From a phage: DNA of 64,000 nt. The translations under genes were made by a program, and so were the position numbers. The stretch lies in sequence record PZ445432.1; one strand, 5' to 3'. Of this stretch, positions 1 to 64,000 are shown in pieces (within the stretch, counting starts at the first letter, position 1; each line of letters opens with the position of its first letter). The notes beneath the pieces were generated by a model. It did not search any database. It had not been told where the DNA came from and was given only the letters and a program-made list of their open reading frames with translations.

Positions 1-215
1 ATTACTAAACGTGGTATCCATACTGGAACATATTGTATGTCCAAACTAGGATCGTTTGTAAACTTGTATTCGGCATAATTTCGTAGACTTAAAATTCCTA
101 GATATTCTGCCAGTTGTCTATTAGACAATTTATTTGGATTATCAACTATTGTTGATTCGTTCAAAATGAATGAGGAACCGACCAATAATTGGTGAGCATC
201 AGGCTCTGTAAGCAT
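1..215 (-). CDS. hypothetical protein, N-terminal part only (gene runs off window start)
   Basis: Minus-strand ATG at 215 opens a frame with no stop before position 1; preceded by a promoter-leader cassette at about 300-345. Start codon uncertain. Confidence 0.3.
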   Translation of the reverse strand, partial: MLTEPDAHQLLVGSSFILNESTIVDNPNKLSNRQLAEYLGILSLRNYAEYKFTNDPSLDIQYVPVWIPRLV

Positions 216-303
216 TCTTTTGAATAGCTTAATAATTAGGTCGGAATTTCCTCTAGCTAGTAAGTATAGCTTTTCATAATCGAAGAATTTAATTTTTGTT
301 TTC

Positions 304-333
304 TCCTCGAATTTATGTATATATTATACTAGA
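304..333 (-). promoter_or_regulatory. sigma70-like early promoter (approximate)
   Basis: Reverse complement reads TTGCTA-like -35, about 17 nt spacer, TATAAT, then the ATAAATTCGAGGAG leader shared by other cassettes in the window. Confidence 0.4.
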
Positions 334-435
334 TTTCGAGAGAATTTAGCAACTAAAATTTTTATTTTTCTGCTTCGGACTTTCTTATCAATCCGAAACT
401 TTCTCTCTCAAATTTATGTGTATATTATACATCAT

Positions 436-1788
436 TTATAAGCTGTTGCCAAATGCAATTTTAGCTAATTGAACTGCTTTCTCCGGAGTCATAGTAATAG
501 TTTTCCACCCGTTGTTACGATATACTGCCATACGTCCAGAAGCCTGTCTTAGTCCAGTGCCACCTTTCATAATTAGATCTACAACAATAGGGTCGAGTTT
601 ACCATCGACAATACGTTGAACACGACCTGCAAGCTGTTCAATGAGAGATTCATTATTAATAAGACTCCCAGTTATTAAACAAGACAGCTCGTTAAGTGAA
701 ATACCTTCAGAGAAGATGCTTTGAGCTGCTGCAAGCACACACGGCCCGCCTTTTGCTATATCTTCCTGAATTTTTAATCGGTCATCTAAGTGGGTTGCTC
801 CTATAATTTCATATGTTGTAACACCACGCTGTGTAAGAGCTTCTAGTACTATTTGGATTAACTCTGTTCTATCACTTACAATGAGTACTTTATGCCCCAT
901 ATTCACATATAAATGCGCTAGGTTTATAATAGTCTCTCGATATTCGGGGTGATTATACACATCGTTAGCACGTAATGCCCACGGTACGTTTTGATTTCCT
1001 GATAGCTCAACAGGCACGGAGTACCTATGAATTGTAGGTGCAACAGTATTATTAACAGGCGGGCTAAAGATCTTATATCCAAAGAAATCTTTGAACATAA
1101 CTTGTAGACCATCTTTACGTTTTAATGTTCCAGATAGTCCAATTTTATAGCGCGCACAGGATATTTCTAGGAAATTAGTGAAAGTTGTAGCCACACAATG
1201 GTGAACTTCATCAACTATAACAGTGCCGAATACTTTAGAAAGATTATTCGCATGTTTATTCACTGTTTGAATATTACTAACTACAATTGGTGGATCAATA
1301 TTGTATTTCCCAGAACCTATGATGCCCGGTTCAAACCCAAACCATTTACGAACTTCTGCCGCCCACATCTCACGAATAGATGTGTTAGTACAAATTACCA
1401 GGGTTTTCTGGCCAAATTTATACGCAAGTGCGAGGGCTAGGATAGTTTTGCCAAATCCAGGCTTACCATTAATAATACAGGTATCATCACACTCTTCATA
1501 TATTGGGAGCTGGTCTTCTTCACGCAGCTTGAACTTAGGTTTTGGTATATCTACCGGAGCTAATGTGCGTTTATCGACTAATTCGTATTTTATTCCTTTA
1601 GCATCTAATAAGTCCAGACGCGTAATAGGAATCCACTTAATCTCTTTGGCAACAACACCACTATTCTTATACATAATAGGGTATTTACTGGTCATTGTCT
1701 CTATGTGATAAGTGGTTTGCTTACTACAATAATCCCAAAGTTCATCATCGGGCTTGAAATAGGCTTTATTAGATATAACAACCTTCAT
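436..1788 (-). CDS. SF2 DExH-box ATP-dependent DNA helicase (T5 D10-like)
   Basis: Walker A GKPGFGKT and DEVHH box in a 450-aa ORF, sitting directly downstream (as transcribed) of the DNA polymerase. Confidence 0.75.
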   Translation of the reverse strand: MKVVISNKAYFKPDDELWDYCSKQTTYHIETMTSKYPIMYKNSGVVAKEIKWIPITRLDLLDAKGIKYELVDKRTLAPVDIPKPKFKLREEDQLPIYEECDDTCIINGKPGFGKTILALALAYKFGQKTLVICTNTSIREMWAAEVRKWFGFEPGIIGSGKYNIDPPIVVSNIQTVNKHANNLSKVFGTVIVDEVHHCVATTFTNFLEISCARYKIGLSGTLKRKDGLQVMFKDFFGYKIFSPPVNNTVAPTIHRYSVPVELSGNQNVPWALRANDVYNHPEYRETIINLAHLYVNMGHKVLIVSDRTELIQIVLEALTQRGVTTYEIIGATHLDDRLKIQEDIAKGGPCVLAAAQSIFSEGISLNELSCLITGSLINNESLIEQLAGRVQRIVDGKLDPIVVDLIMKGGTGLRQASGRMAVYRNNGWKTITMTPEKAVQLAKIAFGNSL

Positions 1789-2282
1789 AATTTTATTCTA
1801 AGTCTAGGAATTTCAGGCTCCTCTTGATGGACTTGATAAATAACAGGGCTATTATTTACCAGAATATAGCTTATATAAGCTGGAACATAGGATAATACAA
1901 ATGGATAAGGGACTTTAGCCACATAGCATTGGTATTTTCCATTATAAATTCTAGCTGAATGCAAAACTTTAGAGGTGACAACATCATAAAACGTAGTTTT
2001 CTTCCAATTAATAAGATTTCCATCAGAATCTATAAACTGGTTACGCTTTGACCCAACTAATTGAGACAACATTGATATTCTACCCCTAATAGGATAGAGC
2101 TTGTATGGTAATTCTTTCCGTTTCTCAAATAGAATAAGCCTACGTTGAGAAAACGTGCCAGGCAACTTCCTGTTATCTAGCACATATTTATTATATCTTG
2201 TTGTAATTACGGAATAATCACCTTCTTGCTCAATTGATACAAACGCCCGTAACGCATAGACGGGCAATTTGAAATTAAGCAC
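1785..2282 (-). CDS. hypothetical protein
   Basis: 165-aa ORF whose start overlaps the polymerase stop and whose stop overlaps the helicase start; no recognisable motif. Confidence 0.5.
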   Translation of the reverse strand: MLNFKLPVYALRAFVSIEQEGDYSVITTRYNKYVLDNRKLPGTFSQRRLILFEKRKELPYKLYPIRGRISMLSQLVGSKRNQFIDSDGNLINWKKTTFYDVVTSKVLHSARIYNGKYQCYVAKVPYPFVLSYVPAYISYILVNNSPVIYQVHQEEPEIPRLRIKL

Positions 2283-4842
2283 CGAGAATCCTTTTCACGT
2301 TATCCAGATCTTTACATATAGCAATAAACTTATCGTCCTTGTACTTGCTATGATCTGGATGCTCTTTATCCATTGCAGCTAATTTCTTATACTCGAACTC
2401 TGCATCAAGTAATACACCCTTGACATAGCGAGTATATTCATCATCATCAATACAAGCGATTGATGGGTGCTGTTTCTTCATCTTACCACAAGAATAGTCA
2501 CGAGAACCTCCAGCTTCAGAATCTGAATCAATACCAATCGGACAGCCAGGAATACTGATACCACGGTCTTTCTGAATATTACGAATCAGGATTTCATTGT
2601 ATTGGTCGATTAAGTCTTCACGAACAATAGCAACTACGGAGTCATGAACCAGCATAACAATCTTCATCTCTTGCTCTAGGCCAAGAGAAATGATCTCATT
2701 ATCTGCATCTACAGCACCTAAAAGGAGACTATCAGAAGAAGCAGACTGAATGATTGCGTTAAATCCAGAACGAATTTCTTCCCCCTGAACGCCACGATCT
2801 TCAGAATGGATATTATGCAGACGACGTTTACGACCAAAGTGACTATAGATAAATCCATGATTCTTGATCTGATCGTGGCACTTATCGATCCAACGCTTAA
2901 GCTGTGGGAATTGACCAAAGTAAGTCTCAATGTACTCTTTAGCATCTGCAACAGTACACTCTACAAACGGTTCCCCAGTTTTAGCTGCTTGTTCGAGCAA
3001 TGCTTCGTTAACAGAATGTGCTACTTTAGCTGGGCCAGAACCATACAGAATACCAAAGGTGATTGCTTTAGCTGCTTGACGCAGAGCTGGGAATAACTTT
3101 TTAACATCACGAGGTTCGCATTGGAGCTTAAATACCATGTGTGCGATGTTAGAGTGGAAGTCAGGGTATTTATCAGGTTCATTTCTCATGTTGATAAATA
3201 CTTGTTGCATATTTCTATCACCAGATAGAGCAGCAGCATAATAAACTTCCGCAGTTGTTAAGTCCCACGCGATTACACGATACCCAGGAGGAGCTACTAC
3301 ACAACCCTTGATAATAGATTCATCACGAGGTAACTGTTGCAGGTTCAGTTTACCAGAAGAACTCAGACGACCAGAAGTGGTCATATGTTCATGGAAACCA
3401 GTACGAATGCACCCATCTGCATCAATACTCAGAAGAATCTTCTCAACATAAGTAGAGATTAGCTTAGTCAGCTTACGAATCTCTAGCAGAGTTTTAGCAA
3501 TTGGATGCTGCGTAGCCAGTTCATTCAGAGCTTCTGCATCCGTAGAATCTGCACCAGTATCTGTTAACTTACCAGTTGGAGTCAAACCAACATAATCGAA
3601 CAGAAGAACACGAAGTTGTTTAACAGAGTTCGGGTTAAATGCTTCATTCTGATCTTGTTCTAGCTGTTTAACTTCTGGATAAGTGTACAGTTTCTCACGG
3701 GCTTTATTCAGGTTATGGGTTAACTGATACTGAGCTTCTTTCAAACGATCAATAGAGATAGGTACGCCACGATCTTCGACACGTTGTAAGAATACGCAAC
3801 CAGGCATCAAAACATCGTAATACAGACTACAAAGTTTTTCATTCTTCTCAATCTTTGGTAAGAAGAAGTTGTGTAAACGTAGGGTAGCATCTGTATCTTT
3901 CGCAGCATATGGCCACATAATATCAAATGGAATTAAATCATAGGTGAAATCTTCTTTCTTGATTTTATGTGCTTTGCAGTAATCATCTTTGAACTTATCT
4001 AGTTCGAAGTCATAGTCACCCATATCGGTATACTTCATTGCTAGGGATTTCAAGCCATGAGTACCCCGACGTTCGTCTAGAACATAGTGCTGCAACATGG
4101 TATCATGGAGCCTGCGTTCTTTATGTGCTTTATCAAAAGTAAGCCCCAGATGGTACTTATAAAAGTGCATATCAAACTTTAAGTTGTGAAAAACAATAGT
4201 GTGGTTTTCACTATCTAGAATTTTCTGGAGATAATATACTGCAACCTCTGTGAGACAATCAGAATCGATATATACACCCTGATATTCTTGGTGAGATATA
4301 GAAACACCAAGCAGATAACCATCTCGACAGTATAGTGCTGAGGTTTCGGAGTCGAATGCGACGGGTCCGATAACCATATTATACACCATCTTGATATATT
4401 CTTCCGCCTCGTCAGGGTCAGTAATAGGACGGTAATCACCAGCTTTTGCAATCTTCTCACGACCATTGATAATATCGTGGATATTCTCTACTGTTGCATC
4501 AAAAACTGGTTTCATTTCAGGCTTAAAGTGTAACTGGGCTGGGCTGATACTCGCAATCCAGTTAGCATATCCATTATATTCTACACGTTTACCAGTATAG
4601 TCACCAATGCCTTTCTTACCTGCGAAATACAGGAAAGGTTCAGCACCTACTAGTATAACAAAATCATAATCATTCGGATCAAACGGGTTTTCTGGTGTTC
4701 CAATAGTAATGTGCTTTTTAAGCAAACGACCAGATAACTTCTCGTTACACATATGGAATACATCAACTTCCTCGCCGTATAGCTGGAAATGTTTATCGTA
4801 ACGAGTGTTACTTAGAGCTTTATCAACTACTGCGATTTTCAA
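2275..4842 (-). CDS. DNA polymerase, family A, with 3'-5' exonuclease domain
   Basis: 855-aa ORF with Pol A motif B (RQAAKAITFGILYGSG) and motif C (LVHDSVV); N-terminal exonuclease-like region. Confidence 0.95.
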   Translation of the reverse strand: MKIAVVDKALSNTRYDKHFQLYGEEVDVFHMCNEKLSGRLLKKHITIGTPENPFDPNDYDFVILVGAEPFLYFAGKKGIGDYTGKRVEYNGYANWIASISPAQLHFKPEMKPVFDATVENIHDIINGREKIAKAGDYRPITDPDEAEEYIKMVYNMVIGPVAFDSETSALYCRDGYLLGVSISHQEYQGVYIDSDCLTEVAVYYLQKILDSENHTIVFHNLKFDMHFYKYHLGLTFDKAHKERRLHDTMLQHYVLDERRGTHGLKSLAMKYTDMGDYDFELDKFKDDYCKAHKIKKEDFTYDLIPFDIMWPYAAKDTDATLRLHNFFLPKIEKNEKLCSLYYDVLMPGCVFLQRVEDRGVPISIDRLKEAQYQLTHNLNKAREKLYTYPEVKQLEQDQNEAFNPNSVKQLRVLLFDYVGLTPTGKLTDTGADSTDAEALNELATQHPIAKTLLEIRKLTKLISTYVEKILLSIDADGCIRTGFHEHMTTSGRLSSSGKLNLQQLPRDESIIKGCVVAPPGYRVIAWDLTTAEVYYAAALSGDRNMQQVFINMRNEPDKYPDFHSNIAHMVFKLQCEPRDVKKLFPALRQAAKAITFGILYGSGPAKVAHSVNEALLEQAAKTGEPFVECTVADAKEYIETYFGQFPQLKRWIDKCHDQIKNHGFIYSHFGRKRRLHNIHSEDRGVQGEEIRSGFNAIIQSASSDSLLLGAVDADNEIISLGLEQEMKIVMLVHDSVVAIVREDLIDQYNEILIRNIQKDRGISIPGCPIGIDSDSEAGGSRDYSCGKMKKQHPSIACIDDDEYTRYVKGVLLDAEFEYKKLAAMDKEHPDHSKYKDDKFIAICKDLDNVKRILGA

Positions 4843-4903
4843 ATTTAATCTCCTCTTGGTAAGTAAGTATAACTTCAGTGTTTCTTCTCTAACTTACCAA
4901 TAT

Positions 4904-4933
4904 ATTATACCAAATCTTTAAGCGATTCAGCAA
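4904..4933 (-). promoter_or_regulatory. sigma70-like promoter upstream of the DNA polymerase gene
   Basis: Reverse complement gives TTGCTG, 18 nt, TATAAT; lies inside the 3' end of the primase ORF. Confidence 0.45.
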
Positions 4934-5795
4934 CTAAAATTTCAATACGTTTTGCTAACATATCAATTTCATCTTTGTTTAAATCACCTGGATCCTTGCC
5001 TTCTGGCAGAAGAAAGTTAGCCACTACAGGTGTTAAACGCGTTTTTGTACGAATTAGCTTGGCCAATGCTTGTGCAGCTTTATTACCAGAAGCATCATTA
5101 TCTAGTAAGATAACAACAACTTTTACACCGGCAATAATATAAGGACTGAACTTATCTGCAATGTTATCCGAAGTAAACTGATGGGTACCAAAGCAGCAAG
5201 AAGCATAGTCTATACCATTATCCTCTAGGTTCAGCATATCAAAGATGCCTTCAACTAGAATAAGAACTGGAGTATTATATCGTACAGGAAAAATTGGCGG
5301 TGAAACTTGTTTTGGTTTTACTAAGTATTTAGGAGGGGCAGAACTGTTTATAGAACGACCCAAAAATAGGATATTGCGTCCAACAGCATCTGTGATTGGG
5401 AATACAATTCTGCCTTCCCAGCTCTCTTGGTGTTGGAAAGCAAAATATTTCTTCAAGGTCTTAGAACTGATACCTCGGAAATCACCTTCGAAAAGGCAGG
5501 CAGACTCAGGTATTGCAAGATTCATAGATCCATTTCTAATTTCTGAAATCTTTTTTCGTACCTGTGATAGTCTTGGGGACTGTCGGTACTGAGCCTCATT
5601 AAAATAATGGTAAATGCTCGGTATACCTTTACCGAAGCCACAACTCAAGCAGTGCATGACCCCTGACTCGGGGTCAATACGTAGACTTGGATGTTTATCA
5701 TCATGTTCAGGATTCAGGCAGCATATAAGAATATCCCCGCCTGTATCCTTGTACTCAATTCCTTTTAGATCAAGTAGTTCTGTTATTCTACTCAT
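4905..5795 (-). CDS. DNA primase (CHC2 zinc finger plus TOPRIM)
   Basis: CCLNPEHDDKHPSLRIDPESGVMHCLSCGFGKG zinc finger, then a TOPRIM-like acidic region (VEGIFD ... LLDNDASG). Confidence 0.85.
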   Translation of the reverse strand: MSRITELLDLKGIEYKDTGGDILICCLNPEHDDKHPSLRIDPESGVMHCLSCGFGKGIPSIYHYFNEAQYRQSPRLSQVRKKISEIRNGSMNLAIPESACLFEGDFRGISSKTLKKYFAFQHQESWEGRIVFPITDAVGRNILFLGRSINSSAPPKYLVKPKQVSPPIFPVRYNTPVLILVEGIFDMLNLEDNGIDYASCCFGTHQFTSDNIADKFSPYIIAGVKVVVILLDNDASGNKAAQALAKLIRTKTRLTPVVANFLLPEGKDPGDLNKDEIDMLAKRIEILVAESLKDLV

Positions 5796-7258
5796 ATATC
5801 GCTGGCCTGTTCACCTGTTGAATTTTCAGTTTTATCTTTCTTAGCACGTTTAGATTGAGCTGGCTTATCCTTTTCAATAGGGATAATGAACTCAGCTTCC
5901 ATTTGAGATATATCTTCCATTGCTAGGTTGGTAGTGTTATCCATCCGCAGAGTTTCCCAGTTCATCTTAGGCATAAACTTCACGCTACCAGAAGAACGGG
6001 TCTTAACGAAGTCAAACATAATAGCACCTTGACCATTATCAGCTTTTGCAGCATTAAGATTAGCAGCCATGTCTGCGGAATCAAGAATCCCCTTTGACAT
6101 ACGTGTTCTACCATCTTGATCGATCTGGTAAGGAGCTACGCCAGCCACGTTATGTTTCTGGCAGATAGATTTGAAAGACGAGCTAACAACCATCTGTTCT
6201 TTCCAGTCATACATATCAATGGTTTTAGAATCTGGAAGTCGGGTTTGGTTAATATAGTCAAGTAAAGCTACTGTAACCTTATCCCCATATCTAGCAACTA
6301 ATTTATTTAACTCTACGTCAACTGTTGTAATAGACAGCTCAGGGTCATAAACAATAATCATAGGAGTATGTAGCTCATATCCTTCTATTAGCTTACTTTC
6401 CATATCGTAGAAATCACTCATCTTAGCCATTGTGTACTGTTTAACGAAGTTATCGAAAAGCTCTTCACCACCATTAAACATTCTAGCTCTAGTTCTGGCT
6501 AATCTCAACAGAGCTGCACCTTCTAGAGTATTATTACGCATTGCTAATGCTGATACACCAGCTAACATGGCTAGATTACGTCTAAATACTTCATGTTCTT
6601 TCATCTCAATTGAGAAGTATGGAGCAATATCCCCATTCAAATATTGCTGAACCTGTATGTTTGAACAGATAATGGATTTACCAGTACCACGCCAACCACC
6701 AAGCAGTAACGTTTCTGTGCGAGCTAAACCAATTTGAGCGTCGAACTCATTACAAATACCAAGAGCGATTAAATTCAGTTTGGTATCTTCTTCTCTCTGG
6801 AAAATACGCATGTTATCTGCGTTGAATACTTTCCCAGTATTCGTTACTTTCTCTTCTAATTTTAAGTGAAGGGAGGCAACTCGGTTAAGAATTTCTCCCT
6901 GATCCAGCATTGTTAAATCTTGAAGCACGTCTGTTTCTAGAAGCTTCAGGAATAAATCCTGTGTATACTCGGCCTCTAGGACTTCAAGTGCCTGTTCCAT
7001 GCTAACTTCTGGAATTTGAGTGTTAGCTAAAACGACTAGAGCTTGAGAAAGGCGGGCGTTCCTATTAGCCTCAAGCATCAGTGCGTCAATGGACGGCATT
7101 GTGTTATATTTTTTATAATAATTCTGGACGGCTTGGTAAATTGAGGAGAAAGCGTCATTAAAATGATCTTTATGCAGTTTTGAGAATGTTTCCAATGCTA
7201 TTTGCTTCTGTTCGGAAGCTAGAAGCATCTTCAACACTACAGCTTGCACGTTAAACAT
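5792..7258 (-). CDS. DnaB-like replicative helicase / RecA-fold ATPase
   Basis: 488-aa ORF with Walker A GGWRGTGKS; translationally coupled to the primase ORF. Confidence 0.65.
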   Translation of the reverse strand: MFNVQAVVLKMLLASEQKQIALETFSKLHKDHFNDAFSSIYQAVQNYYKKYNTMPSIDALMLEANRNARLSQALVVLANTQIPEVSMEQALEVLEAEYTQDLFLKLLETDVLQDLTMLDQGEILNRVASLHLKLEEKVTNTGKVFNADNMRIFQREEDTKLNLIALGICNEFDAQIGLARTETLLLGGWRGTGKSIICSNIQVQQYLNGDIAPYFSIEMKEHEVFRRNLAMLAGVSALAMRNNTLEGAALLRLARTRARMFNGGEELFDNFVKQYTMAKMSDFYDMESKLIEGYELHTPMIIVYDPELSITTVDVELNKLVARYGDKVTVALLDYINQTRLPDSKTIDMYDWKEQMVVSSSFKSICQKHNVAGVAPYQIDQDGRTRMSKGILDSADMAANLNAAKADNGQGAIMFDFVKTRSSGSVKFMPKMNWETLRMDNTTNLAMEDISQMEAEFIIPIEKDKPAQSKRAKKDKTENSTGEQASDI

Positions 7259-7832
7259 TATTTAGCAACTCCTCTGTAAAGTTATCCGCTATATTCTGCG
7301 GTTTAACCCTCTCTATATCTAGAGCATCTAGGGCTGCGAAATCTCCGTACAAGGCTAAAAGCAGCTTATCTCTATACCACAGAGCTTCTCCTAGAGTTTT
7401 TAGGGTTTTTCTAAATACTTTGGAGTTTTTAGATATGGTTACTTTAAATGTGTTATTTTTTGTTACTTCTATGTTACGAATGCCTAGCTTGTTACCTATA
7501 AAGCTATTAGCGGAATTTTGAGAGGAAGTAACTTCACGTAAGTTATTCCAAGTATTATCAGTTTTAATTCTATTTTTATGATCAACCTTGTCAGGGATTT
7601 CTCCTTCCATATATAGAAAGGCCCACCTATGCGCTCCCATAGATTTTTGTATACCTGACTCTAAGGTTATCTTTATGTAAATATAGCCTGATGAATGCAT
7701 ATAGCCTGCAGGTTTGTTAGCGTGCTTAGCATTGAACGCAGGATTATTTTCTCTAGGTAGCCAGTAGAAATTTCCAGTATCAGGCTCATATCTTAATAAT
7801 GTTTTAAGATACTGCTGGGTAATCTCCCCCAT
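7251..7832 (-). CDS. HNH homing endonuclease
   Basis: VDHKNRIKTDNTWNNLREVTSSQNS HNH motif; one of four paralogs (also 26080, 33761, 54277). Confidence 0.8.
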   Translation of the reverse strand: MGEITQQYLKTLLRYEPDTGNFYWLPRENNPAFNAKHANKPAGYMHSSGYIYIKITLESGIQKSMGAHRWAFLYMEGEIPDKVDHKNRIKTDNTWNNLREVTSSQNSANSFIGNKLGIRNIEVTKNNTFKVTISKNSKVFRKTLKTLGEALWYRDKLLLALYGDFAALDALDIERVKPQNIADNFTEELLNNV

Positions 7833-7844
7833 TATGTAGCCTTC

Positions 7845-7878
7845 TAATATACAAGAAAGGAGAACCGAAGTTCTCCTT
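7845..7878 (-). terminator. rho-independent terminator (minus strand)
   Basis: GGAGAAC-CGAA-GTTCTCC hairpin followed by a T-run on the minus strand, downstream of the 7892-8659 ORF. Confidence 0.5.
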
Positions 7879-7891
7879 ATCTGCCTTCTAA

Positions 7892-8659
7892 TTATTCAGC
7901 AGCCGCAGCTTTTGCATCCAGTTTAGCACGCTTAGCGGCACCATCATAGTCCTTAGCAACCAGACCACGACGAGACAGCATAGATTTAACACCGCGCTCA
8001 GACTTACCAGTTTTCTCAGCGATCTCAGCAACAGTCATGTTAACCAGATCCAGACCTTCTAACAGATCTTCACGAGTTTTAGCACTTGAGGTTTCCTGTA
8101 CCGGCATAGCAGCGATACGACCTTCACGAAGCAGACTCAGAGCTTTACCACGGATCTGTTTGATATTACGACCGAAGTGAGCAGCGATAGCTTCAATAGT
8201 AGCCCCAGCAACAACCTGATTAACAAAGTCAGTTTCTTCATCCGGAGTGAAGGAACGAACAGCAGCAGTTTTTTCGGTTGGTTTAACAGAAGCGGTCATT
8301 TCCAGACTCAGGATCTTACCCTGTACCTGTTTAGCACCGAACTGACCACCAGCCACAGCAGCAGCGATTTCAGCATAAGTATACTGACCAGCATGAGCGT
8401 TCAGGAAATCAACCAGTTCAGCTTCCTGCTCAGGAGTCCACGGGGATTTCTGTACTTCGTTAGCTTTCTGTACTTCAAAACCTTCTTTACGCAGTTTAGA
8501 GCCAACAGAGCGAGCAGTAACATCTTTGCCAGTTTCAGCAGCCAGTTCAGCGGCGATAGCAGCTACTTGTTCTTGAGAGATTACATCAACACCCAGAGCA
8601 GTGGCTTTTGCTTTCAGAGACTCGGTTACACCTTCTACGTTCCAGTTCAGTTTAGACAT
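7892..8659 (-). CDS. putative abundant DNA-binding protein (T5 D5-like)
   Basis: 255-aa Ala/Lys/Glu-rich ORF with host-optimal codon bias; assignment is by position and composition only. Confidence 0.45.
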   Translation of the reverse strand: MSKLNWNVEGVTESLKAKATALGVDVISQEQVAAIAAELAAETGKDVTARSVGSKLRKEGFEVQKANEVQKSPWTPEQEAELVDFLNAHAGQYTYAEIAAAVAGGQFGAKQVQGKILSLEMTASVKPTEKTAAVRSFTPDEETDFVNQVVAGATIEAIAAHFGRNIKQIRGKALSLLREGRIAAMPVQETSSAKTREDLLEGLDLVNMTVAEIAEKTGKSERGVKSMLSRRGLVAKDYDGAAKRAKLDAKAAAAE

Positions 8660-9434
8660 TATTATTTTTCTCCAATAGTTCTTTAATCGACAGGATTTCT
8701 ATCCCATTCGTTTCGGCTTTCTTATAAGATGAGGAAGAACGCTTCGATTCATCCTCACAGATTAGGTATTTGACGTCTTTGGTAACGGATTTCTTAACCG
8801 TATATCCTAGACCTTCTAAATAGTTTGTTGCATCCGTTCTATTTGCAAAATCTTGCAAAGATCCGGTAATACATACCGCGATTCCATTTGGCTGGGCAGC
8901 TAATTCATCCGTAGTGATAATATTAGCTTTAGTGCCCTTAATACCAGTTGAGAATTTCCACGGTAGTTCGATAACATCCTTGCCTTGTGGGGAATTTAGC
9001 CAGGCTTTGTAATTTTCTCCAGCCTTGCCGTCAGCCTTCACATCATGGAAGCTAGTGCAATTTTGGGATAATTTCTTTGCTGCAACCTCTCCAATTAGAG
9101 GGATTCCTAAAGAACCGAGAACTGAACCAAAGTCAATGTCTCCGCGAACTTTAGTATTTAATTCGCTAGTTAACTTAGCGGCAACCTTGCTACCCACGGC
9201 TCTAACCAAATCTTCTTCGGTTAGGTAAAATAGTTCTGAAATCTTCGTCAGCTCCAGCTTCTCAATAGTTTTTGGGCCAAAGCCCTTTAACTTCATTTTT
9301 GAACAGAAGTTCTCAATTAACTTGCTTGATTGCGCTGGACAGTTGGACTTATTACGACAGAATAATTGTCCGTTGACAAGATCTAGCTTAGAACCACAAG
9401 AGGGACATTGTGTTGGAATTTCGATTTTCATCAA
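8652..9434 (-). CDS. ligB: NAD-dependent DNA ligase, C-terminal subunit (Zn finger, HhH, BRCT)
   Basis: CPSCGS ... C ... CPAQ zinc-finger pattern typical of LigA, HhH-like region, BRCT-like AVCITGSL. Confidence 0.8.
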   Translation of the reverse strand: MMKIEIPTQCPSCGSKLDLVNGQLFCRNKSNCPAQSSKLIENFCSKMKLKGFGPKTIEKLELTKISELFYLTEEDLVRAVGSKVAAKLTSELNTKVRGDIDFGSVLGSLGIPLIGEVAAKKLSQNCTSFHDVKADGKAGENYKAWLNSPQGKDVIELPWKFSTGIKGTKANIITTDELAAQPNGIAVCITGSLQDFANRTDATNYLEGLGYTVKKSVTKDVKYLICEDESKRSSSSYKKAETNGIEILSIKELLEKNNNV

Positions 9435-9461
9435 ATTTCTTCCTTATCAATTTATATAAAT

Positions 9462-9490
9462 ATTATAGCAAGTATTTAAGCATTTAGCAA
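9462..9490 (-). promoter_or_regulatory. sigma70-like promoter between the two ligase ORFs
   Basis: Reverse complement gives TTGCTA, 17 nt, TATAAT, followed by the leader cassette. Confidence 0.5.
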
Positions 9491-9633
9491 CTACAATTTT
9501 AATTAACTTTGCTTACCCTCGCCATAACTTTCTATCCCTCAACTGAATGATAATAGTATATACCTAAGCGGCGAAAATGTCAATAACCACTTTATAATTC
9601 CGATATGGTAGATGGGTAGCAAAGGGTTATGTA

Positions 9634-10605
9634 TTAATCGTATACTCGCTCTACTATGCACGGGATTACACCACCAGCACGAATCACTCGAATCTGGCAA
9701 CCGATCTCTAGATCGAGAGAGTTAATATAATCAACGTTATTAAGAGTTGCTTTAACAATTGTAGCATCATCAATAATTACCGGTTCAAAATAACCAACTG
9801 GAGTTACTTTACCCGAAGCCCCCACCTGCCATTCAACTTTAGTAAGAGTTGTAATCTCGCCTTCTTCATCCTCTTTAATAGCGAATGCTCCACGAGGGAA
9901 TTTATTAGTCCAGCCTTCACGGAAGAATTTGTTGTTATCATTAATACGAACAACTTTACCGTCCGTCGGAATCCATTTAAAGAAGGAACGCACATTAACA
10001 ACTGTTAAGAAGTTCTCATTCTCCAGCCAAAGCATATCTTTTAAGTATGATTCTGTAATACCTACAGATTCAGCAGAACACTGGATACCATATGCAACGA
10101 AGATTAAACCACCTTCCCCAATGCGTTGTACGAAATCATCACTATCTTTGAGGTTAATAGCACCAGAGGCAAAGTTACGTTTATTTTCTACTTCTTTTGT
10201 AATTAGAACTTCACCAGTTATTTGAGTAGGTACTTTTTGGGAAATCTTTTTAGGAATATTCAGCAATCTTACGTTGCTTGTGACATCATTCCCTAGAATA
10301 CCGTTACCACGAGTTAGTGCTTGAACAAATTCGCCGTTAATATACAGCAGAGAAATTGCACAACCATCTAACTTATCGGTTTCCACCTGACCTAAAGGAT
10401 TGAATGGTGGTTTATCACCACGGTTATAGTAAACTTTCTGTAAAGAATACATACGATATAGATGTGGAATATCACCCTTAGGCCCGATCTCTTCCTCTAA
10501 TGGGAAGCGTTTTACCAGACGATCATATTCTTCATCAGAGATTAAAGACATTCCCTGGTAATATGCTTCTTGGCAACGTTTAATAAAGTCTTTTACATTA
10601 GTCAT
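9634..10605 (-). CDS. ligA: NAD-dependent DNA ligase, N-terminal adenylation/OB subunit
   Basis: KLDG adenylation motif (KLDGCAISLLY) and an OB-fold-like C-terminus (IRVIRAGGVIP). Confidence 0.8.
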   Translation of the reverse strand: MTNVKDFIKRCQEAYYQGMSLISDEEYDRLVKRFPLEEEIGPKGDIPHLYRMYSLQKVYYNRGDKPPFNPLGQVETDKLDGCAISLLYINGEFVQALTRGNGILGNDVTSNVRLLNIPKKISQKVPTQITGEVLITKEVENKRNFASGAINLKDSDDFVQRIGEGGLIFVAYGIQCSAESVGITESYLKDMLWLENENFLTVVNVRSFFKWIPTDGKVVRINDNNKFFREGWTNKFPRGAFAIKEDEEGEITTLTKVEWQVGASGKVTPVGYFEPVIIDDATIVKATLNNVDYINSLDLEIGCQIRVIRAGGVIPCIVERVYD

Positions 10606-10878
10606 TTATTCTGCCTCATAGTACGTGGGTTGTCTGGTAGATCCGTGCCACGTATAATTTTTGCAAAGATGCAAATATGTAGTTTTTACTAGCCTATCCG
10701 ATAATGGAGAGTATATTTCAGCTATTAATACTTCTTTTTCGTAATAAAGTGAAATCAGTTTATACCCAGCTCTAGTTTTAGTATACTTTTCCCCATTAAT
10801 CTTTTCCTCCCACATGAGTATGAGAGGCTGTCCGATATATGGAAAAGGTTTAAGTGTACTTATATGTATCTTTTTCAC
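10606..10878 (-). CDS. hypothetical protein
   Basis: 90-aa ORF immediately upstream of, and co-directional with, the ligase adenylation ORF. Confidence 0.45.
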   Translation of the reverse strand: MKKIHISTLKPFPYIGQPLILMWEEKINGEKYTKTRAGYKLISLYYEKEVLIAEIYSPLSDRLVKTTYLHLCKNYTWHGSTRQPTYYEAE

Positions 10879-10908
10879 TTTGCAACCCTCTCATTAATTT
10901 ATATAAAT

Positions 10909-10937
10909 ATTATATAACAAAACTGAGTTGAAAGCAA
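10909..10937 (-). promoter_or_regulatory. sigma70-like promoter
   Basis: Reverse complement gives TTGCTT, 17 nt, TATAAT, then the ATAAATTAATGAGAGG leader. Confidence 0.5.
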
Positions 10938-10964
10938 ATACATTTATAAAGAAAAAGCCAAGAA

Positions 10965-11273
10965 CTAGGCATTCTTGGCTTTGAGTTCTTCAGCTCGTTT
11001 CTGTACTTCATGTAAAACCTCAGATTCGCTAAGAATCTGTGTAAACGCATAGAAAAGCTGTGATGTTGTTTCTAGGGTGTAAGGAAAAGAGAAGCCAGAT
11101 TTCGTTGGAAACCATTCATCATTAATATCAAGAAGCCAGTAACGAATACCCATGTATAGATTCCCACGAAATTCAGATACTGTTAATCTTACTTGTTCCC
11201 CCTCCCTCTCCCAAAGTATGATGGACTGGTCATCAACGTGTCCTTCATAGTTTTGATTTACCTGTTCGCTCAT
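10965..11273 (-). CDS. hypothetical protein
   Basis: 102-aa ORF; a terminator-like hairpin overlaps its 3' end. Confidence 0.45.
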   Translation of the reverse strand: MSEQVNQNYEGHVDDQSIILWEREGEQVRLTVSEFRGNLYMGIRYWLLDINDEWFPTKSGFSFPYTLETTSQLFYAFTQILSESEVLHEVQKRAEELKAKNA

Positions 11274-11289
11274 TTACATATCCCAAATA

Positions 11290-11315
11290 CACAAAAAGCC
11301 CCATATAGGGGCTAA
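11290..11315 (-). terminator. rho-independent terminator (minus strand)
   Basis: AGCCCC-TATAT-GGGGCT hairpin followed by a T-run on the minus strand. Confidence 0.5.
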
Positions 11316-11323
11316 TTGTTTTC

Positions 11324-11620
11324 TTATCGGCCTACTGGAGAAGCACGATCTAACTCTGATTGGAGGCTAGTCACACGACGAACTTTCTCAACAGGAATAA
11401 AACGGAAGCTATCATTAGTACGAGAGAAGACAAGGATTTCGTCATCTTTTGGTTGACGGATACGTTCGCGTTTAATACGCTCCGCCAGATATTTATCTTG
11501 GGCCGGATCAAATTCCATTGTACCCTGAAGATATGTGGTTCCTTTCTGACGAAGTTTCTCGTAATGAAGATAAAACTCACCAAATTTTTCACACTGTGCA
11601 ATAATTTCAGCTTTAGTCAT
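11324..11620 (-). CDS. hypothetical protein
   Basis: 98-aa ORF. Confidence 0.45.
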   Translation of the reverse strand: MTKAEIIAQCEKFGEFYLHYEKLRQKGTTYLQGTMEFDPAQDKYLAERIKRERIRQPKDDEILVFSRTNDSFRFIPVEKVRRVTSLQSELDRASPVGR

Positions 11621-11656
11621 AGCTATAGTTCCTTTTGTTGGTGGATTTATCTAAAA

Positions 11657-12067
11657 TTATTTAGTGATGGCTCGAATTGCTTCTGCCAGATGAGCAGCCG
11701 CTTTACCGGTCAGTTTGTCGATAATTGCATCATCCAGAAAATCTGGTGCTAAGCCAGCGTCAGAGAATGCTGAGCGAAGGTCAGCATGAGCTTGGGCTTT
11801 GGAGGTACGAGAACCACCAGAGGCTTTTTCTGCAGTAGATGCGCTAGATTTAGAAGCAGAGCCAGCAGCTTTCTTGATATACACACCTGCTTTAGTCAGC
11901 TTCATACGAAAACCGTTCGGAGTTACACCATTTTCCTGGGCAATTTCGCTAACAATTTCCATGCTAACATTCGGACGTTCATCCTCTGGGAATTGCTCCA
12001 TACGAGCAACGTATTCGGAAGACATTTTTTCGAACAGTTCATCAGTCCACTGAGTTGGAGTAGTCAT
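11657..12067 (-). CDS. hypothetical protein (Ala/Ser-rich C-terminus)
   Basis: 136-aa ORF downstream of the promoter at 12125-12153. Confidence 0.45.
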   Translation of the reverse strand: MTTPTQWTDELFEKMSSEYVARMEQFPEDERPNVSMEIVSEIAQENGVTPNGFRMKLTKAGVYIKKAAGSASKSSASTAEKASGGSRTSKAQAHADLRSAFSDAGLAPDFLDDAIIDKLTGKAAAHLAEAIRAITK

Positions 12068-12124
12068 ATTTTATATTTCCTTAATTAAGAATTAAACAGA
12101 ATAGTTCTTTCAAACTATGAGAAT

Positions 12125-12153
12125 ATTATATCAAGAATTATAGGATTAAGCAA
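12125..12153 (-). promoter_or_regulatory. sigma70-like promoter
   Basis: Reverse complement gives TTGCTT, 17 nt, TATAAT. Confidence 0.5.
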
Positions 12154-12170
12154 CTGAAATTTTTAAGTAG

Positions 12171-12446
12171 TTACTCCACCAGGCCAACAGCGAGCATATC
12201 ATCAATGCTGGCAACCTCCCAATCGTCCGCAATAGCTTCGCATACTGTTAATGAAACAACCTCGCTATATGGATAGTTACCGGCTACCCAGGTATGCTGA
12301 GTAGCTACATCTGAGTCAGCATCTAAAGTTAATAACACTAAGCCGTTATTATCGTTATCCCAGCTTCTACGATATAGCGTTTTTACTTCCCCATCTTTAA
12401 GTAAATCAGTTAGTCTACTCACTACGTTTTCCTTTTTCTTTATCAA
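12171..12446 (-). CDS. hypothetical protein
   Basis: 91-aa acidic ORF. Confidence 0.45.
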   Translation of the reverse strand: MIKKKENVVSRLTDLLKDGEVKTLYRRSWDNDNNGLVLLTLDADSDVATQHTWVAGNYPYSEVVSLTVCEAIADDWEVASIDDMLAVGLVE

Positions 12447-13119
12447 GTTTCAAGGCAGCCTTAACAGCTTCGTTAATCAGTGTGATAACTTCTTCCCGGG
12501 ACCATTTATACCCCAGAGATTTTACGTCTACCCCCAGCTTTTCCAGATGCTTTACAGAAGCCAATTCATAATTCATATAATGAACGTTCTGTTGTTTGCC
12601 TTCTGATAGAAGCCATACACGGTAGCAACCAACAGGATTATCCATTGCTTTTTTGATTTCACCGATACACTGGTATCCAGGAACCCAAACAAGCTCACCT
12701 ACCTCAAATTCTTCTGCTACAGCATCATCAGGAATAATTGGTGGATTCAATGGATCTACAATATCATTCAAACGAAGCAGAGCACCATATCGTTCCAGAA
12801 CAGATTTAACCATTGCTACAGAGCGGTAATTACGATCGGCAATCTCTTCAAAAGAATCGCCAGATAGATACTGTTCAATAACGTTGGCTAACTCAATACC
12901 TTCAATGAGTGTACCACGTTTCTTTTTCTTCATTTCGGCAACTTGAATCTGGCGGTCTTGCCACTCTTCAATCATCCTTTCCATAGTTGGATTGGATGAT
13001 ACACCGAGCATTTCACATGCTGCTTTCTTAGTACCACCGTTCTCCAGATGCTCTATAACTTTTTTAAAGACTTCATCCGGGATTTCATGGATGTGTTTCT
13101 TTCTGCGAGAACCAGCCAT
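12415..13119 (-). CDS. HTH-domain DNA-binding protein
   Basis: N-terminal helix-turn-helix-like segment (GGTKKAACEMLGVS); 234 aa. Confidence 0.5.
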   Translation of the reverse strand: MAGSRRKKHIHEIPDEVFKKVIEHLENGGTKKAACEMLGVSSNPTMERMIEEWQDRQIQVAEMKKKKRGTLIEGIELANVIEQYLSGDSFEEIADRNYRSVAMVKSVLERYGALLRLNDIVDPLNPPIIPDDAVAEEFEVGELVWVPGYQCIGEIKKAMDNPVGCYRVWLLSEGKQQNVHYMNYELASVKHLEKLGVDVKSLGYKWSREEVITLINEAVKAALKLDKEKGKRSE

Positions 13120-13150
13120 ATTTAAACTCCTCTCTCAAATTTATGAATCT

Positions 13151-13179
13151 ATTATACAGAAAAATTTTCCTGAAAGCAA
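13151..13179 (-). promoter_or_regulatory. sigma70-like promoter
   Basis: Reverse complement gives TTGCTT, 17 nt, TATAAT. Confidence 0.5.
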
Positions 13180-13188
13180 ATAAATTTT

Positions 13189-13431
13189 TTATGATTCTTT
13201 GAGCAAAGAAGAAAGTTCAGCATATACTTTATCTAACTCAAACCCTATGCGAAGAGATACGTTAGTCCTCCGTTGTTTAAGTAACCACTCGGATATGTTA
13301 GGGATGCCAGCTAGTCTAGCAGGAACCACCCTACATAGCTTCTCCGAAGTATCATAAACAGGGACTTTACGTTCTTTTACTGGAAACTTCCTTGTTTCCC
13401 ATTTTTTATTCTTCACTGTCATTTCTAGCAC
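13189..13431 (-). CDS. hypothetical protein
   Basis: 80-aa ORF overlapping the stop of the large ATPase gene. Confidence 0.4.
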   Translation of the reverse strand: MLEMTVKNKKWETRKFPVKERKVPVYDTSEKLCRVVPARLAGIPNISEWLLKQRRTNVSLRIGFELDKVYAELSSLLKES

Positions 13432-16195
13432 CTAGCTCTGACATTGCTTCTTCTGCCATAGCCTTCTCTTCCTCTGTCATGAATTTGAAAGGAATTGGCA
13501 TACACTCGATTTTACAATAGGTTCTGTACCAGTCTACGATATTCTCCGTGTTCATATCTTTACCAATACCCATCATACCAAGATACATTCTAGCATATTT
13601 TGGGTTAGCACTCTGGCCTGTTTTAAGGAAGAAATCCTTTTTCTTACCTTTTAGAGCTTCTATGAATGGTTTAATGGTTACATTTGAACACTTCTTAATG
13701 TCTTCCCAGAACATCTCGTGCATCTTATGAAAGAATGCAGCTCGATCATTTGGTTTATCTTTGATATATTGTTCAACATGCTCAACTGTTACATCTTTAA
13801 TAGACTCAAGATGATAATAGCGAACAATAAGTAGTTTAGCTTCATACGCATCAGCATGACGTGGAGCACAATAATCCGGAGTTGAATGTAGAATAGCTTT
13901 GATTCGCTCTTCTGTGTACTCTTTACCAGCACCTTCAATAGTTCCCCAGCTTTCACTGAAAATATCAATAGTTGCACCCTGATCAAGCAAGTAATAACGT
14001 AAAGTACTAGTATAGTTCCTAGATTCCAGCTCCCTGCGACGTGCGTATAATTGCTGTGCTAACTCCAGCCAACCCTCATCAATGTTATACTGTTCAGAAC
14101 CTGCGGAGAATCCACTCGTAGATTTATCAATAAAATAATAAATGTTCTGAGCGCCACGGTCGCGCCTGATTGCTTGGAAACGCATGTTTGGCGCTTGATT
14201 ACTGGTTCTAGTAATAACAAATACGTTATCAAAATAGTTGAAGTCAACTCCACTCGTTACGGATGGACTACATAATAAGCAATCAATTTGTTGATCAATT
14301 AGCTCATTAGTTGTGTAATCCAGAATACGTCTAATATCCACATCTGATGTGGAGTTTGAGTGGATTTCCTTAACTAACGCACCAGTATTACGACGTAGTG
14401 CCATGCCCTTCTCATTCAGCTCATCAGGGCCACAATCAGATACTAGAATAGATTTCTCACCCATCTCTAGAGAAGTCTGAAGTGCAACCCAAATACTGGA
14501 TTCATCGGGGAACTCATAAGCGTGAGCTTTTGACAGCATTTTACGGTGATGATTATAAAATGCTACTGGTTTATCGAACTCAATCAAAGAACCATATGCT
14601 TCAATTGTTTCAGCACTAATATCACCATCGGATAGTATAATGATTTTTGCAGTTGCAAGAATATCACGAAGAACCTGAATACACTCGCGACGTTGCTTAA
14701 CAACTGGGGCGAATAATAGGTCATTCATTACTGCATCACATTCATCGATAAAGATTGCATCAATTTGACCAATAAAACTCTTAAACTTATGTAAAGAGTG
14801 GATAGTTGTGGACATACGGTCAATAGCACCACGCTTAAAATTAAGCATATCTACAGACTTATCATATTGTCCTGCACTAAATTTCTTGGCATTTGAAGAC
14901 ACCAGTGCCCTAGTATTGGTAATTGCTAAGAAATTACCTTTAATAACTCCTGAATCTAACCAACGCACAACTGCCGTGGTTTTACCTGTACCTAGACTTG
15001 CTTTTACAAAAGTCATATAACCTTCTGGTGGTACAGTGTTTAATTTCAAGAAGTTATCAGTTTCTAGAGAATTAGTTTCTAATTTTTTAAGTGGAACACC
15101 TTTTAATACTTCTGGGATCTCACGCTTAGAGTTATTAACAAAGGCTTTTAATGCCTGTTTTCGACCGTTATTAAAATAATCTTGAATATTACGACTATTA
15201 TCTTTAGTTGCAATATACTCAGATAAAGCTGGGCGGATCTCCTTCTCTAGCCAACCAAAATCTACACCATCCTCTAACGCTCGGTGATATAGCTTTGGAA
15301 TAATACGTAGATATACACCATCCTCAGCCTCTTCTAACTCGCTAATGGTTTCTTCTACTTTATCAGAAGCAATCTTTTTGCCTTTAATTTGATCGAGTAA
15401 AGAGTAGAATTCCTCTTTAAACTCCCCTCTAGTTGTTTCATAGTCAACCAGATTATTAGGTAAATTTACTTTAGAACCCTTAACAAATACCAGACGTGAA
15501 GCACCCTCCGCTTTAAACGGATCAACTATACCATCAGTAAATAAAGGATCTGCAAAGTAATGGAGCTGTACGGAAGAGTAATAAGCTAAGTCGGCAATAT
15601 CAAAGCCATACTTTTGTCTACTACTTTCATTGATAGATGTAAATAAGAACTTGATCTGACCCTGTGTAACTTTAACATTAGATTCTAGTATTAAGTGCAT
15701 TCGGATACCTGGTTTTAGTCCAGCCGAAGACGATGCATGAGCAATAAACCCTGCATCAAGAGGAAACATATCCTCACTAATACTATTCAACATTCTAATA
15801 ATATGACGCGCCATGCCAACAAGATCAAACTTGTTACAACCTCCTGTATCTACAATACCATCCACGTCCATTGCAATTATATGACTTGGGTTAGATACAT
15901 TAAAGTTGTCCTTCTTACGCCGCACATTATTTTTAGGTGCAAGACATCGACCTCGTACCGCAACGATATGGGGGTCAGACGTTAAACGTCTCATAAGAGG
16001 GAGCATTTCTACTAGGGTTTGAGGATCAACTTCATCAATTACATCAAACTTGAAGGGCATTGAAGCTGGTTTACCTTCAGGATGCTTTGAGGAAAATCTT
16101 TTAGCAAAAAGATAATCTTCTGCTTTAACTTCTCGCCAATTGCCCGTGGCTAAATCGCGATGAAATCCTGCATGACCTTGTAGGATTGAGAACAC
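13406..16195 (-). CDS. large P-loop ATPase, putative replication-initiation/helicase-like protein
   Basis: Walker A ASLGTGKTT and Walker B FIDECD. Start set at a GTG preceded by AGGAG; the track ORF extends to 16393 and an internal ATG lies at 16060. Confidence 0.6.
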   Translation of the reverse strand: MFSILQGHAGFHRDLATGNWREVKAEDYLFAKRFSSKHPEGKPASMPFKFDVIDEVDPQTLVEMLPLMRRLTSDPHIVAVRGRCLAPKNNVRRKKDNFNVSNPSHIIAMDVDGIVDTGGCNKFDLVGMARHIIRMLNSISEDMFPLDAGFIAHASSSAGLKPGIRMHLILESNVKVTQGQIKFLFTSINESSRQKYGFDIADLAYYSSVQLHYFADPLFTDGIVDPFKAEGASRLVFVKGSKVNLPNNLVDYETTRGEFKEEFYSLLDQIKGKKIASDKVEETISELEEAEDGVYLRIIPKLYHRALEDGVDFGWLEKEIRPALSEYIATKDNSRNIQDYFNNGRKQALKAFVNNSKREIPEVLKGVPLKKLETNSLETDNFLKLNTVPPEGYMTFVKASLGTGKTTAVVRWLDSGVIKGNFLAITNTRALVSSNAKKFSAGQYDKSVDMLNFKRGAIDRMSTTIHSLHKFKSFIGQIDAIFIDECDAVMNDLLFAPVVKQRRECIQVLRDILATAKIIILSDGDISAETIEAYGSLIEFDKPVAFYNHHRKMLSKAHAYEFPDESSIWVALQTSLEMGEKSILVSDCGPDELNEKGMALRRNTGALVKEIHSNSTSDVDIRRILDYTTNELIDQQIDCLLCSPSVTSGVDFNYFDNVFVITRTSNQAPNMRFQAIRRDRGAQNIYYFIDKSTSGFSAGSEQYNIDEGWLELAQQLYARRRELESRNYTSTLRYYLLDQGATIDIFSESWGTIEGAGKEYTEERIKAILHSTPDYCAPRHADAYEAKLLIVRYYHLESIKDVTVEHVEQYIKDKPNDRAAFFHKMHEMFWEDIKKCSNVTIKPFIEALKGKKKDFFLKTGQSANPKYARMYLGMMGIGKDMNTENIVDWYRTYCKIECMPIPFKFMTEEEKAMAEEAMSELGARNDSEE

Positions 16196-16791
16196 AACAA
16201 TACTCCTGTGTTGGAAATGAAATAAGTTTTCTTTAGGACTATTCAGAAAGAATAGAACAACTGTTACTGTCAATTTCTCAACAATTAATCGCAAATACTG
16301 AAGTGGGGTGGCAACTTCCACTTTCACGCTGCGCTGCTGCCTCATTATACCGCACAAATCCTTGAGGATGGCCGCTAAGCCGGATTTGCTCACCTAATGC
16401 TTCATATACTAGCTCATACTAGATGCAATATAACTTACAGAATCACGTCTCGGTAGTTTTTCACTCCTCCCATCTCACTTCACAACCACCTCATACTAGG
16501 TTGCTTCGAGGCCTTACCAGGGTTCCTATGGGACGCAGATCGCTAAGTATTCTATTAACTATTTGTTTAAAAACTAACACGTAACAGTTAAAACAACCCT
16601 TAATGGGGCAGCCTAACTGTTCCGTATCGCGGATTGTAAACAAGAAAAAACTTTTTCGTAAAGCTCTAGCAACGTACCTTATGCAGCTATTTACGGGTCA
16701 TCGATTCCTCTCGCCGTAAATCCATTGTCAGCTTCACTAAGAAAAATTAGCAAAATCAATTTTTACTAATGTCTCTCAATTCAATATAAAT

Positions 16792-16820
16792 ATTATAGCA
16801 AGATTTTGAGCATCATGCAA
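16792..16820 (-). promoter_or_regulatory. sigma70-like promoter
   Basis: Reverse complement gives TTGCAT, 17 nt, TATAAT; would give a leader of roughly 400-600 nt before the large ATPase gene. Confidence 0.45.
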
Positions 16821-16896
16821 GTAAATTTTTAAGGAGAATGCTATCAGTGTCTTTGAGCACAGTGAAAACCGAGCCAAAATGACTCGGTTATGTGGA

Positions 16897-17091
16897 TTAG
16901 ACACTTAAAATACTTCTAATCTCTTCTATATACTTATCTACTTTTTTAGCATCTATTTTACTTAGTTTTCCTATATCAAAATCAGGATCAGTCAAATATC
17001 TTGCCATAAATTTTACTTGTTTAGCTGAAAGTTGACCCTTATTCCACTTTTTAATTTTACCATAACATACCCAATATTCTTTATTCATCAT
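16897..17091 (-). CDS. hypothetical protein
   Basis: 64-aa basic ORF. Confidence 0.4.
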   Translation of the reverse strand: MMNKEYWVCYGKIKKWNKGQLSAKQVKFMARYLTDPDFDIGKLSKIDAKKVDKYIEEIRSILSV

Positions 17092-17473
17092 TTAGTCCCG
17101 AAACATAAATCCCAACACGGTTTAATTGTTCTTTGGCTTCTTTGAGAATATCTGGAGTGTACTCCCAAATATCATCTTCCACCTGTAAAAGATGGGGCGA
17201 ACAACCGTCATCGGGCACACGACATATGGCCAAACCACGTGGATGGAACAAAGAGAAATTTAGTGCAACAATTAAACCCATAGCAGACAACTCATTCCAA
17301 TCCAATTCCCATTCCCTAGCGTAGCCTGATAGGAAAACACCAATACAGGGATCGTCTATTTGCTGCTCCGGAAAAGTAAAGGAGGCTTGTCTTACCCCCA
17401 ACCAACGTTGTAGCAGCTTCTCCGCACGCTTCACCAAACTAGGATCAATCTGACGCCAATATACTTGTTCCAT
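17081..17473 (-). CDS. hypothetical protein, paralog A of a tandem pair
   Basis: Shares PCIG ... W.ELD.MGL..ALN..LF.P with the adjacent 17483-17911 ORF. Confidence 0.5.
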   Translation of the reverse strand: MEQVYWRQIDPSLVKRAEKLLQRWLGVRQASFTFPEQQIDDPCIGVFLSGYAREWELDWNELSAMGLIVALNFSLFHPRGLAICRVPDDGCSPHLLQVEDDIWEYTPDILKEAKEQLNRVGIYVSGLNDE

Positions 17474-17482
17474 TGTGCCACC

Positions 17483-17911
17483 TTAGGCAGTTAAACCAGG
17501 AATTTGATAACCAAAACGACGAAGTTTCTGGATACCATCATTTACTTCTTCCGGTGAGTAAGACCAACCGTAATGTTCATCAACTTGAAAGCCAGGAGAT
17601 TCACTGGTTTTATAGTTAACAACAATACGGTGTTTATTGGGCATAAATAGCTTATAGTTTAATGCAAAAACCAACCCCATTTCATCCAGCTCTTTCCAGC
17701 CGACAATCTCTTCCAGACCATCCTCTACCTGCACAACTAGACCAATACACGGGGCCTCATCAATATCATCTTTAAAAGCAAAGGAGATTTCATTATTTTC
17801 ACACCATATTTTCAAGGAGTTAATAGTCTCATTATACAGGCTAGCTGGGAGAGTACGCCAGAAGTTAACCAAAATTGGATTAGCTTCTTTAGAGAATACA
17901 TTATTGAACAT
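17483..17911 (-). CDS. hypothetical protein, paralog B of a tandem pair
   Basis: Same conserved blocks as the 17081-17473 ORF. Confidence 0.5.
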   Translation of the reverse strand: MFNNVFSKEANPILVNFWRTLPASLYNETINSLKIWCENNEISFAFKDDIDEAPCIGLVVQVEDGLEEIVGWKELDEMGLVFALNYKLFMPNKHRIVVNYKTSESPGFQVDEHYGWSYSPEEVNDGIQKLRRFGYQIPGLTA

Positions 17912-17913
17912 AT

Positions 17914-18420
17914 TTACACCTTAAGTTGTTGTAGGGCTTTACACATTTCAAGATCTGGACTAAATTCTAGCATATAGCTAACAGCCATTAAATCTTGAAG
18001 GTTTATTCCAGTTCTACCGTTGACTATAACCGTTGGATACTGGTACATCATAGCACCAGCGTCATCCAGCACACACCAATGTTTGAGCTTATGCTTTTCA
18101 ACGAAGCGAAGAACAGAATTACCCCTAGATAGCCCACCACCAGTAAAATCCGTTGTACCAAGAAAACGATCAATAAGATCTAATCTGGTCATAATCTGAA
18201 CGTTCTCCATCTCATTCCTGACAGAGAACCATGAAGATACCCCAACAATCATTATTGGAGAAGGACGAATAAAGTCCTGAAAAGCCTTGAGAAGCGGCTT
18301 AAAAACCCAGTCACTTCCAAAGAAAATCTTTTCATCATCAGGTGCATGATGGTGGGAGATGCTCGAATTAAGCACCCCATCGATGTCTAGAAAAATAATT
18401 GGAGTATTACTTATTTCCAT
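17914..18420 (-). CDS. HAD-superfamily phosphatase-like protein
   Basis: N-terminal FLDIDGVL (HAD motif I, DxDx[TV]) and a later LDDAG segment. Confidence 0.55.
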   Translation of the reverse strand: MEISNTPIIFLDIDGVLNSSISHHHAPDDEKIFFGSDWVFKPLLKAFQDFIRPSPIMIVGVSSWFSVRNEMENVQIMTRLDLIDRFLGTTDFTGGGLSRGNSVLRFVEKHKLKHWCVLDDAGAMMYQYPTVIVNGRTGINLQDLMAVSYMLEFSPDLEMCKALQQLKV

Positions 18421-18589
18421 TTCTGTTCCTTTCTAAGAACGTATCATACTCAACCGTATCAACATATATGACACCATAGTCATCGGATTTATAGTCCATT
18501 TCCCATAGCTCACATCGATAGCACCAACTACCATCCGCCCATACAAATATATCATCGGGATGTGTATACACAGATTTAACTATGGACAT
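18407..18589 (-). CDS. hypothetical protein
   Basis: 60-aa ORF overlapping both neighbours. Confidence 0.35.
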   Translation of the reverse strand: MSIVKSVYTHPDDIFVWADGSWCYRCELWEMDYKSDDYGVIYVDTVEYDTFLERNRNGNK

Positions 18590-19404
18590 ATTTGTTTTCC
18601 CGGCATATAAGGTCTACCCTCTAGATGAGCTTCTACACGAGCAATAAAACCAGGATCACTGAAAGCATCTACTGCACCTTTACTCCAGTAAGGAATACCA
18701 CGATCTTCCAGTTGGTACATATCACTACGAGTCATACCTTGATAGCCTGGTTTCGACGCTAGGGCACTATCATAGTAGTTAACTACCATAAGTTTCGCAG
18801 CAGTCCGATTAAGAACAGGGAATAGTTCCCAGTAGAAGTTAATTACTTGGTTAGAGCAACCAACTACAACGATCATATCTTGACTGGTAATACCATCAAA
18901 AATATTGTACATTTCTGCGTACGCTGGAGCATGCTCACCAAAAAAGATTACATTAGGTTTAACCCATTTATAATCATCTGGGTCAATAGAGTTATACCCA
19001 ACATCAATAACCCGTTTATTACTACTATTGTAGCTATCAGCTACAACAACCTCTTTTAAATATCCGTGAATGTGCAGAATATCACTATGTGGAACGCCAG
19101 CACGCTCAATAAGGTCATCAACGTTGGTAGTCAAGTTTACTACTTGACCCGGATATTTCTTATACCATTCACCAATACGCAAGTGTGCAAGATTAGGTTC
19201 AACAGTTTCTAACTCTTCACGCCGCTTGTTGTAAAACATATGGGTTTTATGATAAAAGTTACCACGAAAGGCGTGAATATTACATACTTCTTCTAGATCA
19301 TAATCATCCCACAGTGCTTTACCACTAGCAGTATCGGTACGAAAAGCTCGTACACCACTTTCAACGCTCAAACCTGCACCGCTAATAATAATTAATCTAC
19401 GCAC
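18580..19404 (-). CDS. Sir2 (sirtuin)-family NAD-dependent enzyme
   Basis: SGAGLSVESGVRAFR, TTNVDDL, HG and PNVIFFGE sirtuin motifs; no zinc-ribbon CxxC pairs seen. Confidence 0.7.
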   Translation of the reverse strand: MRRLIIISGAGLSVESGVRAFRTDTASGKALWDDYDLEEVCNIHAFRGNFYHKTHMFYNKRREELETVEPNLAHLRIGEWYKKYPGQVVNLTTNVDDLIERAGVPHSDILHIHGYLKEVVVADSYNSSNKRVIDVGYNSIDPDDYKWVKPNVIFFGEHAPAYAEMYNIFDGITSQDMIVVVGCSNQVINFYWELFPVLNRTAAKLMVVNYYDSALASKPGYQGMTRSDMYQLEDRGIPYWSKGAVDAFSDPGFIARVEAHLEGRPYMPGKQICP

Positions 19405-19598
19405 TATACGATTCCTCGCTTAAATCCTTCGATAATATTTCGGAGTAAAATTGCTTCCTCCGGGCGTACCTTCTCTTGCTTAATAAGCATATCCAATCCA
19501 GCAATACAACTAGTTACACCAGCATTATAACCAGAGTTCCATTGCTCAATGAGCATGTTTTCTAGATTACTTTTTAGATTCTGATTCAAGAAGTCCAT
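19404..19598 (-). CDS. hypothetical protein
   Basis: 64-aa ORF. Confidence 0.4.
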   Translation of the reverse strand: MDFLNQNLKSNLENMLIEQWNSGYNAGVTSCIAGLDMLIKQEKVRPEEAILLRNIIEGFKRGIV

Positions 19599-19791
19599 AA
19601 AGTTTCTCCTCTAGTCCCATAATACGATTTTCATAAGAAGCACGCAACTTTTCAATTGCCAGCGCACGCACTGTAACCTCATTAGAATTAATAGCTAACT
19701 GGGCCAGATCTTCTGTTTCCATACGTCCGTTGTAAATTAAGCGATATTTAAGGTGTTTCACATTCTTGGTCATTATTAAACTCCACTGCAA
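19567..19791 (-). CDS. hypothetical protein
   Basis: 74-aa ORF. Confidence 0.4.
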   Translation of the reverse strand: MQWSLIMTKNVKHLKYRLIYNGRMETEDLAQLAINSNEVTVRALAIEKLRASYENRIMGLEEKLYGLLESESKK

Positions 19792-20146
19792 CTGTTTCTA
19801 GGTCTTCGTCAAAAAAACTAGAGTATGTATCTTTAAGATACTGTTTAATACTCCAAGTAATATCTTCGTATCCATCTGGACTACGTTGGTATACTTTTAA
19901 CACTCTATTATACACAAATTCAAGATTACATTTTACTTCATCTCTGTCTTCATCAAACAAGCAATATGGGTTATATGGCGATACATCTAGATTTGTTTCC
20001 ACCCAATCACCAATAACGGTGGGGTATCCAGCACCATCTATATGAGAGTAATCACCTGTGGCAGCAAAGACAGCCTCAGCAATATCATCCACGCCCAGAT
20101 GGAAATCACCACATGTAGATTCAACTATATAGGGCTTTAATTCCAT
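19748..20146 (-). CDS. hypothetical protein
   Basis: 132-aa acidic ORF downstream of the promoter at 20175-20203. Confidence 0.45.
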   Translation of the reverse strand: MELKPYIVESTCGDFHLGVDDIAEAVFAATGDYSHIDGAGYPTVIGDWVETNLDVSPYNPYCLFDEDRDEVKCNLEFVYNRVLKVYQRSPDGYEDITWSIKQYLKDTYSSFFDEDLETVAVEFNNDQECETP

Positions 20147-20174
20147 ATCTTTCTCCTCTCAAATTTATAAATCT

Positions 20175-20203
20175 ATTATACATAAATTTTTAGCTGAAAG
20201 CAA
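20175..20203 (-). promoter_or_regulatory. sigma70-like promoter
   Basis: Reverse complement gives TTGCTT, 17 nt, TATAAT. Confidence 0.5.
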
Positions 20204-20211
20204 ATAAAATA

Positions 20212-20242
20212 AAAGCCAGGTCGACTAGCAACCCGGCTGATT
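20212..20242 (-). terminator. rho-independent terminator downstream of nrdD
   Basis: GCCGGG ... CCTGGC hairpin followed by TTTTATTTT on the minus strand. Confidence 0.5.
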
Positions 20243-20245
20243 AGC

Positions 20246-22072
20246 TTACTTAAGATTTAAGTGTTTTACTCTACCAAGAACTTCTTTTTGTTTCCCAGAA
20301 TTGAAAGGCCTACTGCTAGGGGATCCCAAGTACCCGCAAACCCTACGTGTAACCTCTATTTCTTCAGACCCACAACTCGGACATACAAACCCACGTTCAG
20401 AGGCAACAGATTCACCCATATACCCACAGTTGAAGCACTCATCAATTGGTATATTAACACCAATATAATGGCTACATTCTAGCCCCTTATCCACCACATA
20501 CTCAAGAGCTTTGTGGAACTTTTTCATTTGAGGTAGTTCCACAAATGATATATTACCACCATTAGCTATTTTGGTAAAATGAGCCTCGTACTCAAATTTA
20601 GTATCTGGGGCTACCTTCTCTCTTACGTCCAAATGGTGACTATTAGTGAGATAGCCTTTATCTGTTAGCCAAGAATACTCTGGGAATCTACGTTCTAGTA
20701 ATTTATTAAAACGATTACATAGAGACTCACTAGGAGTAGCGTATAAGCTAAATCCAAGATTAGTCTCATTAGCTTTAACTTCGCAACGATTTTTTAGGTG
20801 AGTAAGAACTTCTTCTGTAAATTCAATACAATCCCTATGGGTTTGTGGTAGACCAAACATTATTTGGCACATCTCATAGACCCCAATGTATCCAAGAGAT
20901 ACAGAAGATCTACCCTCAAAAATAGGCCATACATACTCTTCCCCATCTAAACGCACACCAAAACCACCGTGCATATAAAGAATAGGGGCTTGTTTAGCCT
21001 TAACTTTCTTCAGTCTGTTTAAGAAGAAGTCATGCGCTTCAAAAGCCTCATCCACATATTTGTCTAGAATATCCCAGAAATCTTCAAAAACCCCATCTGC
21101 CTCAGCAGCAACCATAGGTAGATTAATAGACACTACACCTAAATTATTGCGCCCTGCAATTTCTCCGGAGGGGATAGCAGATAAAAAGCTACGACAACCC
21201 ATAGGTGCTTTAAAATCACCAGTAACAGCTACAACTTTCTCATAGCTTAAATAGTCCGGGTACATACGGGTAGCAGAACACTCAAGTGCTAGCTGTTTTA
21301 TATCGTAGTTAGGATCGCCTGGATTTTTATTTAACCCTTCTTTAACTGAGAATACTAGTTTAGGGAAGATAGGGGTTGACTCAGCAGCACCTAAACCTTT
21401 AATACGGTTTTGGAGGATGGCTTTCTGAATCATCCTTTCCTCCCACTCCTGTCCTAGCCCAAAGCCAAGCGTAACAAAAGGAGTCTGTCCATTAGAGTTA
21501 AATAATGAATTAGTTTCATACTCTAGGGCTTGGAATGCGTCATAACACTCTTTTTCAGTGAGTTCAGTAGCATATACAGCAGCTTTCCTTTCATCCTTGA
21601 GCCAACGTAGACCACGACCCAGGTGCTTATCATAAGACTTTCTGACATAAGGGGCTAAAACCTCATCGATACGATCAATAGAAGTGCCACCATACTGAGC
21701 ACCAGATACTTGGGCAATAATCTGAGCAGTGATTGCACATGCAGTAGTTATGGATTTAGGAGTTTCAATATTTGCATTACCAATTTTAGTACCATTCTTC
21801 AGCATGCCACCAAGGTCTACTAAACAACAGTTAGTGTATCCCTGTGCCCTGTAATCCATATCATGGATGTGTATTTTACCTAGATTATGGGAGTCTAATA
21901 GATGTTTAGGTAATTCTTGTGCTACTAAATACTTGTTGATTTCTCCAGCTAATAAGTCTCTTTGGGTATGGAACATCTCACTAGGCTTATTAGCATTATT
22001 ATGTTGTAAGTCCTTATCAGCAGTTAGAGTGAGCAGGCCTTTGCAATTCTCAATTAATTCATTCTCTGTCAT
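20246..22072 (-). CDS. nrdD: anaerobic ribonucleoside-triphosphate reductase
   Basis: 608-aa ORF with a C-terminal glycyl-radical motif (RVCGYLG) and C-terminal CxxC zinc site. Confidence 0.85.
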   Translation of the reverse strand: MTENELIENCKGLLTLTADKDLQHNNANKPSEMFHTQRDLLAGEINKYLVAQELPKHLLDSHNLGKIHIHDMDYRAQGYTNCCLVDLGGMLKNGTKIGNANIETPKSITTACAITAQIIAQVSGAQYGGTSIDRIDEVLAPYVRKSYDKHLGRGLRWLKDERKAAVYATELTEKECYDAFQALEYETNSLFNSNGQTPFVTLGFGLGQEWEERMIQKAILQNRIKGLGAAESTPIFPKLVFSVKEGLNKNPGDPNYDIKQLALECSATRMYPDYLSYEKVVAVTGDFKAPMGCRSFLSAIPSGEIAGRNNLGVVSINLPMVAAEADGVFEDFWDILDKYVDEAFEAHDFFLNRLKKVKAKQAPILYMHGGFGVRLDGEEYVWPIFEGRSSVSLGYIGVYEMCQIMFGLPQTHRDCIEFTEEVLTHLKNRCEVKANETNLGFSLYATPSESLCNRFNKLLERRFPEYSWLTDKGYLTNSHHLDVREKVAPDTKFEYEAHFTKIANGGNISFVELPQMKKFHKALEYVVDKGLECSHYIGVNIPIDECFNCGYMGESVASERGFVCPSCGSEEIEVTRRVCGYLGSPSSRPFNSGKQKEVLGRVKHLNLK

Positions 22073-22262
22073 TGATTATTTCCTCAATAAACTTTATAGC
22101 TACTTTTGGTTCAATATTGAAGAATTCCGTAGCGCCGTCAAAATCTTTGTACTGGCAATTCTGCTCTTTAAAGTAGTTATGGGCTAATTTTTCTATTCGA
22201 ACTGCACTACTATATTCTCCAATTTCAAATACTTTAATTTTTTCGGCATTACTCTTCTCCAC
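22059..22262 (-). CDS. hypothetical protein
   Basis: 67-aa ORF overlapping the nrdD start. Confidence 0.4.
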   Translation of the reverse strand: MEKSNAEKIKVFEIGEYSSAVRIEKLAHNYFKEQNCQYKDFDGATEFFNIEPKVAIKFIEEIINDRE

Positions 22263-22443
22263 AGAATTTTCACACCTATTATACTAAACATTATCCACTA
22301 TGTCAATTAAAATTTTCTTTCGCCACCTAATACTGTAATATTCCGCGTATAAATAAATGATTATCTAATACCATACATTTCCCGTTAAAAGCAAGCAAAT
22401 TTTTTATTTAAATGCAATATCATAGGCTTATTTAAAATTGTAG

Positions 22444-22472
22444 TTGCTTTTTACTGCATATACTGGTATAAT
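22444..22472 (+). promoter_or_regulatory. sigma70-like promoter upstream of phoH
   Basis: TTGCTT, 17 nt, TATAAT. Confidence 0.5.
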
Positions 22473-22548
22473 ATATTTGTAAGTTGATAAACAAGATCTC
22501 TTTGTTGATCCTCTGTTAGAAGCGAAGTACACTATAGGAGTGTTATGT

Positions 22549-23301
22549 ATGGGAAAAGCACGTCAAAAAAGAGAGAACCGCAATGGTTCAAGAAAGCGTG
22601 GCAACAAATATGAGAATAACGTAATTCAGGCTGATTTTTCTAATGATTACGCTAACCCAGTTGCTAAATCCCTAGTAGGTAAAAACCGAGAGCAAAAATC
22701 ATATATCAATATGATCAAGAACAACACAGTGACTGTGGGTATCGGTGAGCCAGGTACAGGTAAAACCTTTATCCCGTCTGTTCTTGCAGCTCAGGAACTC
22801 GTAGACATTCACTCAGATATTGAGCAAGTGATCCTCGTACGTCCTAATGAACCTCTAGGTAAGTCTCTTGGTATGCTTCCTGGTGATCTAGCAGAAAAGC
22901 TAGAGCCTTGGTTGGAGCCAATAGCTGATGGTATGAAATGGGCCATCGGTGATCATGCCTATAGGGGATACGTCGAACGTCAGAAAATTAAATTTTTGGC
23001 TATCGAACATGCTCGTGGCAGAACTTTCAACAACTCCTATGTAATTGTCGATGAAGCTCAGAATATTTCCGTTGAGGCAATGATTTGTCTCCTAACTCGT
23101 GTAGGACAAGACTGCCGTTTAATTATCTGCGGAGATATAGCTCAGAAAGACATTAAAGGTGACTCAGGTCTAGCACTCCTTATGGAAGTCTATGAGAAAT
23201 ACGAAAATGCCCCCTTCTCAATGATCGAATTGATTGATAACGTTCGTTCTGCTGAGTCTAAAGCATTCTACGATATTTTTAAAGACATGGGGAAGGTGTA
23301 A
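22549..23301 (+). CDS. phoH: PhoH-like ATPase
   Basis: Walker A GEPGTGKTF; ATG at 22549 preceded by AGGAG (the track ORF starts at a GTG at 22540). Confidence 0.8.
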   Translation: MGKARQKRENRNGSRKRGNKYENNVIQADFSNDYANPVAKSLVGKNREQKSYINMIKNNTVTVGIGEPGTGKTFIPSVLAAQELVDIHSDIEQVILVRPNEPLGKSLGMLPGDLAEKLEPWLEPIADGMKWAIGDHAYRGYVERQKIKFLAIEHARGRTFNNSYVIVDEAQNISVEAMICLLTRVGQDCRLIICGDIAQKDIKGDSGLALLMEVYEKYENAPFSMIELIDNVRSAESKAFYDIFKDMGKV

Positions 23302-23302
23302 T

Positions 23303-23500
23303 ATGGGAGACGTTGTACATCTACACCGAAAAACTAAAATACATCGTACTTCACTGAGTGCTGCTAATATGATTACACGTAAGGAAGGGGAAGAAAGTCC
23401 TAAGACTACCCTAGCGTGGAAAATTGTAACCTCAAATCCAAATCGGCCCTTCAATTATAACGAACTAAGTACCTCAATAGATATTCTGCTGAGAACTTAA
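23303..23500 (+). CDS. hypothetical protein
   Basis: ATG preceded by GGAAGGTG, directly after the phoH stop. Confidence 0.4.
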   Translation: MGDVVHLHRKTKIHRTSLSAANMITRKEGEESPKTTLAWKIVTSNPNRPFNYNELSTSIDILLRT

Positions 23501-23644
23501 GTGGCCAAAAACTAGACTGACAACACAGAAGGCCTGGGTATGAAAGTACTCGGGCCTTTTCTATCAGAAAATTTTATTTGCCAAATGACTGAGAATAAAG
23601 TAAACTATTTCCTAAATCCTGATAACTATAAAAAGGAAAGCCAA

Positions 23645-25978
23645 ATGAGCCATCGCATTGAAAAGGTAATTAAACGTGACGGTACTGTAGAAGACTTTGC
23701 TCCTGAAAAACTCAATGGTTGGGCAGAGTATGGTTGCAAAACAGTTGATGTAAGTTGGTCTGCCATTACTATGGCTGCTCAAAAAACTCTGCCTAAAGGG
23801 GTTGTAGATTCCGACACTCTGATGGATGCGTTAATTAAAGCTGCTGAAAGTCTTATCAAAGATAATCCAGCATACGACGTGCCAGCAAAGGAATTACGTC
23901 TTGCGCAGATGCGTAAACGCCTTTATGATTCCTTTGAACCACCTTCTCTACGCTTCTTCCACGATCATATGGTTAGTGTAGGTGCATGGGAAGACATGAG
24001 TGCATGGATTACCGATGAGCAATTTGAAGCTCTGAATCAGGTTATCGACCATGATCGTGACCGTCTTTTCACTAGTGGAGGACTGAAACAATTCTTTGAT
24101 AAGTATTCCCGTCGTAACATAGCCACCGGTGAAATTTATGAAACCCCGCAGTTTGCCTACATGGGTATGGCAATGGCGATGCTATCTCAACCTAACTGGA
24201 CAATTCTCGATGCAATCGACCTATACAACGCAATGTCACTCCACAAAATCAACGTTCCTACGCCGCCACTGGTTGGTCTGCGCTCTAGTGATCGTGGATT
24301 TGCTAGTTGTTGCCTCGTTGATTCCACTGACACATTGGATTCAATCGACACAGCCGAGCACATCGTTTTTAAAATGGTCGCAGCCAGAGCGGGAATCGGG
24401 TATCATCTTGAAAGCAGATCAATTGCTGATCCGGTGCGAAATGGGGCATTCCCGCATTCCGGAAAACTGCCATATTATCGACACATTGACCGCTCAGTAA
24501 AGGCCAACACTCAGCAAACTCGTGGTGGTTCTGCTACAGTGTCTTATCCATACTTTGATCCTGAAATCATTCAGTTGATGCAGGTTAAGCAACAACGTGC
24601 TACAGACGAGAATAAAATCGATAAGATGGATTATTCTCTGAGCTTCAACAATCTTTTGTTAAAACGTTATCTTAAAAATGAAGATATTACGCTAATGTCA
24701 TACTTCTATGCTCCGGAAGTTCATGAAGCGTTTTATAGTGATGACGAGGCTAAATTTGAAGAAATCTATGTGGCAGCGGAGAAACGTGTGGCATCTCTTA
24801 CAAAGATCGACCACGAAGGAAAAACAGTTCCAGCAGCTCCTAAAGTCTCTGCAAAAGAAATCCTAGATACTTGGCTGCGTATCCGAATGGAAACAGGACG
24901 TATGTATGCCCACCACATTGGGGAATCTAATCGTCACGGTAACTTCCTTGATCCGATCCGTATGACAAACCTTTGTGTTGAAATTACTCAGCCTACACGC
25001 CCGTTCCATCATATCACGGAACTGTATAAAACGAAAGAGCAGCTTGACCAAATGAAGCCGGAGGATATTGGGGAAGTATCTCTATGTAACTTAGGTGGTG
25101 TTGTACTAGGACGCATGGAATCTCTAGCTGAGTGGGAAAAAACTTGCTACATCCTCCTGAAATTCGTTGATACAATTATTGAAATTCAGGATTATCCGTT
25201 CCCAACTATGGAATATACGGCTAAGAAACGTCGTAATGTTGGTATTGGCCTGATGAACGCAGCAGGTGCAATGGCAGCAGAAGGTCTGGCTTATGAAGGT
25301 ATTGAAGCCCGTAACTGGATTCACCGTGAGGCTGAAAAACTGTCTTACTTCCTGCATAAAGCCTCTGTACGCCTAGCTAAAGAACAGGGTGCATGTGAGT
25401 GGTTTGATCGTACTAAACCATCTAAAGGAATTCTGGTAATCGACACATACAAGAAAACTGTTGATGAGCTGGTATCCGTAGGTCTAGAAATGGATTGGGA
25501 ATCTCTGCGTGCAGATATTCTGAAATACGGTATGCGTAACTCTGTTCTGACTGCGCAGATGCCTGGAGAAAGTTCCTCTGTACTATTGGGTGTTACCAAC
25601 TCAATTGAGCCACCTCGTAGGATTGTATCTATCAAGGGTAGTGCAGTGAATAAAGTAATTGCAATTGCTCCGGGTGCAACTGATTGGGATACTCTCATGA
25701 GCTATAAACTGGCCTATGATATTGATCGCACTGAGTGGATCAAATGGAACGCCGTTTACCAAAAATTCTTGAGCCAGTCATCAAGTTTCCAGATGTATTA
25801 TGATTACTCTAAATTCGAGAATGAAATCATTCCTGGCCCAGTAGTAGTTCGTGACTTTATGACTGCGGTTAAGTATGGTATAAAGACCTGGTATTATGCT
25901 AACTTTAACACTGCGAATGGTGGAGGAGCTGGTGAAGAGGCGGCAACAGGTTGTGCATCAGGCGGTTGTCAGTTATAA
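23645..25978 (+). CDS. nrdA: ribonucleoside-diphosphate reductase, large subunit
   Basis: ATP-cone N-terminus (KVIKRDGTVEDF) and class I RNR core; start at an internal ATG with RBS (track ORF starts at 23540). Confidence 0.85.
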   Translation: MSHRIEKVIKRDGTVEDFAPEKLNGWAEYGCKTVDVSWSAITMAAQKTLPKGVVDSDTLMDALIKAAESLIKDNPAYDVPAKELRLAQMRKRLYDSFEPPSLRFFHDHMVSVGAWEDMSAWITDEQFEALNQVIDHDRDRLFTSGGLKQFFDKYSRRNIATGEIYETPQFAYMGMAMAMLSQPNWTILDAIDLYNAMSLHKINVPTPPLVGLRSSDRGFASCCLVDSTDTLDSIDTAEHIVFKMVAARAGIGYHLESRSIADPVRNGAFPHSGKLPYYRHIDRSVKANTQQTRGGSATVSYPYFDPEIIQLMQVKQQRATDENKIDKMDYSLSFNNLLLKRYLKNEDITLMSYFYAPEVHEAFYSDDEAKFEEIYVAAEKRVASLTKIDHEGKTVPAAPKVSAKEILDTWLRIRMETGRMYAHHIGESNRHGNFLDPIRMTNLCVEITQPTRPFHHITELYKTKEQLDQMKPEDIGEVSLCNLGGVVLGRMESLAEWEKTCYILLKFVDTIIEIQDYPFPTMEYTAKKRRNVGIGLMNAAGAMAAEGLAYEGIEARNWIHREAEKLSYFLHKASVRLAKEQGACEWFDRTKPSKGILVIDTYKKTVDELVSVGLEMDWESLRADILKYGMRNSVLTAQMPGESSSVLLGVTNSIEPPRRIVSIKGSAVNKVIAIAPGATDWDTLMSYKLAYDIDRTEWIKWNAVYQKFLSQSSSFQMYYDYSKFENEIIPGPVVVRDFMTAVKYGIKTWYYANFNTANGGGAGEEAATGCASGGCQL

Positions 25979-25987
25979 TAAAAACAA

Positions 25988-26010
25988 GGAGATCTTCGGG
26001 TCTCCTTTTT
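25988..26010 (+). terminator. rho-independent terminator after nrdA
   Basis: GGAGATC-TTCG-GGTCTCC hairpin followed by TTTTT. Confidence 0.6.
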
Positions 26011-26024
26011 CTTTGAAATTTTAC

Positions 26025-26053
26025 TTGCTAATCGCTACCAGATTTGCTATAAT
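26025..26053 (+). promoter_or_regulatory. sigma70-like promoter
   Basis: TTGCTA, 17 nt, TATAAT. Confidence 0.5.
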
Positions 26054-26079
26054 ATCTCCATTAGTTAAGGAGATTAGTT

Positions 26080-26595
26080 TTGATAACACAAGATGAATTA
26101 AAAAGGATTCTGGAGTATAATCCAGATGAAGGAACATTTACTTGGTTAAATAACCAGGAAGTACACAATAAAGTAAGGGGACTACCTGCTGGCTGTTTAA
26201 AACCCCACTCAGTAGATCCTAACCGAAAAGACTTAGTAATACAAATCAAGGGTAAGAAGTATCCCGCACAAAATATTGCTTTCCTGTACATGACAGGAAA
26301 CTTACCTAAAGTTATGGTTGACCATATAGATGGAGATTCACTAAACTATAAGTGGGCTAATCTAAGAGAAGCAGACTGGCAGTTAAATAGTCAAAATAGA
26401 AAAACTAGTAAAAACAATATATTGGGTACTAAGAATATTCGGAAGAAAGGGTCTGGATTTCAAGTTAGAAAATCCATTAACGGAAAAGAATATGTGAAAA
26501 CTCTCCCAACTCTAGAAGAGGCGATAGAGTATCGAGATTCTTTAATCCTCTCTATAACCAAAGATCCAACACTACTTAGAAACACAGATAAATAG
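26080..26595 (+). CDS. HNH homing endonuclease (between nrdA and nrdB)
   Basis: VDHIDGDSLNYKWANLREADWQLNSQN HNH motif; TTG start preceded by AAGGAG. Confidence 0.75.
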   Translation: MITQDELKRILEYNPDEGTFTWLNNQEVHNKVRGLPAGCLKPHSVDPNRKDLVIQIKGKKYPAQNIAFLYMTGNLPKVMVDHIDGDSLNYKWANLREADWQLNSQNRKTSKNNILGTKNIRKKGSGFQVRKSINGKEYVKTLPTLEEAIEYRDSLILSITKDPTLLRNTDK

Positions 26596-26603
26596 GAGAA
26601 CTA

Positions 26604-27749
26604 ATGACAACTTTACTTAACTTAAACTGGGATCATACCAATAAAGATCTATTTCTCGGTGATTCTCTTGGTATTGCAGATTATGTACGAGTAGCCCATC
26701 CAGAGCTGGAAAGGCTGGCGTTATTAGCTCGCTCTCAATTCTGGACTGAAACTGAAATCAGTCTGGAAGCAGATAAGAAACAATGGCCTAATCTCCCACG
26801 AGAAATTCAGGAAATTACCCTCCTGAATTTAGCATGGCAGACTCAAACTGATTCCTTTATCAGTCGAGCGCCTGAAGCAGCTATTATGCCACTTGTAAGT
26901 CGTCCAGAATTGGAAGGTATGCTAAAGCAGTGGAGCTACTTCGAAGACCTGCATAGTCGCGCCTATAGCAATATTATTCGTAATGTGCTGACTGATCCAG
27001 CAGAATTTATTGATTCTGTAACCAAAAACCAGGAAGCATTCGCACGCATCGCTGATTCTGTTGAACTGTTCGATGAACTGTATCAGTTAGGTCAGTATTT
27101 CCTCGCAGTACGCGATCATCGTGGTGACAATACATATCCAGAAACTGAGTTCCCTGAAGTTAAACGTGAAACTCAGGCTAAACTATTAGACGCTTACTTT
27201 GCGATCTATGGTCTGGAAGCAATGCAGTTTTACGCATCCTTTGCATGTACTTTTGCTCTAGCAGAGAACGATATTCTGCAAGGTATTGCTAAGAACCTGC
27301 AATTAATCGCTAAAGATGAGGCTCTGCACACCCAGATGTCTAAAGCAATCATCCAGATTATGTTCCAGCAGTTTGACAAAGATCTGGTAGATGAAGCAGT
27401 GGCTAAAGCACCAGCACAGCTCCTGAAAACTCTGAAAACTGAAATTGAATGGGGTCATTTCATTTTCAAAGGTCGTAGTCTGATTGGCTTGAATGCAGAA
27501 CTTCTAGAAGAATATCTGTACTTTGTGGGGCGTAATGCATTTATGCACATCGGTGTAGAATGGCCTAGTCATTTACCAGTAATCACTAAGAACCCCATTC
27601 CGTGGATCATGAACTGGCTGGATACCACTTCTTTACAGCCTGCTCCACAAGAAATCCAGATTGGTGCAGCCTACCGTGTAGGTCAGGTAACTGAGACCTC
27701 TACTGATACTCTGAAAGATCTGGGTAATGAATTTGGAGATTTCTTATGA
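26604..27749 (+). CDS. nrdB: ribonucleoside-diphosphate reductase, small subunit
   Basis: 381-aa ORF with ferritin-like E..H segments, immediately following nrdA and the HNH ORF. Confidence 0.8.
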   Translation: MTTLLNLNWDHTNKDLFLGDSLGIADYVRVAHPELERLALLARSQFWTETEISLEADKKQWPNLPREIQEITLLNLAWQTQTDSFISRAPEAAIMPLVSRPELEGMLKQWSYFEDLHSRAYSNIIRNVLTDPAEFIDSVTKNQEAFARIADSVELFDELYQLGQYFLAVRDHRGDNTYPETEFPEVKRETQAKLLDAYFAIYGLEAMQFYASFACTFALAENDILQGIAKNLQLIAKDEALHTQMSKAIIQIMFQQFDKDLVDEAVAKAPAQLLKTLKTEIEWGHFIFKGRSLIGLNAELLEEYLYFVGRNAFMHIGVEWPSHLPVITKNPIPWIMNWLDTTSLQPAPQEIQIGAAYRVGQVTETSTDTLKDLGNEFGDFL

Positions 27750-28276
27750 TTACAGCAATGTATGCAGTTGGGCCGAATGGAGAGTTCGGCCTCCGAGGTA
27801 AACTTCCCTGGGGTTCCTTCAAAGAAGAGTTAGATGCTTTCTATTCTCAACTGGACGTGTTGAATCCAGATAACATCATCATTGGTGCGGGTACTTATTT
27901 AGCACTTCCAGAAGTTGTTAGGCAACGTATGATTGGAGAATCCGACCTCTTTATTCGTGCTGACCGACCTCTGGCTGATAGCATCAAAGAAACTTACACT
28001 GCCATATCAAGGATAGGTGATACACTACCTACTTTCCTAAAAGATCAGCAAACAGTAGTTCTAGGCGGAGCTAATCTTCTCCTAGAAATGTATCAGCATG
28101 GGCATATAGAAAGTGCTTTTGTATCTACAATCTTTAGTGAGCAGAAGCTAGAGGCAGATACATACCTAGATAGTATGATACTGGATTATAACTATGAATC
28201 CACTCGATTAGTCTATGCAGTTGGCGCAAACAGTGATAACAGCCTGCGATTTGTACAGGAATTGGTTACTTATTAA
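27746..28276 (+). CDS. dihydrofolate reductase
   Basis: N-terminal MYAVGPNGEFG..GKLPW DHFR-like motif; overlaps nrdB stop and thyA start. Confidence 0.7.
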   Translation: MITAMYAVGPNGEFGLRGKLPWGSFKEELDAFYSQLDVLNPDNIIIGAGTYLALPEVVRQRMIGESDLFIRADRPLADSIKETYTAISRIGDTLPTFLKDQQTVVLGGANLLLEMYQHGHIESAFVSTIFSEQKLEADTYLDSMILDYNYESTRLVYAVGANSDNSLRFVQELVTY

Positions 28277-29115
28277 TGCAACAATACTTAAAAATTTTGA
28301 CAGATGTAATTTTACTAGGTGAACCCCGTAATGACCGTACAGGAACAGGCACAGTTTCAATTTTTGATTCCTATGCTAAGTTCGATCTACGTGAGGGATT
28401 CCCTGCCGTAACCACTAAACGTCTAGCCTGGAAATCAGTAGTAGGAGAACTTTTATGGTTCTTGTCTGGTTCCACAAATCTTCATGATCTACGTGTATTC
28501 ACATTTGGGCGTGACGAAGGACAGTGGACCATCTGGACTCCAAATTATGAAGACCAAGCTATAAGTATGGGGTATGATAAGGGTAATCTAGGACCGGTAT
28601 ATGGTAAACAGTGGCGTAACTTTGGTGGGCGAGATCAGATTCTAGAACTTATTGAAGGACTCAAGAATAATCCTCATGGCCGCAGACATCTAGTTTCTGC
28701 ATGGAACGTAGCTGAACTTGATAAAATGGCATTACCGCCCTGCCACTACGGCTTCCAGTGCTATGTAAGTAACGATGGATACCTAGATCTTAAATGGACA
28801 CAACGTTCTGTAGATTGTTTCCTCGGTTTACCCTTCAATATTGCTAGTTATGCTTTATTAACGCATATATTAGCAAAACTGACAGGATTAAAACCTCGTT
28901 ATCTCATCTTTAGTGGTGGAGATACTCATATCTATAATGACCACATGGAACAGGTAGAAGAACAGGTAAAACGCAAGCCACGCCCTCTACCAACTCTAGT
29001 AATGCCAGAGTTTGTAGATCTTTACGATTTATTAGAAAATAATACGGCAGCTTGGTCCTTCCAGCTTGAAGGATATGATCCGCATCCGGCTCTTAAAGCT
29101 AAAATGTCTTCCTAA
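28276..29115 (+). CDS. thyA: thymidylate synthase
   Basis: Active-site PPCHYGFQCYV and a DRTGTGT-type N-terminal motif. Confidence 0.9.
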   Translation: MQQYLKILTDVILLGEPRNDRTGTGTVSIFDSYAKFDLREGFPAVTTKRLAWKSVVGELLWFLSGSTNLHDLRVFTFGRDEGQWTIWTPNYEDQAISMGYDKGNLGPVYGKQWRNFGGRDQILELIEGLKNNPHGRRHLVSAWNVAELDKMALPPCHYGFQCYVSNDGYLDLKWTQRSVDCFLGLPFNIASYALLTHILAKLTGLKPRYLIFSGGDTHIYNDHMEQVEEQVKRKPRPLPTLVMPEFVDLYDLLENNTAAWSFQLEGYDPHPALKAKMSS

Positions 29116-29121
29116 CTCAAA

Positions 29122-29145
29122 TAGCCCTTCGGGGCTATTATATTT
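29122..29145 (+). terminator. rho-independent terminator after thyA
   Basis: TAGCCC-TTCG-GGGCTA hairpin followed by a T-rich tract. Confidence 0.6.
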
Positions 29146-29154
29146 AAATTTCAT

Positions 29155-29183
29155 TTGCTTATTTAGTGAAATTTAAATATAAT
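29155..29183 (+). promoter_or_regulatory. sigma70-like promoter
   Basis: TTGCTT, 17 nt, TATAAT. Confidence 0.5.
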
Positions 29184-29208
29184 ATATTTTATAAATTGGA
29201 GGTATATA

Positions 29209-29490
29209 ATGATTTCAGCCAAAGAAGCTCAAGAACTTGCAGGATTAACAGAAGTACCCGCATTCCTAAAGTTTATAGAAGAAAAGATTGTAGAAGCTGC
29301 TAAGTCTGGAAATACAGAAGTAATTATTCGAGATAATCCTTACGCTAGGTGGCTATATAATCCTAGAGAAATGCCAGGAGCAGCTAAATCGGTACTAAAA
29401 ACCTTATCGGATAAGGGGTATCACCTCTCACAATACTACCGAGAAGCCGCCTTTGTAGACATGGGTCTTAAAATTAGTTGGGAGGTATAA
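29209..29490 (+). CDS. hypothetical protein
   Basis: 93-aa ORF with RBS GGAGG upstream. Confidence 0.5.
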   Translation: MISAKEAQELAGLTEVPAFLKFIEEKIVEAAKSGNTEVIIRDNPYARWLYNPREMPGAAKSVLKTLSDKGYHLSQYYREAAFVDMGLKISWEV

Positions 29491-29966
29491 TGTCGGTTTT
29501 CCACATTTACACAGATGGTGCTTGTAAGTCTAACCCAGGTCCAGGTGCTTGGGGTTTTATTGTCTATAATGATAACGACGATCGTTTAGGTTCTAAATCT
29601 GGTTATAATCCTAAAACTACAAATAATGAGATGGAACTCACAGCTATTGTAGAAGCTCTACGTTGGTCTGTTAAAAAAGATAATAGACCAATTGCTATCT
29701 ATACTGATTCTGCTTATTGCAAAAATGGCATGGAAAGTTGGATGTTTTCTTGGCAAAGGAAAGGCTGGAAGAAAGCAGATGGTGAAGTTCCCCTTAATCT
29801 AGAACTTTGGCAGGAAGCATTTAAATTAACACAGCAGTATATCAACTTTCATAATATTAACCCTACTTTTATTAAGGTTAAAGGACATTCTGGTATTAGT
29901 GGTAATGAAGCTGTAGACGCCTTATGTAACACAGTTATTACTGAGCAAGAACTTGCCGAGATGTGA
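29490..29966 (+). CDS. rnhA: ribonuclease H
   Basis: HIYTDGAC ... E ... IYTDS ... GHSG..GNE..D RNase HI pattern; ATG overlaps the upstream stop (TAATG). Confidence 0.8.
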   Translation: MSVFHIYTDGACKSNPGPGAWGFIVYNDNDDRLGSKSGYNPKTTNNEMELTAIVEALRWSVKKDNRPIAIYTDSAYCKNGMESWMFSWQRKGWKKADGEVPLNLELWQEAFKLTQQYINFHNINPTFIKVKGHSGISGNEAVDALCNTVITEQELAEM

Positions 29967-29986
29967 TAAGTAAATTAAAAATTCAA

Positions 29987-30015
29987 TTGCTTAAAGCCCT
30001 CTAATTTAGTATAAT
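29987..30015 (+). promoter_or_regulatory. sigma70-like promoter
   Basis: TTGCTT, 17 nt, TATAAT. Confidence 0.5.
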
Positions 30016-30042
30016 ATTCGTATTGAAAGTGAGGAGGGCTTT

Positions 30043-30327
30043 ATGAGAATTTATAACTCAAATTCATTAGGATTTAAACCATTGAGAAAACGTGCACAAT
30101 CACCTCGTCAAATAAGAAAGGCTAATATTGGTGAACCAGAAACACGTCTTCCACCTCCTCCAGAACAACGTTTAGTTTATCTGGACGAAGAATTAGCGGA
30201 ACGCGAAAGAAAAGCTCAAGAAGAGATTAAGCATAAGAAAATGTGTACTGCTCCAGCCTACTCCAAAGGGGCTTATCAATATATCTATACAGCCGAGGAG
30301 GCTAAAGATGCGGGGCGTAAAAAATGA
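30043..30327 (+). CDS. hypothetical protein
   Basis: 94-aa basic ORF with RBS GAGGAGGG. Confidence 0.5.
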   Translation: MRIYNSNSLGFKPLRKRAQSPRQIRKANIGEPETRLPPPPEQRLVYLDEELAERERKAQEEIKHKKMCTAPAYSKGAYQYIYTAEEAKDAGRKK

Positions 30328-30773
30328 AGATTACTGAATTTAAAGGTACTTATAGTTTTTTATCTAACTTTTATTTATCACCAATTACTTTCGAATATCT
30401 AAATGAGATATGGCATGCTGATACTGTAGAACATGCTTTTCAGGCTATGAAATCCGACCAAAAAGATGATGTAGCTCATGTGCTGCGCTCCCTAAATGCA
30501 GGAGTTGCCAAACGTAGAGGACGTAAATTAACTCTGCGCTCTGACTGGGATAAGGTAAAAGATGATGTAATGTTAGAGCTTTTACGGTTAAAGTTTGCAA
30601 TCCCTGATTTGAGGGACAAACTGTTAGCAACAAAAAATGCAACTTTGATCGAAGGAAATACCTGGGGAGATACATACTGGGGTGTTTGCCGAGGCATCGG
30701 GGATAATACTTTAGGAGTTCTTTTGATGCAGGTAAGGTCTGAAATTAAAAGAAGTTTACAGTTAATAAATTAA
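30324..30773 (+). CDS. NADAR-domain (YbiA/DUF1768-like) protein
   Basis: FLSNFY, HAFQAMK, GN.WGD..WG and LG..LM..R blocks as in YbiA/NADAR proteins. Confidence 0.65.
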   Translation: MKITEFKGTYSFLSNFYLSPITFEYLNEIWHADTVEHAFQAMKSDQKDDVAHVLRSLNAGVAKRRGRKLTLRSDWDKVKDDVMLELLRLKFAIPDLRDKLLATKNATLIEGNTWGDTYWGVCRGIGDNTLGVLLMQVRSEIKRSLQLIN

Positions 30774-30781
30774 AAATTCAT

Positions 30782-30810
30782 TTGCTAAACGCTTCAAATT
30801 CTAGTATAAT
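30782..30810 (+). promoter_or_regulatory. sigma70-like promoter
   Basis: TTGCTA, 17 nt, TATAAT. Confidence 0.5.
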
Positions 30811-30848
30811 ATACTTCATAAATTGATAAACAAAAAGGAAAATAAATA

Positions 30849-31364
30849 ATGGCTAAGCAGAAAAACGCAAAAACTCAAGCAGCAACTACAGTTAAAACTT
30901 TCCCTCAGACTGAGGCTAACCGCAAAGCTCGTCTGGAACGCCACCTGCGCAAGCATCCTACTGATGCTCAAGCTGCACAGGCACTGAATCGTCCGGCTCC
31001 GATTCGTCAAAAGCCGAAGGCTAAGAATGCTACTCGTTCTGTAACCCGCCTTGTGACCTATGTACAGGGTTATGGCCACAAATCTGTTCCAGTAACACTG
31101 AGTTTCAATGCTGGAGCTGAATTGTTCCCTCGTAATGGCATGGCCATGAAAGATTACGAGAAAGCAGTTAACCAGAAACGCAAGCCAACGGCAGATGTGC
31201 TTCGTGACACTCATGGACAGTTTGGCTCTGTTAAGCCAAATATCTTTGGCGTAGAGTATAGTAAAGATAGTGTTCGTGCTCTGTGTTACGGTGTAGGCAT
31301 TAAGTTCACTGGTGATTCTGCTCGTAAATCTGCTAAACCAGCTCGTAAACGTAAAGCGAAGTAA
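30849..31364 (+). CDS. hypothetical basic protein
   Basis: 171-aa Lys/Arg/Ala-rich ORF with host-optimal codon usage (CGT, CTG). Confidence 0.5.
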   Translation: MAKQKNAKTQAATTVKTFPQTEANRKARLERHLRKHPTDAQAAQALNRPAPIRQKPKAKNATRSVTRLVTYVQGYGHKSVPVTLSFNAGAELFPRNGMAMKDYEKAVNQKRKPTADVLRDTHGQFGSVKPNIFGVEYSKDSVRALCYGVGIKFTGDSARKSAKPARKRKAK

Positions 31365-31405
31365 TAGATAGGAGGGGCGAAAGCCCCTCATATTTTGGAG
31401 AAACT

Positions 31406-31642
31406 ATGCGTAATTTTGTAGTAAAGAATGATTTTAACCGTGCTAGCACCCATAAGTCCGCTAGAGATTATACACGACTTTCTAGTCATGAGGTAATGGA
31501 TACCTGTTATGAAGAGCTGGAAGATAACTGGAATGAATGGCCAGACTTTTCTATGGAAGAAAACTGGGATGTTAGTGAAGATATGCTTCCTGGTTTTAAA
31601 GACCCCAAGAAGTGGGAGTCTATTAAAGAGACAGCTCTTTAA
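31406..31642 (+). CDS. hypothetical acidic protein
   Basis: 78-aa ORF. Confidence 0.45.
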   Translation: MRNFVVKNDFNRASTHKSARDYTRLSSHEVMDTCYEELEDNWNEWPDFSMEENWDVSEDMLPGFKDPKKWESIKETAL

Positions 31643-31670
31643 TAGTTTTCTACACAATAAAGGATAAGTT

Positions 31671-32372
31671 ATGAAAGTAAAACCATTTGGTATGCTAGAT
31701 ATTGAATCTCTAGGAACTCCGGGGGATTGTGGTACTACTCATATCGCAATGCCTTCTTTCGCTTTTGTGGCTATGCATGGGATTGATAAAGACCCTGACT
31801 TAGTATTTGCTACTTTGGATGTGCAGGATCAGCTTAATTCTGGTGCCAAAGTTACAGCATCTACTCTAGCATTCTGGATGGATCAAGCTAAAAATAGCCC
31901 GTCTGCTATTCACATTATGGAAGCTATGAAGGAACGTAATCCAAAACTGATTGCCTTCCAAAATGGTAAACATCATTGCACTACTAAATTAGGCTCAAAC
32001 TATGCTGCCTTCTCTATGGCTCAAAATATTATGGAGTTGGCTCTAGGCGAAAATGCTTTGTATTATGGCAATGGCCCAGAGTTTGATATGACTATCTACT
32101 CTGCAAACACGTTCCATGCTGGAACCAATGAAGAGGTAGTTCCGTGGAAATTCTGGAATTTAGGCAATGTTCGATCTCTTCGTAATCTCTGGATGCAAGC
32201 GGGTTATAGTTACAAAGATCTAGAGGCTGAAGGTATTAGCTGGGCAAAAGCTAAAATGGAGAAGATGGACACCATTCGTTATGGGATCTATCCGGTTAAG
32301 CACGACCCAGCATTCGATGCCCTAGTTGAGGGCTATTGTGTTGCAGCTATGATCGAAAAAATGAAAATTTGA
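31671..32372 (+). CDS. hypothetical protein
   Basis: 233-aa ORF; an N-terminal LDIES segment resembles a DEDD exonuclease motif but this is unsupported. Confidence 0.45.
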   Translation: MKVKPFGMLDIESLGTPGDCGTTHIAMPSFAFVAMHGIDKDPDLVFATLDVQDQLNSGAKVTASTLAFWMDQAKNSPSAIHIMEAMKERNPKLIAFQNGKHHCTTKLGSNYAAFSMAQNIMELALGENALYYGNGPEFDMTIYSANTFHAGTNEEVVPWKFWNLGNVRSLRNLWMQAGYSYKDLEAEGISWAKAKMEKMDTIRYGIYPVKHDPAFDALVEGYCVAAMIEKMKI

Positions 32373-32443
32373 TTTGCTTCCGGCTCCAAAATTCTGTATA
32401 ATATATTTATAAATTTGAGAAAACAATAAAAGGAAAAACAAAT

Positions 32444-32626
32444 ATGCCAGTATCTAAAAATGTTCGTAAAAATGGTAAGAAAGCTACTCGTAATCTGGGT
32501 ATCCGTCGTATGGCCGAACGTCAATCAGGTGTCCAGAAAATCTTTGATCTGTTAAATCGTGCTAATCCTAAAATTGATAACAGTAATGATACTGTTCTGC
32601 GCACTCTGCTGGCAATTGGTCTGTAA
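32444..32626 (+). CDS. hypothetical small basic protein
   Basis: 60-aa ORF downstream of a promoter-leader cassette. Confidence 0.45.
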   Translation: MPVSKNVRKNGKKATRNLGIRRMAERQSGVQKIFDLLNRANPKIDNSNDTVLRTLLAIGL

Positions 32627-32679
32627 TAGATCAAATTTAAACAAATTCAAATCTCAAACTTCATATAAGGAAGCAAATA

Positions 32680-33318
32680 ATGACTACTCGTATTTCTAAA
32701 ACTCGCGCTCTGGCAACTATCAAATCTCTGGAAGCTAAAATCCGTAAAGCTGCTGAACAGCAGGTTCTGATCGCTGTTGGTGAAGGTAAGGATAAAAATA
32801 AGGTTGTAGTTGGCGCTGCAATCGAAGTAGACGATCTGTCCGCCCGTATTAAGGCAGATTTCCAATCTCTCCTGGATATGATGTCCCAGCGTGATCGTAT
32901 CAAAGCTGCTCTGATTAAGAGCAATGCGGAAACAATCGTTGAGATTGGCTCTCGTAAGATGACTGTTGCGGAAGCAATTGAAGCTAAGCGTTCTATGGAA
33001 CTTAAAGCCCAACTGCTGGCTAACATGCGTAAGCAGTTCCAAGCCGCTACGGCTAAGTTTAATACGCAGAAAGCACAGTTTGATGCTAAATATGAGCGTT
33101 TGCAGGATAGCATGGCTACCCGCGATAAGAAAACTTCCGAAGATGAAGTTAAAATGCAGCTCAACCTGCTGGAACTCAAGAATACTCCATTCTTGATTGA
33201 TCCGCTGGAACTGGAGAAGCTGATTAAGCAGCATGACGAGGAATACCAGGACTTTGCAACAAATGTTGACTTTGTTCTGTCCGAGTCTAACGCCTCTACC
33301 TTCATTGAAGTAGAGTAA
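32680..33318 (+). CDS. hypothetical coiled-coil protein
   Basis: 212-aa ORF with host-optimal codon usage and heptad-like Ala/Lys/Glu/Gln-rich sequence. Confidence 0.5.
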   Translation: MTTRISKTRALATIKSLEAKIRKAAEQQVLIAVGEGKDKNKVVVGAAIEVDDLSARIKADFQSLLDMMSQRDRIKAALIKSNAETIVEIGSRKMTVAEAIEAKRSMELKAQLLANMRKQFQAATAKFNTQKAQFDAKYERLQDSMATRDKKTSEDEVKMQLNLLELKNTPFLIDPLELEKLIKQHDEEYQDFATNVDFVLSESNASTFIEVE

Positions 33319-33760
33319 TAATTTAAAAGCTAGTAAATCGGTAGACGAAAGCCCAAGCATCTTACCTCGCAGCAGCGGTTGAAATACGAGGTTAAATAAG
33401 ACCGCTGACCATACTATAAAGTATAATCTATTGGAGATTATGTTTATTACATCAGACATTTAATCTGACACGTAAAAACAAAGCGTCGTTGATATTACCG
33501 ACACAACTTCAAAGATCAACATTTAAGTATGAAAGCTGAAAAGTTTAAAGAACTCAAACTTCTAAACTTCTAAAGCTAAAAGATGCAAAGTATTCGTTGA
33601 TGATTCAAACCCTAGATCAAAGGTACATGGCTCATAAGATATGGCCTGTGGCGCCTCTAGGCTGTTTATCGGTTTACTAGTTTCACAATTTAAAAATGTA
33701 TTTGCTAATTTATTAAGTTATCTGTATAATATATTTTTAAATTGATGAAACGAGGCTATT

Positions 33761-34582
33761 ATGGGTAAATTACAAAAACAAATACTACCATATATAGATT
33801 ATATCCGAGAAATTATAGAGTATAATCCCTATACTGGTAAATTATTCTATAAGCCTAATAAATATAAGAATAAAACTTGGCATACTTTATATGCTGGGAG
33901 AGAAATATGTAGTAAGAACTCTGATGGGTACATCAGAGTTAGTTTGCTCTTAGATAATAAACCCACAATTATTTATGGACACCGAATAGCGTGGCTCCTT
34001 CACTATGGGGAGGAACCACCTGCTATGATTGATCATATAAATACTATACCGTGGGATAATAGAATTATTAACCTAAGAGAGACAAATTTTAAGTTAAACA
34101 GACTTAATACTAACAAAACGGTAGGTGTAGAGCTGCTGCCAGAAGGATTTGTGTACAGCATTACATTAGGTGAAAAGTTTTTTGTATCCCCCGGCTTCCC
34201 CACTTTCGAACAAGCTAAAGTGGAAAGAGAAAAACTAGTAAATGGTTTATGTAATGCAGAAATTGGGAAGCAGACCAATATTCTAATAGACGATGTTAGA
34301 GATTTACCTGAAATGTCCATTATTTGTCGTACAGTTATAGGTGCGCTGGAACTATCAGATGTGTTTAGTTTCACAGGATCCTATTTATTTATGGACTCAG
34401 ATTTAGGAGATTCAGAGGTACAAGGAAAAGATTTATTAGATCATATACTATTATTAGGTCAAAGACCCCTAAAAGTGATTCTAGTAACATCTAATCCTGT
34501 TGACGCAGAGTACATGAGAGGTACTCTTACGTCTTATGGATACCGAGAAAATCCCAATAGATTAGAATATGATCTATTTTAA
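33761..34582 (+). CDS. HNH homing endonuclease
   Basis: GHRIAWLLHYGEEPPAMIDHINTIPWDNRIINLRETN HNH motif. Confidence 0.7.
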   Translation: MGKLQKQILPYIDYIREIIEYNPYTGKLFYKPNKYKNKTWHTLYAGREICSKNSDGYIRVSLLLDNKPTIIYGHRIAWLLHYGEEPPAMIDHINTIPWDNRIINLRETNFKLNRLNTNKTVGVELLPEGFVYSITLGEKFFVSPGFPTFEQAKVEREKLVNGLCNAEIGKQTNILIDDVRDLPEMSIICRTVIGALELSDVFSFTGSYLFMDSDLGDSEVQGKDLLDHILLLGQRPLKVILVTSNPVDAEYMRGTLTSYGYRENPNRLEYDLF

Positions 34583-34594
34583 GGAGTAAAAAGA

Positions 34595-35044
34595 ATGAAG
34601 GCAGCTTTGCTTTTAGTAGCTGCCCTTACCTTCAGCTTCAATAGTCATGCGACCTACGACTCAAAGCAGATTGATTGCATTGCAAAAAATATCTACTTCG
34701 AAGCACGAGGTGAGGGCATAAAGGGAATGACGGCGATTGCACACGTTACTAAAAACCGTGTTAACTCTGGTACTTTTCCTGATTCTTACTGTAAAGTAGT
34801 ATATCAGTCTAACCAGTTCTCTTGGGTATCTAAGAGACCAAAAGTTGATAAAACTGATGAGGCTTGGAAAACCGCCAAGAATTTAGCTAGAGTGATATAC
34901 TACGTTGATTCACCACAAGATCCTACACATGGAGCGTTATACTTCCATAGTGGTAAAGATAAACCGCGCTGGACAAAGAAGTTTAAGAAAACAACTAAGA
35001 TTGAGGGACATACATTTTATAAGCCTGTTGTCACTAAAACTTAA
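34595..35044 (+). CDS. secreted cell-wall hydrolase (SleB/Hydrolase_2-like)
   Basis: Signal peptide MKAALLLVAALTFSFNSHA, then NIYFEARGEG ... AHVTKNR ... YCKVVYQ.NQFSW blocks. Confidence 0.55.
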   Translation: MKAALLLVAALTFSFNSHATYDSKQIDCIAKNIYFEARGEGIKGMTAIAHVTKNRVNSGTFPDSYCKVVYQSNQFSWVSKRPKVDKTDEAWKTAKNLARVIYYVDSPQDPTHGALYFHSGKDKPRWTKKFKKTTKIEGHTFYKPVVTKT

Positions 35045-35052
35045 AAATTTAT

Positions 35053-35081
35053 TTGCTTAAATACTTAAACTTCTGTATAAT
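35053..35081 (+). promoter_or_regulatory. sigma70-like promoter
   Basis: TTGCTT, 17 nt, TATAAT. Confidence 0.5.
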
Positions 35082-35112
35082 ACTTTCATAAATTAATGAG
35101 AGGAAGCGAAAT

Positions 35113-35283
35113 ATGAAAAACTTGATCGTCATTGGTGTTAACACTCGCGGTATTCGTACTACGAAAACTGTTAAAACTTCTAACGTTGCTGAGATCACTA
35201 CGAACCCTAAAAAGTTTGATTTCGCCAAAGTCTCAGCAGTTATGACAGAACAATCTTTTAACCAAGCGTTAGGAATGAAATAA
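35113..35283 (+). CDS. hypothetical small protein (56 aa)
   Basis: ATG preceded by GAGAGGAAG; stop overlaps the next start (TAATG). Below the track's size cut-off. Confidence 0.4.
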   Translation: MKNLIVIGVNTRGIRTTKTVKTSNVAEITTNPKKFDFAKVSAVMTEQSFNQALGMK

Positions 35284-35726
35284 TGGGAGAGAATATTTTA
35301 GATGTTTTGCGTAGAGCTTTGCAGGATTCTAAGTTTAATGGTTCTGATAAAGAAGTCGCTAAAAGCTATCAGACCATAATCGGGGATCTTCAGCGTATTG
35401 ATAAAGATTTCATCACTTCTGAACAATTTGTGTCTTATCTCAAAGCTCAACTAAAAAGCATTAACCAGATGAAAGCTAAACTTCATGGTCAAGATCTTGA
35501 TAGTTATAGCTTGCAGTCCGCTCAGTATGAATACATTCTAAATAAGTGGTTGCAGGAGTATCTGCCTCCTCAGTTATCTGATACTGAGATTCGTAAATAC
35601 TTTGCAGAATTAGTTAAGCTAAACCCTGGAATTACAAAAGGTATGCTGATGAAAGCGATTAAGGAAGAATTTCCTGGGCGTTATGATGGTGGTACTGCTG
35701 CTCAGATTGCTGGCGAATTTAATTAA
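35283..35726 (+). CDS. GatB/YqeY-domain protein
   Basis: 147-aa ORF with the YqeY-like pattern (YLP..LS..E ... G..KG..M ... DG..A) next to the tRNA cluster. Confidence 0.55.
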   Translation: MGENILDVLRRALQDSKFNGSDKEVAKSYQTIIGDLQRIDKDFITSEQFVSYLKAQLKSINQMKAKLHGQDLDSYSLQSAQYEYILNKWLQEYLPPQLSDTEIRKYFAELVKLNPGITKGMLMKAIKEEFPGRYDGGTAAQIAGEFN

Positions 35727-35734
35727 AAATTTAT

Positions 35735-35763
35735 TTGCTAAATGCCTATAAATTCTGTATAAT
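35735..35763 (+). promoter_or_regulatory. sigma70-like promoter facing an ORF-free RNA region
   Basis: TTGCTA, 17 nt, TATAAT. Confidence 0.5.
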
Positions 35764-35769
35764 ATATTA

Positions 35770-36559
35770 ATAAATTAGAGAACAGCGGGCCGATTACGCT
35801 GAGTGCAGAATCCAAACCGGAGTGCATTGAATAGAGTCGGTGGGTTAGTTGTAAAACTAGTACACAGTGGGCGGCAATCCCGGTTAGTGGCTAGAACGTG
35901 TAAAATGGGGCGTCTGAAACCTCTCCCCTAAACTCTTCTCTAGTTTATAAATAGTGGGGTGTGGAAATCACTTATGTAGTAACACTGCCGATCTAGTATA
36001 AACGGTATTATCAAGCCGTAACTGGTGGAAGATGTAGGTTCGAATCCTACGATCGGTAAGAACTGGATAACTGGTGCTTTTAACGTAAAAGCTTCCGAGG
36101 TTAGTTGCGCACTGCCTAAACCACGCGGTAGTTGGTTCCAGACTAACCAACCAGTCTGCTGAATAGTTTTATTACGATTTAACTATGTCCAGGCTAAAGA
36201 AGAACTTTAGAAGGTATTCTAGGTGGTGAAGTTTTTCCTCCATATCGGAGTAGTTTTTCAAGCTACCAACAAAGTGGGAAATGCTGACATGAGAGATGTC
36301 ACTAATGGTGCACAATAGCACAGGTAATTCGCGATAACTCCTGTTGAGTAGCAGCAAAAGGCGGGAAGTCATGACCCCAAGCCTAACCGAGTCCTCAATA
36401 TACCGCAGGACATAACCACTAAGTCACCCTGACTTAAACTGGAAAATAATAGACGTTACTGTATTTTGTCTTGAAATACTTAATGAGTGAGACTTATGAC
36501 TCTCCCGGTATCGTCTGTATTTTTAAGAGTTTTTACGAGAGTTCTTAAAAATACTTAAA
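35770..36559 (+). ncRNA. ORF-free transcribed region, possible stable small RNAs
   Basis: About 800 nt with no plus-strand ORF, downstream of a consensus promoter; contains several hairpins and tRNA-like fragments. Confidence 0.3.
35987..36058 (+). tRNA. tRNA-like element (possible pseudo-tRNA)
   Basis: Acceptor stem GCCGATC/GATCGGT and T-arm GTAGG-TTCGAAT-CCTAC are intact, but no canonical D or anticodon stem could be folded by hand. Confidence 0.3.
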
Positions 36560-36634
36560 CGGGGTGTAGTCTAAGGGAGAGGCAGGAGTCTTCTAAATTC
36601 CTTTATGCAGGTTCGAATCCTGTCACCTCGGCCA
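36560..36634 (+). tRNA. tRNA-Arg (anticodon TCT)
   Basis: Acceptor CGGGGTG/CACCTCG, anticodon stem GGAGT/ATTCC with loop CTTCTAA, T-arm GCAGG-TTCGAAT-CCTGT, encoded CCA. Confidence 0.6.
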
Positions 36635-36668
36635 ATTTTATTAACTGTAACTAAAACAAAGGAAATAT

Positions 36669-37616
36669 ATGTTTAATACTAAAAATATGAAAGAACTGAC
36701 TTCTGAGCAAAAAGTAATTCGCACTATTAAACGTTGGGGTATTGGTTCTGTAGTTGGTTTAGCAGGTTTAATCCTAGCTTTTAATTCATATACTATTGTT
36801 TCTGATGGTACAGTTAAAACCCAAACATTTCTGGGTAAAGTAGATCCTAACCCAGTATTACCTGGTTTCCATCTTGTAAACCCATTTGCATCTTTCGATA
36901 CTTTTAGTACAAAAGATATTGCTGTAAAATTAGATAAACTTCAGGTTCCTAGCCAGGATAAGTTTAAATCCACTGTTGACCTGACTGTTATGTTGCAGTT
37001 TGATGGTTCTAAGGCACCGATCAACCGTATTAATGCAGGTACTCAGGATCAGGCGTTAGACAAATATGTTACTGAAAAATTACTGTCTACCATCCGTGAG
37101 TTTGGTAAGTCTGTACCTAAAGCACAAGATTTGTTTGATGCTAAAATTCAAGCACAATTACAAACTGCAATTCAACAGGAAGTTGAAGAGTATGCACGCC
37201 CTTATGGTTACACAGTTAAGCAAGTGTTCCTTCAGGATATTACATTGCCACCGGTAATTATGGAACAGGTACAGAATACCAAAGTTCGTGAAGAACAAGT
37301 TAATGCTGCGAAAGCTGAATTGGCTCGTGTTGAACAAGAAGCACAGCAGAAGGTTAAACAAGCAGAAGCAGATCGTGAAGCTCGTAACAACCAAGCTATT
37401 GCAAACGAACGTGATGCAGATGCTAAACTGTATGCAGCTAAGAAAGAAGCCGAAGCTAACGCCGCTCTGCAACGTACTATTACTCCTGAGATGATTCGCT
37501 GGAAACAACTAGAAGTTGAAATGACTCGTGCTCAGAAGTATCAAGGTGGTGTGCCTCAGACTGTAGTAGGTACTGGTTACGATGGTCAAATGATCATGGA
37601 TATGCGTAACAAGTAA
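36669..37616 (+). CDS. SPFH/band-7 (prohibitin/HflC-like) membrane protein
   Basis: N-terminal transmembrane segment, then a long Ala/Glu/Gln-rich coiled coil typical of SPFH proteins. Confidence 0.5.
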   Translation: MFNTKNMKELTSEQKVIRTIKRWGIGSVVGLAGLILAFNSYTIVSDGTVKTQTFLGKVDPNPVLPGFHLVNPFASFDTFSTKDIAVKLDKLQVPSQDKFKSTVDLTVMLQFDGSKAPINRINAGTQDQALDKYVTEKLLSTIREFGKSVPKAQDLFDAKIQAQLQTAIQQEVEEYARPYGYTVKQVFLQDITLPPVIMEQVQNTKVREEQVNAAKAELARVEQEAQQKVKQAEADREARNNQAIANERDADAKLYAAKKEAEANAALQRTITPEMIRWKQLEVEMTRAQKYQGGVPQTVVGTGYDGQMIMDMRNK

Positions 37617-37639
37617 TAGTTACACGTAATCTTCGAAGT

Positions 37640-37680
37640 AAGCCCTGTGTTCCCTGGAGAGCGCAGGGCTTTTCTGTTTT
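37640..37680 (+). terminator. rho-independent terminator
   Basis: AGCCCTG ... CAGGGCT hairpin followed by TTTTCTGTTTT. Confidence 0.55.
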
Positions 37681-37842
37681 AAGGTAGAGGATAAGTGTGT
37701 CTCTTTGGTCACTCAGCTATGACAAATACTTTACACTATATCACATTGAAAATCAAGTGGGGATAACAATTTTGGGGTCTATCCACTTACCTGCTACCCT
37801 TAAGCATCCTGTTATTTTCCTCTAAAAAGTTAAAAAATTCAA

Positions 37843-37871
37843 TTGCTTGAATGCTAAATTCTCTGTATAAT
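37843..37871 (+). promoter_or_regulatory. sigma70-like promoter
   Basis: TTGCTT, 17 nt, TATAAT. Confidence 0.5.
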
Positions 37872-37903
37872 ATACTTATAAATTTGAGAGAGAGGAATCT
37901 AGT

Positions 37904-38422
37904 ATGACTGTTGATGAACTAACAGAACATCTCTTATCTAGAGGGTTTGATACAGATAAGTATCATTGCTGGTTAAGTCCGGAAGGATGGCTAACAGTCC
38001 CGTTGTATGACTTCTCTGGGATGTTGAGAGGCTATCAGACTTATAATCCTTCTGCTCCAAAAGGTCATGGTAAGTGCCCCTTTGAAGCTAAATATTTTAC
38101 TTATTCAACTACACAGTGTGTATGGGGATTAGAAACTCTCAATGGAGATGAAAAAGTAGTATTGATTGCTGAATCTGTATTTAAGGCAGTTGCGTTACAT
38201 AACGCTGGTTATCCAGCCCTGGCAATGTTGGGTTCTTCCCCCGGAAAAGCATTGTTAAAGCAATTGAAATTATTACCTTTTAAATTGGTAGCTGTCGGAG
38301 ATAATGATCCTGCGGGTGAAAAATTTGCTAGAAAATTAAACGGCTTTGTTTCTCCTGTAGATGTAGATGAGATGTCTACCGAAAACTTGAAAAATTTTCT
38401 TGCTATGAAGCTAAATTTCTAA
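37904..38422 (+). CDS. Toprim-like domain protein
   Basis: VVLIAESVFKAVALHNAGYPALAMLG ... VAVGDNDPAGEKFARKL resembles a TOPRIM fold. Confidence 0.45.
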   Translation: MTVDELTEHLLSRGFDTDKYHCWLSPEGWLTVPLYDFSGMLRGYQTYNPSAPKGHGKCPFEAKYFTYSTTQCVWGLETLNGDEKVVLIAESVFKAVALHNAGYPALAMLGSSPGKALLKQLKLLPFKLVAVGDNDPAGEKFARKLNGFVSPVDVDEMSTENLKNFLAMKLNF

Positions 38423-38442
38423 TATAATATATTTATAAATTC

Positions 38443-38531
38443 GGAAGAATAGCATAACGGTATTGCAGCAGATTGCTAATCTGTCGGTTTGAAATATAGC
38501 CTTGTGGGTTCGATTCCCACTTCTTCCGCCA
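38443..38531 (+). tRNA. tRNA-Ser (anticodon GCT), type II
   Basis: Acceptor GGAAGAA/TTCTTCC, 3-bp D stem, anticodon loop TTGCTAA, long variable arm, T-arm GTGGG-TTCGATT-CCCAC, encoded CCA. Confidence 0.7.
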
Positions 38532-38537
38532 AATTCT

Positions 38538-38615
38538 GGTTCTCAAGCTCATATGGTATGAGCACCCAGCTCATAACTGGAAGGTACGTAGGTTCGAATC
38601 CTCGGGGAGCCACCA
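38538..38615 (+). tRNA. tRNA-Met/Ile2 (anticodon CAT)
   Basis: Acceptor GGTTCTC/GGGAGCC with G-U pairs, D stem GCTC/GAGC, anticodon loop CTCATAA, TTCGAAT T-loop, encoded CCA; T stem has mismatches. Confidence 0.5.
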
Positions 38616-38634
38616 AATTAAATAAGGACAACTA

Positions 38635-38823
38635 ATGGAATTATTCATAGTTTCTGTTAAATTTGCACAAGATAGAGAACGTTCGGATGAGTTTAAACAA
38701 GGGTACAGACTAGTAAAGGCTACATCTGAACTCCATGCTATGGACAAAGTAGTAGACTATATGTATAATGTAGAAGATGTTTACTACGTCAATGCTTTAG
38801 AAGCCTCAAAAGTAATTGACTAA
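38635..38823 (+). CDS. hypothetical protein
   Basis: 62-aa ORF with RBS AAGGA. Confidence 0.45.
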   Translation: MELFIVSVKFAQDRERSDEFKQGYRLVKATSELHAMDKVVDYMYNVEDVYYVNALEASKVID

Positions 38824-38832
38824 GGAGACTAT

Positions 38833-39018
38833 ATGTCTAAGTTTCAAGAACTCAAGCAAGAGCTAGAAGAATGTGCCTGCCCTGAGTGTAGAGGAATTGG
38901 TGAAAGTTCTGATGCAGAAGCAGTGGATACTTTTTGCAATATCTGGGTTTGCCCAAATTGCAAGGGTACAGGTATTAATCCTAACTGTGGTATTTCTCTA
39001 GATATTGAAAGAGGATAA
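38833..39018 (+). CDS. hypothetical zinc-ribbon protein
   Basis: CPECRG ... CPNCKG double CxxC; RBS AAGGAG. Confidence 0.45.
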   Translation: MSKFQELKQELEECACPECRGIGESSDAEAVDTFCNIWVCPNCKGTGINPNCGISLDIERG

Positions 39019-39120
39019 TACCTGTGAAACTAAAAGATTATTATATTGGTTGGTTTGTGGGACTAGTAGTAGGATTTTCACTAGGCTATAATATGTATCA
39101 ACTAATAAACTGATTACATG

Positions 39121-39193
39121 GGGGTGTAATCGAATTGGCATAGGTACTGTACTTAAAATTCAGGTTTTGTGGGTTCGAATCCCAGCGAGGCGT
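39121..39193 (+). tRNA. tRNA-like element (anticodon-like loop TAA; acceptor stem does not pair)
   Basis: Good T-arm (GTGGG-TTCGAAT-CCCAG) and anticodon-like hairpin CTGTA-CTTAAAA-TTCAG, but no 5'/3' acceptor pairing found; a -10 TATAAT lies upstream. Confidence 0.25.
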
Positions 39194-39241
39194 AACTGCC
39201 TGGTGTGATAGAGGCATCATTCCACTAATATTGGAAAACTA

Positions 39242-39472
39242 ATGAAACGAAAATTAAAAAAATCTTATATAATTAAGATAAATAAGCTAAGAAGTAGGGC
39301 AAAAGGATGGCCACTTCGGATATTAATTGCGGATAACCATATTAGATACCATGCGGAACAACGTCATTATAAACAGTGGGAGTCATACTGCCGCTCAAAA
39401 GCAGGTCGTTTAGATGGATCTTATGAGTTTCTATTTGGTAAGAAGCCTACTAGAGTAGCTTTAGGTAATTAA
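39242..39472 (+). CDS. hypothetical basic protein
   Basis: 76-aa ORF. Confidence 0.4.
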   Translation: MKRKLKKSYIIKINKLRSRAKGWPLRILIADNHIRYHAEQRHYKQWESYCRSKAGRLDGSYEFLFGKKPTRVALGN

Positions 39473-39477
39473 TACTT

Positions 39478-39568
39478 GGAAGAGCAAATCGAATTGGCGA
39501 CGAAAACCGCTTGGAAAGTGGCTGACCGGTAAAACGGCTTGAGAGTTCAAATCTCTCCTCTTCCGCCA
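39478..39568 (+). tRNA. tRNA-Ser (anticodon GGA), type II
   Basis: Acceptor GGAAGAG/CTCTTCC, anticodon loop TTGGAAA, long variable arm, T-arm GAGAG-TTCAAAT-CTCTC, encoded CCA. Confidence 0.6.
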
Positions 39569-39580
39569 AACAATTTATAT

Positions 39581-39675
39581 GGTAGGTCAATCCAACGGCT
39601 GGCGCTGGACTCCGACTTGAAATCGGTTGATCGTAGTGATACGGTGTAAGGGTTCGATCCCCTTACCTACCTCCA
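39581..39675 (+). tRNA. tRNA-Ser (anticodon TGA), type II
   Basis: Perfect acceptor GGTAGGT/ACCTACC, anticodon loop CTTGAAA, variable-arm hairpin CGTA-GTGA-TACG, T-arm AAGGG-TTCGATC-CCCTT, encoded CCA; D-loop unusually long. Confidence 0.5.
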
Positions 39676-39812
39676 AATCTTGAAGTATGCCGGAATCGGT
39701 AGACGGGGCTGCCTAAAAGGTTTATAGGGAACATCCACTCCCTGCAACATACCTCATAAAGCGGCTGAGATAAATGGTCTATCTCGTGAAGGTTCAAGTC
39801 CTTCTGCTTCTT
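39676..39812 (+). other. tRNA-like or structured RNA region, unresolved
   Basis: Contains a T-arm-like hairpin GAAGG-TTCAAGT-CCTTC and D-loop-like AATCGGTAGA, but no acceptor pairing could be found. Confidence 0.2.
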
Positions 39813-39927
39813 GATACATCTATGGCTCAAAGTGTAACGGTGCTATTTGATGCTCTTGGTAAGACTTCCCCGACATGCGTTCGGGAGTAAGCTGCTAAGA
39901 CTAGAGTAGAAGAGTTTCTGAGAGCCG

Positions 39928-40046
39928 CCACAATTGAAAATTCGTACTCGTCTTGAGCTGCGTGCAATAGGAGATAACTTGATTAGTATTCTAGAACATG
40001 CTAATTGAGGATGGTTTCGCTAACCCTGCGAGTTTTCAATTGTGGC
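39928..40046 (+). repeat. 13-bp perfect inverted repeat bracketing a 93-nt spacer
   Basis: CCACAATTGAAAA at 39928-39940 and TTTTCAATTGTGG at 40034-40046; the right arm overlaps the tRNA-His 5' end. Confidence 0.6.
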
Positions 40047-40117
40047 TATATCATAATTGGTTAATGATCCTGATTGTGAATCAGGCCTATGTGGATTCGA
40101 ATTCCACTAGCCACCCC
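40042..40117 (+). tRNA. tRNA-His (anticodon GTG)
   Basis: Acceptor GTGGCTA/TAGCCAC, D stem TCAT/ATGA, anticodon stem CCTGA/TCAGG with loop TTGTGAA, T-arm GTGGA-TTCGAAT-TCCAC, encoded CCA. Confidence 0.7.
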
Positions 40118-40143
40118 AAATTAACTTAAATAGGAAATAAAAT

Positions 40144-40341
40144 ATGGCTGATTTCTGCAAACAATGCTCCATTGATATGTGGGGCAGAGATACTGGTGAT
40201 CTTTCTGGTTTGATTACAGAAGCCGAAGTCAAAGAAGGTTATGGTGCAGTTGTGGTTTGCGAAGGATGCGGAGTTATTCGAGTAGATCATGAAGGCAAAC
40301 GTTTAGAAGAACCGGAAAATTTAGGAGAAACAAATGAGTAA
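40144..40341 (+). CDS. hypothetical zinc-ribbon protein
   Basis: CKQC ... CEGCG motif; RBS AGGAAA. Confidence 0.45.
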   Translation: MADFCKQCSIDMWGRDTGDLSGLITEAEVKEGYGAVVVCEGCGVIRVDHEGKRLEEPENLGETNE

Positions 40342-40570
40342 TGCTTTAATTAGTGAAATTATGTTAACACGTCTTGCAGAACTGCAAACTCTTCGAGATG
40401 AATCTCAGAATAACTTATCCTACCATAAACAGATGGTAGATACTCTTACTACTCGTATTGAAACTTACGAGCGTGATATTGCAGCATTACAAGCTCTTTT
40501 CTCCGTATCAGCACCAGATACGTTAGAACAGCCTGCTGTATCTCAGCCAGTAGAGACAGCATCTAGTTAA
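40334..40570 (+). CDS. hypothetical protein
   Basis: 78-aa ORF with RBS AGGAGA. Confidence 0.45.
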   Translation: MSNALISEIMLTRLAELQTLRDESQNNLSYHKQMVDTLTTRIETYERDIAALQALFSVSAPDTLEQPAVSQPVETASS

Positions 40571-40579
40571 TAGCATTTT

Positions 40580-40655
40580 TGGAGTGTAGATCAATTGGCA
40601 GATCGTCGGCCTCTGACTCCGAAGGTTCCTGGTTCGATCCCAGGCACTCCAGCCA
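40580..40655 (+). tRNA. tRNA-Gln (anticodon CTG)
   Basis: Acceptor TGGAGTG/CACTCCA, D stem GATC/GATC, anticodon loop CTCTGAC, T-arm CCTGG-TTCGATC-CCAGG, encoded CCA. Confidence 0.6.
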
Positions 40656-40661
40656 AATAAT

Positions 40662-40737
40662 TGGAGAGTAGTGTAACGGTTAGCACAACGGCCTTTGACT
40701 CCGTTAATGGTAGGTTCGATTCCTCCTTCTCCAGCCA
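40662..40737 (+). tRNA. tRNA-Gln (anticodon TTG)
   Basis: Acceptor TGGAGAG/TTCTCCA, anticodon loop CTTTGAC, T-arm GTAGG-TTCGATT-CCTCC, encoded CCA. Confidence 0.6.
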
Positions 40738-40744
40738 AAATAAT

Positions 40745-40819
40745 GCGTGATTAGTTCAGTGGCTAGAACAACTGGCTTCCAACCAGTAGACACGAGTTCG
40801 ACTCTCGTATCCCGCACCA
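40745..40819 (+). tRNA. tRNA-Gly (anticodon TCC)
   Basis: Acceptor GCGTGAT/ATCCCGC (one mismatch), D stem GTTC/GAAC, anticodon stem ACTGG/CCAGT with loop CTTCCAA, T-arm ACGAG-TTCGACT-CTCGT, encoded CCA. Confidence 0.65.
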
Positions 40820-40833
40820 AATAAGGAATCTCT

Positions 40834-41085
40834 ATGCACGTTTTTGAGTTTCGTAATAAAAGTACCAATAAACGAGTTATTGTTATTGGGGAAACATATC
40901 GAGCATATGAACAAACTGACGGCTCTGTTATCTTGAATGATGAGAAAGGGGGTTTTAGCTTTTATCCAGAAGAACCTTATGAAGAGTTTCGAAAACAATT
41001 TAACCTAGACTGGAGAAAGCATTTAAACACTGTTGCTTCATCTGTAGTACTGCCAACTACCAGTACTGTACTATCTAATGGCTGA
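40834..41085 (+). CDS. hypothetical protein
   Basis: 83-aa ORF with RBS AAGGAA. Confidence 0.45.
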   Translation: MHVFEFRNKSTNKRVIVIGETYRAYEQTDGSVILNDEKGGFSFYPEEPYEEFRKQFNLDWRKHLNTVASSVVLPTTSTVLSNG

Positions 41086-41242
41086 TAACCTAAAAGTCAA
41101 GATCGACAAACAAAAGAAACGTGTAGAAGTAGAGATTGGTGAAGAACGTGTAGCCTTCACCTTTGAATTTCTACAACAAATGGCAATGACAGTTATGACT
41201 GATAAGTCTCCTGTTATTGAAAAAGAAATCCCGTTGAAATAA
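41078..41242 (+). CDS. hypothetical small protein (54 aa)
   Basis: ATG overlapping the upstream stop; below the track's size cut-off. Confidence 0.3.
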   Translation: MADNLKVKIDKQKKRVEVEIGEERVAFTFEFLQQMAMTVMTDKSPVIEKEIPLK

Positions 41243-41250
41243 CGGGTTCT

Positions 41251-41337
41251 GCTGGGTTGGCAGAATGGTTGAATGCACCTGATTTGTAATCAGGAGGAGT
41301 AATCCCGTTGCAGGTTCGAATCCTGTGCCCAGCACCA
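41251..41337 (+). tRNA. type II (long variable arm) tRNA, anticodon reads TGT (Thr?)
   Basis: Acceptor GCTGGGT/GCCCAGC, 3-bp D stem, perfect anticodon stem CCTGA/TCAGG with loop TTTGTAA, variable-arm hairpin GGA-GTAA-TCC, TTCGAAT T-loop, encoded CCA. Confidence 0.5.
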
Positions 41338-41351
41338 ATTTAAGGACTATT

Positions 41352-41519
41352 ATGTTTAAACTGTTAGTAGTTATCTGGTATAGTCAATCAAATAGAGCGA
41401 ATACCTCCCACGTTATAGACTTTACTACTAAAAATGAAGCTGAAAAAGCATATGCTAATTTAATAGAACGCAATAAAGAATCTCGTAGTATAGTTTATGA
41501 AGTGACTAAACTTTATTAA
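41352..41519 (+). CDS. hypothetical protein
   Basis: ATG with RBS AAGGAC just after the tRNA; the track ORF begins earlier, inside the tRNA. Confidence 0.4.
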   Translation: MFKLLVVIWYSQSNRANTSHVIDFTTKNEAEKAYANLIERNKESRSIVYEVTKLY

Positions 41520-41527
41520 AAATTCAT

Positions 41528-41556
41528 TTGCTTTCCCTCTTATTTATTGTTATAAT
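41528..41556 (+). promoter_or_regulatory. sigma70-like promoter
   Basis: TTGCTT, 17 nt, TATAAT. Confidence 0.5.
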
Positions 41557-41586
41557 ATTTATATAAATTAATGAGAGGGAAACCAA

Positions 41587-41877
41587 ATGAAACGTTATCT
41601 TTCTGTTATGTTCCAAACCGGCGGCCAAAGATACACCTATGAATTTCCACCTTCCTGGAAAATCAGGGAAGGTGATCAAATAGTTGTGTTGACACCGCGT
41701 GAAGAATATAAAGTAGTGACGGTTAAACAAGTATTTCCAAAAGATCATGAACCAGCTATAGGCATCCGATATAAGATGATTCATGGCGTGGTTCGTCAAG
41801 TACCACGAACTGAGGTAGAAGTAGATAATACTGGAGAAACTAAATTCCATTATACTTCTTACTTAGACAGTGTGTGA
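41587..41877 (+). CDS. hypothetical protein
   Basis: 96-aa ORF directly after a promoter-leader cassette. Confidence 0.5.
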   Translation: MKRYLSVMFQTGGQRYTYEFPPSWKIREGDQIVVLTPREEYKVVTVKQVFPKDHEPAIGIRYKMIHGVVRQVPRTEVEVDNTGETKFHYTSYLDSV

Positions 41878-41892
41878 TGTAAATATTTTAAT

Positions 41893-41969
41893 GCTTCGGT
41901 AGCTTAGCGATCTAAAGCACTCGGCTGATAACCGAGAGATCAGGGGTTTAAATCCCTCCCGGAGTACCA
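41893..41969 (+). tRNA. tRNA-Ile (anticodon GAT)
   Basis: Acceptor GCTTCGG/CCGGAGT, D stem GCTT/AAGC, anticodon stem CTCGG/CCGAG with loop CTGATAA, T-loop TTTAAAT, encoded CCA. Confidence 0.65.
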
Positions 41970-42065
41970 AATCTAGGAATTAAGACTATGCGTCCAGGAA
42001 AGTTTAAAAAAGCTAGTTGGTCTAAAGAGTACAAAGAATACTTACTTAGCCTAGTAAAACGTAAT

Positions 42066-42141
42066 AGTTAGTTGGCAGAGTGGTTATGCGCCTCCTTCAT
42101 ACGGAGCGACTACAGTGGTTCAAATCCACTACTAACTACCA
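42066..42141 (+). tRNA. tRNA-Met/Ile2 (anticodon CAT)
   Basis: Acceptor AGTTAGT/ACTAACT, anticodon loop TTCATAC, T-arm AGTGG-TTCAAAT-CCACT, encoded CCA. Confidence 0.6.
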
Positions 42142-42154
42142 AACAGGAGATCTA

Positions 42155-42523
42155 ATGAAAGCGTATCAAAATCTTAAATCTGGCGTAATTAATATTGTTC
42201 ATAATAATCAGATTATTCAACTGTACTCTAAAGATGGTGAACTTAAACAAAAGGTTCTAGTTGAAGATCTAGATGGTATCACACCTCATTTTGACCCAGA
42301 ATCCTTTCGTGAAGTCAAAGTGGAAGTCGCCCCTCAAATTGAAGGTGGTCAACACCTAAATGTCAATGTGTTAAGTCGTGATCAGCTTTTGGATGCGCAG
42401 AAACATCCTGAAAAATACCCTCAATTAACTATCCGTGTTTCAGGGTACGCTGTGCGTTTTAACGCACTGACGCGTGAACAGCAGAACGACGTTATTAGTC
42501 GTACATTTACTCAGGCGATGTAA
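42155..42523 (+). CDS. grcA: autonomous glycyl-radical cofactor (GrcA/YfiD-like)
   Basis: C-terminus [12 protein letters not shown] ... [37 protein letters not shown] closely matches the GrcA/pyruvate formate-lyase glycyl-radical domain; RBS AGGAGA. Confidence 0.8.
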
Positions 42524-42604
42524 TGGGGCTTGGATACGGTTTCTACGAACTACGTAAGGTAGTCGAGCAAACTCCATTTATCTCCCAAGTTTTAGGAGAA
42601 ATGT

Positions 42605-42919
42605 GTGGATCGAGCATTAAGACGTCATCACCGGCAACGTGTAAAGAACAACCGCAAGAAGTATTGGACAGTCTTCCCACATGAAGAAAGCCCTAAACGG
42701 TTAGGTATTATCACTACTACTCCTTGTATCTGTTCTTGTTGGATGTGCGGGAACCCTCGCAAACACTTTAAGAATAGTAAAGCAGGGATGAAAACCTCGG
42801 AGATTAGGAAAATGGAAGCAATGATTACGGATATTTCAAATGATGAATTTGATGGCTTCGTAGGATTCGGGGAAGATATTAGCTCGGACTGTTTCGAAGA
42901 TGAGCTCCCAGGTCTATGA
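42605..42919 (+). CDS. hypothetical protein
   Basis: GTG start 6 nt after AGGAG; basic N-terminus and a CxCxC segment. Confidence 0.4.
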   Translation: MDRALRRHHRQRVKNNRKKYWTVFPHEESPKRLGIITTTPCICSCWMCGNPRKHFKNSKAGMKTSEIRKMEAMITDISNDEFDGFVGFGEDISSDCFEDELPGL

Positions 42920-42928
42920 TTAATAACA

Positions 42929-42966
42929 AACCCCAGCTATTGAATAAGTAGTCTGGGGTTTTTCTG
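42929..42966 (+). terminator. rho-independent terminator
   Basis: ACCCCAG ... CTGGGGT hairpin followed by TTTTTCTG. Confidence 0.55.
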
Positions 42967-43040
42967 TATACAGGTAGATAATTTATGTATAATAAAATTC
43001 ATCCACATTAGGTTAATTCAAAAGACTTAATGGAGGTAAT

Positions 43041-43388
43041 ATGAGCCGTACTTATCGTAGACAAACTGGTGATCAGTGGTGGAAGTCTAAAGCTAATTAC
43101 ACCCAGGGATATACTTTCCTCAAAGCAAGTGACTACTACATTCGTGTTACTTATGCTAAATCCTGGGATGAGGTAGAACAGGAAATGGAAGAAGCAACCA
43201 TTCGTAATGAGAAAAAGGATGGTTATAGCTGGAATTCTGTTAGTAAGAATGTTAAGTGGCATTCTAATAAAATGGTTCGTCAAGGAAATCGTCAAGAACT
43301 CCACCGCGTGATGAAAGACCCAGAAAATTACGACTATAATCGCGATCATGACATGCGTAAGCGTGGGTTACGGTGGTGCTATGACTAA
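43041..43388 (+). CDS. hypothetical protein
   Basis: 115-aa ORF with RBS GGAGG. Confidence 0.45.
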   Translation: MSRTYRRQTGDQWWKSKANYTQGYTFLKASDYYIRVTYAKSWDEVEQEMEEATIRNEKKDGYSWNSVSKNVKWHSNKMVRQGNRQELHRVMKDPENYDYNRDHDMRKRGLRWCYD

Positions 43389-43405
43389 ATTCTGAAATAA
43401 TTCAT

Positions 43406-43434
43406 TTGCTAAACCTCTCTTTTCTTGCTATAAT
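43406..43434 (+). promoter_or_regulatory. sigma70-like promoter
   Basis: TTGCTA, 17 nt, TATAAT. Confidence 0.5.
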
Positions 43435-43464
43435 ATATTTATAAATTGATGAGAGAGGTTTGAA

Positions 43465-43746
43465 ATGAAAACTCGTCTAGACTGTGCTGTTCATGTTCTT
43501 GAACATGATGTTGTGGGAACCTGTATGTCTTATCACGAAGCAGGTCGTTTAATTAAAGAACGTGTGGCAGATGTATGTGGGTTGAAGATTACTGCTGAGG
43601 AAGCTGATGATCTTCTAGACCAGGCACTGGGGAAAACAGAAATATTCCTCTGCGATTCCTGCTCCTGGTGGTGTGAAGCTCACGAACATTCCTTCAACGA
43701 TTATGATGTATGCCGTGACTGTAATGAGGGGGACCATGATGAATAA
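43465..43746 (+). CDS. hypothetical Cys-rich protein
   Basis: 93-aa ORF with CDSCSWWCEAH and CRDCNEGDH segments. Confidence 0.45.
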   Translation: MKTRLDCAVHVLEHDVVGTCMSYHEAGRLIKERVADVCGLKITAEEADDLLDQALGKTEIFLCDSCSWWCEAHEHSFNDYDVCRDCNEGDHDE

Positions 43747-44038
43747 GTTTATTGTTGCACTGATGGTTTCAGCAGTTAGTTTCGGTTCTCTAGCATCTAC
43801 CAAAGTTTTTATGAAAAACGGTAATGTTAGGGTACAACAGAATGGTATTATTACCGAGTATGGTAAAGTGCGTGATATTAAAGAACGTAATGGCAAAGTA
43901 GAAATATATACTAATAAAAACTTCTCTACTCCAGCCGTTACTGTTAGCAAACGCGGTGAAATAACCACTCAACGTACTAATAGCTCTAGTTCTTTTACTT
44001 GTCGTTATGATTGCGACTTTGAAGGTGAAGATGAATAA
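43736..44038 (+). CDS. hypothetical secreted protein
   Basis: Internal ATG after GAGGGGGA followed by a signal peptide (MMNKFIVALMVSAVSFGSLAS); the track ORF starts earlier. Confidence 0.45.
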   Translation: MMNKFIVALMVSAVSFGSLASTKVFMKNGNVRVQQNGIITEYGKVRDIKERNGKVEIYTNKNFSTPAVTVSKRGEITTQRTNSSSSFTCRYDCDFEGEDE

Positions 44039-44381
44039 TTTAGATCCTAGAATTAAATTTGCAATTACAGAAATCCAAGATCAAATTGATGAAGACTTCA
44101 CTGTTTGGTCAAGGTCCGGTAACGGGGAATACTGCCAGCTTTATAGCATGAAAATGGGTATCTCAATTGAGCTTAATATCAACTCTGAAGGTAGAGTAGA
44201 AGCCCAACCCATGTTCAGTGTTCCAGGCTTCTCTGGATTTGTTGCAGGTATGAAATTGTGTCTACCAAATAACCATCTTCATCGAGTTATTTGTCAACTA
44301 GAGACTATTAAACACTTCTTGCCAGAAGGTAATATTAATGACTACTACCATGAAGTTGTAGCAGCTCATATGATGAAATAA
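44031..44381 (+). CDS. hypothetical protein
   Basis: ATG preceded by GAAGGTGAAG and overlapping the upstream stop. Confidence 0.4.
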   Translation: MNNLDPRIKFAITEIQDQIDEDFTVWSRSGNGEYCQLYSMKMGISIELNINSEGRVEAQPMFSVPGFSGFVAGMKLCLPNNHLHRVICQLETIKHFLPEGNINDYYHEVVAAHMMK

Positions 44382-44403
44382 TGCAAACGTCGGAGAGAAG
44401 AAC

Positions 44404-44700
44404 GTGAAAAGACTAAACATCAACAGCACAGTGCAGATTCCAGCAACTAAGGATATTTTAACCTTCCTACGGAGTGAAAACGCTCAGTTTTGGCATGATC
44501 ATGTTGTAAAGAACGGTAGTACTCCAGATGTAGTTGCCTTTGCTAAAAAACGTATCGAGGAGTACAAAGATCCAGAGATTAAAGATGGTATGATTACTAT
44601 GCAGTTGTGGGTAGCTATGCAAACCTTTGGCCCCACCATGTGTTTAGGAAATACTCCATTATTTACAAATATTTTAATTAATGAAAAGGATTTGAAATGA
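44404..44700 (+). CDS. hypothetical protein
   Basis: GTG start preceded by GGAGAGAAG. Confidence 0.4.
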   Translation: MKRLNINSTVQIPATKDILTFLRSENAQFWHDHVVKNGSTPDVVAFAKKRIEEYKDPEIKDGMITMQLWVAMQTFGPTMCLGNTPLFTNILINEKDLK

Positions 44701-44981
44701 TTGTTTCTCCATTTGCTCTTTGGTTCGTCATTGGGTCTATAGTTGCTATTTATAGTCTAATAGATGATTTATTCATCTCCAAGAATAAAGATGTGTTCTT
44801 ATATGTTGCACACAAAACACGCCCATCAGACCTAGCACCTCTTGATGATAAAACGCTACTAAGATGTGCTAGAGCTGCAATATTTATTATGGATATTCTG
44901 CTAGGACCAGCATCTGTATTTTTCTATTACCGAAAAACTCGTAATATGAAAAAATTTAAAGCAGAAATGCAGAATAACTAA
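44697..44981 (+). CDS. hypothetical membrane protein
   Basis: 94-aa ORF with two hydrophobic segments. Confidence 0.4.
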   Translation: MIVSPFALWFVIGSIVAIYSLIDDLFISKNKDVFLYVAHKTRPSDLAPLDDKTLLRCARAAIFIMDILLGPASVFFYYRKTRNMKKFKAEMQNN

Positions 44982-45091
44982 AGAACTCGCGTAGGACCGA
45001 GTTGCGTCACCTGCAACTGTTACGGATAAGGGAGTCGTGCCCCTTAGTGCGGTAAGTGGTGAGTTGGTCGCTGACCCTAACTGGAGATGAT

Positions 45092-45436
45092 ATGACTATA
45101 TTACTAATTCTTGTTACTACCTGGTTTTTAATCGGTGCTGGATATGCAATAGCTATTATTAGACATTTGGATGAACATTCTGCTGAATGGTTTGTTAAAT
45201 ATCTACGTATAGACAACAAGGATCACGAGTTTAAAGATGAAAAGCAGAAAAAAGCAGTTGAAGAAATGACAGGCGAAGAATGTTTATTCTATATGCGTGC
45301 AATAGGATTCTTAGGATTATTTAGTGCTGGCCCACTAGGTTTTACCATAGCTCCTTATAAAGAAACAGTAGACGATATTAAGTTATGGAGAAATGCAGGG
45401 GTACTACGCAAAGCTAGAGAAACTAATATTACATAA
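45092..45436 (+). CDS. hypothetical membrane protein
   Basis: ATG after GGAGATGA; N-terminal transmembrane helix (ILLILVTTWFLIGAGYAIAII). Confidence 0.4.
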   Translation: MTILLILVTTWFLIGAGYAIAIIRHLDEHSAEWFVKYLRIDNKDHEFKDEKQKKAVEEMTGEECLFYMRAIGFLGLFSAGPLGFTIAPYKETVDDIKLWRNAGVLRKARETNIT

Positions 45437-45480
45437 GATTGACACTAAGTCAGCTTACTAGCAAAAGCAAATAATGACAA

Positions 45481-45516
45481 AGCCCAGCCTGCACTTTTGC
45501 AACTGGGCTATTTTTA
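45481..45516 (+). terminator. rho-independent terminator
   Basis: AGCCCAG ... CTGGGCT hairpin followed by ATTTTT. Confidence 0.55.
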
Positions 45517-45590
45517 TAATAAAATTTTAGTTGCTTAGATGCCCAAACTTTTGTATAATATGTTTATAGATTGAGGCAAGAGGATTAAAT

Positions 45591-46271
45591 ATGAGGATTA
45601 TTTCTAAGTTCGCCGATGTGTATGATCTGCAGAACAGTTTGTTTGACCCAGATCGTGTGTGGGAACGTAAAACTGAAGAGCTAACAATAAAAGCCCCAGA
45701 TGATGACAACTATACGATCATGCAAGAACGTAGGATTGCTCGTATTGAGGGAAAGATTGGTTACTTTAAAATTTTGCCTTTCTTCCTAGCTGGGGAGATT
45801 TACTGGTTATACCACATTGATGTACTGGATACCCAAGTAAAAACCTTCAGTTTGGACGAGGCGTTAGAAATTTTGGAGGAGAAGGGATGGTCAACAGGGT
45901 TTTCTTTGCTAGACATAAATAGGGGGAAGCCAAAAGAGTCTATCTTAGCATGGCAAGAAGAAGTTACCCCCAAAGCTAAAGAAGCCTTAACTGAGTTAAG
46001 AGTACCCTTAGCAATTCTAGACTCAGTAGTTCCAAATGATAAAGATAACAATAAATACTTCAAGGTTATAACTAATCCACGCCTACACCTATCAGGAATA
46101 CCGTGGCAGAGTGTGGAACCTAACTTATATCGACTGCACCAAAGAATCGAGCAGTATATTTGGGGTGTACTAGGAACTGGTGAGCCTGATATGATTACTG
46201 TGTCAGATAAAGACCGCCTAGCAGCACATGGATTTGATACGGTTACGTCATTCAGGAATATGAAAAGATGA
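45591..46271 (+). CDS. hypothetical protein
   Basis: 226-aa ORF downstream of a promoter-leader cassette. Confidence 0.5.
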   Translation: MRIISKFADVYDLQNSLFDPDRVWERKTEELTIKAPDDDNYTIMQERRIARIEGKIGYFKILPFFLAGEIYWLYHIDVLDTQVKTFSLDEALEILEEKGWSTGFSLLDINRGKPKESILAWQEEVTPKAKEALTELRVPLAILDSVVPNDKDNNKYFKVITNPRLHLSGIPWQSVEPNLYRLHQRIEQYIWGVLGTGEPDMITVSDKDRLAAHGFDTVTSFRNMKR

Positions 46272-46711
46272 TAAAAAACTTTATTAGTTCTCTATGGCAA
46301 GGTAAATGGTATATCCTGGGAGCAGGTCTAGCGATAGGCATCGGATTCGGTGCTTATCACTTAGTAGATAAAGTGGAGACTTTAGCAGGAGATCTTGCGG
46401 TAGCTACTAAAAAGATTTCTTCCCTAGAAACTTCCCTCAATAAGGTGAAAGCTGAAAGCGAACTTCGTGAGACTAGAATGAATCAGTATTTCACAATGAA
46501 TAATATTTCGCAAGCAGATCTAGACAAAAAGATTAAGCAGTTAGATAAAGCTCTTAGTCGCCAAGATATTATAGCTGCAAAGCCTGGATTGGTAACATTA
46601 ATTGCTAAAAAGCAGAGTAAAGAATTTGAGGAGAGATTAGCATGTCTTTCTGGAAGTGTGGAATACTGCTCGCAGCCGCAATCACAATCACAGGCTGTGC
46701 ACAAGAAATAA
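46268..46711 (+). CDS. putative i-spanin
   Basis: N-terminal transmembrane helix then a coiled-coil periplasmic domain; the next ORF is embedded in its 3' end in another frame. Confidence 0.45.
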   Translation: MIKNFISSLWQGKWYILGAGLAIGIGFGAYHLVDKVETLAGDLAVATKKISSLETSLNKVKAESELRETRMNQYFTMNNISQADLDKKIKQLDKALSRQDIIAAKPGLVTLIAKKQSKEFEERLACLSGSVEYCSQPQSQSQAVHKK

Positions 46712-46995
46712 AGCCAGAGCCCTCTCATGAGCTACCAACAGCTCACGTAGATTGGCCTAAAGGACTTCAACCTTGTAGCTTTGACTTTAAGTTTGAAAAG
46801 AAAGTAGCTACAAATGGAGAAGAGGGCGTAGTAGTTGTTGTACCATATAAAGATTGGAATATGTTGGCAAAATGCCGTGAGGCAGAATATTCCTTTATTT
46901 CACGACTGACTAGTATGGTTTGCTTCTATCGCCAAGATTTACAAGAAAAACGTTGCTTAATTTACTATCCACCCATTAACAGTAGGAAAGATTAA
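46642..46995 (+). CDS. putative o-spanin (lipoprotein)
   Basis: Signal peptide with lipobox ITGC (MSFWKCGILLAAAITITGCAQE); overlaps the preceding ORF. Confidence 0.45.
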   Translation: MSFWKCGILLAAAITITGCAQEIKPEPSHELPTAHVDWPKGLQPCSFDFKFEKKVATNGEEGVVVVVPYKDWNMLAKCREAEYSFISRLTSMVCFYRQDLQEKRCLIYYPPINSRKD

Positions 46996-47747
46996 TGTCA
47001 GTATTAGTAGGTTTACATGGCGAGGCAGGTGCAGGAAAAGATACCGTTGCAAAATTAATTATCGATTGGTGTAATGACACGTATCCAACGTGTTTACCAC
47101 GTCGTTACAGTTTTGCTAAACCAGTTTATGAGCTTGCATCCGTAATCCTCGGGGTAACTCCAGAGTTTCTAGGAGAGCGCAGGGGAAAAGAAATTGACCA
47201 ATGGTTTACGGTCACACAATCTCAATTGGAGCGAGCTAGAGACGTATGGTTTAAATATGGTATCGATAAGTTTGAAGACTTCTCGTACGTTTGGCCGATT
47301 TTTGAGGAAAAATATCTTAATCCTCAACAACTTATCTCAGAGAATAAAGAAGACGGACTTTATAGTTTATTTATTTCTCCGAGAAAAATGTTACAGCTCG
47401 TAGGAACAGAGCTAGGAAGGCAGCTGGTACATGAACGCATTTGGCTCATAATTCTGGAGCAATCCATCGCTAAAGACGACCCAGATGTCGCCGTAATAAC
47501 AGATGTGAGATTCCCCAATGAAGGAGAGTTACTCAGAGAAACGAACCATTTAGATATGGATTCTTTACTAATAAATGTAGTGCCCGCTGAGCAGAAGTTC
47601 ACTATTAAATCAGATCATCCATCTGAAAGTGGTATTCCTACAAAATATATCACTCACGAATTAGTTAATAAATTCGATGGTATCAATAACCTTAAACTAG
47701 AAGTGTATAACTTCTGTGACTTAGAGCTAGAACCACTAGTTGGATAA
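46995..47747 (+). CDS. dnk: deoxynucleoside monophosphate kinase
   Basis: N-terminal P-loop GLHGEAGAGKDT in a 250-aa ORF; family assignment is an inference. Confidence 0.6.
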   Translation: MSVLVGLHGEAGAGKDTVAKLIIDWCNDTYPTCLPRRYSFAKPVYELASVILGVTPEFLGERRGKEIDQWFTVTQSQLERARDVWFKYGIDKFEDFSYVWPIFEEKYLNPQQLISENKEDGLYSLFISPRKMLQLVGTELGRQLVHERIWLIILEQSIAKDDPDVAVITDVRFPNEGELLRETNHLDMDSLLINVVPAEQKFTIKSDHPSESGIPTKYITHELVNKFDGINNLKLEVYNFCDLELEPLVG

Positions 47748-47759
47748 TCAAGGATTGCT

Positions 47760-48353
47760 ATGGCTAATAAAAAAGAAGAAAAGACTAACCTGTTTCACTC
47801 CATTCGCCAATCTAACGAGTATACCTTTTTCTTTGATGAAGAACTTGGTCCGCCTGATGAATACCGTGATTTATCAATGGTACTTATGCAGGCAAATGAG
47901 GACGACGAAATTAATCTGATGATTAATGGCCCTGGTGGCTATGTTGATACCGCTGCACAGTTATCTAACTTAATTGCCAATTGCCGTGGAACAGTTATAG
48001 GACATCTGATTGGTCCTAGTGCTTCTGCTTATTGCACAATTTTCCTATCCTGTCATAGATGGGTAGTACATCCACATGCTACGCTAATGGGACACACGTT
48101 CTCTGGCGGATTCTGTGAGAAAGGTCAAGAAATCAAGAAAGCCTATGAATCTTACAACAAGTTTGTAGAAGATATGATGCTAGATGTCTACTATCCGTTC
48201 TTCTCAATAGATGAAATCGACGAGATGGTAAAAGACAACAAAAATATCTATCTAGATAGCAAGGAAATTCATAAGCGTATTGAAATCTTGGCAAAATATC
48301 GATCTGAGCAATATAATAAAGCCCAGTTACCTCAATCCTGGGGGCACAACTAA
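47760..48353 (+). CDS. ClpP-like serine peptidase
   Basis: LMINGPGGYVDTAAQL resembles the ClpP INSPGG segment; catalytic triad not confirmed. Confidence 0.45.
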   Translation: MANKKEEKTNLFHSIRQSNEYTFFFDEELGPPDEYRDLSMVLMQANEDDEINLMINGPGGYVDTAAQLSNLIANCRGTVIGHLIGPSASAYCTIFLSCHRWVVHPHATLMGHTFSGGFCEKGQEIKKAYESYNKFVEDMMLDVYYPFFSIDEIDEMVKDNKNIYLDSKEIHKRIEILAKYRSEQYNKAQLPQSWGHN

Positions 48354-48369
48354 GAGTAAGTAGTTTTAA

Positions 48370-48400
48370 GCCAGGGTTTAACGACCCTGGCCTTTCTTTT
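48370..48400 (+). terminator. rho-independent terminator
   Basis: GCCAGGGT-TTAACGA-CCCTGGC hairpin followed by CTTTCTTTT. Confidence 0.6.
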
Positions 48401-48516
48401 ATCTAAAATTCTTCTTGACAACGACATAATTTTGTGCTCCAAGTGTAACGTTTAAAAACCAATTGAAATTTTCCTCCAAAATTAGTATAATGGTACTGGT
48501 TAGAGGAGGTTACAAA

Positions 48517-49173
48517 TTGGAAAAGTTCTTACAATTATTAACAGTACTGCTCCAAGAAGCGAAAGACCCAGCATCGCTTCTTAAACGTCTGCTAACTATC
48601 TTAGTTGCTGTCATTATTTTCTTATTTGTTAGTAATACTAGTGAGGTGATGTCATTCTTAAAGACTTTCTCCACGTCTGCGGTTCTACAGGATGTTCAAA
48701 CTCAAAGGATAAGTAATTTTCCTAACGTAGCTAGAGAAAAGAGCATGGTGCTTTTTTCCCAAACGGGTGCGGATGCTGTTTTTGTAGTCAAGTATAAACC
48801 CGATGCCATTAATGATTATTCTAACATTATTGCATGGGAAAGCAATGCGCAATTAGATAGGGCTGACTTGGCTGATAAAGCGGTAAATAAGACGTCTGAG
48901 CTATATAGACGTCACTTAGACGGCTTTAACTACGCATCGGATTTAAGTGTAAAAGTAAATAAATACATGGGGTTAAATATACCTGCGTTTAAGAACGTTA
49001 CTTTTAATTACATATACACTTGTCCGTATTTCAATCTAAACAATATCTATGCTGGATATATTGGTATTGCTTGGAAAGATAATCCTGTAGATACAGCTGA
49101 TTCTGAACAGTTCAAGGAATATTTAGCAAAGCTCTGTTCCCCACAACAGAGATCTTTAGGTAGGTCAATATGA
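48517..49173 (+). CDS. putative holin
   Basis: TTG start 7 nt after GAGGAGG (the track's ATG at 48463 lies upstream of the -10 at 48486-48491); one transmembrane segment; immediately precedes the endolysin. Confidence 0.55.
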   Translation: MEKFLQLLTVLLQEAKDPASLLKRLLTILVAVIIFLFVSNTSEVMSFLKTFSTSAVLQDVQTQRISNFPNVAREKSMVLFSQTGADAVFVVKYKPDAINDYSNIIAWESNAQLDRADLADKAVNKTSELYRRHLDGFNYASDLSVKVNKYMGLNIPAFKNVTFNYIYTCPYFNLNNIYAGYIGIAWKDNPVDTADSEQFKEYLAKLCSPQQRSLGRSI

Positions 49174-49583
49174 GTTTTAAATTTAGTAAAAGAAGTTTAG
49201 ATAGATTAAAGGGTGTTCATCCAGATTTAGTAAAAGTAACTCATAGAGCTTTAGAATTAAGCCCATATGATTTTACTATTACAGAAGGATTACGTTCCTT
49301 AGAACAAAGCGCCCAAAATATTAAGAATGGAACCTCGTTTTTAAAAGACCCGAGCAAGTCAAAACACGTACAAGGGCTGGCTGTTGACTTTGCTCCTCTT
49401 AAAAATGGGGAGATTGATTGGAATGATTTAGAATCATTCAAATTAGTGGCAGATGCCTTCTTTAAGGCAGCAGAAGAGCTAGGAGTAAAGATTAGATGGG
49501 GTGGTGATTGGAACCAGAACGGAAGTTATAAGGATGAAATCCAACGTGGTACTTTTGATGGCCCACATATAGAATTGATTTAA
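49170..49583 (+). CDS. endolysin, L-alanyl-D-glutamate peptidase (M15-like)
   Basis: 137-aa ORF with H ... D ... H zinc-peptidase-like residues (KHVQGLAVDF ... GPHIEL); assignment by resemblance to T5-type endolysin. Confidence 0.75.
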   Translation: MSFKFSKRSLDRLKGVHPDLVKVTHRALELSPYDFTITEGLRSLEQSAQNIKNGTSFLKDPSKSKHVQGLAVDFAPLKNGEIDWNDLESFKLVADAFFKAAEELGVKIRWGGDWNQNGSYKDEIQRGTFDGPHIELI

Positions 49584-49592
49584 GTAAAATAC

Positions 49593-49615
49593 GGCGGGAA
49601 TACTCCCGCCTTTTT
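49593..49615 (+). terminator. rho-independent terminator after the endolysin
   Basis: GGCGGGA-ATACT-CCCGCC hairpin followed by TTTTT. Confidence 0.65.
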
Positions 49616-49658
49616 AGGCAAAGGGGGCTTTAATAACTTTTGAAGATAGGAGAAAGCC

Positions 49659-50075
49659 ATGTTTGCAGAACTATTCACTACGATGCTGCTAGGTATCTGG
49701 AAAATAAGTCTAGTAGTATTCGTTTTAATAATAGTCTTTACTATCCTTGCACTAACTACCAGAAATATCTTATTAATAAAGATTACTCATGGACTAGAGT
49801 ATATAATTATGGGTTCATTCGGCGTTTGTAAATGCAATTGCCATAGAGATACGAAATATTGTTGGTTATGGATGGAACTAGAGAATCCTATATCCATAGC
49901 TTTGGCTGTTTCATTCGGTATGATTCTTATGGCCCTTACTCTAGCATTAATACCTTTGATGTTAGCTGGGGGAGTTACAGCGTATTTCACCCTTTTATCC
50001 CCGATACTTATGTACTCAATTTACCCAATAACTATGTATCTAGTTAGGAAAAGATTTATACATGCAGTAGATTAA
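49659..50075 (+). CDS. hypothetical multi-pass membrane protein
   Basis: 138-aa ORF with three or four hydrophobic helices; RBS AGGAGA. Confidence 0.5.
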   Translation: MFAELFTTMLLGIWKISLVVFVLIIVFTILALTTRNILLIKITHGLEYIIMGSFGVCKCNCHRDTKYCWLWMELENPISIALAVSFGMILMALTLALIPLMLAGGVTAYFTLLSPILMYSIYPITMYLVRKRFIHAVD

Positions 50076-50088
50076 GATAAAAAAGTAG

Positions 50089-50117
50089 TTGACTTTTAGC
50101 CCTAGTTATTATATAAT
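50089..50117 (+). promoter_or_regulatory. sigma70-like promoter (TTGACT -35)
   Basis: TTGACT, 17 nt, TATAAT. Confidence 0.5.
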
Positions 50118-50150
50118 ATATACATAAATTAGTTAAGAGAGGTATATATT

Positions 50151-50558
50151 ATGTCTGATCGTTTCTATACTCAAATGGCGGAACATTATAACATGGCTCC
50201 ATATGAGTTGAACATCGCATTACGTGACCTCGATTCACCAGAGCGTAAAAAACTTGAGAAGAAGGCAGGAACTACTATGTCTAAAGGCAAAAAGTTAACT
50301 CGTCTTGATCTTAATAAAATTTTAACTGAACTTTTGGGTACTGATATTGAAGGTGCTAAATTACCGCTTCTTGTACTAGAGACTATGATTAAAAAGGTCA
50401 AAAATAAAGAATATAAGAAGGTAGAAGTCCCAGAAGGCAGATTAAAGGCTCCTTATCAGGAAGCATTAACCGAGTGTTTGGGTGTAAATCTTGATCTGAG
50501 CACCGCAACCGTAAAAACTATGAAAAACTTCTTAGAGGCCATTAATAACTATGAGTAA
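50151..50558 (+). CDS. hypothetical protein
   Basis: 135-aa ORF after a promoter-leader cassette. Confidence 0.5.
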   Translation: MSDRFYTQMAEHYNMAPYELNIALRDLDSPERKKLEKKAGTTMSKGKKLTRLDLNKILTELLGTDIEGAKLPLLVLETMIKKVKNKEYKKVEVPEGRLKAPYQEALTECLGVNLDLSTATVKTMKNFLEAINNYE

Positions 50559-50841
50559 ATTAGTATATCTATTAAAAGGTTCCACGTGTCGTCCTTGTGC
50601 TCTTTTCGAGCCAGTATTTGATAAAGTAGTCAATGAGTATAATTTGGAAGTCCATAAAGAGACTGATAATACAGAATTAATGCAGAAATTTGGCGTACGC
50701 CAAGTTCCTGTAGTAGTTCTGGCGGATCGCTTACCTAATGGTCGAGTAGAAGCTAATCATATTTTGATTGGACGTCAGCTTCGTAAAGAAACTATGCACG
50801 AAGCTATTAAAAATTTCCTGGATGATAATCCAGAAGGTTAA
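50551..50841 (+). CDS. thioredoxin/glutaredoxin-like protein
   Basis: CRPC (CxxC) motif near the N-terminus of a 96-aa ORF. Confidence 0.45.
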   Translation: MSKLVYLLKGSTCRPCALFEPVFDKVVNEYNLEVHKETDNTELMQKFGVRQVPVVVLADRLPNGRVEANHILIGRQLRKETMHEAIKNFLDDNPEG

Positions 50842-50846
50842 TAAAC

Positions 50847-50880
50847 CAAGCCTGATCTTAGCGGATCAGGCTTTTATTTT
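50847..50880 (+). terminator. rho-independent terminator
   Basis: AAGCCTGATC-TTAGCG-GATCAGGCTT hairpin followed by TTATTTT. Confidence 0.6.
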
Positions 50881-50968
50881 ACTTGCTTTTTGCTAAAAAT
50901 TTTGGTATAATACTTATATAAATTGATAAGAAGGCTATCTACGCACTACAAAAAATAGGAGTATTCCA

Positions 50969-51346
50969 ATGAACTATGCATATCTAATTATTAATAATAA
51001 CGTAGTTTGTGGTACTCGCGCTGTTGAGATGGGTATTACAGAAGAAGAGTATAAGTCACTTCCAGAAAAGGAACAACAATATTATGTTGAAGAAGCTGCT
51101 TGGGAGTATGCTGAGGTTTATCCCGAACAACGTGAAGATCGCGTTACTATTGTTGTTTCTTTGGGGCTGGTTGGCTGTGATACCGAAGTTGATACAGACC
51201 TAGAGACTTTAGAGGAGTGGGAAGAGTTAGATATTTCAGCTAAAAACTCCTTAATCCGTGAAGCCTTTTGGGAAGCTGTAGATTGCCACGTAGTATTTGA
51301 GCCTAATGATGAAGAGGCTGAAAAACATACTAACCATTGGAGATAA
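50969..51346 (+). CDS. hypothetical acidic protein
   Basis: 125-aa ORF with RBS AGGAG. Confidence 0.45.
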   Translation: MNYAYLIINNNVVCGTRAVEMGITEEEYKSLPEKEQQYYVEEAAWEYAEVYPEQREDRVTIVVSLGLVGCDTEVDTDLETLEEWEELDISAKNSLIREAFWEAVDCHVVFEPNDEEAEKHTNHWR

Positions 51347-51350
51347 TTAA

Positions 51351-51596
51351 ATGTTAGCAGAGCGAGCAAAACGTTTAGCTAGGGTTAATAGAGCTGCTCT
51401 TCTCAAGAGCAGGAAGAAATCATATAAGTATGTTAAAAGACGGATTATAGCTTCTGTAGAGGCTGGAGGTTCTTATGTGCAGTTTAACCGTGACGAAATT
51501 AGTTATGAAGCTATAAAAGCCCTCAATAAAGATGGTTATACTCTCAAACTATCTAATGAGTATGGCACAACTATTTTAACTGTTATTTGGGAATAA
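51351..51596 (+). CDS. hypothetical protein
   Basis: 81-aa ORF with RBS GGAGA. Confidence 0.45.
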   Translation: MLAERAKRLARVNRAALLKSRKKSYKYVKRRIIASVEAGGSYVQFNRDEISYEAIKALNKDGYTLKLSNEYGTTILTVIWE

Positions 51597-51598
51597 TT

Positions 51599-52450
51599 AT
51601 GAAAAAAGAATTTAATGTACATAAAACTCTAGTAGTGCCAGATGATGCCAACTTGTTTTTCGTTGGTGATATTCATGGGTGCAACGATTTGCTAGAAGAT
51701 GCACTACAATTAGCTGGCTATAACGGCAAGAAAGATTGCGTTGTATGCGTAGGGGATTTAATTGACCGAGGCACGCAGAACCTACAAGTTTTAGCCAAAT
51801 TCCTGTATAATCCACGCTTTATCAGTGTCCGTGGTAATCATGACCAATTTATGATTGTGGGAGATTGGGCTAACTGGATGTATAACGGTGGTATGTGGGC
51901 TATGAATGAACTAGATGCAGATACCATTAAAAATATTGCCGAAGACATGGCTGAAAAAATGCCAGTATTCCTAACTGTTAAACATCGTGGCAAGAAGTAT
52001 GGTGTTGTTCACGGTGCGGTTCCCTACAGGCATAAAGGGGATAATAACATATCTAAAATCCCAAATTGGGACACTCTTATTCTGGAGGCAGAGCAGGCCA
52101 AAGGGCTTGATTTAGCAGATATTATAGACGATGCTCTATGGGATAGGGATGTGATCCAAGATGTATTTTCCCATATGTCTGAGGATGCTGACCACCCGTA
52201 TTTTCAAAGATATGCTGGACTTCCAGAAAACTTAATTAATCACATTCCTAAGGTAGAAGGAGTAGAATTCGTATTTCACGGGCATACTGGAGTTCCTTAC
52301 CCAATATTATATAAGAACCGTGTCTATCTTGATACTGGCGGTGTTTTCAACGGGCAGTTGACGGTTGCGCAGGTTAATGATGAAACTGGCAAAATCACCA
52401 CATTTACCACAGACAAAAATGATAGCTGCGGTGTACAGAGGGTTCTTTAA
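51599..52450 (+). CDS. PPP-family Ser/Thr protein phosphatase (lambda-PPase-like)
   Basis: GDIHG, GDLIDRG and GNHD metallophosphatase motifs; ATG directly after the upstream stop. Confidence 0.75.
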   Translation: MKKEFNVHKTLVVPDDANLFFVGDIHGCNDLLEDALQLAGYNGKKDCVVCVGDLIDRGTQNLQVLAKFLYNPRFISVRGNHDQFMIVGDWANWMYNGGMWAMNELDADTIKNIAEDMAEKMPVFLTVKHRGKKYGVVHGAVPYRHKGDNNISKIPNWDTLILEAEQAKGLDLADIIDDALWDRDVIQDVFSHMSEDADHPYFQRYAGLPENLINHIPKVEGVEFVFHGHTGVPYPILYKNRVYLDTGGVFNGQLTVAQVNDETGKITTFTTDKNDSCGVQRVL

Positions 52451-52737
52451 TGAATGATAGAATGAAAGAAGTACAAGAAGAGTTACGAGCAATGCGTATT
52501 GATGCCCTTCGTTGGAGGGCATTAGTTAATGCTTTCGTAAAAGGAGATACCGGAGTAATATATTCTGGAATAGCAGTCAATTTTTGTTTTAATTCTCCTG
52601 CTGAAATAGAGATAGAAACAAGGCTTACTACCTTCCTTAATGAGGTAGACCTTAAGGAAGGAGAGACTCCCGAGGAGTTTAAAACTAGAGTATTAACTAC
52701 CTGGGTTGATAATTTAATACAAAAAAGGAGTAAGTGA
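52450..52737 (+). CDS. hypothetical protein
   Basis: 95-aa ORF. Confidence 0.4.
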   Translation: MNDRMKEVQEELRAMRIDALRWRALVNAFVKGDTGVIYSGIAVNFCFNSPAEIEIETRLTTFLNEVDLKEGETPEEFKTRVLTTWVDNLIQKRSK

Positions 52738-53327
52738 TGAGGGTTAAATTCTGGTCAGACTTGCACTTAGACCACCCTGGAGCACTACGTTTCCGTCCGT
52801 GGTTTAAGAACATGAAAGAGCACGATGAGTATATTCTAGATACTTTGTCCAAGCATATTGGTAAACGAACAAAACTTATTTTGCTAGGAGATATTGCAGT
52901 AGGTCGTGAAGGTCTGGCCAAATTAAAGTCGGTTATCCACAATGTCCCTAATCAACTCATTATGGGTAATCATGATGCGGAGCGTCAAGGACTGAGTATT
53001 AGGGACTTAGCGGAAGTTTATGACGATATTCAAGCTCTAGGCAAACAGACTGGAGGTGGCAAAAAGTTTTGGCTATCTCATTGCCCTTTGCACCCCAATG
53101 AGCTTCGGGGCAAATTAAATATTCACGGACACGTACATGCTACTTCTATACGTGACCCTCGTTACATCAATGTCTCATTTGAAATGAGCAAAACTCCTAT
53201 TCCTCTAGAAGATATTGTATCAGGTAAGTTTACTAGCTATGATAGAGTAGTTAATTGTACTACTGGCGAAGTATTACAAATAGGGGAAGATGTAGCTGCT
53301 GTATTACGTGGCGATATAAATGTCTAA
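52737..53327 (+). CDS. calcineurin-like metallophosphoesterase
   Basis: SDLHLD, GD, GNHD and HGHVH motifs; ATG 6 nt after AAGGAG. Confidence 0.6.
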   Translation: MRVKFWSDLHLDHPGALRFRPWFKNMKEHDEYILDTLSKHIGKRTKLILLGDIAVGREGLAKLKSVIHNVPNQLIMGNHDAERQGLSIRDLAEVYDDIQALGKQTGGGKKFWLSHCPLHPNELRGKLNIHGHVHATSIRDPRYINVSFEMSKTPIPLEDIVSGKFTSYDRVVNCTTGEVLQIGEDVAAVLRGDINV

Positions 53328-53435
53328 GTATATAGCTGGGGCTATAATTAAACGAGTCATACAAGCAGTAGCAATACTTATAATCATTTGTATTGCTATT
53401 GGTACAGGACTAGGCATTTTAATTAAAAGTTTTAT

Positions 53436-53464
53436 TTGCTAAAATGCCTAAGTTTCTGTATAAT
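53436..53464 (+). promoter_or_regulatory. sigma70-like promoter
   Basis: TTGCTA, 17 nt, TATAAT. Confidence 0.5.
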
Positions 53465-53494
53465 TACTTTATAAATTGATGAGAGGGAAACAAA

Positions 53495-53926
53495 ATGAAC
53501 AAAGTAGATAAAGCTCTAGTTTTTGCAGCAGCAGATAAGTTTGAACAAGTTAAAGCTACTTTCCGAACCCTGTTCCAGTCTTACGTTCAGGATAAGTCTA
53601 ATCCTATTTCTGAACGCTTGATGGTTTGGGAGTGTCATGCTTGCAATGCCTTGCTAATTGCTGATTACCGTAGTGATATAGATAAAGATCTTTGTGAAAT
53701 CCTTATCCCCGAGGAAGCAGAACGTTATCAGTTAATCTCTTTTCAAGATTTAGCAGAACAGATCATCCCTGATGATCTTTGGGACAAGTATTATGGTGAT
53801 CCTGAAGACGAAGGAATGACTCCAGAAGCATGTATTGAACTGATCTGCAAAGATCATCCTGAAATTGCAGAAAAATTTGAGAAAGTTTTTGTTTCTGAGT
53901 TCTCCGGTGTTGTTAACGATTGGTAA
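53495..53926 (+). CDS. hypothetical protein
   Basis: 143-aa ORF after a promoter-leader cassette. Confidence 0.5.
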   Translation: MNKVDKALVFAAADKFEQVKATFRTLFQSYVQDKSNPISERLMVWECHACNALLIADYRSDIDKDLCEILIPEEAERYQLISFQDLAEQIIPDDLWDKYYGDPEDEGMTPEACIELICKDHPEIAEKFEKVFVSEFSGVVNDW

Positions 53927-54004
53927 GTAATTAAAAAATTCAGTTGCTTCAAGCCTTAAAATTCTGTATAATAAGTTCATAAATTAATGAGAGAGGAAAT
54001 TCTA

Positions 54005-54283
54005 ATGGAAAACATGACTAAAGACTTCGACGCCTCTAACCTTACCAAGACTGAAATGGCCAATGTATTAGCAATTCTCCTCGACATGCAAGGATTTGAG
54101 GGGCAACTGATGAAAATGTCTATTCCGGCGATGAAGAAGATGTATGATTCTCTTAACAAGAACGCCATGGCCTTTAACTTAGCAAAACAAGAGGCACGCT
54201 TTGCTAAGGAGCACCAAGCAGTGGCAGAACGCCGAGCAGCTAGCTTTGAGCGTGAAGTTAAGCAATTAAAGAAAAAATGCTAA
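54005..54283 (+). CDS. hypothetical protein
   Basis: Start moved to the ATG after the GAGAGG leader; the track's ATG at 53987 lies inside the conserved leader. Confidence 0.45.
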   Translation: MENMTKDFDASNLTKTEMANVLAILLDMQGFEGQLMKMSIPAMKKMYDSLNKNAMAFNLAKQEARFAKEHQAVAERRAASFEREVKQLKKKC

Positions 54284-54813
54284 CACAAGAAAGATTAAAA
54301 GAGCTATTTGAATACCGCCCGGAAACGGGCGAGTTTATTAGATTAGTAAGTATAGGTAATCAAAAAGCTGGTAGTACTGCTGGCTGTCTAAGAAAGACTG
54401 GGTATATAGAAATAAGAGTAGATAAAGTAGGCTACAAAGCACATCGACTAGCCTTCCTCTATATGGAAGGTTATATTCCCGAAGTAATAGACCACGTAAA
54501 TCGTATACGGAGTGATAATAGGTGGGCTAACCTTAGAGAATCTAATAACCAAGAAAATTCTAGAAATAGAACAGCAAGGAGCAAATCATGGTATTTGGGA
54601 ATCTTTTGGCATAAACAAAAGCAAAAATGGGAAGTAAGGGTTGTAGATTCGTACAAAAAGTTAGTGCATGGTGGGTATTTTGATTTTCTAGATCTAGAAT
54701 TAGCGGTTCAAAGAGCTAATGAACTACGTTTAGAACTACATGGGCCTAACGCTGTTATAGAAACTTTTGATCATACAAAACCCTTACCTACTTTAGAGGA
54801 ATTAAATAAATGA
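54277..54813 (+). CDS. HNH homing endonuclease
   Basis: IDHVNRIRSDNRWANLRESNNQENS HNH motif. Confidence 0.75.
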   Translation: MLTQERLKELFEYRPETGEFIRLVSIGNQKAGSTAGCLRKTGYIEIRVDKVGYKAHRLAFLYMEGYIPEVIDHVNRIRSDNRWANLRESNNQENSRNRTARSKSWYLGIFWHKQKQKWEVRVVDSYKKLVHGGYFDFLDLELAVQRANELRLELHGPNAVIETFDHTKPLPTLEELNK

Positions 54814-55091
54814 TTACAGAAATTCTTATTGGGTTACTAGTTCTTACTACACTAGTAGCGATTGGCGGAGTTATTGGGATTGTGAATGCACGAAAAAACA
54901 TGGAAAATATGCTCATTACTAATGATGGGCTACACCACCGCTTGCTAGAGCAAGAGCAGGATATTGAACTAGCACAGAGACGCTCAGATATTCTTAAAGA
55001 AAAATTAAATAATATAGAAGCAATAGTTGGGAATAATAAATTACCTGCTAAAGTAATGCGTACACAGATAATTACGGAGATTAAAAAATGA
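54810..55091 (+). CDS. hypothetical membrane protein
   Basis: 93-aa ORF with an N-terminal transmembrane helix. Confidence 0.4.
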   Translation: MITEILIGLLVLTTLVAIGGVIGIVNARKNMENMLITNDGLHHRLLEQEQDIELAQRRSDILKEKLNNIEAIVGNNKLPAKVMRTQIITEIKK

Positions 55092-55330
55092 TGTTTATTC
55101 TAGCGTTTTATTTGATTGTGGTAGGAGTTCTGGTTACTAAGTACCATACATGGGCACCAAAGAATGTAGCTAAGGTAGCACTATTTGTTATCCCAGTTCC
55201 ACTTATTATACTTTCTATGTTACTGGTGATGTTAATCGGTAAAGTGACGAAGACCGATATTAAGCGCATTGCTGACGAATTGCAACAGTCCTGTGATATG
55301 ATTGAGGATATTATTAAAGATGAAACTTAA
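55088..55330 (+). CDS. hypothetical membrane protein
   Basis: 80-aa ORF with two hydrophobic helices. Confidence 0.4.
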   Translation: MMFILAFYLIVVGVLVTKYHTWAPKNVAKVALFVIPVPLIILSMLLVMLIGKVTKTDIKRIADELQQSCDMIEDIIKDET

Positions 55331-55646
55331 TTTCAATGAGTTAAATACCTTGCATGAGCTGTTACAGTTTGTAAATAATAATATTAGTATTCCAGCTGAC
55401 ACACTAGAAGTTCTCACGGTAATCGAGAAAAAGGTAGGAATTGAAATTGAGGACTCTTGGAAACCACTTTCTGTATTAACGCCACTCAATATGAAAGTGA
55501 TTGTTAAAAATATCAATACCGGAGAAGAACGTGAGATGGTTCGTACAGAACTGGCTGATAGTTACTCTCCAACGTCTGTAGTGATGCAACATGATGGTGT
55601 TTCTGAAGTTCTACAGACAGCTAATTACGTATGGCGTCTCCCATGA
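55302..55646 (+). CDS. hypothetical protein
   Basis: 114-aa ORF with a non-ATG start. Confidence 0.35.
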   Translation: MRILLKMKLNFNELNTLHELLQFVNNNISIPADTLEVLTVIEKKVGIEIEDSWKPLSVLTPLNMKVIVKNINTGEEREMVRTELADSYSPTSVVMQHDGVSEVLQTANYVWRLP

Positions 55647-55745
55647 TTGATCTAGTACCAATTACTGCGGGACTAATAGCACTATTAGTGCTCGCAGTTT
55701 TCATTATTGTGGAGCAGGCCAAAGTAATAAGGAGACTTAAAAACA

Positions 55746-55946
55746 ATGATAAAACGTCTTGTTTATCAGACACCAAAGATTGTAACTGAGTATTTTGTAT
55801 TACTGCCTCAAATTGTATTTCTAACAGCATTATTTAATATACTTTTTCGACATCTAGGAATAACAGAAAATATATTCTATACTTCTGGGTTACTTCCTTT
55901 TATGTACGAAGGCATCATTATGGCGATTAACGGGGTTCGTAAATGA
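55746..55946 (+). CDS. hypothetical membrane protein
   Basis: 66-aa ORF with RBS AGGAGA. Confidence 0.4.
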   Translation: MIKRLVYQTPKIVTEYFVLLPQIVFLTALFNILFRHLGITENIFYTSGLLPFMYEGIIMAINGVRK

Positions 55947-56410
55947 CAGCGCTACAACAACTACAGAATTACTGGTTTGATAACCAATTTAACGATCTTT
56001 TCATCCAGTTGTTTGTCGAAACGAACGGACGCTTCAACTACCGATTCTTTAATAAGTTTCATGAAACAAAATTCTCACATACAGAAATTAATGCAGCGAT
56101 CCAAGACCTAACTGGTTCTAAAGTAATTCAATATCGCGAAGTAGACTTTACACCAGATTGTTTTGGGTTTGAATTGTTTAAGAAAGCATATAAGTTTGGT
56201 AAGTTTGAAGATGCTCGTCAATGGGTTCACGATTTTTGGTATAACACCGATATTGTTCCTAGTCGCGTGCTGATTCTTAACTGGATTGCTAAGCAACATC
56301 CACCTAAAATGCAATCATCCTTCTTACCGACTGCCACAGGAAACCTCTACCATGACAGAAAAGAAGAATCCATTATTGGAGCAGATGAAGGAGTGGGAGA
56401 GCAATATTGA
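55943..56410 (+). CDS. hypothetical protein
   Basis: 155-aa ORF. Confidence 0.45.
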   Translation: MTALQQLQNYWFDNQFNDLFIQLFVETNGRFNYRFFNKFHETKFSHTEINAAIQDLTGSKVIQYREVDFTPDCFGFELFKKAYKFGKFEDARQWVHDFWYNTDIVPSRVLILNWIAKQHPPKMQSSFLPTATGNLYHDRKEESIIGADEGVGEQY

Positions 56411-56723
56411 ATCTGGTCTAATAGACGGTGAAGATATTGTTAATTCCATGTTAGAAGTAACAGTAGATAATATTAATCCTATTTTGGAGGGAGAAACCTC
56501 AGATCTTATAGGACTCTCTAGCACATTTGATTCTTTGGCTAAATTAGCTTTAGACGATGAAGAGATAACCAAAGAAGATCTCGCTACAGCTATGAATATG
56601 GCTATTAATGCTTACATCGGTAAACGTACTGATGAACTTGGTAAACAGATCAAAAAGCGTGATGCTACGCTAGGTCTTATGGAAACGGCCACTATGTTAC
56701 GAAGTGGTAAACAACTTCATTAA
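56352..56723 (+). CDS. hypothetical acidic protein
   Basis: Internal ATG with RBS AGGAAA; the track ORF starts at 56286 and overlaps its upstream neighbour. Confidence 0.4.
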   Translation: MTEKKNPLLEQMKEWESNIESGLIDGEDIVNSMLEVTVDNINPILEGETSDLIGLSSTFDSLAKLALDDEEITKEDLATAMNMAINAYIGKRTDELGKQIKKRDATLGLMETATMLRSGKQLH

Positions 56724-56731
56724 TTTTAGGG

Positions 56732-56765
56732 GGCCAGGGCTTAACTGTTCTGGCCTTTTATGTTT
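56732..56765 (+). terminator. rho-independent terminator
   Basis: GGCCAG ... CTGGCC hairpin followed by TTTTATGTTTT. Confidence 0.5.
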
Positions 56766-56779
56766 TCAAGGAAATTCAA

Positions 56780-56983
56780 ATGCAAGTATATGTCCTTACT
56801 AGAGATATAAATGAGTATAATCAGGATGGTGAGTATTTTGTAAAAGTATTCGCTGAAAAGCCAAGTAAACAACAATTATTAGATGTTGGAGTACCGGAAG
56901 ACCAGGCTAAGTGTTTATTACAGGATAAAGAGTTTACTGGAGATGCTTACGAATGTTTCCACCTTAGCTGTGAGACTATTTAG
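56780..56983 (+). CDS. hypothetical protein
   Basis: 67-aa ORF. Confidence 0.4.
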   Translation: MQVYVLTRDINEYNQDGEYFVKVFAEKPSKQQLLDVGVPEDQAKCLLQDKEFTGDAYECFHLSCETI

Positions 56984-56984
56984 T

Positions 56985-57431
56985 ATGAGAGAAAAAGTAA
57001 ATGAATTATTAATCGAGGAAGCTAACAACTTTCCAATAAATAGGTTCGTCAAATCAGATGGGTCTATTAATAGAACTAAGATTAAGCAGCTACACCCCGA
57101 CTTCCAGCAAGAAGCGCTAAACCTTATCTTTATCAAGAAAGCCATTGCAGCTCACGGGGCTTTCTTTGGGTATGAGCGTGTAAATTATAAAACAATGCAG
57201 CAGCAAGTCGAGATCTATTGTCCAGACCATGATGGTTATTACTGGCAAACTGCTAGATCTCATTTAGAAGGGCATGGATGTCGACTGTGCGCACACAAGG
57301 TTGTGCAGCGTGTCACGGATTATGGAACTTATACCGTACCAGCATGTTACCATAAATTTGTAATTGACGATAATCACATAGTTTGGTATAATAAGTTTTC
57401 AAAGTTAAGAATGGAGATAAGTAGTGAGTAG
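56985..57431 (+). CDS. hypothetical protein
   Basis: ATG directly after the upstream stop; the track ORF starts at 56883 in overlap. Confidence 0.4.
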   Translation: MREKVNELLIEEANNFPINRFVKSDGSINRTKIKQLHPDFQQEALNLIFIKKAIAAHGAFFGYERVNYKTMQQQVEIYCPDHDGYYWQTARSHLEGHGCRLCAHKVVQRVTDYGTYTVPACYHKFVIDDNHIVWYNKFSKLRMEISSE

Positions 57432-57714
57432 CTATATTGTATGGTCAAACCCACTAGCAGCACTTAGTAACAAACTATTTAAAACAACGTGGGGGTATAA
57501 TGAAATAGACTTAGGTAGTCACCCAATACCAAACAAACATCCCTTAGTTCCAGAGCTGTATAGGGTAGTGATAAATGGCGCGGAGTATTTGGTTGATAAA
57601 TTTGACAGAAAACGTTTACTAGAGGGTATCTACGATAATTCTACATCAATAAATGAATTAGTAGAACATGCCCAAATATATGATAAAAGCTGGATGTTAA
57701 TATGGAGATCATAG
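57424..57714 (+). CDS. hypothetical protein
   Basis: 96-aa ORF. Confidence 0.4.
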   Translation: MSSYIVWSNPLAALSNKLFKTTWGYNEIDLGSHPIPNKHPLVPELYRVVINGAEYLVDKFDRKRLLEGIYDNSTSINELVEHAQIYDKSWMLIWRS

Positions 57715-57926
57715 TAATTATTTTAGCAGTTATGTTGTTTATTGTAACATTTGTATCATTTGCTATTATGCGCAGAGCTAGAGAACTAGCGGAAGATATA
57801 ACAAAATTACGTGGTGAGTTGGCTGCCCTTAAACTACAGCGCGAGGCTTTAAAGTTATTTGTGGTTCAAGTAGCGTGGAGCATACAACAGAAGACTTCAT
57901 CACGTATCTCAAACATTACATGGTAA
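57702..57926 (+). CDS. hypothetical membrane protein
   Basis: 74-aa ORF with an N-terminal transmembrane helix. Confidence 0.4.
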   Translation: MEIIVIILAVMLFIVTFVSFAIMRRARELAEDITKLRGELAALKLQREALKLFVVQVAWSIQQKTSSRISNITW

Positions 57927-57933
57927 TTAAATA

Positions 57934-58119
57934 ATGGAAACTCTTTTTCTTTTAATGCTTGTAGGTTCCCTGCTAGTCATATTAGCACTTCTACTAATCT
58001 GCAATATTCTTAATAATAAGAATTTAGAGTTAAAGTGTGAGAACCAAATCCTTAATCGTGAACTTAAACAATATAATCTAGCAGCTCATAAACTGCTAGA
58101 CAAACTGGAGAATAAATAA
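57934..58119 (+). CDS. hypothetical membrane protein
   Basis: 61-aa ORF with an N-terminal transmembrane helix. Confidence 0.4.
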   Translation: METLFLLMLVGSLLVILALLLICNILNNKNLELKCENQILNRELKQYNLAAHKLLDKLENK

Positions 58120-58727
58120 TGTTTACACAACAACCTATTCAAGTAGTACCAGATCATGAACTGAATACATGGGATTATAGCTTTAAAGATTTAACTGCTA
58201 CTGTACAATTCAAATCTATGAAGCTAACCTTTGCACACACTAATATTAAAGCATGTAAAGATTTTGAAGGTAGGCTCAACAACGCTCGTAAGATTTTTGG
58301 TACGGCTCGGATTCCAGCTGATAACCTTATTAACGCATTAATAGATGCGGGCTATAAACTCGTGAAGGCTGAGGTGAACCGCCCTAGTACTCCAGTAACT
58401 GTTAGTGATCCGTGGCAGTCAGGGCCAATTATAAGGTGGAACAGTCCTAAAATAACGTCGGATTTGCACAATGTTCCATGCGGTGGTGCGCTGTCGTCTA
58501 ATCAGTCCTATCGAGTTGGGGAAGATTATGGGCCTTCTGCACAGTTGAAACATACTCAAGAAGCTTTTGAATCTGACATGAAAAGCGTAGCACCTGCAGA
58601 TGCTGGAGTTTCTAGGAGTTCTGTTTGTACTATTCATTTTAATAATCCTAGTAAACATGGAAGTCTAGAAGATGCTATTATGGGGGCGTTGGGAGCTGCT
58701 CTTAATGAAGATAAGAGAGGTAATTAA
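58119..58727 (+). CDS. hypothetical protein
   Basis: 202-aa ORF. Confidence 0.45.
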   Translation: MFTQQPIQVVPDHELNTWDYSFKDLTATVQFKSMKLTFAHTNIKACKDFEGRLNNARKIFGTARIPADNLINALIDAGYKLVKAEVNRPSTPVTVSDPWQSGPIIRWNSPKITSDLHNVPCGGALSSNQSYRVGEDYGPSAQLKHTQEAFESDMKSVAPADAGVSRSSVCTIHFNNPSKHGSLEDAIMGALGAALNEDKRGN

Positions 58728-59452
58728 TGAGTATTAAAAAGAATTTAGCAGAGATTATTAAATTAGCTAGAGCTTGTAATGGAAAATGTGTTTCTCAACT
58801 TAATGAACTAGAGGCACATGCAGTAGCGTTTTGTGCAGAGTTTTATCCTGCATATATTAACGCTAGTGGACAGCCGAAATATAATAAAGATGCAGAAGAA
58901 GTTACGTTAGCTCCTTCGTATATTAGTATACGTCGTCTGATTCAAACTGTTGACCCTAATATTAAAGGATTTTCAGCAGATTCATTCCATGTTTTTGCGG
59001 ATAAAGAACTCCCACATTTTAAAGAAGGAAGTGCAAAGACAGCCCTAGAATGTTATCCTAATATTTTGATGATTCCACCTAAGCAATGTAAGTATGATCA
59101 TCTTCCTAGACTTACAAAGAAAGTAGAACCACCTTATTCTTCTCTATCTGAATTAAAGCTAGGAATTGTATCTACACTTGCGCAGGTTCATCTAAGTATA
59201 GTTGACGACTCAACAACATCTAATCCAGTCTTAGATGCTGCACATTATGAAATTTTACGTGACCCTGAACAGGCTAGAAAAGTTGCGAAGTCTGTTAAGT
59301 TTGACATCTCAACAATTCTTGATACGATGCAAGATACGAGACCTAGAGGAAGTGTAGATTATTCTGCGCTAAATTCCGAGTCATCTTACCTAGCAACATT
59401 CCTTTTCATGGCATCGAAGGGAATCATACTCAAAGTCAATCACGATGTATAA
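58727..59452 (+). CDS. hypothetical protein
   Basis: 241-aa ORF; last plus-strand gene before the repeat-rich region. Confidence 0.45.
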   Translation: MSIKKNLAEIIKLARACNGKCVSQLNELEAHAVAFCAEFYPAYINASGQPKYNKDAEEVTLAPSYISIRRLIQTVDPNIKGFSADSFHVFADKELPHFKEGSAKTALECYPNILMIPPKQCKYDHLPRLTKKVEPPYSSLSELKLGIVSTLAQVHLSIVDDSTTSNPVLDAAHYEILRDPEQARKVAKSVKFDISTILDTMQDTRPRGSVDYSALNSESSYLATFLFMASKGIILKVNHDV

Positions 59453-59468
59453 ACGTTAACAAAATCTT

Positions 59469-59497
59469 CTTGACATTATTTGAGCTGTATGTTATAA
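59469..59497 (+). promoter_or_regulatory. consensus sigma70 promoter (TTGACA-17-TATAAT) facing the ORF-free repeat region
   Basis: Exact TTGACA at 59469-59474 and TATAAT at 59492-59497 with a 17-nt spacer. Confidence 0.6.
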
Positions 59498-59852
59498 TAA
59501 TCTCATAGATTAAAAACATCAACTTGTTTTTACCTCTAGGCCGTAGATTTACATCATTCCTCGTAGGAAAACACTTGATGACGGTTCTGTTCGCAGGTTC
59601 TCGTCAATTGTTCTTCCTCCCCGAGACTCAGGAGGATGTATCAAATCGCACGCGCCTAGAGGGGCTAACTCTCATGAAATGGGGGTATATTAACTTTTAA
59701 ATAACTGATAAATATTTAAAGGCAATATCTGTGTTCAAGATGATACACCTGTTGCCGCTCATCTGCTAGGATGGCACAACACTTTCTTCTAGACTCCTAA
59801 GTTTCTAGGAAATTGATAAGCACAAATTCTAGAGATCGCACAAAAATATTCA

Positions 59853-60631
59853 TCGGATTTGCACATATTCTAGGAAATTGATAAGTACAAAAATATTCAT
59901 CGGATTTGCACATATTCTAGGGCAGTTTCTCTCAAACGTTACACATACTAGGCGGTTAATATAGGGCGGTTATAGGGAGGGCGGTTATTTCTAGGAGACA
60001 TTTTTTGAAAACACATTTCTGGATTTTACTGTCGGATTTGCACACTGCATTTCTAGAAATTTATGGTCGGATTTGCACAAACGCCTAAGTTTTTAGGAAC
60101 ATATAATCTCTTGAAAATGGCAGCATTATTTCGGGCCGAAGGCCCATGATTGCCTGAGTTTTTAGAGCCACAGGAATTTTCACTTGTCAAGCTATTTTGC
60201 CCCATTTTGCTAATAAAATTTTACTTTTTCTGCACCTATCTCAAATTTCCCCAAATTATCTCAACTCTTCCCCAAAACCCCGCAAATCAGGTGCTCCGCA
60301 CCAATCCTGCGCCCACACCATTCTAGCCTCCCAAATTTCTCTCGCTCTCTCATCTTCTCCTCAAACCTATACAATCACACACCCTCTCATCGAAGTCACA
60401 AAAATTTCATCGGATTCGCACAAATAAACCCATGTCGGATTTGCACATATTCTAGCTAATTCCACAGGATTGATGCGCAGCATCGGATTGCTGGAGTTTT
60501 TGGGAAAATTCGTCGTCGGATTCGCACATCACAAAAGTTTTTAGGGTCGGATTTGCACACTACCAAAAATTGTCGGATTCGCACATACACGCCCGCACGT
60601 AACACCCGTGGAGCAATGTCGGATTTGCACA
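59853..60631. repeat. dispersed array of about 10 copies of TCGGATT(T/C)GCACA
   Basis: Copies start near 59853, 59900, 60032, 60067, 60410, 60435, 60516, 60547, 60573 and 60619, all in the same orientation, often followed by ATATTCTAG. Confidence 0.7.
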
Positions 60632-60636
60632 AAAGC

Positions 60637-60654
60637 GCAGGGCAATTGCCCTGC
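60637..60654. repeat. 18-bp perfect palindrome GCAGGGCAATTGCCCTGC
   Basis: Read directly; could act as an operator or form a hairpin. Confidence 0.6.
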
Positions 60655-60661
60655 GACTTTG

Positions 60662-60680
60662 AATGAGAATCATTATCATT
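60662..60680. repeat. 19-bp near-palindrome AATGAGAATCATTATCATT (left boundary element)
   Basis: Near-identical palindrome recurs at 61216-61234, so the pair brackets the iteron/DnaA/LexA block. Confidence 0.55.
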
Positions 60681-60891
60681 TAAGAAGTGGAATGCAAATG
60701 ATAATTATTCTCATTTAAGAAGTGGAATGATTCTCATTTAATAAGTGGAATGCAAATGATAATTATTCTCATTTAAGAAGTGGAATGAGAACTATTCAAG
60801 AAGTGAAACGATTCTCATTAAAGAAGCGAAACGATTCTCATCCTAGAAAGGGAATGCAAATGATAATGATTCTCATTTAAAAACGGAAGTG
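60676..60891. repeat. iteron-like direct repeats (about 8 copies of a 21-bp unit TCTCATTTAAGAAGTGGAATG)
   Basis: Copies start near 60676, 60709, 60732, 60767, 60792, 60813, 60836 and 60871; some are separated by CAAATGATAATTAT spacers. Confidence 0.7.
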
Positions 60892-60910
60892 AGAAACACT
60901 GTTATTTAAG

Positions 60911-60992
60911 TTATCCACAGACTTATTAACAGCACGATTTGACTTGACAGAATCCTAGCCATTTTGAGGCGTTATCCACAGACTTATCCACA
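60911..60992. promoter_or_regulatory. three consensus DnaA boxes (TTATCCACA)
   Basis: Exact TTATCCACA at 60911-60919, 60972-60980 and 60984-60992, all in the same orientation. Confidence 0.65.
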
Positions 60993-61000
60993 GCTTATTC

Positions 61001-61020
61001 TACTGTATAAATATACAGTA
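61001..61020. promoter_or_regulatory. LexA/SOS-box-like palindrome TACTGTATAAATATACAGTA
   Basis: Matches CTGT-N8-ACAG with flanking TA; 20-bp palindrome immediately after the DnaA boxes. Confidence 0.55.
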
Positions 61021-61215
61021 TTCCTACGCAGTGAATAATTCTAATATAGGCCTAAAACGTCCTGAATCGCATTCTAGCGCGTTTTATTTTGGCGGGGATA
61101 CTAAAACAAGGGCAAAACTGGAGGAGGCTTAGAAATTAGTTAGCTCGCTAACGATCACACAAGGCGACACGTAACACCCTAATCATTAGCAGGCTAACCA
61201 TCGCGGGCGCGGTCA

Positions 61216-61234
61216 AATGAGAATCATTCTCATT
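61216..61234. repeat. 19-bp perfect palindrome AATGAGAATCATTCTCATT (right boundary element)
   Basis: Partner of the 60662-60680 element. Confidence 0.55.
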
Positions 61235-61275
61235 TGAGGATTGGGGGCACTTCCTGATAATTGCCCCCGTGATTA

Positions 61276-61470
61276 TTAGTCCGGTAATTGATGCGTGATC
61301 TTCTCCTCTTCCCCGTAGGAATCGACTAAATGCTGATAATAACCATCATGATCATAAATGACTTTATCATATTCGCCCAGCTCGACCGCTTGCCGGTTTT
61401 CCGGAGTATCGGGCACATAAAAAACGTCAACCATTGTGGTAGTTTTGGTCACAATAATTTTATCGCTCAT
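61276..61470 (-). CDS. hypothetical protein
   Basis: 64-aa acidic ORF; first of a minus-strand block with a shared upstream motif. Confidence 0.4.
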   Translation of the reverse strand: MSDKIIVTKTTTMVDVFYVPDTPENRQAVELGEYDKVIYDHDGYYQHLVDSYGEEEKITHQLPD

Positions 61471-61485
61471 AATAACGCCCCGTTA

Positions 61486-61767
61486 TTAGTTGACTATCTC
61501 AAAGATAGCGTTCTCAAGTGTCGCCCTTAGGATCCCATCGCGCCCTACTACGGAATACTTGAGATCAGGTATTTTGTAACGCTCAATTGCTTTGAGTAAT
61601 TGATCTTTTTGGGCTTTATATTTTTGCCCTTCTCGCGCTATCGTGTCGCCTTCGGCTTTAATGCAAATCAGTGTAACCATAATAATCCCCCTAGTAAATA
61701 TATTTTTGCCAATAGCGGCGAACGTTATCGCCACCAGCGGAATCATTAGCTGCCTTACTATTACCAA
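61486..61767 (-). CDS. hypothetical protein
   Basis: 93-aa ORF. Confidence 0.4.
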   Translation of the reverse strand: MVIVRQLMIPLVAITFAAIGKNIFTRGIIMVTLICIKAEGDTIAREGQKYKAQKDQLLKAIERYKIPDLKYSVVGRDGILRATLENAIFEIVN

Positions 61768-61962
61768 CGAAAATATATAATCTCATTAGTATTATTTTCC
61801 CCGCATTAATTTATACATAACTAACATCCCGCAAAACTGACCTAAGATAGTGCAGACAACAAGGGATAACACAATATTGCCTATGGTGTTATAAGTAACC
61901 ACACCAACAATAAGGGATAATGCATACCCTAGCAGGGCAATATAAACAGCCATATTATTTAC

Positions 61963-62313
61963 CTATTTTCGAAACGCTGTTTCAATACTATCAGCCGTGG
62001 ATTGAATATACGCGCCTTTCATTATCAGGCGCTCGGTGCATACTTTGCGAAAAATATTAATAAAATCATCTTCATTTTCTGCGATTAACGCCTCCCCCAT
62101 GACCTGAATATCACACGATGCAAAGGTCAAAAATTGAAACGCTAGTTCACGGGCGACGACCGCATTAATTTTATAATGCGCCTTTCCATCGTAAATATTA
62201 ACAACGCCCTTATATTCAGGCGAAAGCTGATTTAAGTAGTTTGCTAATAATCCCGGGCGGCAATTAGTAACAAAGCGATTCCCTTCATAAATTACCATTT
62301 TATAACCTCCCAA
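61963..62313 (-). CDS. hypothetical protein
   Basis: 116-aa ORF. Confidence 0.4.
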   Translation of the reverse strand: MGGYKMVIYEGNRFVTNCRPGLLANYLNQLSPEYKGVVNIYDGKAHYKINAVVARELAFQFLTFASCDIQVMGEALIAENEDDFINIFRKVCTERLIMKGAYIQSTADSIETAFRK

Positions 62314-62421
62314 TCAGATAGCCAGATAAAAGCATAAAAATCCCCAGCGAACTAGGGTCATTCTTAAACAAGGTGGCGGTAAAACCGCCAACCATTGCAA
62401 GGATAACAACAATAACGCTTT

Positions 62422-62634
62422 TCATAGTACCCCACGAAACGCAGCGTAAAAGGTGGCAAAGTGTCTAACCGTTTCAGCTATCACGTTGCCGCGCTTATCG
62501 AATTTTTTCTCGGTAACACGAAAGGCGTTTTTATTCCGTGCTACATATTCGATTTTACAATCTTCCCGCTCGAACGTGTTAACGTCCACCAGCTTAAAGC
62601 CTTTGGAACGAGCAAGGGAAACATTACGAATCAT
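62422..62634 (-). CDS. hypothetical protein
   Basis: 70-aa ORF. Confidence 0.4.
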   Translation of the reverse strand: MIRNVSLARSKGFKLVDVNTFEREDCKIEYVARNKNAFRVTEKKFDKRGNVIAETVRHFATFYAAFRGVL

Positions 62635-62636
62635 TT

Positions 62637-62825
62637 TTATTCTCCTTTACTATTCATGCAGCCCAGCAGATAAGAAAATACAGCGACACCCGCGCCAATA
62701 ATAACCATAGGTTTAGTATTTGCTAAACTGCAATAAGAATCCTGAATACCATAAGCGGTGGCGAAAAGAGTCAAAATAGCGCCCAAGATACCTGCTAAAA
62801 AAGCCCGAAAAATAACCATTTTCAT
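62637..62825 (-). CDS. hypothetical small membrane protein
   Basis: 62-aa ORF with two hydrophobic helices; RBS AGGAGA. Confidence 0.4.
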   Translation of the reverse strand: MKMVIFRAFLAGILGAILTLFATAYGIQDSYCSLANTKPMVIIGAGVAVFSYLLGCMNSKGE

Positions 62826-62865
62826 TCTCCTAGTTAGTGGGGCGAAAGTAGCGCCCCGTTATTAC

Positions 62866-63096
62866 TTACATTAAAACGATTTTGGCGGCTTGTTTTTTGG
62901 TGCAATGTTCTGCTTTCAGGGTATCCAGCAAAAAGCCCGCCGTTTGCTGATCGATTTGATCATTATCATAAAGCGCCTGAATGGTAGTGTAAGTTTTAGC
63001 AATGCCGTATTCTTGCACCATTTCTTGAATGATCCAGCGATTTGATACCCAGCCTTTTCCAGTGAAAAGATGACTAGCAGAAGAATAAGCAACCAT
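62866..63096 (-). CDS. hypothetical protein
   Basis: 76-aa ORF. Confidence 0.4.
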   Translation of the reverse strand: MVAYSSASHLFTGKGWVSNRWIIQEMVQEYGIAKTYTTIQALYDNDQIDQQTAGFLLDTLKAEHCTKKQAAKIVLM

Positions 63097-63214
63097 TATA
63101 AGCCTCCAAAATTTTTTGGGAAATTTTCAACCGTCCTCAAACGGTGTAAGGGCATTATAACAAAAAGGCCGCCATAATCGGCGACCTTTACAAAACTTTA
63201 CATTAGATTATTTA

Positions 63215-63769
63215 TTACTCGTTTTCGGTGTTAGTGGTAAAAGTAGAAATATCGATACCTTTTACCATTTCATCAATCATCTCAGCGATGTTAAAACTTT
63301 GCACCATTTCCAACATTGCCGCTTCCATAGCCGCTCCTGCTACCGCTTTCGCTTTCTGGTTATTCGGGGCGTACTGGTCAACCGCTACACTCAGCAGGTT
63401 AGCGATCACTACTCGACCGATCGGCGTATCAATATAGCCTTTAATCATAAATGGCGCTTTTTTAGCCGCTACTTTCGTGATTTGAGTTAGTGCAATTTTA
63501 CCCGCTTCCAGTTTTGCAGCATTTACAACAGCGGATTTATTAGCGGCAACGATGTTAGCGATCTTAGTCATGGTATTTTTTCCTTTGTTTTCAGTGGTTT
63601 GAGTGTTAACGCTTTGAGTGTTAGAATTTACAGCATGTTTTTCTATATTGTCAATAGGCTGATCTTCATCTTTCCAGAAAGAAAAGCCCGCGCTTTCTAT
63701 ATCCCCATCGTATACGTATGGGTATACTTCCGACGGTAGCAAAAAATTGCCATCATCATCAAAGGCCAT
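63215..63769 (-). CDS. hypothetical protein
   Basis: 184-aa ORF, acidic N-terminus and Ala-rich C-terminus. Confidence 0.45.
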   Translation of the reverse strand: MAFDDDGNFLLPSEVYPYVYDGDIESAGFSFWKDEDQPIDNIEKHAVNSNTQSVNTQTTENKGKNTMTKIANIVAANKSAVVNAAKLEAGKIALTQITKVAAKKAPFMIKGYIDTPIGRVVIANLLSVAVDQYAPNNQKAKAVAGAAMEAAMLEMVQSFNIAEMIDEMVKGIDISTFTTNTENE

Positions 63770-64000
63770 TACAGCCGCCAGACGATACCCGTCACCGATT
63801 GACCGATTCCAGCCAACTGATAAATAACGCCAAAATGAATCAAGAAAGTTTTCAACGTCATAAAGATCCTTATCATAAGGCTCATAATTTTCTATTGAAA
63901 AAACTTCTAAGCCCGCCCCAGCATCATAGGCTTTTACTGTGCTACCTTTTACGATTATGAAATCAGTGTCCGGCCCCCTACTAGTAAGCAGGTGATTATC

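Follow-up and report, generated by a model that had tools for sequence, protein, structure and literature searches.

The window, that is, the whole stretch of 64,000 nucleotides of phage DNA that was analysed (sequence record PZ445432.1), carries the ribonucleotide reductase genes nrdA and nrdB with a small open reading frame (ORF) between them. The nrd region of the window is 100% identical to that of Escherichia phage HildyBeyeler (Bas33, MZ501074.1), a T5-like phage of the Demerecviridae (Tequintavirus), and record position 32483 of MZ501074.1 corresponds to position 1 of the window. The window also shows a 5-kb deletion relative to that record, and GenBank coordinates beyond 39184 are not transferable to it.

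The ORF at 26080-26595 is the ortholog of T5 hegH (T5.095; P-/F-TflVIII), with 98.6% DNA identity over the full length, and is called the hegH-type gene here. In T5, too, it lies between nrdA and nrdB and follows the same promoter. Its position between nrdA (23585-25978) and nrdB (26604-27749), as pointed out in the first-pass annotation, is confirmed by the ORFs and by the GenBank annotation. The features of the locus are the following:

23585..25978, + strand: nrdA, large subunit of class Ia ribonucleotide reductase, upstream neighbour of the hegH-type gene (ORF and GenBank annotation)
25986..26007, + strand: terminator-like hairpin (AAGGAGATCTTCGGGTCTCCTT and a T-run) after nrdA, native to the locus (scan)
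26025..26053, + strand: strong sigma-70 or T5-early-type promoter-like site, TTGCTA-17 nt-TATAAT with an extended TG (scan, 10/12 matches)
26056..26603, + strand: inserted cassette (alignment of occupied with empty alleles; span of 1825 against ~1302 nt)
26080..26595, + strand: hegH-type gene, an HNH_3 homing endonuclease gene for 171 aa with a TTG start (Pfam, PHROG, I-HmuI alignment, GenBank annotation)
26604..26729, + strand: recoded tract, the first 126 nt of nrdB (strictly linked with the hegH-type gene, mostly synonymous)
26604..27749, + strand: nrdB, ribonucleotide reductase small subunit, second cistron behind the hegH-type gene (ORF and GenBank annotation)

The hegH-type gene is an ORF of its own in the intergenic region that separates nrdA from nrdB, outside any intron or intein. 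The cassette begins only 2 nt past the -10 hexamer of the promoter, and the native nrdB leader of ~29 nt is replaced by it. The gene is preceded by a cassette-borne Shine-Dalgarno (SD) sequence, AAGGAG (26067-26072). The new SD of nrdB, AGGAG (26594-26598), is likewise supplied by the cassette and overlaps the stop of the hegH-type gene. A gap of 8 nt separates this stop (26595) from the nrdB ATG (26604), and the scan found neither a terminator nor a promoter between the two.

The hairpin is conserved in saus47N, GreteKellenberger, Th1 and BSP22A, as seen in the junction alignment. The promoter is nearly identical in the empty alleles, where it lies directly 5' of nrdB, and it is an annotated promoter in T5. 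In saus47N and GreteKellenberger, which are without the gene, the same terminator and promoter are followed by the leader of ~29 nt and then by nrdB. Since both signals recur almost unchanged in relatives without the gene, they represent the native nrdA terminator and the native nrdB promoter and are not carried by the insertion. The first-pass annotation had credited the hegH-type gene with its own promoter, but this promoter belongs to nrdB and is present in alleles without the gene. It had also described the gene as flanked by terminator and promoter signals; one of each does exist, although both lie upstream and none lies downstream. As the cassette replaces the native leader and supplies the SD of nrdB, the hegH-type gene and nrdB would constitute a bicistron, expressed as one transcription unit behind a captured nrdB promoter.

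Family and predicted structure of the endonuclease

The product of the hegH-type gene matches the Pfam family HNH_3 (PF13392) with 31.9 bits against a gathering cutoff of 24.8 (E 1e-7), and PHROG 99, 'HNH endonuclease', with an E value of 1.9e-45. Three other ORFs of the window belong to the same family:

7251..7832, - strand: HNH_3 homing endonuclease gene between the genes for the replicative helicase and a D5-like DNA-binding protein (Pfam, PHROG, alignment)
33761..34582, + strand: fusion of an HNH_3 module (aa 1-171) with a T5.084-like gene that has a cREC_REC domain (Pfam, junction alignment)
54277..54813, + strand: HNH_3 homing endonuclease gene with a weak Pfam AP2 match, E 0.012 (Pfam, PHROG)

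All four ORFs score above the Pfam gathering threshold of HNH_3 (E 1e-7 to 1e-14) and match PHROG 99 (E 1e-34 to 1e-61). Their alignment, which had been suggested as a check, contains 20 invariant columns over the whole HNH part, including the D-H, N-L-R-E and N..N motifs, with pairwise identities of 25-40%. Further, an HMM built from the four retrieves exactly these four among the 348 six-frame ORFs of the window. The agreement goes well beyond chance, and the four are, as had been proposed, true paralogs. A search of mid-size ORFs, in the tRNA region and in other parts of the window, gave no further homing endonuclease gene; the matches were to Band_7, Toprim, Gly_radical and DUFs. The GenBank label 'putative homing endonuclease' already stands on the hegH-type gene and on the copy at 7251-7832.

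The same HNH organisation had been claimed for all four. This holds for the shared HNH part, but the copy at 33761-34582 is an in-frame fusion. Here, the HNH module is placed in frame right after the ATG of the cREC_REC gene (105 aa in AKFV33), resulting in a fusion ORF of 273 aa. The insert has G/K after Met at its start and Ile after its end. The module is labelled as an intein in GenBank; this label was rejected because Pfam finds HNH_3 and cREC_REC but no Hint domain, and neither junction has a C, S or T residue.

The catalytic centre can be compared with that of I-HmuI, an enzyme that nicks one strand. Residues D81, H82, N94 and N103 of the hegH-type protein align on D74, H75, N87 and N96 of I-HmuI with identical spacing, within an overall alignment that is weak (E 0.43). 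These four residues are invariant in all four paralogs of the window and in all intact orthologs. At another position, in the upstream 'AHR' strand, a His that the other three paralogs and the alternative endonucleases of the locus all have is replaced by Gln. This position is not among the catalytic residues of I-HmuI. The Gln is kept in all orthologs, even the most divergent ones, and is thus a feature of the lineage and not a recent lesion.

An AlphaFold model, built from the alignment of the four paralogs, has a mean pLDDT of 70, which is moderate. At this confidence, it places strands at residues 79-82 and 95-98, followed by a helix at 100-108, the elements that would be expected of a beta-beta-alpha-metal fold. 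The C-terminal part (aa 120-160) is modelled as a module of three strands and a helix (beta-beta-beta-alpha) with a pLDDT of ~88. When the model was compared with the PDB by Foldseek, no structure reached E <= 0.001, and the top hits did not include an HNH structure. AP2 domains are among the best of the weak fold matches, at E > 1, and give the best structural hints for the C-terminal module: 7et4 (probability 0.82, rmsd 1.7 Å over 44 columns), along with 6sy0 and 3jtz. A significant AP2 match in the ORF itself was found neither by Pfam nor by Foldseek. The comparison with the HNH-AP2 homing endonucleases of Magnani et al. is based on the modelled order of an HNH_3 core and a module of three strands and a helix. 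The module at aa ~120-160 probably represents an AP2-like domain for DNA binding, and the protein as a whole probably has an HNH-AP2 architecture. Its N-terminal module carries the motif YxPxxGxFxW.

I-HmuI of the Bacillus phage SPO1 (PDB 1U3E) falls in the same HNH_3 group. It is, however, encoded within an intron and equipped with NUMOD/HTH modules, whereas the hegH-type gene is free-standing and combines the YxPxxGxFxW module with the probable AP2-like one. In the classification of His-Me finger proteins, I-HmuI, HNH_3 and the AP2-linked phage proteins form one group, while T4 MobA-E and T5 F-TflIV form another (PMC5714182).

Distribution, competition and decay at the locus

Much of what concerns the gene is known biology. 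The gene, its family and the parallel with T4 mobE have been annotated and published. T5 hegH carries the annotation 'putative H-N-H endonuclease P-TflVIII', and its counterparts in DT57C and DT571/2 are called 'nicking homing endonuclease F-TflVIII'. A literature search for F-TflVIII or TflVIII returned annotation-level mentions and no biochemical characterisation. The presence or absence of the hegH-type gene between T5-like genomes has been tabulated (PMC5816814), homing endonucleases are described as the main source of differences among such genomes (PMC10644984), and the mobE parallel was drawn for the T5-like phage AKFV33 (PMC3326045). What is added here is that the promoter is a captured nrdB promoter and that nrdB has a recoded tract with sharp bounds, together with a specific, testable prediction of the target site.

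DNA of the hegH-type gene was found in 75 phage records, always in full length and at >=90% identity, while the flanking nrd genes are present in 439-527 T5-like records (about 440-530). The relatives that lack it have either a precise empty site (~1302 nt against 1825 nt) or a different HNH_3 gene. The Th1/AKFV33-type and BSP22A-type genes share the insertion point of the HildyBeyeler gene; the NBEco001-type gene does not, and lies upstream of the promoter. These alternative types show 29-43% identity to the HildyBeyeler protein and are no closer to it than are the paralogs elsewhere. There are at least three other types of HNH_3 endonuclease that compete with the HildyBeyeler type for the nrdA-nrdB locus.

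Members of two genera, Tequintavirus and Epseptimavirus, carry the HildyBeyeler/T5-type gene, with 95-99% identity in the gene itself and 85-94% in the flanks. The distribution of the gene among the T5-like phages of these two genera is sporadic, which is the behaviour of a free-standing homing endonuclease. The presence/absence polymorphism that was to be looked for in relatives exists for all four genes of the window. Besides the 75 of about 440-530 records for the hegH-type gene, the copy at 7251-7832 is present in 12 of 443 relatives (it is absent from T5), that at 33761-34582 in 27 of 442 and that at 54277-54813 in 62 of 338. The first-pass view of free-standing homing endonucleases that spread between related phages, and are probable sources of mosaicism, is borne out by this sporadic occurrence, by the precise empty alleles and by the linked recoded flank that is described below. 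The positions of such genes, together with the sequence dragged along with them, account for the mosaic patches seen in nrdB and other essential genes. This is of relevance to the comparison and typing of T5-like phages and to cocktails made from them.

The alleles of the gene differ at their 3' end. In HildyBeyeler and DT57C, the stop is TAG, 8 nt 5' of nrdB. In T5, Shivani and Es2, CAG stands in place of TAG, and the frame continues for 3 more codons to a TAA that overlaps the nrdB ATG. For the seven intact orthologs, most dN/dS values lie at 0.05-0.07 (range 0.02-0.18), and dS reaches 0.6. The protein is under strong purifying selection, and the dS of up to 0.5-0.6 between alleles shows old residency and not only recent spread. 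The reading frame of the HildyBeyeler copy is intact. Frameshifting indels were observed in 4 of the 11 orthologs examined, all four of them from Epseptimavirus: atrejo and 8sent65 have a common AT insertion, and bastian and S132 each have +1 in an A-run. The frameshifted copies fit the decay phase of an invasion-decay cycle, although the single-base changes in A-runs could be sequencing errors. As regards the refuting case of inactive remnants fixed in all relatives, the findings are to the contrary: presence is polymorphic for all four genes, and the hegH-type gene retains its catalytic residues and is under purifying selection.

The recoded nrdB tract and the proposed homing mechanism

The 5' end of nrdB differs between phages with and without the hegH-type gene. 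In a sliding comparison with HildyBeyeler, the first ~150 nt of nrdB show 91-99% identity in four phages with the gene against 72-76% in phages with an empty site or another endonuclease gene, and farther into nrdB the two classes are alike. The same was seen with more alleles. Over nt 1-126, identity is 90-99% in 11 alleles with the gene against 72-75% in 5 alleles without it or with another type, while over nt 127-690 the identity ranges of the two classes (n = 11 and n = 5) overlap. Fixed differences, defined as sites where the two classes have no base in common, occur only at nrdB nt 40, 87, 109, 117, 118 and 124-126 (window positions 26643, 26690, 26712, 26720, 26721 and 26727-26729). The 475 nt that precede the insertion contain none, and neither do nrdB nt 127-690. 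The recoding is mostly synonymous, with two amino-acid changes, K/A at residue 14 and A/Q at residue 42.

The boundary of the tract is based on 16 sequences and on two database-wide histograms of identity. In the first of these, a 130-nt piece from the 5' end of nrdB gives a bimodal distribution, with 78 records at >=90% identity and the rest at <=82%; this agrees closely with the 75 records that carry the hegH-type gene, and the excess may include genomes with an immune allele but without the gene. Similarly, the Th1-type endonuclease gene is present in 29 records, and its own nrdB 5' allele is found in 29 records at >=95% and in the rest at <=84%. Such a tract is the signature that would be expected of a homing cassette copied along with the stretch up to the cut site, the host allele being immune. 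With its sharp end at 126 nt, it turns into a concrete and testable prediction of the target site. In Shivani, the second recoded patch (nt 109-126) is present and the first patch (nt 36-54) is partly of the 'empty type', which suggests that it is the second that would confer immunity. The last ~300 nt of nrdA (25679-25978) are mosaic among the relatives and show no linkage to the hegH-type gene.

Another occupant of the same niche is MobE of T4, a free-standing HNH endonuclease encoded in the nrdA-nrdB intergenic region of an unrelated phage family. Homology between the two was rejected, with a BLASTP E value of 9.6 and different Pfam families, PF01844 (HNH) for MobE and PF13392 (HNH_3) for the hegH-type protein; within the His-Me finger proteins, MobE is assigned to group 1 and HNH_3 to group 2. 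MobE is known to nick T2 nrdB on its non-coding strand, at nt 122-126, and in mobE progeny the recombination points fall within the first 189 nt of nrdB (PMC2790892). The T4 gene is promoterless and co-transcribed with nrdA (PMC2790892); in contrast, the hegH-type gene, judged from its sequence signals, is preceded by both the nrdA terminator and the nrdB promoter. In the protein alignment, T4 NrdB has one extra residue, by which T4/T2 nt 122-126 correspond to nt ~118-123 of the T5-like nrdB. The fixed differences are densest at nt 117-126, a stretch that includes these nucleotides. The end of the tract, at nt 126, is at a position homologous to the MobE nick site (T4/T2 nt ~122-129), which by analogy suggests that the target lies there.

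Taken from its sequence, the hegH-type gene very probably encodes a functional, free-standing, I-HmuI-like HNH_3 homing endonuclease. In a mixed infection with a relative that lacks the gene, the enzyme would site-specifically nick or break the 5' region of the incoming nrdB. A nick would be expected, because both I-HmuI and T4 MobE nick. The most likely position of the cut would be nrdB nt ~109-126. Recombinational repair from the genome carrying the gene would then copy the cassette and everything from the insertion point up to the cut (nrdB nt 1 to ~126), and the synonymous recoding would make the occupied allele immune to its own enzyme.

Alternative readings and the nrdB target

The tract could also be a hitch-hiking remnant of the original donor and not the target or immunity region. 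The cut would then fall outside nrdB proper, either in the empty nrdB leader, at the place of insertion or close to it, or in nrdA at its 3' end, and the recoded stretch would have travelled passively from the first donor. The insertion destroys the native ~29-nt leader, and this alone would be enough for immunity if the site were there; the 3' end of nrdA is also highly polymorphic. However, fixed differences are lacking over all 475 nt upstream of the insertion, and the linkage of the nrdB tract with the gene is perfect in both genera, although recombination is evident on either side of it. Moreover, a second, unrelated endonuclease type has a linked nrdB 5' allele of its own, and MobE offers a precedent for a cut at the homologous position in nrdB. 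A target outside nrdB is considered rather unlikely, though it deserves serious consideration.

Other readings concern the reason for which the gene is kept. A dN/dS of ~0.05 with dS of up to 0.6 speaks for long-term maintenance of the protein, as would be seen if it served mainly as a weapon or exclusion factor that nicks competitors in co-infection (marker exclusion), or as a regulator whose AP2-like domain binds the leader or the 5' region of nrdB so that nrdB expression is tuned, with homing being secondary. The location of the gene inside the nrdB transcription unit, directly 5' of nrdB, and the competition of several types for the same locus agree with such roles. Nevertheless, most T5-like phages do well without the gene, frameshifted copies exist, and the tight linkage to a recoded flank is what homing predicts. 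A primary role of this kind appears improbable, and it would not exclude homing, for the same cut would serve both. It is still harder to credit that the gene is an inactive, non-cutting remnant, which persists only because its deletion would disturb nrdB expression. The ORF is intact and has all four equivalents of the I-HmuI catalytic residues, and a dN/dS of 0.05-0.07 over the whole protein is unexpected for a dead gene. The His-to-Gln change in the conserved 'AHR' strand would favour a remnant, but the Gln is conserved in all orthologs. The dependence of nrdB on an SD from the cassette, the frameshifts in 4 of 11 orthologs and the lack of published activity in the literature searched are the remaining points on that side, and the probability of this reading is considered very small.

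If homing with a target inside nrdB is accepted, the target codons adjoin, on the upstream side, a conserved Phe-Trp pair that corresponds to W48 of E. coli R2. Constrained sequence such as the Phe-Trp region is a typical target of homing endonucleases. As MobE and the hegH-type protein are dissimilar in sequence and fall into separate Pfam families, their targeting would be convergent, provided that the target is correctly placed. A wider proposal, which we put forward tentatively and hold to be somewhat less than an even bet, is that the nrdB 5' codons just upstream of Phe-Trp are a common hot spot for homing endonucleases in two unrelated phage families, reached convergently by HNH enzymes of groups 1 and 2. 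At least two, and probably four, T5-like HNH_3 types would then each be locked to a synonymously recoded nrdB 5' allele of their own. If this holds, these phages would provide a natural series of immunity alleles with which target recognition could be dissected.

Mosaicism and insertions around nrdA and nrdB

The 3' end of nrdA, which lies just upstream of the HNH_3 homing endonuclease gene (HEG), is a mosaic patch, as was seen from identity comparison of window 25679-25978 with relatives. HildyBeyeler shares 97% identity over 25679-25828 and 89% over 25829-25978 with saus47N, a relative that lacks the HEG at this locus, and only 75-86% over the whole of 25679-25978 with the HEG-carrying phages T5, DT57C, NR01 and Shivani. 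It follows that there is a recombination breakpoint between nrdA and the HEG. The polymorphism over this 3' patch is unlinked to the HEG.

The spacer between the two genes has also received another endonuclease. Phage NBEco001 (L004) carries at 2103-2708 a fourth HNH_3 HEG type of this locus, and the nrdA terminator 5' of it differs (GGGGCGAAAGCCCC). This gene lies upstream of the nrdB promoter, while the others lie downstream of it; therefore, the nrdA-nrdB spacer has been invaded at two distinct points.

In some relatives, including Salmonella phage Shivani (L007, 405-3647) and SHSML-45, nrdA itself contains an extra in-frame insertion of about 909 bp, for which the annotation gives an intein splice site. 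The window does not have this insertion, which adds a mobile element of a second kind to the same RNR operon.

Variation in the HEG and its antisense reading frame

Orthologs of the HEG are frameshifted in four Epseptimavirus genomes, namely atrejo, bastian, 8sent65 and S132 (L013-L016). An AT insertion is common to atrejo and 8sent65, and the frameshifts of bastian and S132 are +1 changes in A-runs. The HEG-type allele of nrdB nt 1-126 is kept in all four.

The stop codon of the HEG is polymorphic as well (window 26593-26606). It is TAG in HildyBeyeler, DT57C, NR01 and JNwz02, and CAG in T5, Shivani and Es2, where the protein is extended by 3 aa to a TAA that overlaps the ATG of nrdB. The polymorphism may alter translational coupling to nrdB.

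There is also a short reading frame on the strand opposite the HEG, overlapping its 5' half.

26061-26291 (2819-3049 in L009, the DT57C sequence), - strand: antisense ORF of 76 aa

In DT57C, RefSeq names this ORF 'HNH endonuclease / putative P-TflVIII', a label that looks like an annotation artefact; it is the + strand that encodes the HNH_3 protein here.

An endonuclease module fused to a host gene

Another HNH_3 module of the window is joined to a host gene.

33761-34582, + strand: 273-aa ORF, HNH_3 module fused to a T5.084-like cREC_REC-domain gene

The module (aa 1-171) is placed in frame, directly 3' of the start codon of the host gene, which encodes 105 aa in AKFV33. Endonuclease and host gene are read through without an intervening stop, giving the 273 aa in total. 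The part of the host gene 3' of the module diverges strongly from the HEG-less allele. The GenBank label 'intein' for this module was rejected, as a Hint domain is absent and the junctions lack C/S/T.

The tRNA region and the DNA ligase annotation

In comparison with GenBank MZ501074.1, 5,040 bp are missing from the window, and past the junction (about 39164-39184) the coordinates of that record are shifted by this length. The junction falls within a shared tRNA T-arm sequence (GGGTTCGAATCCCA) and joins the 5' part of tRNA-Leu(TTA) to a tRNA-like 3' end from downstream. About 10 annotated tRNA genes are gone with this loss, which resembles the tRNA-region deletions of classical T5 mutants. Also in the tRNA region, a small protein of 172 aa (37904-38422), annotated as hypothetical, has a Toprim-like domain (PF13155, E 2e-5).

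Elsewhere, the NAD-dependent DNA ligase (8652-10605) is annotated as two separate ORFs with a gap of about 200 nt between them.

8652-9431: NAD-dependent DNA ligase B subunit, as annotated
9634-10605: NAD-dependent DNA ligase A subunit, as annotated

Follow-up and report, generated by a model that had tools for sequence, protein, structure and literature searches.

Background

Guanine-ADP-ribose (G-ADPr) is hydrolysed by NADAR-domain enzymes, and residues E88, K95 and D171 are essential in one of them, the DarG1 of E. coli C7 (PMC11543638). All NADAR families reversed G-ADPr in vitro, and neither YbiA nor T4 gp30.3 gave uninfected cells protection from DarT1 (PMC11125620). The phage protein T4 gp30.3, also named AdfN^T4, strips ADP-ribose (ADPr) from DarT1-modified DNA in vitro and is impaired by the substitutions E36A and K43A.

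The system closest to the one described here was found by Johannesman, Awasthi, Carlson and LeRoux (Nat Commun 2025, PMC11825919), who searched the phages of the BASEL collection for NADARs and gave the name AdfN^Bas32 to the NADAR encoded by Bas32 and Bas33. In that article, AdfN^Bas32 expressed ectopically neutralises the DarT1 toxin in uninfected E. coli, brings RB69, T5 and Bas25 back to full titre on DarTG1 cells, and leaves the plaquing of T5 on DarTG2, a thymidine modifier, unchanged. The article also reports that AdfN^T4 requires another T-even factor and fails against DarT1 in uninfected cells, whereas AdfN^Bas32 succeeds.

Here we describe the Bas33 gene, bas33_0070. The sister phage Bas32 (IrisVonRoten) carries this gene at the corresponding locus, between flanking genes that the two phages share. 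The Bas33 gene very probably encodes an AdfN (anti-DarT factor, NADAR type), an orphan antitoxin-like counter-defence enzyme directed against DarT1. This finding is correct but already known: the gene has been named, and its function characterised through the Bas32 allele. The genomic anatomy reported below, that is, the cassette, its promoters and the gap in T5, adds to the account in the text of PMC11825919.

Gene and genomic context

The window, by which we mean the whole 64,000-nt stretch of phage DNA that was analysed, matches Escherichia phage HildyBeyeler (MZ501074.1) with 100% identity over positions 29000–32500. This Tequintavirus (T5-like) coliphage is Bas33 in the BASEL collection. 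Subtracting 32482 from a coordinate of the MZ501074.1 record gives the window coordinate used throughout. The adfN-type NADAR gene is an ATG-start open reading frame (ORF) at 30324–30773 on the plus strand that encodes 149 aa, with the stop codon counted in the coordinates. The features of the locus are as follows.

29987..30015, plus strand: promoter-like site (TTGCTT, 17-nt spacer, TATAAT) upstream of the T5.090 homolog
30043..30327, plus strand: T5.090 homolog, 94 aa (phrog_4593, function unknown), whose stop codon TGA overlaps the NADAR ATG
30259..30774, plus strand: accessory cassette relative to T5, from the alignment of T5 with Bas33 and Bas32
30324..30773, plus strand: adfN-type NADAR gene (bas33_0070, QXV80081.1), from the ORF, the Pfam NADAR match, the AlphaFold2 (AF2) model, Foldseek and the published function
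30782..30810, plus strand: promoter-like site (TTGCTA, 17-nt spacer, TATAAT), counterpart of the T5 promoter P-H207

Upstream, the gene order runs nrdA, homing endonuclease, nrdB, dihydrofolate reductase, thymidylate synthase, a 93-aa ORF, RNase H, the 94-aa ORF and then NADAR; on the 3' side follow a DUF7022 protein and an Rv2179c-like exonuclease. This order agrees with the first-pass annotation of the DNA, which had placed the gene next to RNase H, thymidylate synthase and the nrd genes. No ADP-ribosyltransferase gene adjoins bas33_0070, whose immediate neighbours are the T5.090 homolog (without a Pfam hit) and the DUF7022 protein. The NADAR gene is therefore an orphan and, being phage-encoded with no cognate toxin gene adjoining, has the arrangement that defines the AdfN class. 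With a GC content of 36.7% against 38.8% for the window, it is not compositionally foreign. Two minus-strand ORFs, at 30445–30675 and 30476–30697, were set aside as shadow ORFs; both lie wholly within the plus-strand NADAR frame, which strongly matches a protein family and evolves under purifying selection.

The same first-pass annotation had assigned the gene to a nucleotide-metabolism operon, a wording that proved too strong. An ATGA overlap joins the 94-aa upstream gene to the NADAR gene, so the two are probably co-transcribed and translationally coupled. The promoter-like site at 29987–30015 lies in a stretch identical to T5 and inside a promoter annotated in T5 at 46337–46411; its first hexamer matches at just three of six positions, and our promoter scan therefore omitted it. 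From this correspondence, it is likely the promoter of a two-gene unit ending with NADAR. The site at 30782–30810 begins the next unit (DUF7022 gene, 30849–31364) and marks the right border of the NADAR cassette, and no intrinsic terminator or terminator-like hairpin was found from the end of NADAR to this promoter. T5 itself carries separate annotated promoters in the thy–rnh, rnh–T5.090 and T5.090–T5.089 intervals, and the promoter stretches of the last two, the only ones aligned, are conserved in the window. Judged from these promoters, NADAR would close a short unit of two genes and not be a member of one long nucleotide-metabolism operon. We take the T5 promoters at this locus to belong to the early class, and expression of the NADAR protein probably begins early in infection, driven by the promoter of the T5.090-like gene.

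Alignment of T5 with Bas33 and Bas32 delimits the cassette sharply. Positions 30331–30774 (about 445 bp) are missing from T5 as a clean gap, the preceding 30259–30330 (about 70 nt, the 3' end of the T5.090 homolog) are diverged from T5, and identity to T5 returns exactly at the P-H207 promoter (30782–30810). T5 is sensitive to DarTG1, according to PMC11825919, and thus serves as a natural control, its absence of a NADAR gene fitting its sensitivity. Among 433 phage records matching the locus, 95 carry it in full with the NADAR gene, or about 22% of T5-like phages, and the cassette is missing from about 78%; in a separate count, 96 records encode a NADAR at least 95% identical. A discrete cassette with this distribution offers a simple genomic marker that would predict DarTG1 resistance in phage therapy and biocontrol.

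Structure and ligand pocket

The protein matches Pfam PF08719, NADAR (DUF1768), with E=6.3e-22 and a score of 79 bits (gathering cut-off 35.1); the match spans protein residues 9–142 and profile positions 9–163 of 163. It also matches phrog_1017 (E=8.4e-45). An AF2 model built from a 40-sequence alignment has a mean pLDDT of 97.4 and a pTM of 0.91, and contains strands at 21–25 and 28–32 together with seven helices of at least four residues, which is the alpha-helical core with small beta hairpins alongside that characterises a YbiA-like fold. When the model was compared with the PDB by Foldseek, the significant matches were NADARs only, including E. coli YbiA (2b3w; TM 0.82, probability 1.00, 37% identity) and the Phytophthora nicotianae NADAR (PnNADAR) in complex with ADPr (8bau; TM 0.76, probability 1.00). 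The match to the G. lovleyi DarG1 (8BAT) was poor (TM 0.52, E 0.94). The protein is a bare NADAR core without an N-terminal extension.

Its key residues are S14-N15-F16, E36, K43, R67, W75, K79, E110, D116 and W119. In PnNADAR the residues that contact ADPr are E43, K50, R79, W89, R93, E125, D130 and W133 (Schuller 2023, PMC11543638), and we mapped them onto the bas33_0070 protein by HMMER and MAFFT alignments, as listed here.

PnNADAR E43: E36
PnNADAR K50: K43
PnNADAR R79: R67
PnNADAR W89: W75
PnNADAR R93: K79
PnNADAR E125: E110
PnNADAR D130: D116
PnNADAR W133: W119

Near E36 the phmmer alignment is off by three residues, and the assignment was settled by the E-x6-K spacing and by MAFFT. The conserved serine, glutamate and lysine of the substrate channel and the diphosphate- and ribose-binding residues, as defined for NADARs in PMC11543638 and PMC12945103, are all present. 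Across 40 homologs of 48–60% identity, no variation is seen at S14, E36, K43, E110, D116 or W119, and very little at W75. The assignment to the YbiA/NADAR family made in the first-pass annotation is thus borne out by the Pfam score, the fold and the ADPr-contacting residues, and the structure prediction and active-site comparison that it had proposed as a check yielded a NADAR fold with the full set of ADPr contacts.

The residue of the last strand that is diagnostic of NADAR families is a glutamate, E110, aligned with the glutamate of YbiA ('LVE-HTENDAYWG') and with PnNADAR E125. A glutamate at this position places the protein in the YbiA family in the sense of de Souza and Aravind; the corresponding residue is aspartate in DarG1/BC4488 and histidine in T4 gp30.3-type NADARs (PMC12945103). 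The protein does not belong to NCBIfam NF053876, 'NADAR family anti-phage protein', scoring 45 bits against a cut-off of 240. A PADLOC scan returned a weak, uninformative match to the candidate model PDC-M42C (27.8 bits) and none to a DarG model.

Comparison with characterised NADARs

With DarG1 (the BC4488 family, represented by G. lovleyi 8BAT and the E. coli C7 NADAR) the protein shares conserved core glutamate and lysine residues, a presumed guanine-ADPr hydrolysis and, for the published Bas32 allele, DarT1 neutralisation. DarG1 is about 230 aa long with an N-terminal beta-beta-alpha extension and a catalytic aspartate, whereas the bas33_0070 protein has 149 aa, no extension and a glutamate. 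Membership in DarG1/BC4488 was rejected on this glutamate, the length of 149 aa, a profile match starting at residue 9, the lack of an adjoining DarT gene and the TM of 0.52 to 8bat.

AdfN^T4 resembles the Bas33 protein in its NADAR fold, in being an orphan anti-DarTG1 factor and, presumably, in its guanine-ADPr specificity, and E36 and K43 fall at the same numbered positions in both. T4 gp30.3 nevertheless shows no BLASTP similarity to the bas33_0070 protein (E=1.2), and T4-type NADARs have histidine in the last strand where the Bas33 protein has E110; on these two grounds membership in the T4 gp30.3-type family was also rejected. T4 AdfN and the Bas33 NADAR, alike in how they work, are independent acquisitions, a conclusion likewise reached in PMC11825919.

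The P. nicotianae NADAR (8BAU, ADPr complex) shares the fold, the complete ADPr-contact set and the catalytic glutamate, E125 corresponding to E110. It is a eukaryotic protein of 28% identity, with extra N-terminal and internal extensions that the bas33_0070 protein lacks.

E. coli YbiA (2B3W) is the closest solved structure, at TM 0.82, 37–41% identity and phmmer E=2.8e-15, and both proteins are bare-core NADARs with a last-strand glutamate. The two differ in activity: YbiA gave cells no protection from DarT1 (PMC11125620), whereas AdfN^Bas32 does protect them (PMC11825919). The fold by itself is thus no guide to in-vivo competence, and a comparison of net charge and pI with YbiA yielded no explanation for the difference. 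A protective and a non-protective enzyme of 37–41% identity make AdfN and YbiA a good system for finding the in-vivo specificity determinants of NADARs. Their settings also differ: in the E. coli chromosome ybiA is flanked by rhlE and dinG, in a region described in the literature as a LexA-controlled operon, and bas33_0070 belongs to a phage early-region cassette.

The likeness to YbiA raises the reading, also offered in the first-pass annotation, that the enzyme is a housekeeping-type N-glycosidase destroying reactive intermediates of the riboflavin pathway. The same idea lies behind three names used in GenBank, 'N-glycosidase', 'GTP cyclohydrolase II' and 'swarming motility protein'. YbiA is indeed the best solved-structure match by sequence and by fold, the last-strand glutamate is of YbiA type, and the riboflavin N-glycosidase equivalog TIGR02464 is the top NCBIfam match; its 66.8 bits, however, do not reach the curated threshold of 73.7. 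The 43.5 kb of phage examined contain no annotated riboflavin gene, and none was seen among the genes that recur next to 80 cellular homologs. A dispensable cassette is what one would expect of an accessory anti-defence gene, not of a metabolic requirement, and a DarT1 phenotype has been demonstrated directly for the Bas32 allele (PMC11825919). We regard a riboflavin role as very unlikely to be the main function, and this part of the earlier proposal falls away on the TIGR02464 score, the lack of rib-gene context and the accessory nature of the cassette.

Activity against DarT1

The reading we prefer, an AdfN directed against DarT1, draws on the fold, the conserved ADPr contacts, the orphan setting, the purifying selection and the DarTG1 sensitivity of T5, which lacks the gene, and on the published experiments, which strictly concern a 98.7%-identical Bas32 protein expressed ectopically. 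In the deposited sequences, the Bas32 protein (bas32_0066) agrees with that of Bas33 at 147 of 149 residues, the differences being T9A and K104E. Positions 9 and 104 are both polymorphic among orthologs and lie outside the mapped set of ADPr contacts, and the Bas33 allele (T9, K104) also occurs in SSP1 and Lindwurm. We infer that the Bas33 allele acts like the Bas32 allele despite the two substitutions. A literature search for data on native Bas33 or on DarTG returned nothing beyond PMC11825919. The first-pass annotation had suggested repair of DNA modified by host toxins such as DarT. By ectopic expression of the Bas32 protein (PMC11825919), this holds for DarT1, which modifies guanine, and does not hold for DarTG2, which modifies thymidine. 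The locus is a clean, already published case of a lytic phage whose orphan antitoxin-like enzyme reverses an immune modification that damages DNA. As a separate observation, PMC11825919 calls the Bas32 and Bas33 proteins identical, and the GenBank sequences differ at the two residues named above.

In the mechanism we propose, DarT1 of the host DarTG1 system would attach ADP-ribose to guanine in phage DNA and block replication. The 149-aa NADAR-fold ADP-ribosyl glycohydrolase would bind the ADP-ribose, with K43, R67, W75, K79 and W119 predicted to hold the diphosphate and E36, E110 and D116 the distal ribose, and would cleave the ribose–guanine N-glycosidic bond to restore unmodified DNA. Thymidine-ADPr made by DarT2 would be left in place. 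We infer that the Bas33 protein acts by enzymatic de-ADP-ribosylation and not by binding the toxin, and Bas33 itself would be expected to need the NADAR gene on DarTG1-bearing hosts.

A soluble substrate has been put forward for phage NADARs in general by Iyer et al. 2022. Applied here, the enzyme would degrade soluble derivatives of ADP-ribose, for example immune signals or RNA-repair by-products, and not modified DNA, and the early region does hold, elsewhere, a gene with a HAD_SAK_2 'RNA repair' domain and a Sir2 gene. These two genes are not adjacent to NADAR, however, and T5 has both without a NADAR. The proposal is also older than NADAR biochemistry; the target of DarT1 is DNA, and AdfN^Bas32 cancels both DarT1 toxicity and DarT1 defence (PMC11825919). 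We consider a soluble substrate improbable.

The Sir2 gene is also the basis of another reading, in which NADAR would partner with the phage Sir2-like protein by reversing or editing ADP-ribosylation that Sir2 writes.

18580–19404, minus strand: Sir2-family gene (PF02146, 87 bits, profile match)

The early region of this phage does contain both genes. A distance of 11 kb separates them, though, they lie on opposite strands and in separate transcription units, and T5 retains Sir2 (T5.102) without NADAR, so that the two genes are inherited independently; furthermore, AdfN^Bas32 is active in uninfected cells without a phage partner (PMC11825919). A partnership of this kind appears extremely improbable to us. 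Of the 'ADP-ribose theme' that had been suggested for NADAR and Sir2 together, the Sir2-family gene itself stands, but the link between the two is unsupported, given the 11 kb, the opposite strands and the retention of T5.102 alone in T5.

Substrate range

Within the preferred reading, DarT1 need not be the sole or main natural target of the Bas33 NADAR. The enzyme might mainly reverse other nucleic-acid ADP-ribosylation, such as cytidine-ADPr (C-ADPr) or guanosine-ADPr (G-ADPr) on RNA or DNA, by non-DarT toxins, whether pierisin/ScARP-like or YarT-like, with DarT1 reversal as one activity among these; we hold this to be possible but doubtful. It adds to the DarT1 explanation and does not exclude a DarT1 role. 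E110 is a glutamate, as in the 'NADAR' and 'YbiA' families, and glutamate-type NADARs cleared C-ADPr as well as G-ADPr, on DNA and on RNA alike, whereas DarG1 (aspartate) and T4 gp30.3 (histidine) cleared G-ADPr only (PMC12945103). G-ADPr on RNA is likewise reversed by NADARs (PMC11833690). The catalytic E110, being neither the DarG1 aspartate nor the T4 histidine, thus possibly gives a broader range than that of T4 AdfN, and the surroundings of Lachnospiraceae-type homologs (below) suggest a general anti-ADP-ribosylation set on mobile elements. Against this, the sole activity demonstrated, for the Bas32 allele, is against DarT1 (PMC11825919). By analogy with the glutamate-type enzymes, we advance only tentatively that the T5-group NADAR could be a broad-spectrum eraser, acting also on C-ADPr and RNA G-ADPr and protecting the phage from ADP-ribosylating defences other than DarTG1. 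If so, whether a T5-like phage can infect hosts with such defences might be predicted from whether it carries the 445-bp cassette.

Selection and origin of the cassette

The NADAR gene is under strong purifying selection. Pairwise, six T5-group orthologs differ by 8–17 synonymous and 0–3 non-synonymous changes, and dN/dS stays within 0–0.06 for 14 of the 15 pairs; only Bas32 against EC142 lies higher (dN/dS 0.28), a value that rests on two differences in total. In the Epseptimavirus vB_SenS_UTK0009, a 60%-identical NADAR occupies another slot, between rnh and the T5.090 homolog, suggesting that a NADAR gene entered this neighbourhood a second time, independently.

PMC11825919 places AdfN^Bas32 near two archaeal NADARs. 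A motif-seeded scan of GTDB species genomes gave bacterial sequences as the closest matches, at 46–54% identity, from Mollicutes, Bryobacterales, Lachnospiraceae, Pseudomonadales and Planctomycetes, and archaeal matches of up to 44% identity. Since the nearest matches are bacterial, going by scan identities, the 'archaeal' placement may reflect a small reference set. In about 11 Lachnospiraceae-type genomes, NADAR homologs of 47–49% identity lie beside LPD11, YodL, Macro, DUF3990/ART-PolyVal-like and NAD-dependent-ligase-like genes, the last identified by eye. Such a combination of genes is characteristic of the 'polyvalent protein' modules that mobile elements carry, and it agrees with the clade having a role in conflict.

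The naming of these genes in GenBank is uneven. The Bas33 gene (bas33_0070, QXV80081.1) was deposited as 'hypothetical protein', and the T5-group NADAR gene is wrongly named in most records, as 'swarming motility protein', 'GTP cyclohydrolase II' or again 'hypothetical protein'; 'N-glycosidase' is a further name in use.

NADAR variation and cassette content in the early region of T5-like phages

The Bas33 NADAR protein was compared with its Bas32 allele (window 30324-30773 versus L002:1825-2274, the Bas32 locus), and the GenBank proteins were identical at 147 of 149 residues, differing by T9A and K104E. The two proteins have been described as identical (PMC11825919). Positions 9 and 104 are both polymorphic among the T5-group orthologs.

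Beyond these orthologs, a second NADAR gene was found in an Epseptimavirus, Salmonella phage vB_SenS_UTK0009 (L005:3489-3938), and is only 60% identical. Its slot differs from that in Bas33: it follows rnh directly and precedes the T5.090 homolog. The low identity and different slot point to a separate insertion event, in which a NADAR gene entered the same early-region neighbourhood independently.

The same region as the NADAR cassette holds another small presence/absence cassette, a stretch of about 275 bp lying 3' of the DUF7022 gene in Bas32 and several other relatives but missing from Bas33, where the corresponding site falls between window 31364 and 31406. In Bas32 this stretch contains a 216-bp ORF, bas32_0068 (L002:2925-3140).

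T5-like phage entries in GenBank give the NADAR gene a variety of names: "swarming motility protein YbiA", "GTP cyclohydrolase II", "N-glycosidase", "DUF1768 domain-containing protein", "NADAR family protein" or "hypothetical protein". The published name AdfN is absent from all T5-like phage records listed.

Sir2-family and other genes in the window

17081-17473 and 17483-17911, minus strand: bas33_0051 and bas33_0052, DUF7415 (PF24187)
17914-18420, minus strand: bas33_0053, HAD_SAK_2 (PF18143, 74.8 bits)
18580-19404, minus strand: bas33_0055, Sir2 family (PF02146, 87 bits)
31372-31389: GC-rich hairpin GAGGGGC-GAAA-GCCCCTC, just 3' of the DUF7022 gene
31671-32372, plus strand: bas33_0073, Rv2179c-like 3'-5' exoribonuclease domain (PF16473; phrog_255 "exonuclease")
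33761-34582, plus strand: bas33_0076, annotated as an intein-containing hypothetical protein (intein at record 66249-66755)

We found bas33_0055 to be a genuine Sir2-family member. Since T5 also has this gene, as T5.102, bas33_0055 was inherited independently of the NADAR cassette. The bas33_0053 protein matched HAD_SAK_2, the HAD domain found in "Swiss Army Knife" proteins for RNA repair, and profile searching with this Bas33 protein gave no Sir2 match. Its T5 counterpart, identified by equal length and gene-order position, is T5.105 (L003:7589-8095), which the T5 annotation names "Sir2 (NAD-dependent deacetylase)", the second gene there with that label. Genes bas33_0051 and bas33_0052 are neighbouring paralogs with two DUF7415 repeats apiece.

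Both the Bas33 and Bas32 records call bas33_0073 a "putative metallopeptidase", a peptidase label that, given the PF16473 and phrog_255 matches, is probably wrong. The hairpin scored as terminator-like on either strand in our scan.

Bacterial NADAR homologs

NADAR homologs with 47-49% identity occur in Lachnospiraceae and related genomes (L024-L027, L047, L048, L053, L061, L063, L069 and L085), adjoining LPD11, YodL-like, Macro and DUF3990/ART-PolyVal-like genes as well as a 684-aa ORF that by eye resembles NAD-dependent DNA ligase. Such a combination of genes is reminiscent of the "polyvalent protein" modules that mobile elements carry.

Close homologs were also present in at least four copies on each of two single bacterial chromosomes, the Bryobacterales chromosome OZ241991.1 (L007, L008, L013, L022) and OZ241908.1 (L023, L029, L052, L081). 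This multiplicity, together with small flanking ORFs common to some of the copies, points to either a repeated element or several prophages.

Follow-up and report, generated by a model that had tools for sequence, protein, structure and literature searches.

Positions 34595-42523 of the window (the whole 64,000-nt stretch of phage DNA analysed, record PZ445432.1) hold 12 intact tRNA genes. Each of them lies on the + strand and encodes its own CCA (12 of 12), which in every case (12/12) is followed by A(A/T)(A/T). The set comprises Arg, Ser (three), CAU (two), His, Gln (two), Gly, Thr and Ile. Between these genes lie some 17 small ORFs, five 70-nt promoter cassettes and three genes for stable RNAs; the coding genes, intact tRNAs and transcription signals are as follows.

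34595..35044, +, SleB-like cell wall hydrolase ORF, 149 aa, left edge (Pfam Hydrolase_2, 88.3 bits)
35038..35107, +, T5 early-promoter cassette, putative driver of the DUF7616 and YqeY-like ORFs (D1 repeat family)
35113..35283, +, DUF7616 ORF, 56 aa (Pfam DUF7616, 107.7 bits)
35283..35726, +, YqeY-like protein, 147 aa (structure; Pfam YqeY, 25.2 bits, slightly below the 27-bit cut-off)
35720..35789, +, T5 early-promoter cassette, putative RNAX driver (TTGCTA-17-TATAAT at 35735-35763)
36560..36634, +, tRNA-Arg(UCU) (ARAGORN, Rfam, CCA end)
36669..37616, +, SPFH/Band 7 membrane protein, 315 aa (Pfam Band_7, 69.2 bits; phrog_200)
37640..37671, +, hairpin resembling an intrinsic terminator, 13 bp before a T run
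37828..37897, +, T5 early-promoter cassette (D1 repeat family)
37904..38422, +, Toprim-domain primase-like protein, 172 aa (Pfam Toprim_2, 25.2 bits, cut-off 22.1)
38385..38454, +, T5 early-promoter cassette, ~14 nt 5' of tRNA-Ser(GCU) (TTGCTA-17-TATAAT at 38400-38428)
38443..38531, +, tRNA-Ser(GCU) (ARAGORN, Rfam)
38538..38615, +, tRNA with anticodon CAU (Rfam, 38.2 bits)
38635..38823, +, ORF, 62 aa (phrog_10617)
38833..39018, +, 61-aa mini-protein (sequence; phrog_6060)
39242..39472, +, ORF, 76 aa (phrog_7065)
39478..39568, +, tRNA-Ser(GGA) (fold, long variable arm, CCA end; annotated in MZ501074.1 and DT57C)
39581..39675, +, tRNA-Ser(UGA) (long variable arm, fold; annotated in MZ501074.1 and DT57C)
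40042..40118, +, tRNA-His(GUG) (ARAGORN, Rfam)
40144..40341, +, 65-aa zinc-ribbon mini-protein, CxxC...CxxC (sequence; phrog_2210)
40334..40570, +, ORF, 78 aa (phrog_27262)
40580..40655, +, tRNA-Gln(CUG), first of a compact trio at 40580..40819 (ARAGORN, Rfam, CCA end)
40662..40737, +, tRNA-Gln(UUG), second of the trio (ARAGORN, Rfam, CCA end)
40745..40819, +, tRNA-Gly(UCC), third of the trio (ARAGORN, Rfam, CCA end)
40834..41242, +, pair of small ORFs that overlap, 83 aa and 54 aa (DUF7293)
41251..41337, +, tRNA-Thr(UGU), 87 nt (ARAGORN, Rfam, fold)
41352..41519, +, ORF, 55 aa (MZ501074.1 annotation)
41513..41582, +, T5 early-promoter cassette (D1 repeat family)
41587..41877, +, ORF, 96 aa (phrog_4760)
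41893..41969, +, tRNA-Ile(GAU) (ARAGORN, Rfam)
42066..42141, +, tRNA-Met(CAU) (ARAGORN, Rfam; tRNA-Met(CAU) in the DT57C annotation)
42155..42523, +, GrcA-like autonomous glycyl-radical cofactor, 122 aa, right edge (Pfam Gly_radical, 66.5 bits; annotation)

ARAGORN made ten + strand calls: 'Ser(ACT)' at 35986, Arg(TCT) at 36560, Ser(GCT) at 38443, His at 40042, Gln(CTG) at 40580, Gln(TTG) at 40662, Gly(TCC) at 40745, Thr(TGT) at 41251, Ile(GAT) at 41893 and Met(CAT) at 42066. The Rfam tRNA model gave 11 matches above its gathering score, the extra one being the CAT tRNA at 38538-38612, which is annotated as tRNA-Met in MZ501074.1 and whose counterpart in DT57C is tRNA-Ile(CAU). Neither ARAGORN nor the Rfam tRNA model detected tRNA-Ser(GGA) or tRNA-Ser(UGA); both fold into long-arm cloverleafs with an encoded CCA and are annotated in MZ501074.1, and tRNA-Ser(UGA) scored 38.3 bits with the Rfam tRNA-Sec model, under that model's cut-off. 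Cloning and sequencing of the two tRNA-Ser genes of T5 date from 1983 (cited in PMC4810235). tRNA-Thr(UGU) is almost invariant among relatives, and combines G1-C72, C2-G71 and A73 with an unusual variable arm of 15 nt. Automated prediction (ARAGORN and Rfam) did not disagree substantially with the original prediction: all 11 of its hand-called tRNAs were recovered (11/11), tRNA-Thr(UGU) having been missed or entered as tRNA-like. Its tRNA island, with the tRNAs scattered among small ORFs, is upheld by these calls and the ORF map, and its YqeY-like, SPFH, Toprim and zinc-finger assignments were all confirmed by Pfam, Foldseek and CxxC motifs.

The left-edge ORF is a putative cell wall hydrolase in the MZ501074.1 annotation. 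For the ORF at 35283, a profile search of the PDB found 1ng6 (E=0.0025), and the best PDB matches of its AF2 model (pLDDT 89.1) in Foldseek were all YqeY (8xje, 1ng6 and 8xjg; probability 1.0, TM 0.53-0.68). The modelled structure confirms the YqeY fold; the protein, with homologues in T5-like phages only, might have a tRNA-linked role. The Toprim-like protein matches positions 146-337 of 435 of phrog_849 'DNA primase' (E=2e-62) and keeps in its sequence the E ('IAES') and DxD ('GDNDPAG'). The 61-aa mini-protein has two DnaJ-type CxxCxGxG zinc-finger repeats, with weak matches to Pfam Zn_ribbon and DnaJ_CXXCXGXG.

The 70-nt unit (repeat family D1) occurs seven times in 33500-43600, five of these within 34595-42523, and the seven cassettes share TTGCT(A/T)-17-TATAAT. 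A promoter scan found 26 sites versus 29.3 in shuffled sequence, no excess, so the basis of the promoter call is the recurrence of the 70-nt cassette, together with its presumed resemblance to published T5 promoters such as PN25. In Salmonella phage S114 the site equivalent to the cassette at 35720..35789 is annotated 'P16-17-like promoter'. The prediction that several units stand behind cassette promoters of their own was borne out; the cassette at 38385 leads almost directly into tRNA-Ser(GCU).

Identity of the locus and its relatives

A sequence search matched 502 phage records, T5-like almost throughout. Window positions 10000-34000 and 43000-64000 are 100% identical to MZ501074.1 by blastn, and a base-by-base walk over 32600-46000 found every base the same except for one 5,041-bp gap. 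On this sequence evidence, we identify the locus as the early-transcribed tRNA gene region of the T5-like phage HildyBeyeler (Bas33, MZ501074.1, Tequintavirus). We found no evidence contradicting the identification. The gene order agrees with T5_ev212 and DT57C; T5 (AY543070), DT57C (KM979354) and T5_ev212 (LR597659) have the same genes in the same order, namely SleB-like hydrolase, T5.082, YqeY-like T5.081, RNAX and tRNA-Arg, then SPFH protein T5.080, primase-like T5.076 and tRNA-Ser/Ile2, with tRNA-Ile, tRNA-Met and GrcA at the right end. The promoter cassettes and the stable RNAs I, III and X are likewise common to the window and these genomes, while the 76-aa and 78-aa ORFs are present in just a subset of relatives. 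The locus is not novel: it is the classical T5 tRNA gene region, under study since 1970. Its one unusual feature is the loss of 5 kb, with ten tRNA genes, between two short tRNA-derived repeats.

The tRNA cluster of phage T4 also includes stable RNAs. The T4 tRNA set overlaps in Arg-UCU, Ile-CAU, Ser-UGA, Gly-UCC, Thr-UGU, Gln-UUG and Leu-UAA (PMC4810235). The eight T4 tRNAs are packed into two compact clusters, whereas the T5-type region spreads its genes over 6-14 kb, interleaved with ORFs and behind multiple promoters.

RNAX and other structured RNAs

35770..36559, +, RNAX, non-coding stable-RNA gene (misc_RNA rnaX annotation in DT57C)
35957..36096, +, conserved structured core of RNAX (RNAalifold)
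35987..36058, +, tRNA-like module of RNAX (Rfam tRNA, 39 bits, anticodon arm skipped)
39678..39821, +, non-coding segment with a T-arm-like hairpin at 39788-39804 (fold)
39824..39930, +, RNAI, 107-nt stable RNA (zero mismatches to DT57C misc_RNA rnaI)
39935..40040, +, RNAIII, 106-nt stable RNA adjoining tRNA-His (one mismatch to DT57C misc_RNA rnaIII)

RNAX is 97% identical to its T5_ev212 counterpart, versus ~90% for the flanking block, and in Rfam it matched only the tRNA family. Its core is made up of an invariant 5' block, helix P1 (35970-35983 with 36063-36076), an internal loop (AACACU/UAAGA), the tRNA-like module and a 3' hairpin at 36077-36093. Among 12 sequences from five lineages, the core was 93.5% paired versus 81% in shuffles (0 of 500 equal); 20 of 35 pairs had changes on both sides, and slid controls gave 29-40%. 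The tRNA-like module, enclosed by a covarying 12-bp helix, has acceptor, D and T arms, with a 3-bp stem and 6-nt loop at the anticodon-arm position; it has no CCA, its 3' end reading GGTAA followed by GAAC. The element at 35987, ARAGORN's 'Ser(ACT)', was rejected as a tRNA, having no real anticodon arm and sitting inside RNAX. The three tRNA-like elements of the original prediction were all located, at 35987-36058, 39120-39196 and 39678-39821, although it had not seen that one is a deletion scar and one belongs to this larger structured RNA. RNAI has a GGCUC/GAGCC terminal stem followed by GCCA; the segment at 39678..39821 has no counterpart in DT57C.

The left part of the region (a cREC-domain protein, the YqeY-like protein and RNAX) might be read as a tRNA repair or decoy module, with RNAX as a tRNA mimic that serves either as a decoy to nucleases directed at tRNAs or as a Y-RNA-like scaffold, and that is handled by the YqeY-like protein. 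We consider this improbable. The ORF at 33761-34582 does have a cREC_REC domain (E=1.3e-12), for which processing of 2',3'-cyclic phosphate ends in phage RNA-repair contexts has been proposed (PMC9503650), but that activity is a prediction. The YqeY fold is that of the GatB tail. In Klebsiella relatives, however, RNAX comes after the hydrolase gene and no YqeY gene separates the two. The covarying terminal helix of RNAX surrounds the tRNA-like module and leaves the middle arm free to vary; as in YrlA/Yrn1, this helix is built from distant 5' and 3' segments and encloses a tRNA-like domain that has D and T arms. The likeness to D. radiodurans Yrn1 extends to the 'anticodon' arm, which is shortened and carries a loop of 6 nt (PMC4201824). 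Although a GNCGAA-like motif lies 5' of the helix in 8 of the 12 sequences, the RNAX of the window has GUGGAA in its place. Unlike bacterial Y RNAs, RNAX is ~790 nt long, runs on into tRNA-Arg and is not matched by the Rfam models for Y RNA or YrlA; the window's phage does not conserve the Ro-binding motif, and no Ro60 gene is known nearby. E. coli is not known to have Ro60.

A 5,041-bp deletion between T-arm repeats

Compared with MZ501074.1, the window lacks 5,041 bp, cut out precisely between two T-arm repeats of 15 nt; this single deletion left two features.

39120..39196, +, chimeric inactivated tRNA-Leu(UAA) (alignment; Rfam, 23.3 bits, truncated model match)
39170..39184, +, deletion junction, sole remaining 15-nt direct-repeat copy, TGGGTTCGAATCCCA (base-by-base comparison with MZ501074.1)

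In the parent record MZ501074.1, copies of TGGGTTCGAATCCCA lie at positions 71652 and 76693, 5,041 bp apart. Ten tRNA genes (Tyr, Glu, Trp, Phe, Cys, Asn, Asp, Lys, Ala and Leu(UAG)) went with nine small ORFs, so that, set against Tequintavirus tRNA regions, the window keeps only 12 of the 23 tRNA genes of the parent. The 5' 65 nt of the chimera are tRNA-Leu(UAA), and its 3' part is a tRNA remnant that lies 5 kb off in the parent; with its 3' end replaced, the gene is dead. Recombination or replication slippage between the two 15-nt T-arm copies would have removed the 5,041 bp. The parent region contains many short direct repeats made from T-arms and promoter cassettes, and phiAPCEc03 has an independent loss at the same place.

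Might the gap be an artefact of assembly or data handling? The junction was not found in INPHARED phages, IMG/VR, JGI metagenomes or GTDB genomes, and it falls in a repeat, where assemblers can mis-join. A 15-nt repeat is, however, shorter than usual assembly k-mers, and two separate Logan assemblies share the junction: a 3,273-bp contig from ERR15816151 spans it and is 100% identical to window positions 37899-41171, and the assembly of ERR15816150 has the same junction. The outcome has the shape that a short-homology deletion predicts, and such deletions are classical in T5 (PMC11464382). An artefact seems to us very improbable, and, judged from these sequences, we take the deletion to be a real genome variant.

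T5 deletion mutants of the tRNA region are viable (PMC11464382), and that source describes comparable losses in T5Mos (8 kb missing), T5-123 (3 kb missing) and the collection of Glukhov et al. 2018. As in those mutants, a viable phage has here lost several kilobases, tRNA-Lys among them, from the tRNA region alone (PMC11464382); unlike in them, the parent is Bas33 and the end points are others, here base-defined within a 15-nt T-arm repeat. Since the variant propagates without half its tRNA genes, none of those lost is essential under its growth conditions.

Codon supply and anti-defence roles

The codons most enriched in the phage versus E. coli are AGA (11.5x), AGG (7.1x), ATA (6.9x) and CTA (5.8x), followed by TTA (3.1x), AGT (3.0x), GGA (2.8x) and ACA (2.7x). 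Readers of enriched codons among the kept tRNAs are Arg-UCU, CAU (Ile2 in the DT57C annotation), Ser-GCU, Gly-UCC and Thr-UGU; G34 tRNAs reach enriched codons through wobble only. When defence nucleases cut host tRNAs, those of T5 take their place, as published work shows: T5 tRNA-Lys neutralises PARIS, and with T5 tRNA-Tyr infection is rescued from retron Eco7 (PMC11464382, PMC10644984). The published tRNA function finds further support in PMC10264068. The variant should lack Lys- and Tyr-based protection.

In the mechanism that we propose, host sigma-70 RNA polymerase would start at the repeated strong T5 early-promoter cassettes, giving several polycistronic transcripts, each an alternation of tRNAs with small ORFs and the stable RNAs (RNAX, RNAI and RNAIII), and host tRNA-processing enzymes would excise the tRNAs, their CCA being already encoded in the genome. 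The tRNAs would add decoding capacity for A/U-ending codons, which are far commoner in the 39% G+C phage than in E. coli; the codon bias was computed, and from it we infer an effect on translation. They would also substitute for host tRNAs destroyed by anticodon nucleases, as the literature shows for T5 tRNA-Lys and tRNA-Tyr. Decoding supply and host-tRNA replacement do not exclude each other. Taken jointly, a T5-type region, this dual role of its tRNAs and a short-repeat deletion are very probably the best explanation of the locus.

The original prediction had proposed codon-usage tuning, which fits the computed bias but is not the whole story. On the classical hypothesis, which PMC10644984 and PMC10264068 cite, tuning is the sole function, and the tRNAs only supply isoacceptors for codons that the phage uses often and the host seldom; the top enriched codons are indeed read by the five kept tRNAs named above together with Leu-UAG and Leu-UAA. 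It is nevertheless doubtful as a complete account: Leu-UAG and Leu-UAA have been lost (codons enriched 5.8x and 3.1x) and the variant still propagates, tRNA-Gln(CUG) decodes a phage-depleted codon (0.61x), and anti-defence roles have been demonstrated for T5 tRNA-Lys and tRNA-Tyr (PMC11464382). During infection, moreover, phage tRNA expression does not track mRNA codon frequencies (PMC11464382).

Identity of the locus and its tRNA genes

A nucleotide search with the region (34595-42523, + strand) matched 502 phage records, nearly all of them T5-like phages of Salmonella and Escherichia. Escherichia phage HildyBeyeler (Bas33 of the BASEL collection, MZ501074.1, genus Tequintavirus) is 100% identical to the window over 10000-34000 and 43000-64000, and the offsets to this record on the two sides of the region differ by 5,041 bp. 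The gene order is the one found in the T5-like phages T5_ev212 (LR597659) and DT57C (KM979354), running from a SleB-like hydrolase, a DUF7616 ORF, a YqeY-like ORF (T5.081), the stable RNA RNAX, tRNA-Arg and an SPFH protein (T5.080) on to a primase-like Toprim protein (T5.076), tRNAs alternating with small ORFs, and a GrcA-like protein.

T5-coded tRNAs have been known since 1970, and 23-24 tRNA genes have been described in the T5 region (PMC4810235, PMC11464382, PMC10644984), which has been sequenced, annotated and deleted many times already. Since the locus is this region, the tRNA island that had been predicted from the sequence was known beforehand; it is real but ordinary, being a T5-type tRNA region in a phage already known and sequenced. 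As is typical for such a region, the tRNAs (12 intact) lie on one strand, here the + strand, among small ORFs (~17). The near-complete set of 23-24 genes is missing: 12 of 23 are left, with 10 deleted and one truncated. The original prediction had the anatomy largely right, and its ideas on function, though incomplete, were reasonable. It did not recognise which locus this is, overlooked the deletion scar and did not see what the tRNA-like elements are. The only points that go beyond existing annotation are the deletion variant of Bas33 and a covariation-supported structure for RNAX.

In the interval 35986-42141 ARAGORN called ten tRNA genes, each on the + strand; with the Rfam tRNA model eleven exceeded the gathering score, the extra one being a CAU tRNA at 38538-38612. 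The ARAGORN call "tRNA-Ser(ACT)", which falls in RNAX, lacks an anticodon stem that would back this reading, and we do not accept it as a decoding tRNA. Tandem long-arm serine tRNAs (GGA and UGA) escape both tools, here and in T5_ev212, so automated tRNA counts for T5-like phages are underestimates; the reference list of PMC4810235 has an entry from 1983 on the cloning and sequencing of the two T5 tRNA-Ser genes. The tRNAs and other stable RNA elements that call for comment are as follows.

tRNAs and stable RNA elements (all + strand)
39478-39568, +: tRNA-Ser(GGA), cloverleaf fold, CCA end, annotated in MZ501074.1 and DT57C
39581-39675, +: tRNA-Ser(UGA), cloverleaf fold, CCA end, annotated in MZ501074.1 and DT57C
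39678-39821, +: non-coding segment of 144 nt with a T-arm-like hairpin, between tRNA-Ser(UGA) and RNAI, absent from DT57C
39824-39930, +: RNAI, stable RNA annotated in DT57C; GCCA after a terminal stem, resembling the 3' end of a tRNA
39935-40040, +: RNAIII, stable RNA annotated in DT57C; abuts tRNA-His
41251-41337, +: tRNA-Thr(UGU), 87 nt; 15-nt variable arm, G1-C72, C2-G71, A73

Taking the ARAGORN and Rfam calls together with the two tandem serine tRNAs, we arrive at an intact set of twelve: Arg-UCU, Ser-GCU, CAU, Ser-GGA, Ser-UGA, His-GUG, Gln-CUG, Gln-UUG, Gly-UCC, Thr-UGU, Ile-GAU and a second CAU. All twelve have a genome-encoded CCA followed by A(A/T)(A/T). The 11 tRNAs called by hand in the original prediction were all recovered, Thr-UGU alone having been overlooked, and automated prediction shows no substantial disagreement with the hand calls.

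Going by the DT57C annotation, the CAU tRNA beside Ser-GCU would be Ile(CAU) and the one beside GrcA Met(CAU). The former (38538) has no blastn match in all complete E. coli genomes, and alignment with E. coli metT, ileY and the T5_ev212 fMet tRNA gave no decisive identity. The variable arm of tRNA-Thr(UGU) gives it a type II-like shape, unusual for a threonine tRNA, and the gene is almost invariant in T5_ev212 and phiAPCEc03 (KR422353.1). Because of this long arm we considered a mis-called tRNA-Ser, and rejected it since the anticodon stem-loop gives UGU cleanly; G1-C72, C2-G71 and A73 are of the threonine type. Alignment to the misc_RNA features of DT57C shows that stable RNAs I, III and X, which lie between the tRNA genes, are all present, RNAI and RNAIII with at most one mismatch. 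The 144-nt insert upstream of RNAI may be another decayed tRNA gene.

A 5,041-bp deletion and the function of the tRNAs

A base-by-base walk places window 32600-39184 on the Bas33 record at an offset of +32482 and window 39170-46000 at +37523, with no further difference in 32600-46000. The overlap at the junction (39170-39184) is TGGGTTCGAATCCCA, a 15-mer that the parent has twice, at record positions 71652 and 76693; the 71652 copy forms the T-arm of tRNA-Leu(UAA), and the 76693 copy lies in a degenerate tRNA remnant ~45 nt past tRNA-Leu(UAG). Lost with the deletion are the tRNAs Tyr, Glu, Trp, Phe, Cys, Asn, Asp, Lys, Ala and Leu(UAG) and nine ORFs (bas33_0092-0108). The scar at 39120-39196 is chimeric, and the 5' acceptor strand that it keeps from tRNA-Leu(UAA) is left unpaired. 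The tRNA region contains 37 repeated 15-mers, made of T-arms and putative promoter cassettes, so deletions of this sort are to be expected here, and viable T5 mutants with 3-8 kb missing in the region have been published (PMC11464382). Our evidence suggests that deletions in the central tRNA block recur in nature. The T5-like phage phiAPCEc03 (103.7 kb; locus 1191-1688) shows an independent loss of this block at about the same place.

Exact searches with the junction gave no match in IMG/VR, JGI metagenomes or GTDB genomes, nor did blast with the junction region among INPHARED phages. Logan assemblies of ERR15816151 and ERR15816150 do contain the junction, and they were located solely via a look-up with the neighbouring 76-aa protein; the ERR15816151 contig (3,273 bp) is identical to window 37899-41171. 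The deletion variant is real and has been sequenced at least twice. This stock of Bas33, a widely used BASEL phage, differs from the reference genome in lacking 10 tRNA genes, those for Lys and Tyr included, and the loss could alter the results of host-range or defence screens made with the variant stock.

Codon usage was compared between 61 ORFs of the window and 32 E. coli K-12 genes. The highest phage/host ratios were those of AGA (11.5), AGG (7.1), ATA (6.9), CTA (5.8), TTA (3.1) and AGT (3.0), followed by GGA (2.8), ACA (2.7), ACT (2.6) and TCT (2.3); the readers of enriched codons are Arg-UCU, CAU (Ile2 in DT57C), Leu-UAG, Leu-UAA, Ser-GCU, Gly-UCC, Thr-UGU and Ser-GGA. The most enriched codons are those decoded by phage tRNAs, and the bias fits the retained tRNAs in the way that the original suggestion of codon-usage tuning had it. 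As the sole function of the tRNAs, however, tuning is doubtful: Gln-CUG decodes a depleted codon (0.61), both leucine tRNAs for enriched codons are deleted and yet the phage survives, and anti-defence roles have been demonstrated. T5 tRNA-Lys, which resists AriB, the nuclease of the host defence PARIS, rescues infection, and T5 tRNA-Tyr does so against a second defence, retron Eco7 (PMC11464382, PMC10644984); a broader anti-nuclease hypothesis for phage tRNAs has also been proposed (PMC10264068). We take it that both roles, codon tuning and anti-defence, operate, and infer that the variant has lost the Lys and Tyr tRNA functions.

Proteins and putative transcription units between the tRNA genes

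The principal ORFs and transcription signals of the region are the following.

Protein-coding features and transcription signals (all within the region)
34595-35044, +: ORF, Hydrolase_2, 88 bits
35113-35283, +: ORF, DUF7616, 108 bits
35283-35726, +: ORF, YqeY, 25.2 bits (cut-off 27), match in the C-terminal part only
36669-37616, +: ORF, Band_7 (SPFH), 69.2 bits (cut-off 23.6)
37640-37671: strong terminator-like hairpin 3' of the SPFH gene
37904-38422, +: ORF, Toprim_2, 25.2 bits (cut-off 22.1)
41078-41242, +: ORF, DUF7293, 132 bits
42080-42523, +: frame with Gly_radical, 66.5 bits (annotated gene 42155-42523)
35038, 35720, 37828, 38385 and 41513: five copies of a 70-nt putative promoter cassette

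The YqeY-like ORF falls below the PF09424 gathering score, several close homologues have a precomputed PF09424 match, and its homologues occur in T5-like phages only. A profile of 22 of them matches B. subtilis YqeY (1ng6) over residues 18-139 (E=0.0025). The AlphaFold model has a pLDDT of 89.1, and YqeY structures fill the first six places among its PDB matches (probability 1.0, TM 0.53-0.68); an all-helical YqeY fold over the full length is confirmed. The GenBank names "recombination-related exonuclease" (many T5-like records) and "tRNA amidotransferase" (others) are unsupported by these fold and family results.

The SPFH protein scores above the Band_7 gathering score and has an N-terminal membrane segment, the hydrophobic stretch WGIGSVVGLAGLILAF. 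The Toprim protein aligns with the middle of phage DnaG-type primase profiles (phrog_849, E=2e-62) and keeps the conserved Toprim residues, the Glu in "IAES" and the DxD in "GDNDPAG"; searched against the PDB by sequence, it returned only noise. Two mini-proteins carry cysteine motifs, one of 61 aa with two DnaJ-type CxxCxGxG repeats and one of 65 aa with two CxxC pairs. Just upstream of the region, ORF 33761-34582 has an HNH_3 endonuclease part, which GenBank annotates as an intein, and a cREC_REC domain, for which the predicted activity is the processing of 2',3'-cyclic phosphate ends in settings of phage RNA repair; the C-terminal 100 residues of the ORF are 51% identical to an intein-less 105-aa protein of T5_ev212.

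The 70-nt unit occurs in seven copies between 33687 and 43460 and consists, in order, of an A-rich stretch, TTGCT(A/T), a 17-nt spacer, TATAAT, ATAAATT and a GAGAGG-type ribosome-binding site, an architecture that is presumably the one of classical strong T5 early promoters such as PN25. The counterpart of the 35720 cassette is annotated as a promoter in a relative's record. A generic promoter scan found 26 sites against 29.3 in shuffles; as this is no enrichment, the evidence for promoters is the repeated cassette and not the scan. Transcription from the 38385 cassette would, judged by its position, begin a few bases upstream of tRNA-Ser(GCU), and the 35720 cassette is the putative start of RNAX transcription. 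The putative transcription units would be DUF7616 with the YqeY-like gene; RNAX, tRNA-Arg and SPFH; Toprim alone; a long unit of tRNA-Ser, tRNA-CAU, ORFs, the inactivated leucine tRNA at the deletion scar, an ORF, Ser, Ser, RNAI, RNAIII, His, ORFs, Gln, Gln, Gly, ORFs, Thr and an ORF; and finally ORF96, Ile, Met and GrcA.

RNAX and its tRNA-like module

RNAX and its parts
35770-36559, +: RNAX
35957-36096, +: RNAX core
35987-36058, +: tRNA-like module

The module scores 39.0 bits against the Rfam tRNA model (RF00005, gathering threshold 29) only because the model skips the anticodon arm (18 nt). In place of the 5-bp stem and 7-nt loop of an anticodon arm it has a 3-bp stem and a 6-nt loop, GUAACU, and it is without a free CCA acceptor end, its flanks being paired in a covarying helix of 12 bp. 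It lies within a 790-nt non-coding stretch, annotated RNAX in DT57C, that is 97% identical to T5_ev212, compared with ~90% for the surrounding block. Counterparts of the core can be recognised in Epseptimavirus, Erwinia phage KEY, Klebsiella Sugarlandvirus and Pectobacterium phages; 32 IMG/VR contigs, 31 of which measure 104-123 kb, each have a single copy of a core motif, and RNAX is single copy in the T5-like genomes examined.

By RNAalifold, the helix formed by the flanks contains two 1x1 internal loops. Across twelve distinct sequences the RNAX pairing holds in 93.5% of cells versus 81% when shuffled, the structure having first been derived from a subset of the same sequences, and none of 500 shuffles reaches the observed value on any measure. 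Changes on both sides are seen at 20 of the 35 pairs, including 7 of the 12 helix pairs; slid controls pair at 29-40%. The middle arm, which stands in place of the anticodon arm, is lineage-specific: the 3-bp stem and 6-nt loop are found in T5 and Bas33, a regular stem with a GGG loop (Pro(GGG)-like) in KEY, a 6-nt loop containing UCA in some Epseptimavirus genomes, and a long, branched arm in Klebsiella phages. Two IMG/VR genomes have an unrelated hairpin in place of the module and keep the helix and flanks. Given the missing anticodon arm and CCA, the enclosing covarying helix and the variable middle arm, we conclude that the tRNA-like element does not serve as a decoding tRNA and instead forms one module of a larger structured RNA. 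The "tRNA-Sec/Pro/OTHER" call that gene finders make in hundreds of T5-like genomes is part of this RNAX structure.

At permissive thresholds RNAX matched no Rfam family other than tRNA, and a literature search for "RNAX" with "bacteriophage T5" gave no match. A match to the sRNA SpF41 (27 bits, cut-off 52) was discounted, since we attribute it to the tRNA-like part. In combining a terminal helix with a tRNA-like domain, RNAX resembles Y RNA/YrlA (PMC4201824), although the Rfam covariance models for Y RNA/YrlA gave no match at E<=10 in 35760-36565. Where the 5' strand of Y RNA carries the motif GNCGAAN0-1G, 8 of the 12 RNAX sequences have GUCGAA or GCCGAA, whereas the window and T5 have GUGGAA; from its sequence, the Bas33 copy does not appear to keep the Ro-binding motif. 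That RNAX, instead of being a spacer or a decayed tRNA, is a functional tRNA mimic on a conserved helical scaffold, working as a Y-RNA-like adaptor or as a decoy for host nucleases directed at tRNA, possibly with the neighbouring YqeY-like and cREC proteins, is a speculation to which we give little credence; the tRNA-like module would then be an exchangeable "head". A plainer possibility is that the helix serves as a processing signal of the RNase III type.

Adjacency of the YqeY-like gene and RNAX is not universal, since in Klebsiella phages of the Sugarlandvirus type (L042-L044, around 430-900) the core lies directly 3' of the SleB-like hydrolase gene with no YqeY-like gene between. Three short ORFs annotated at the RNAX locus in MZ501074.1 (bas33_0080-0082) are probably spurious.
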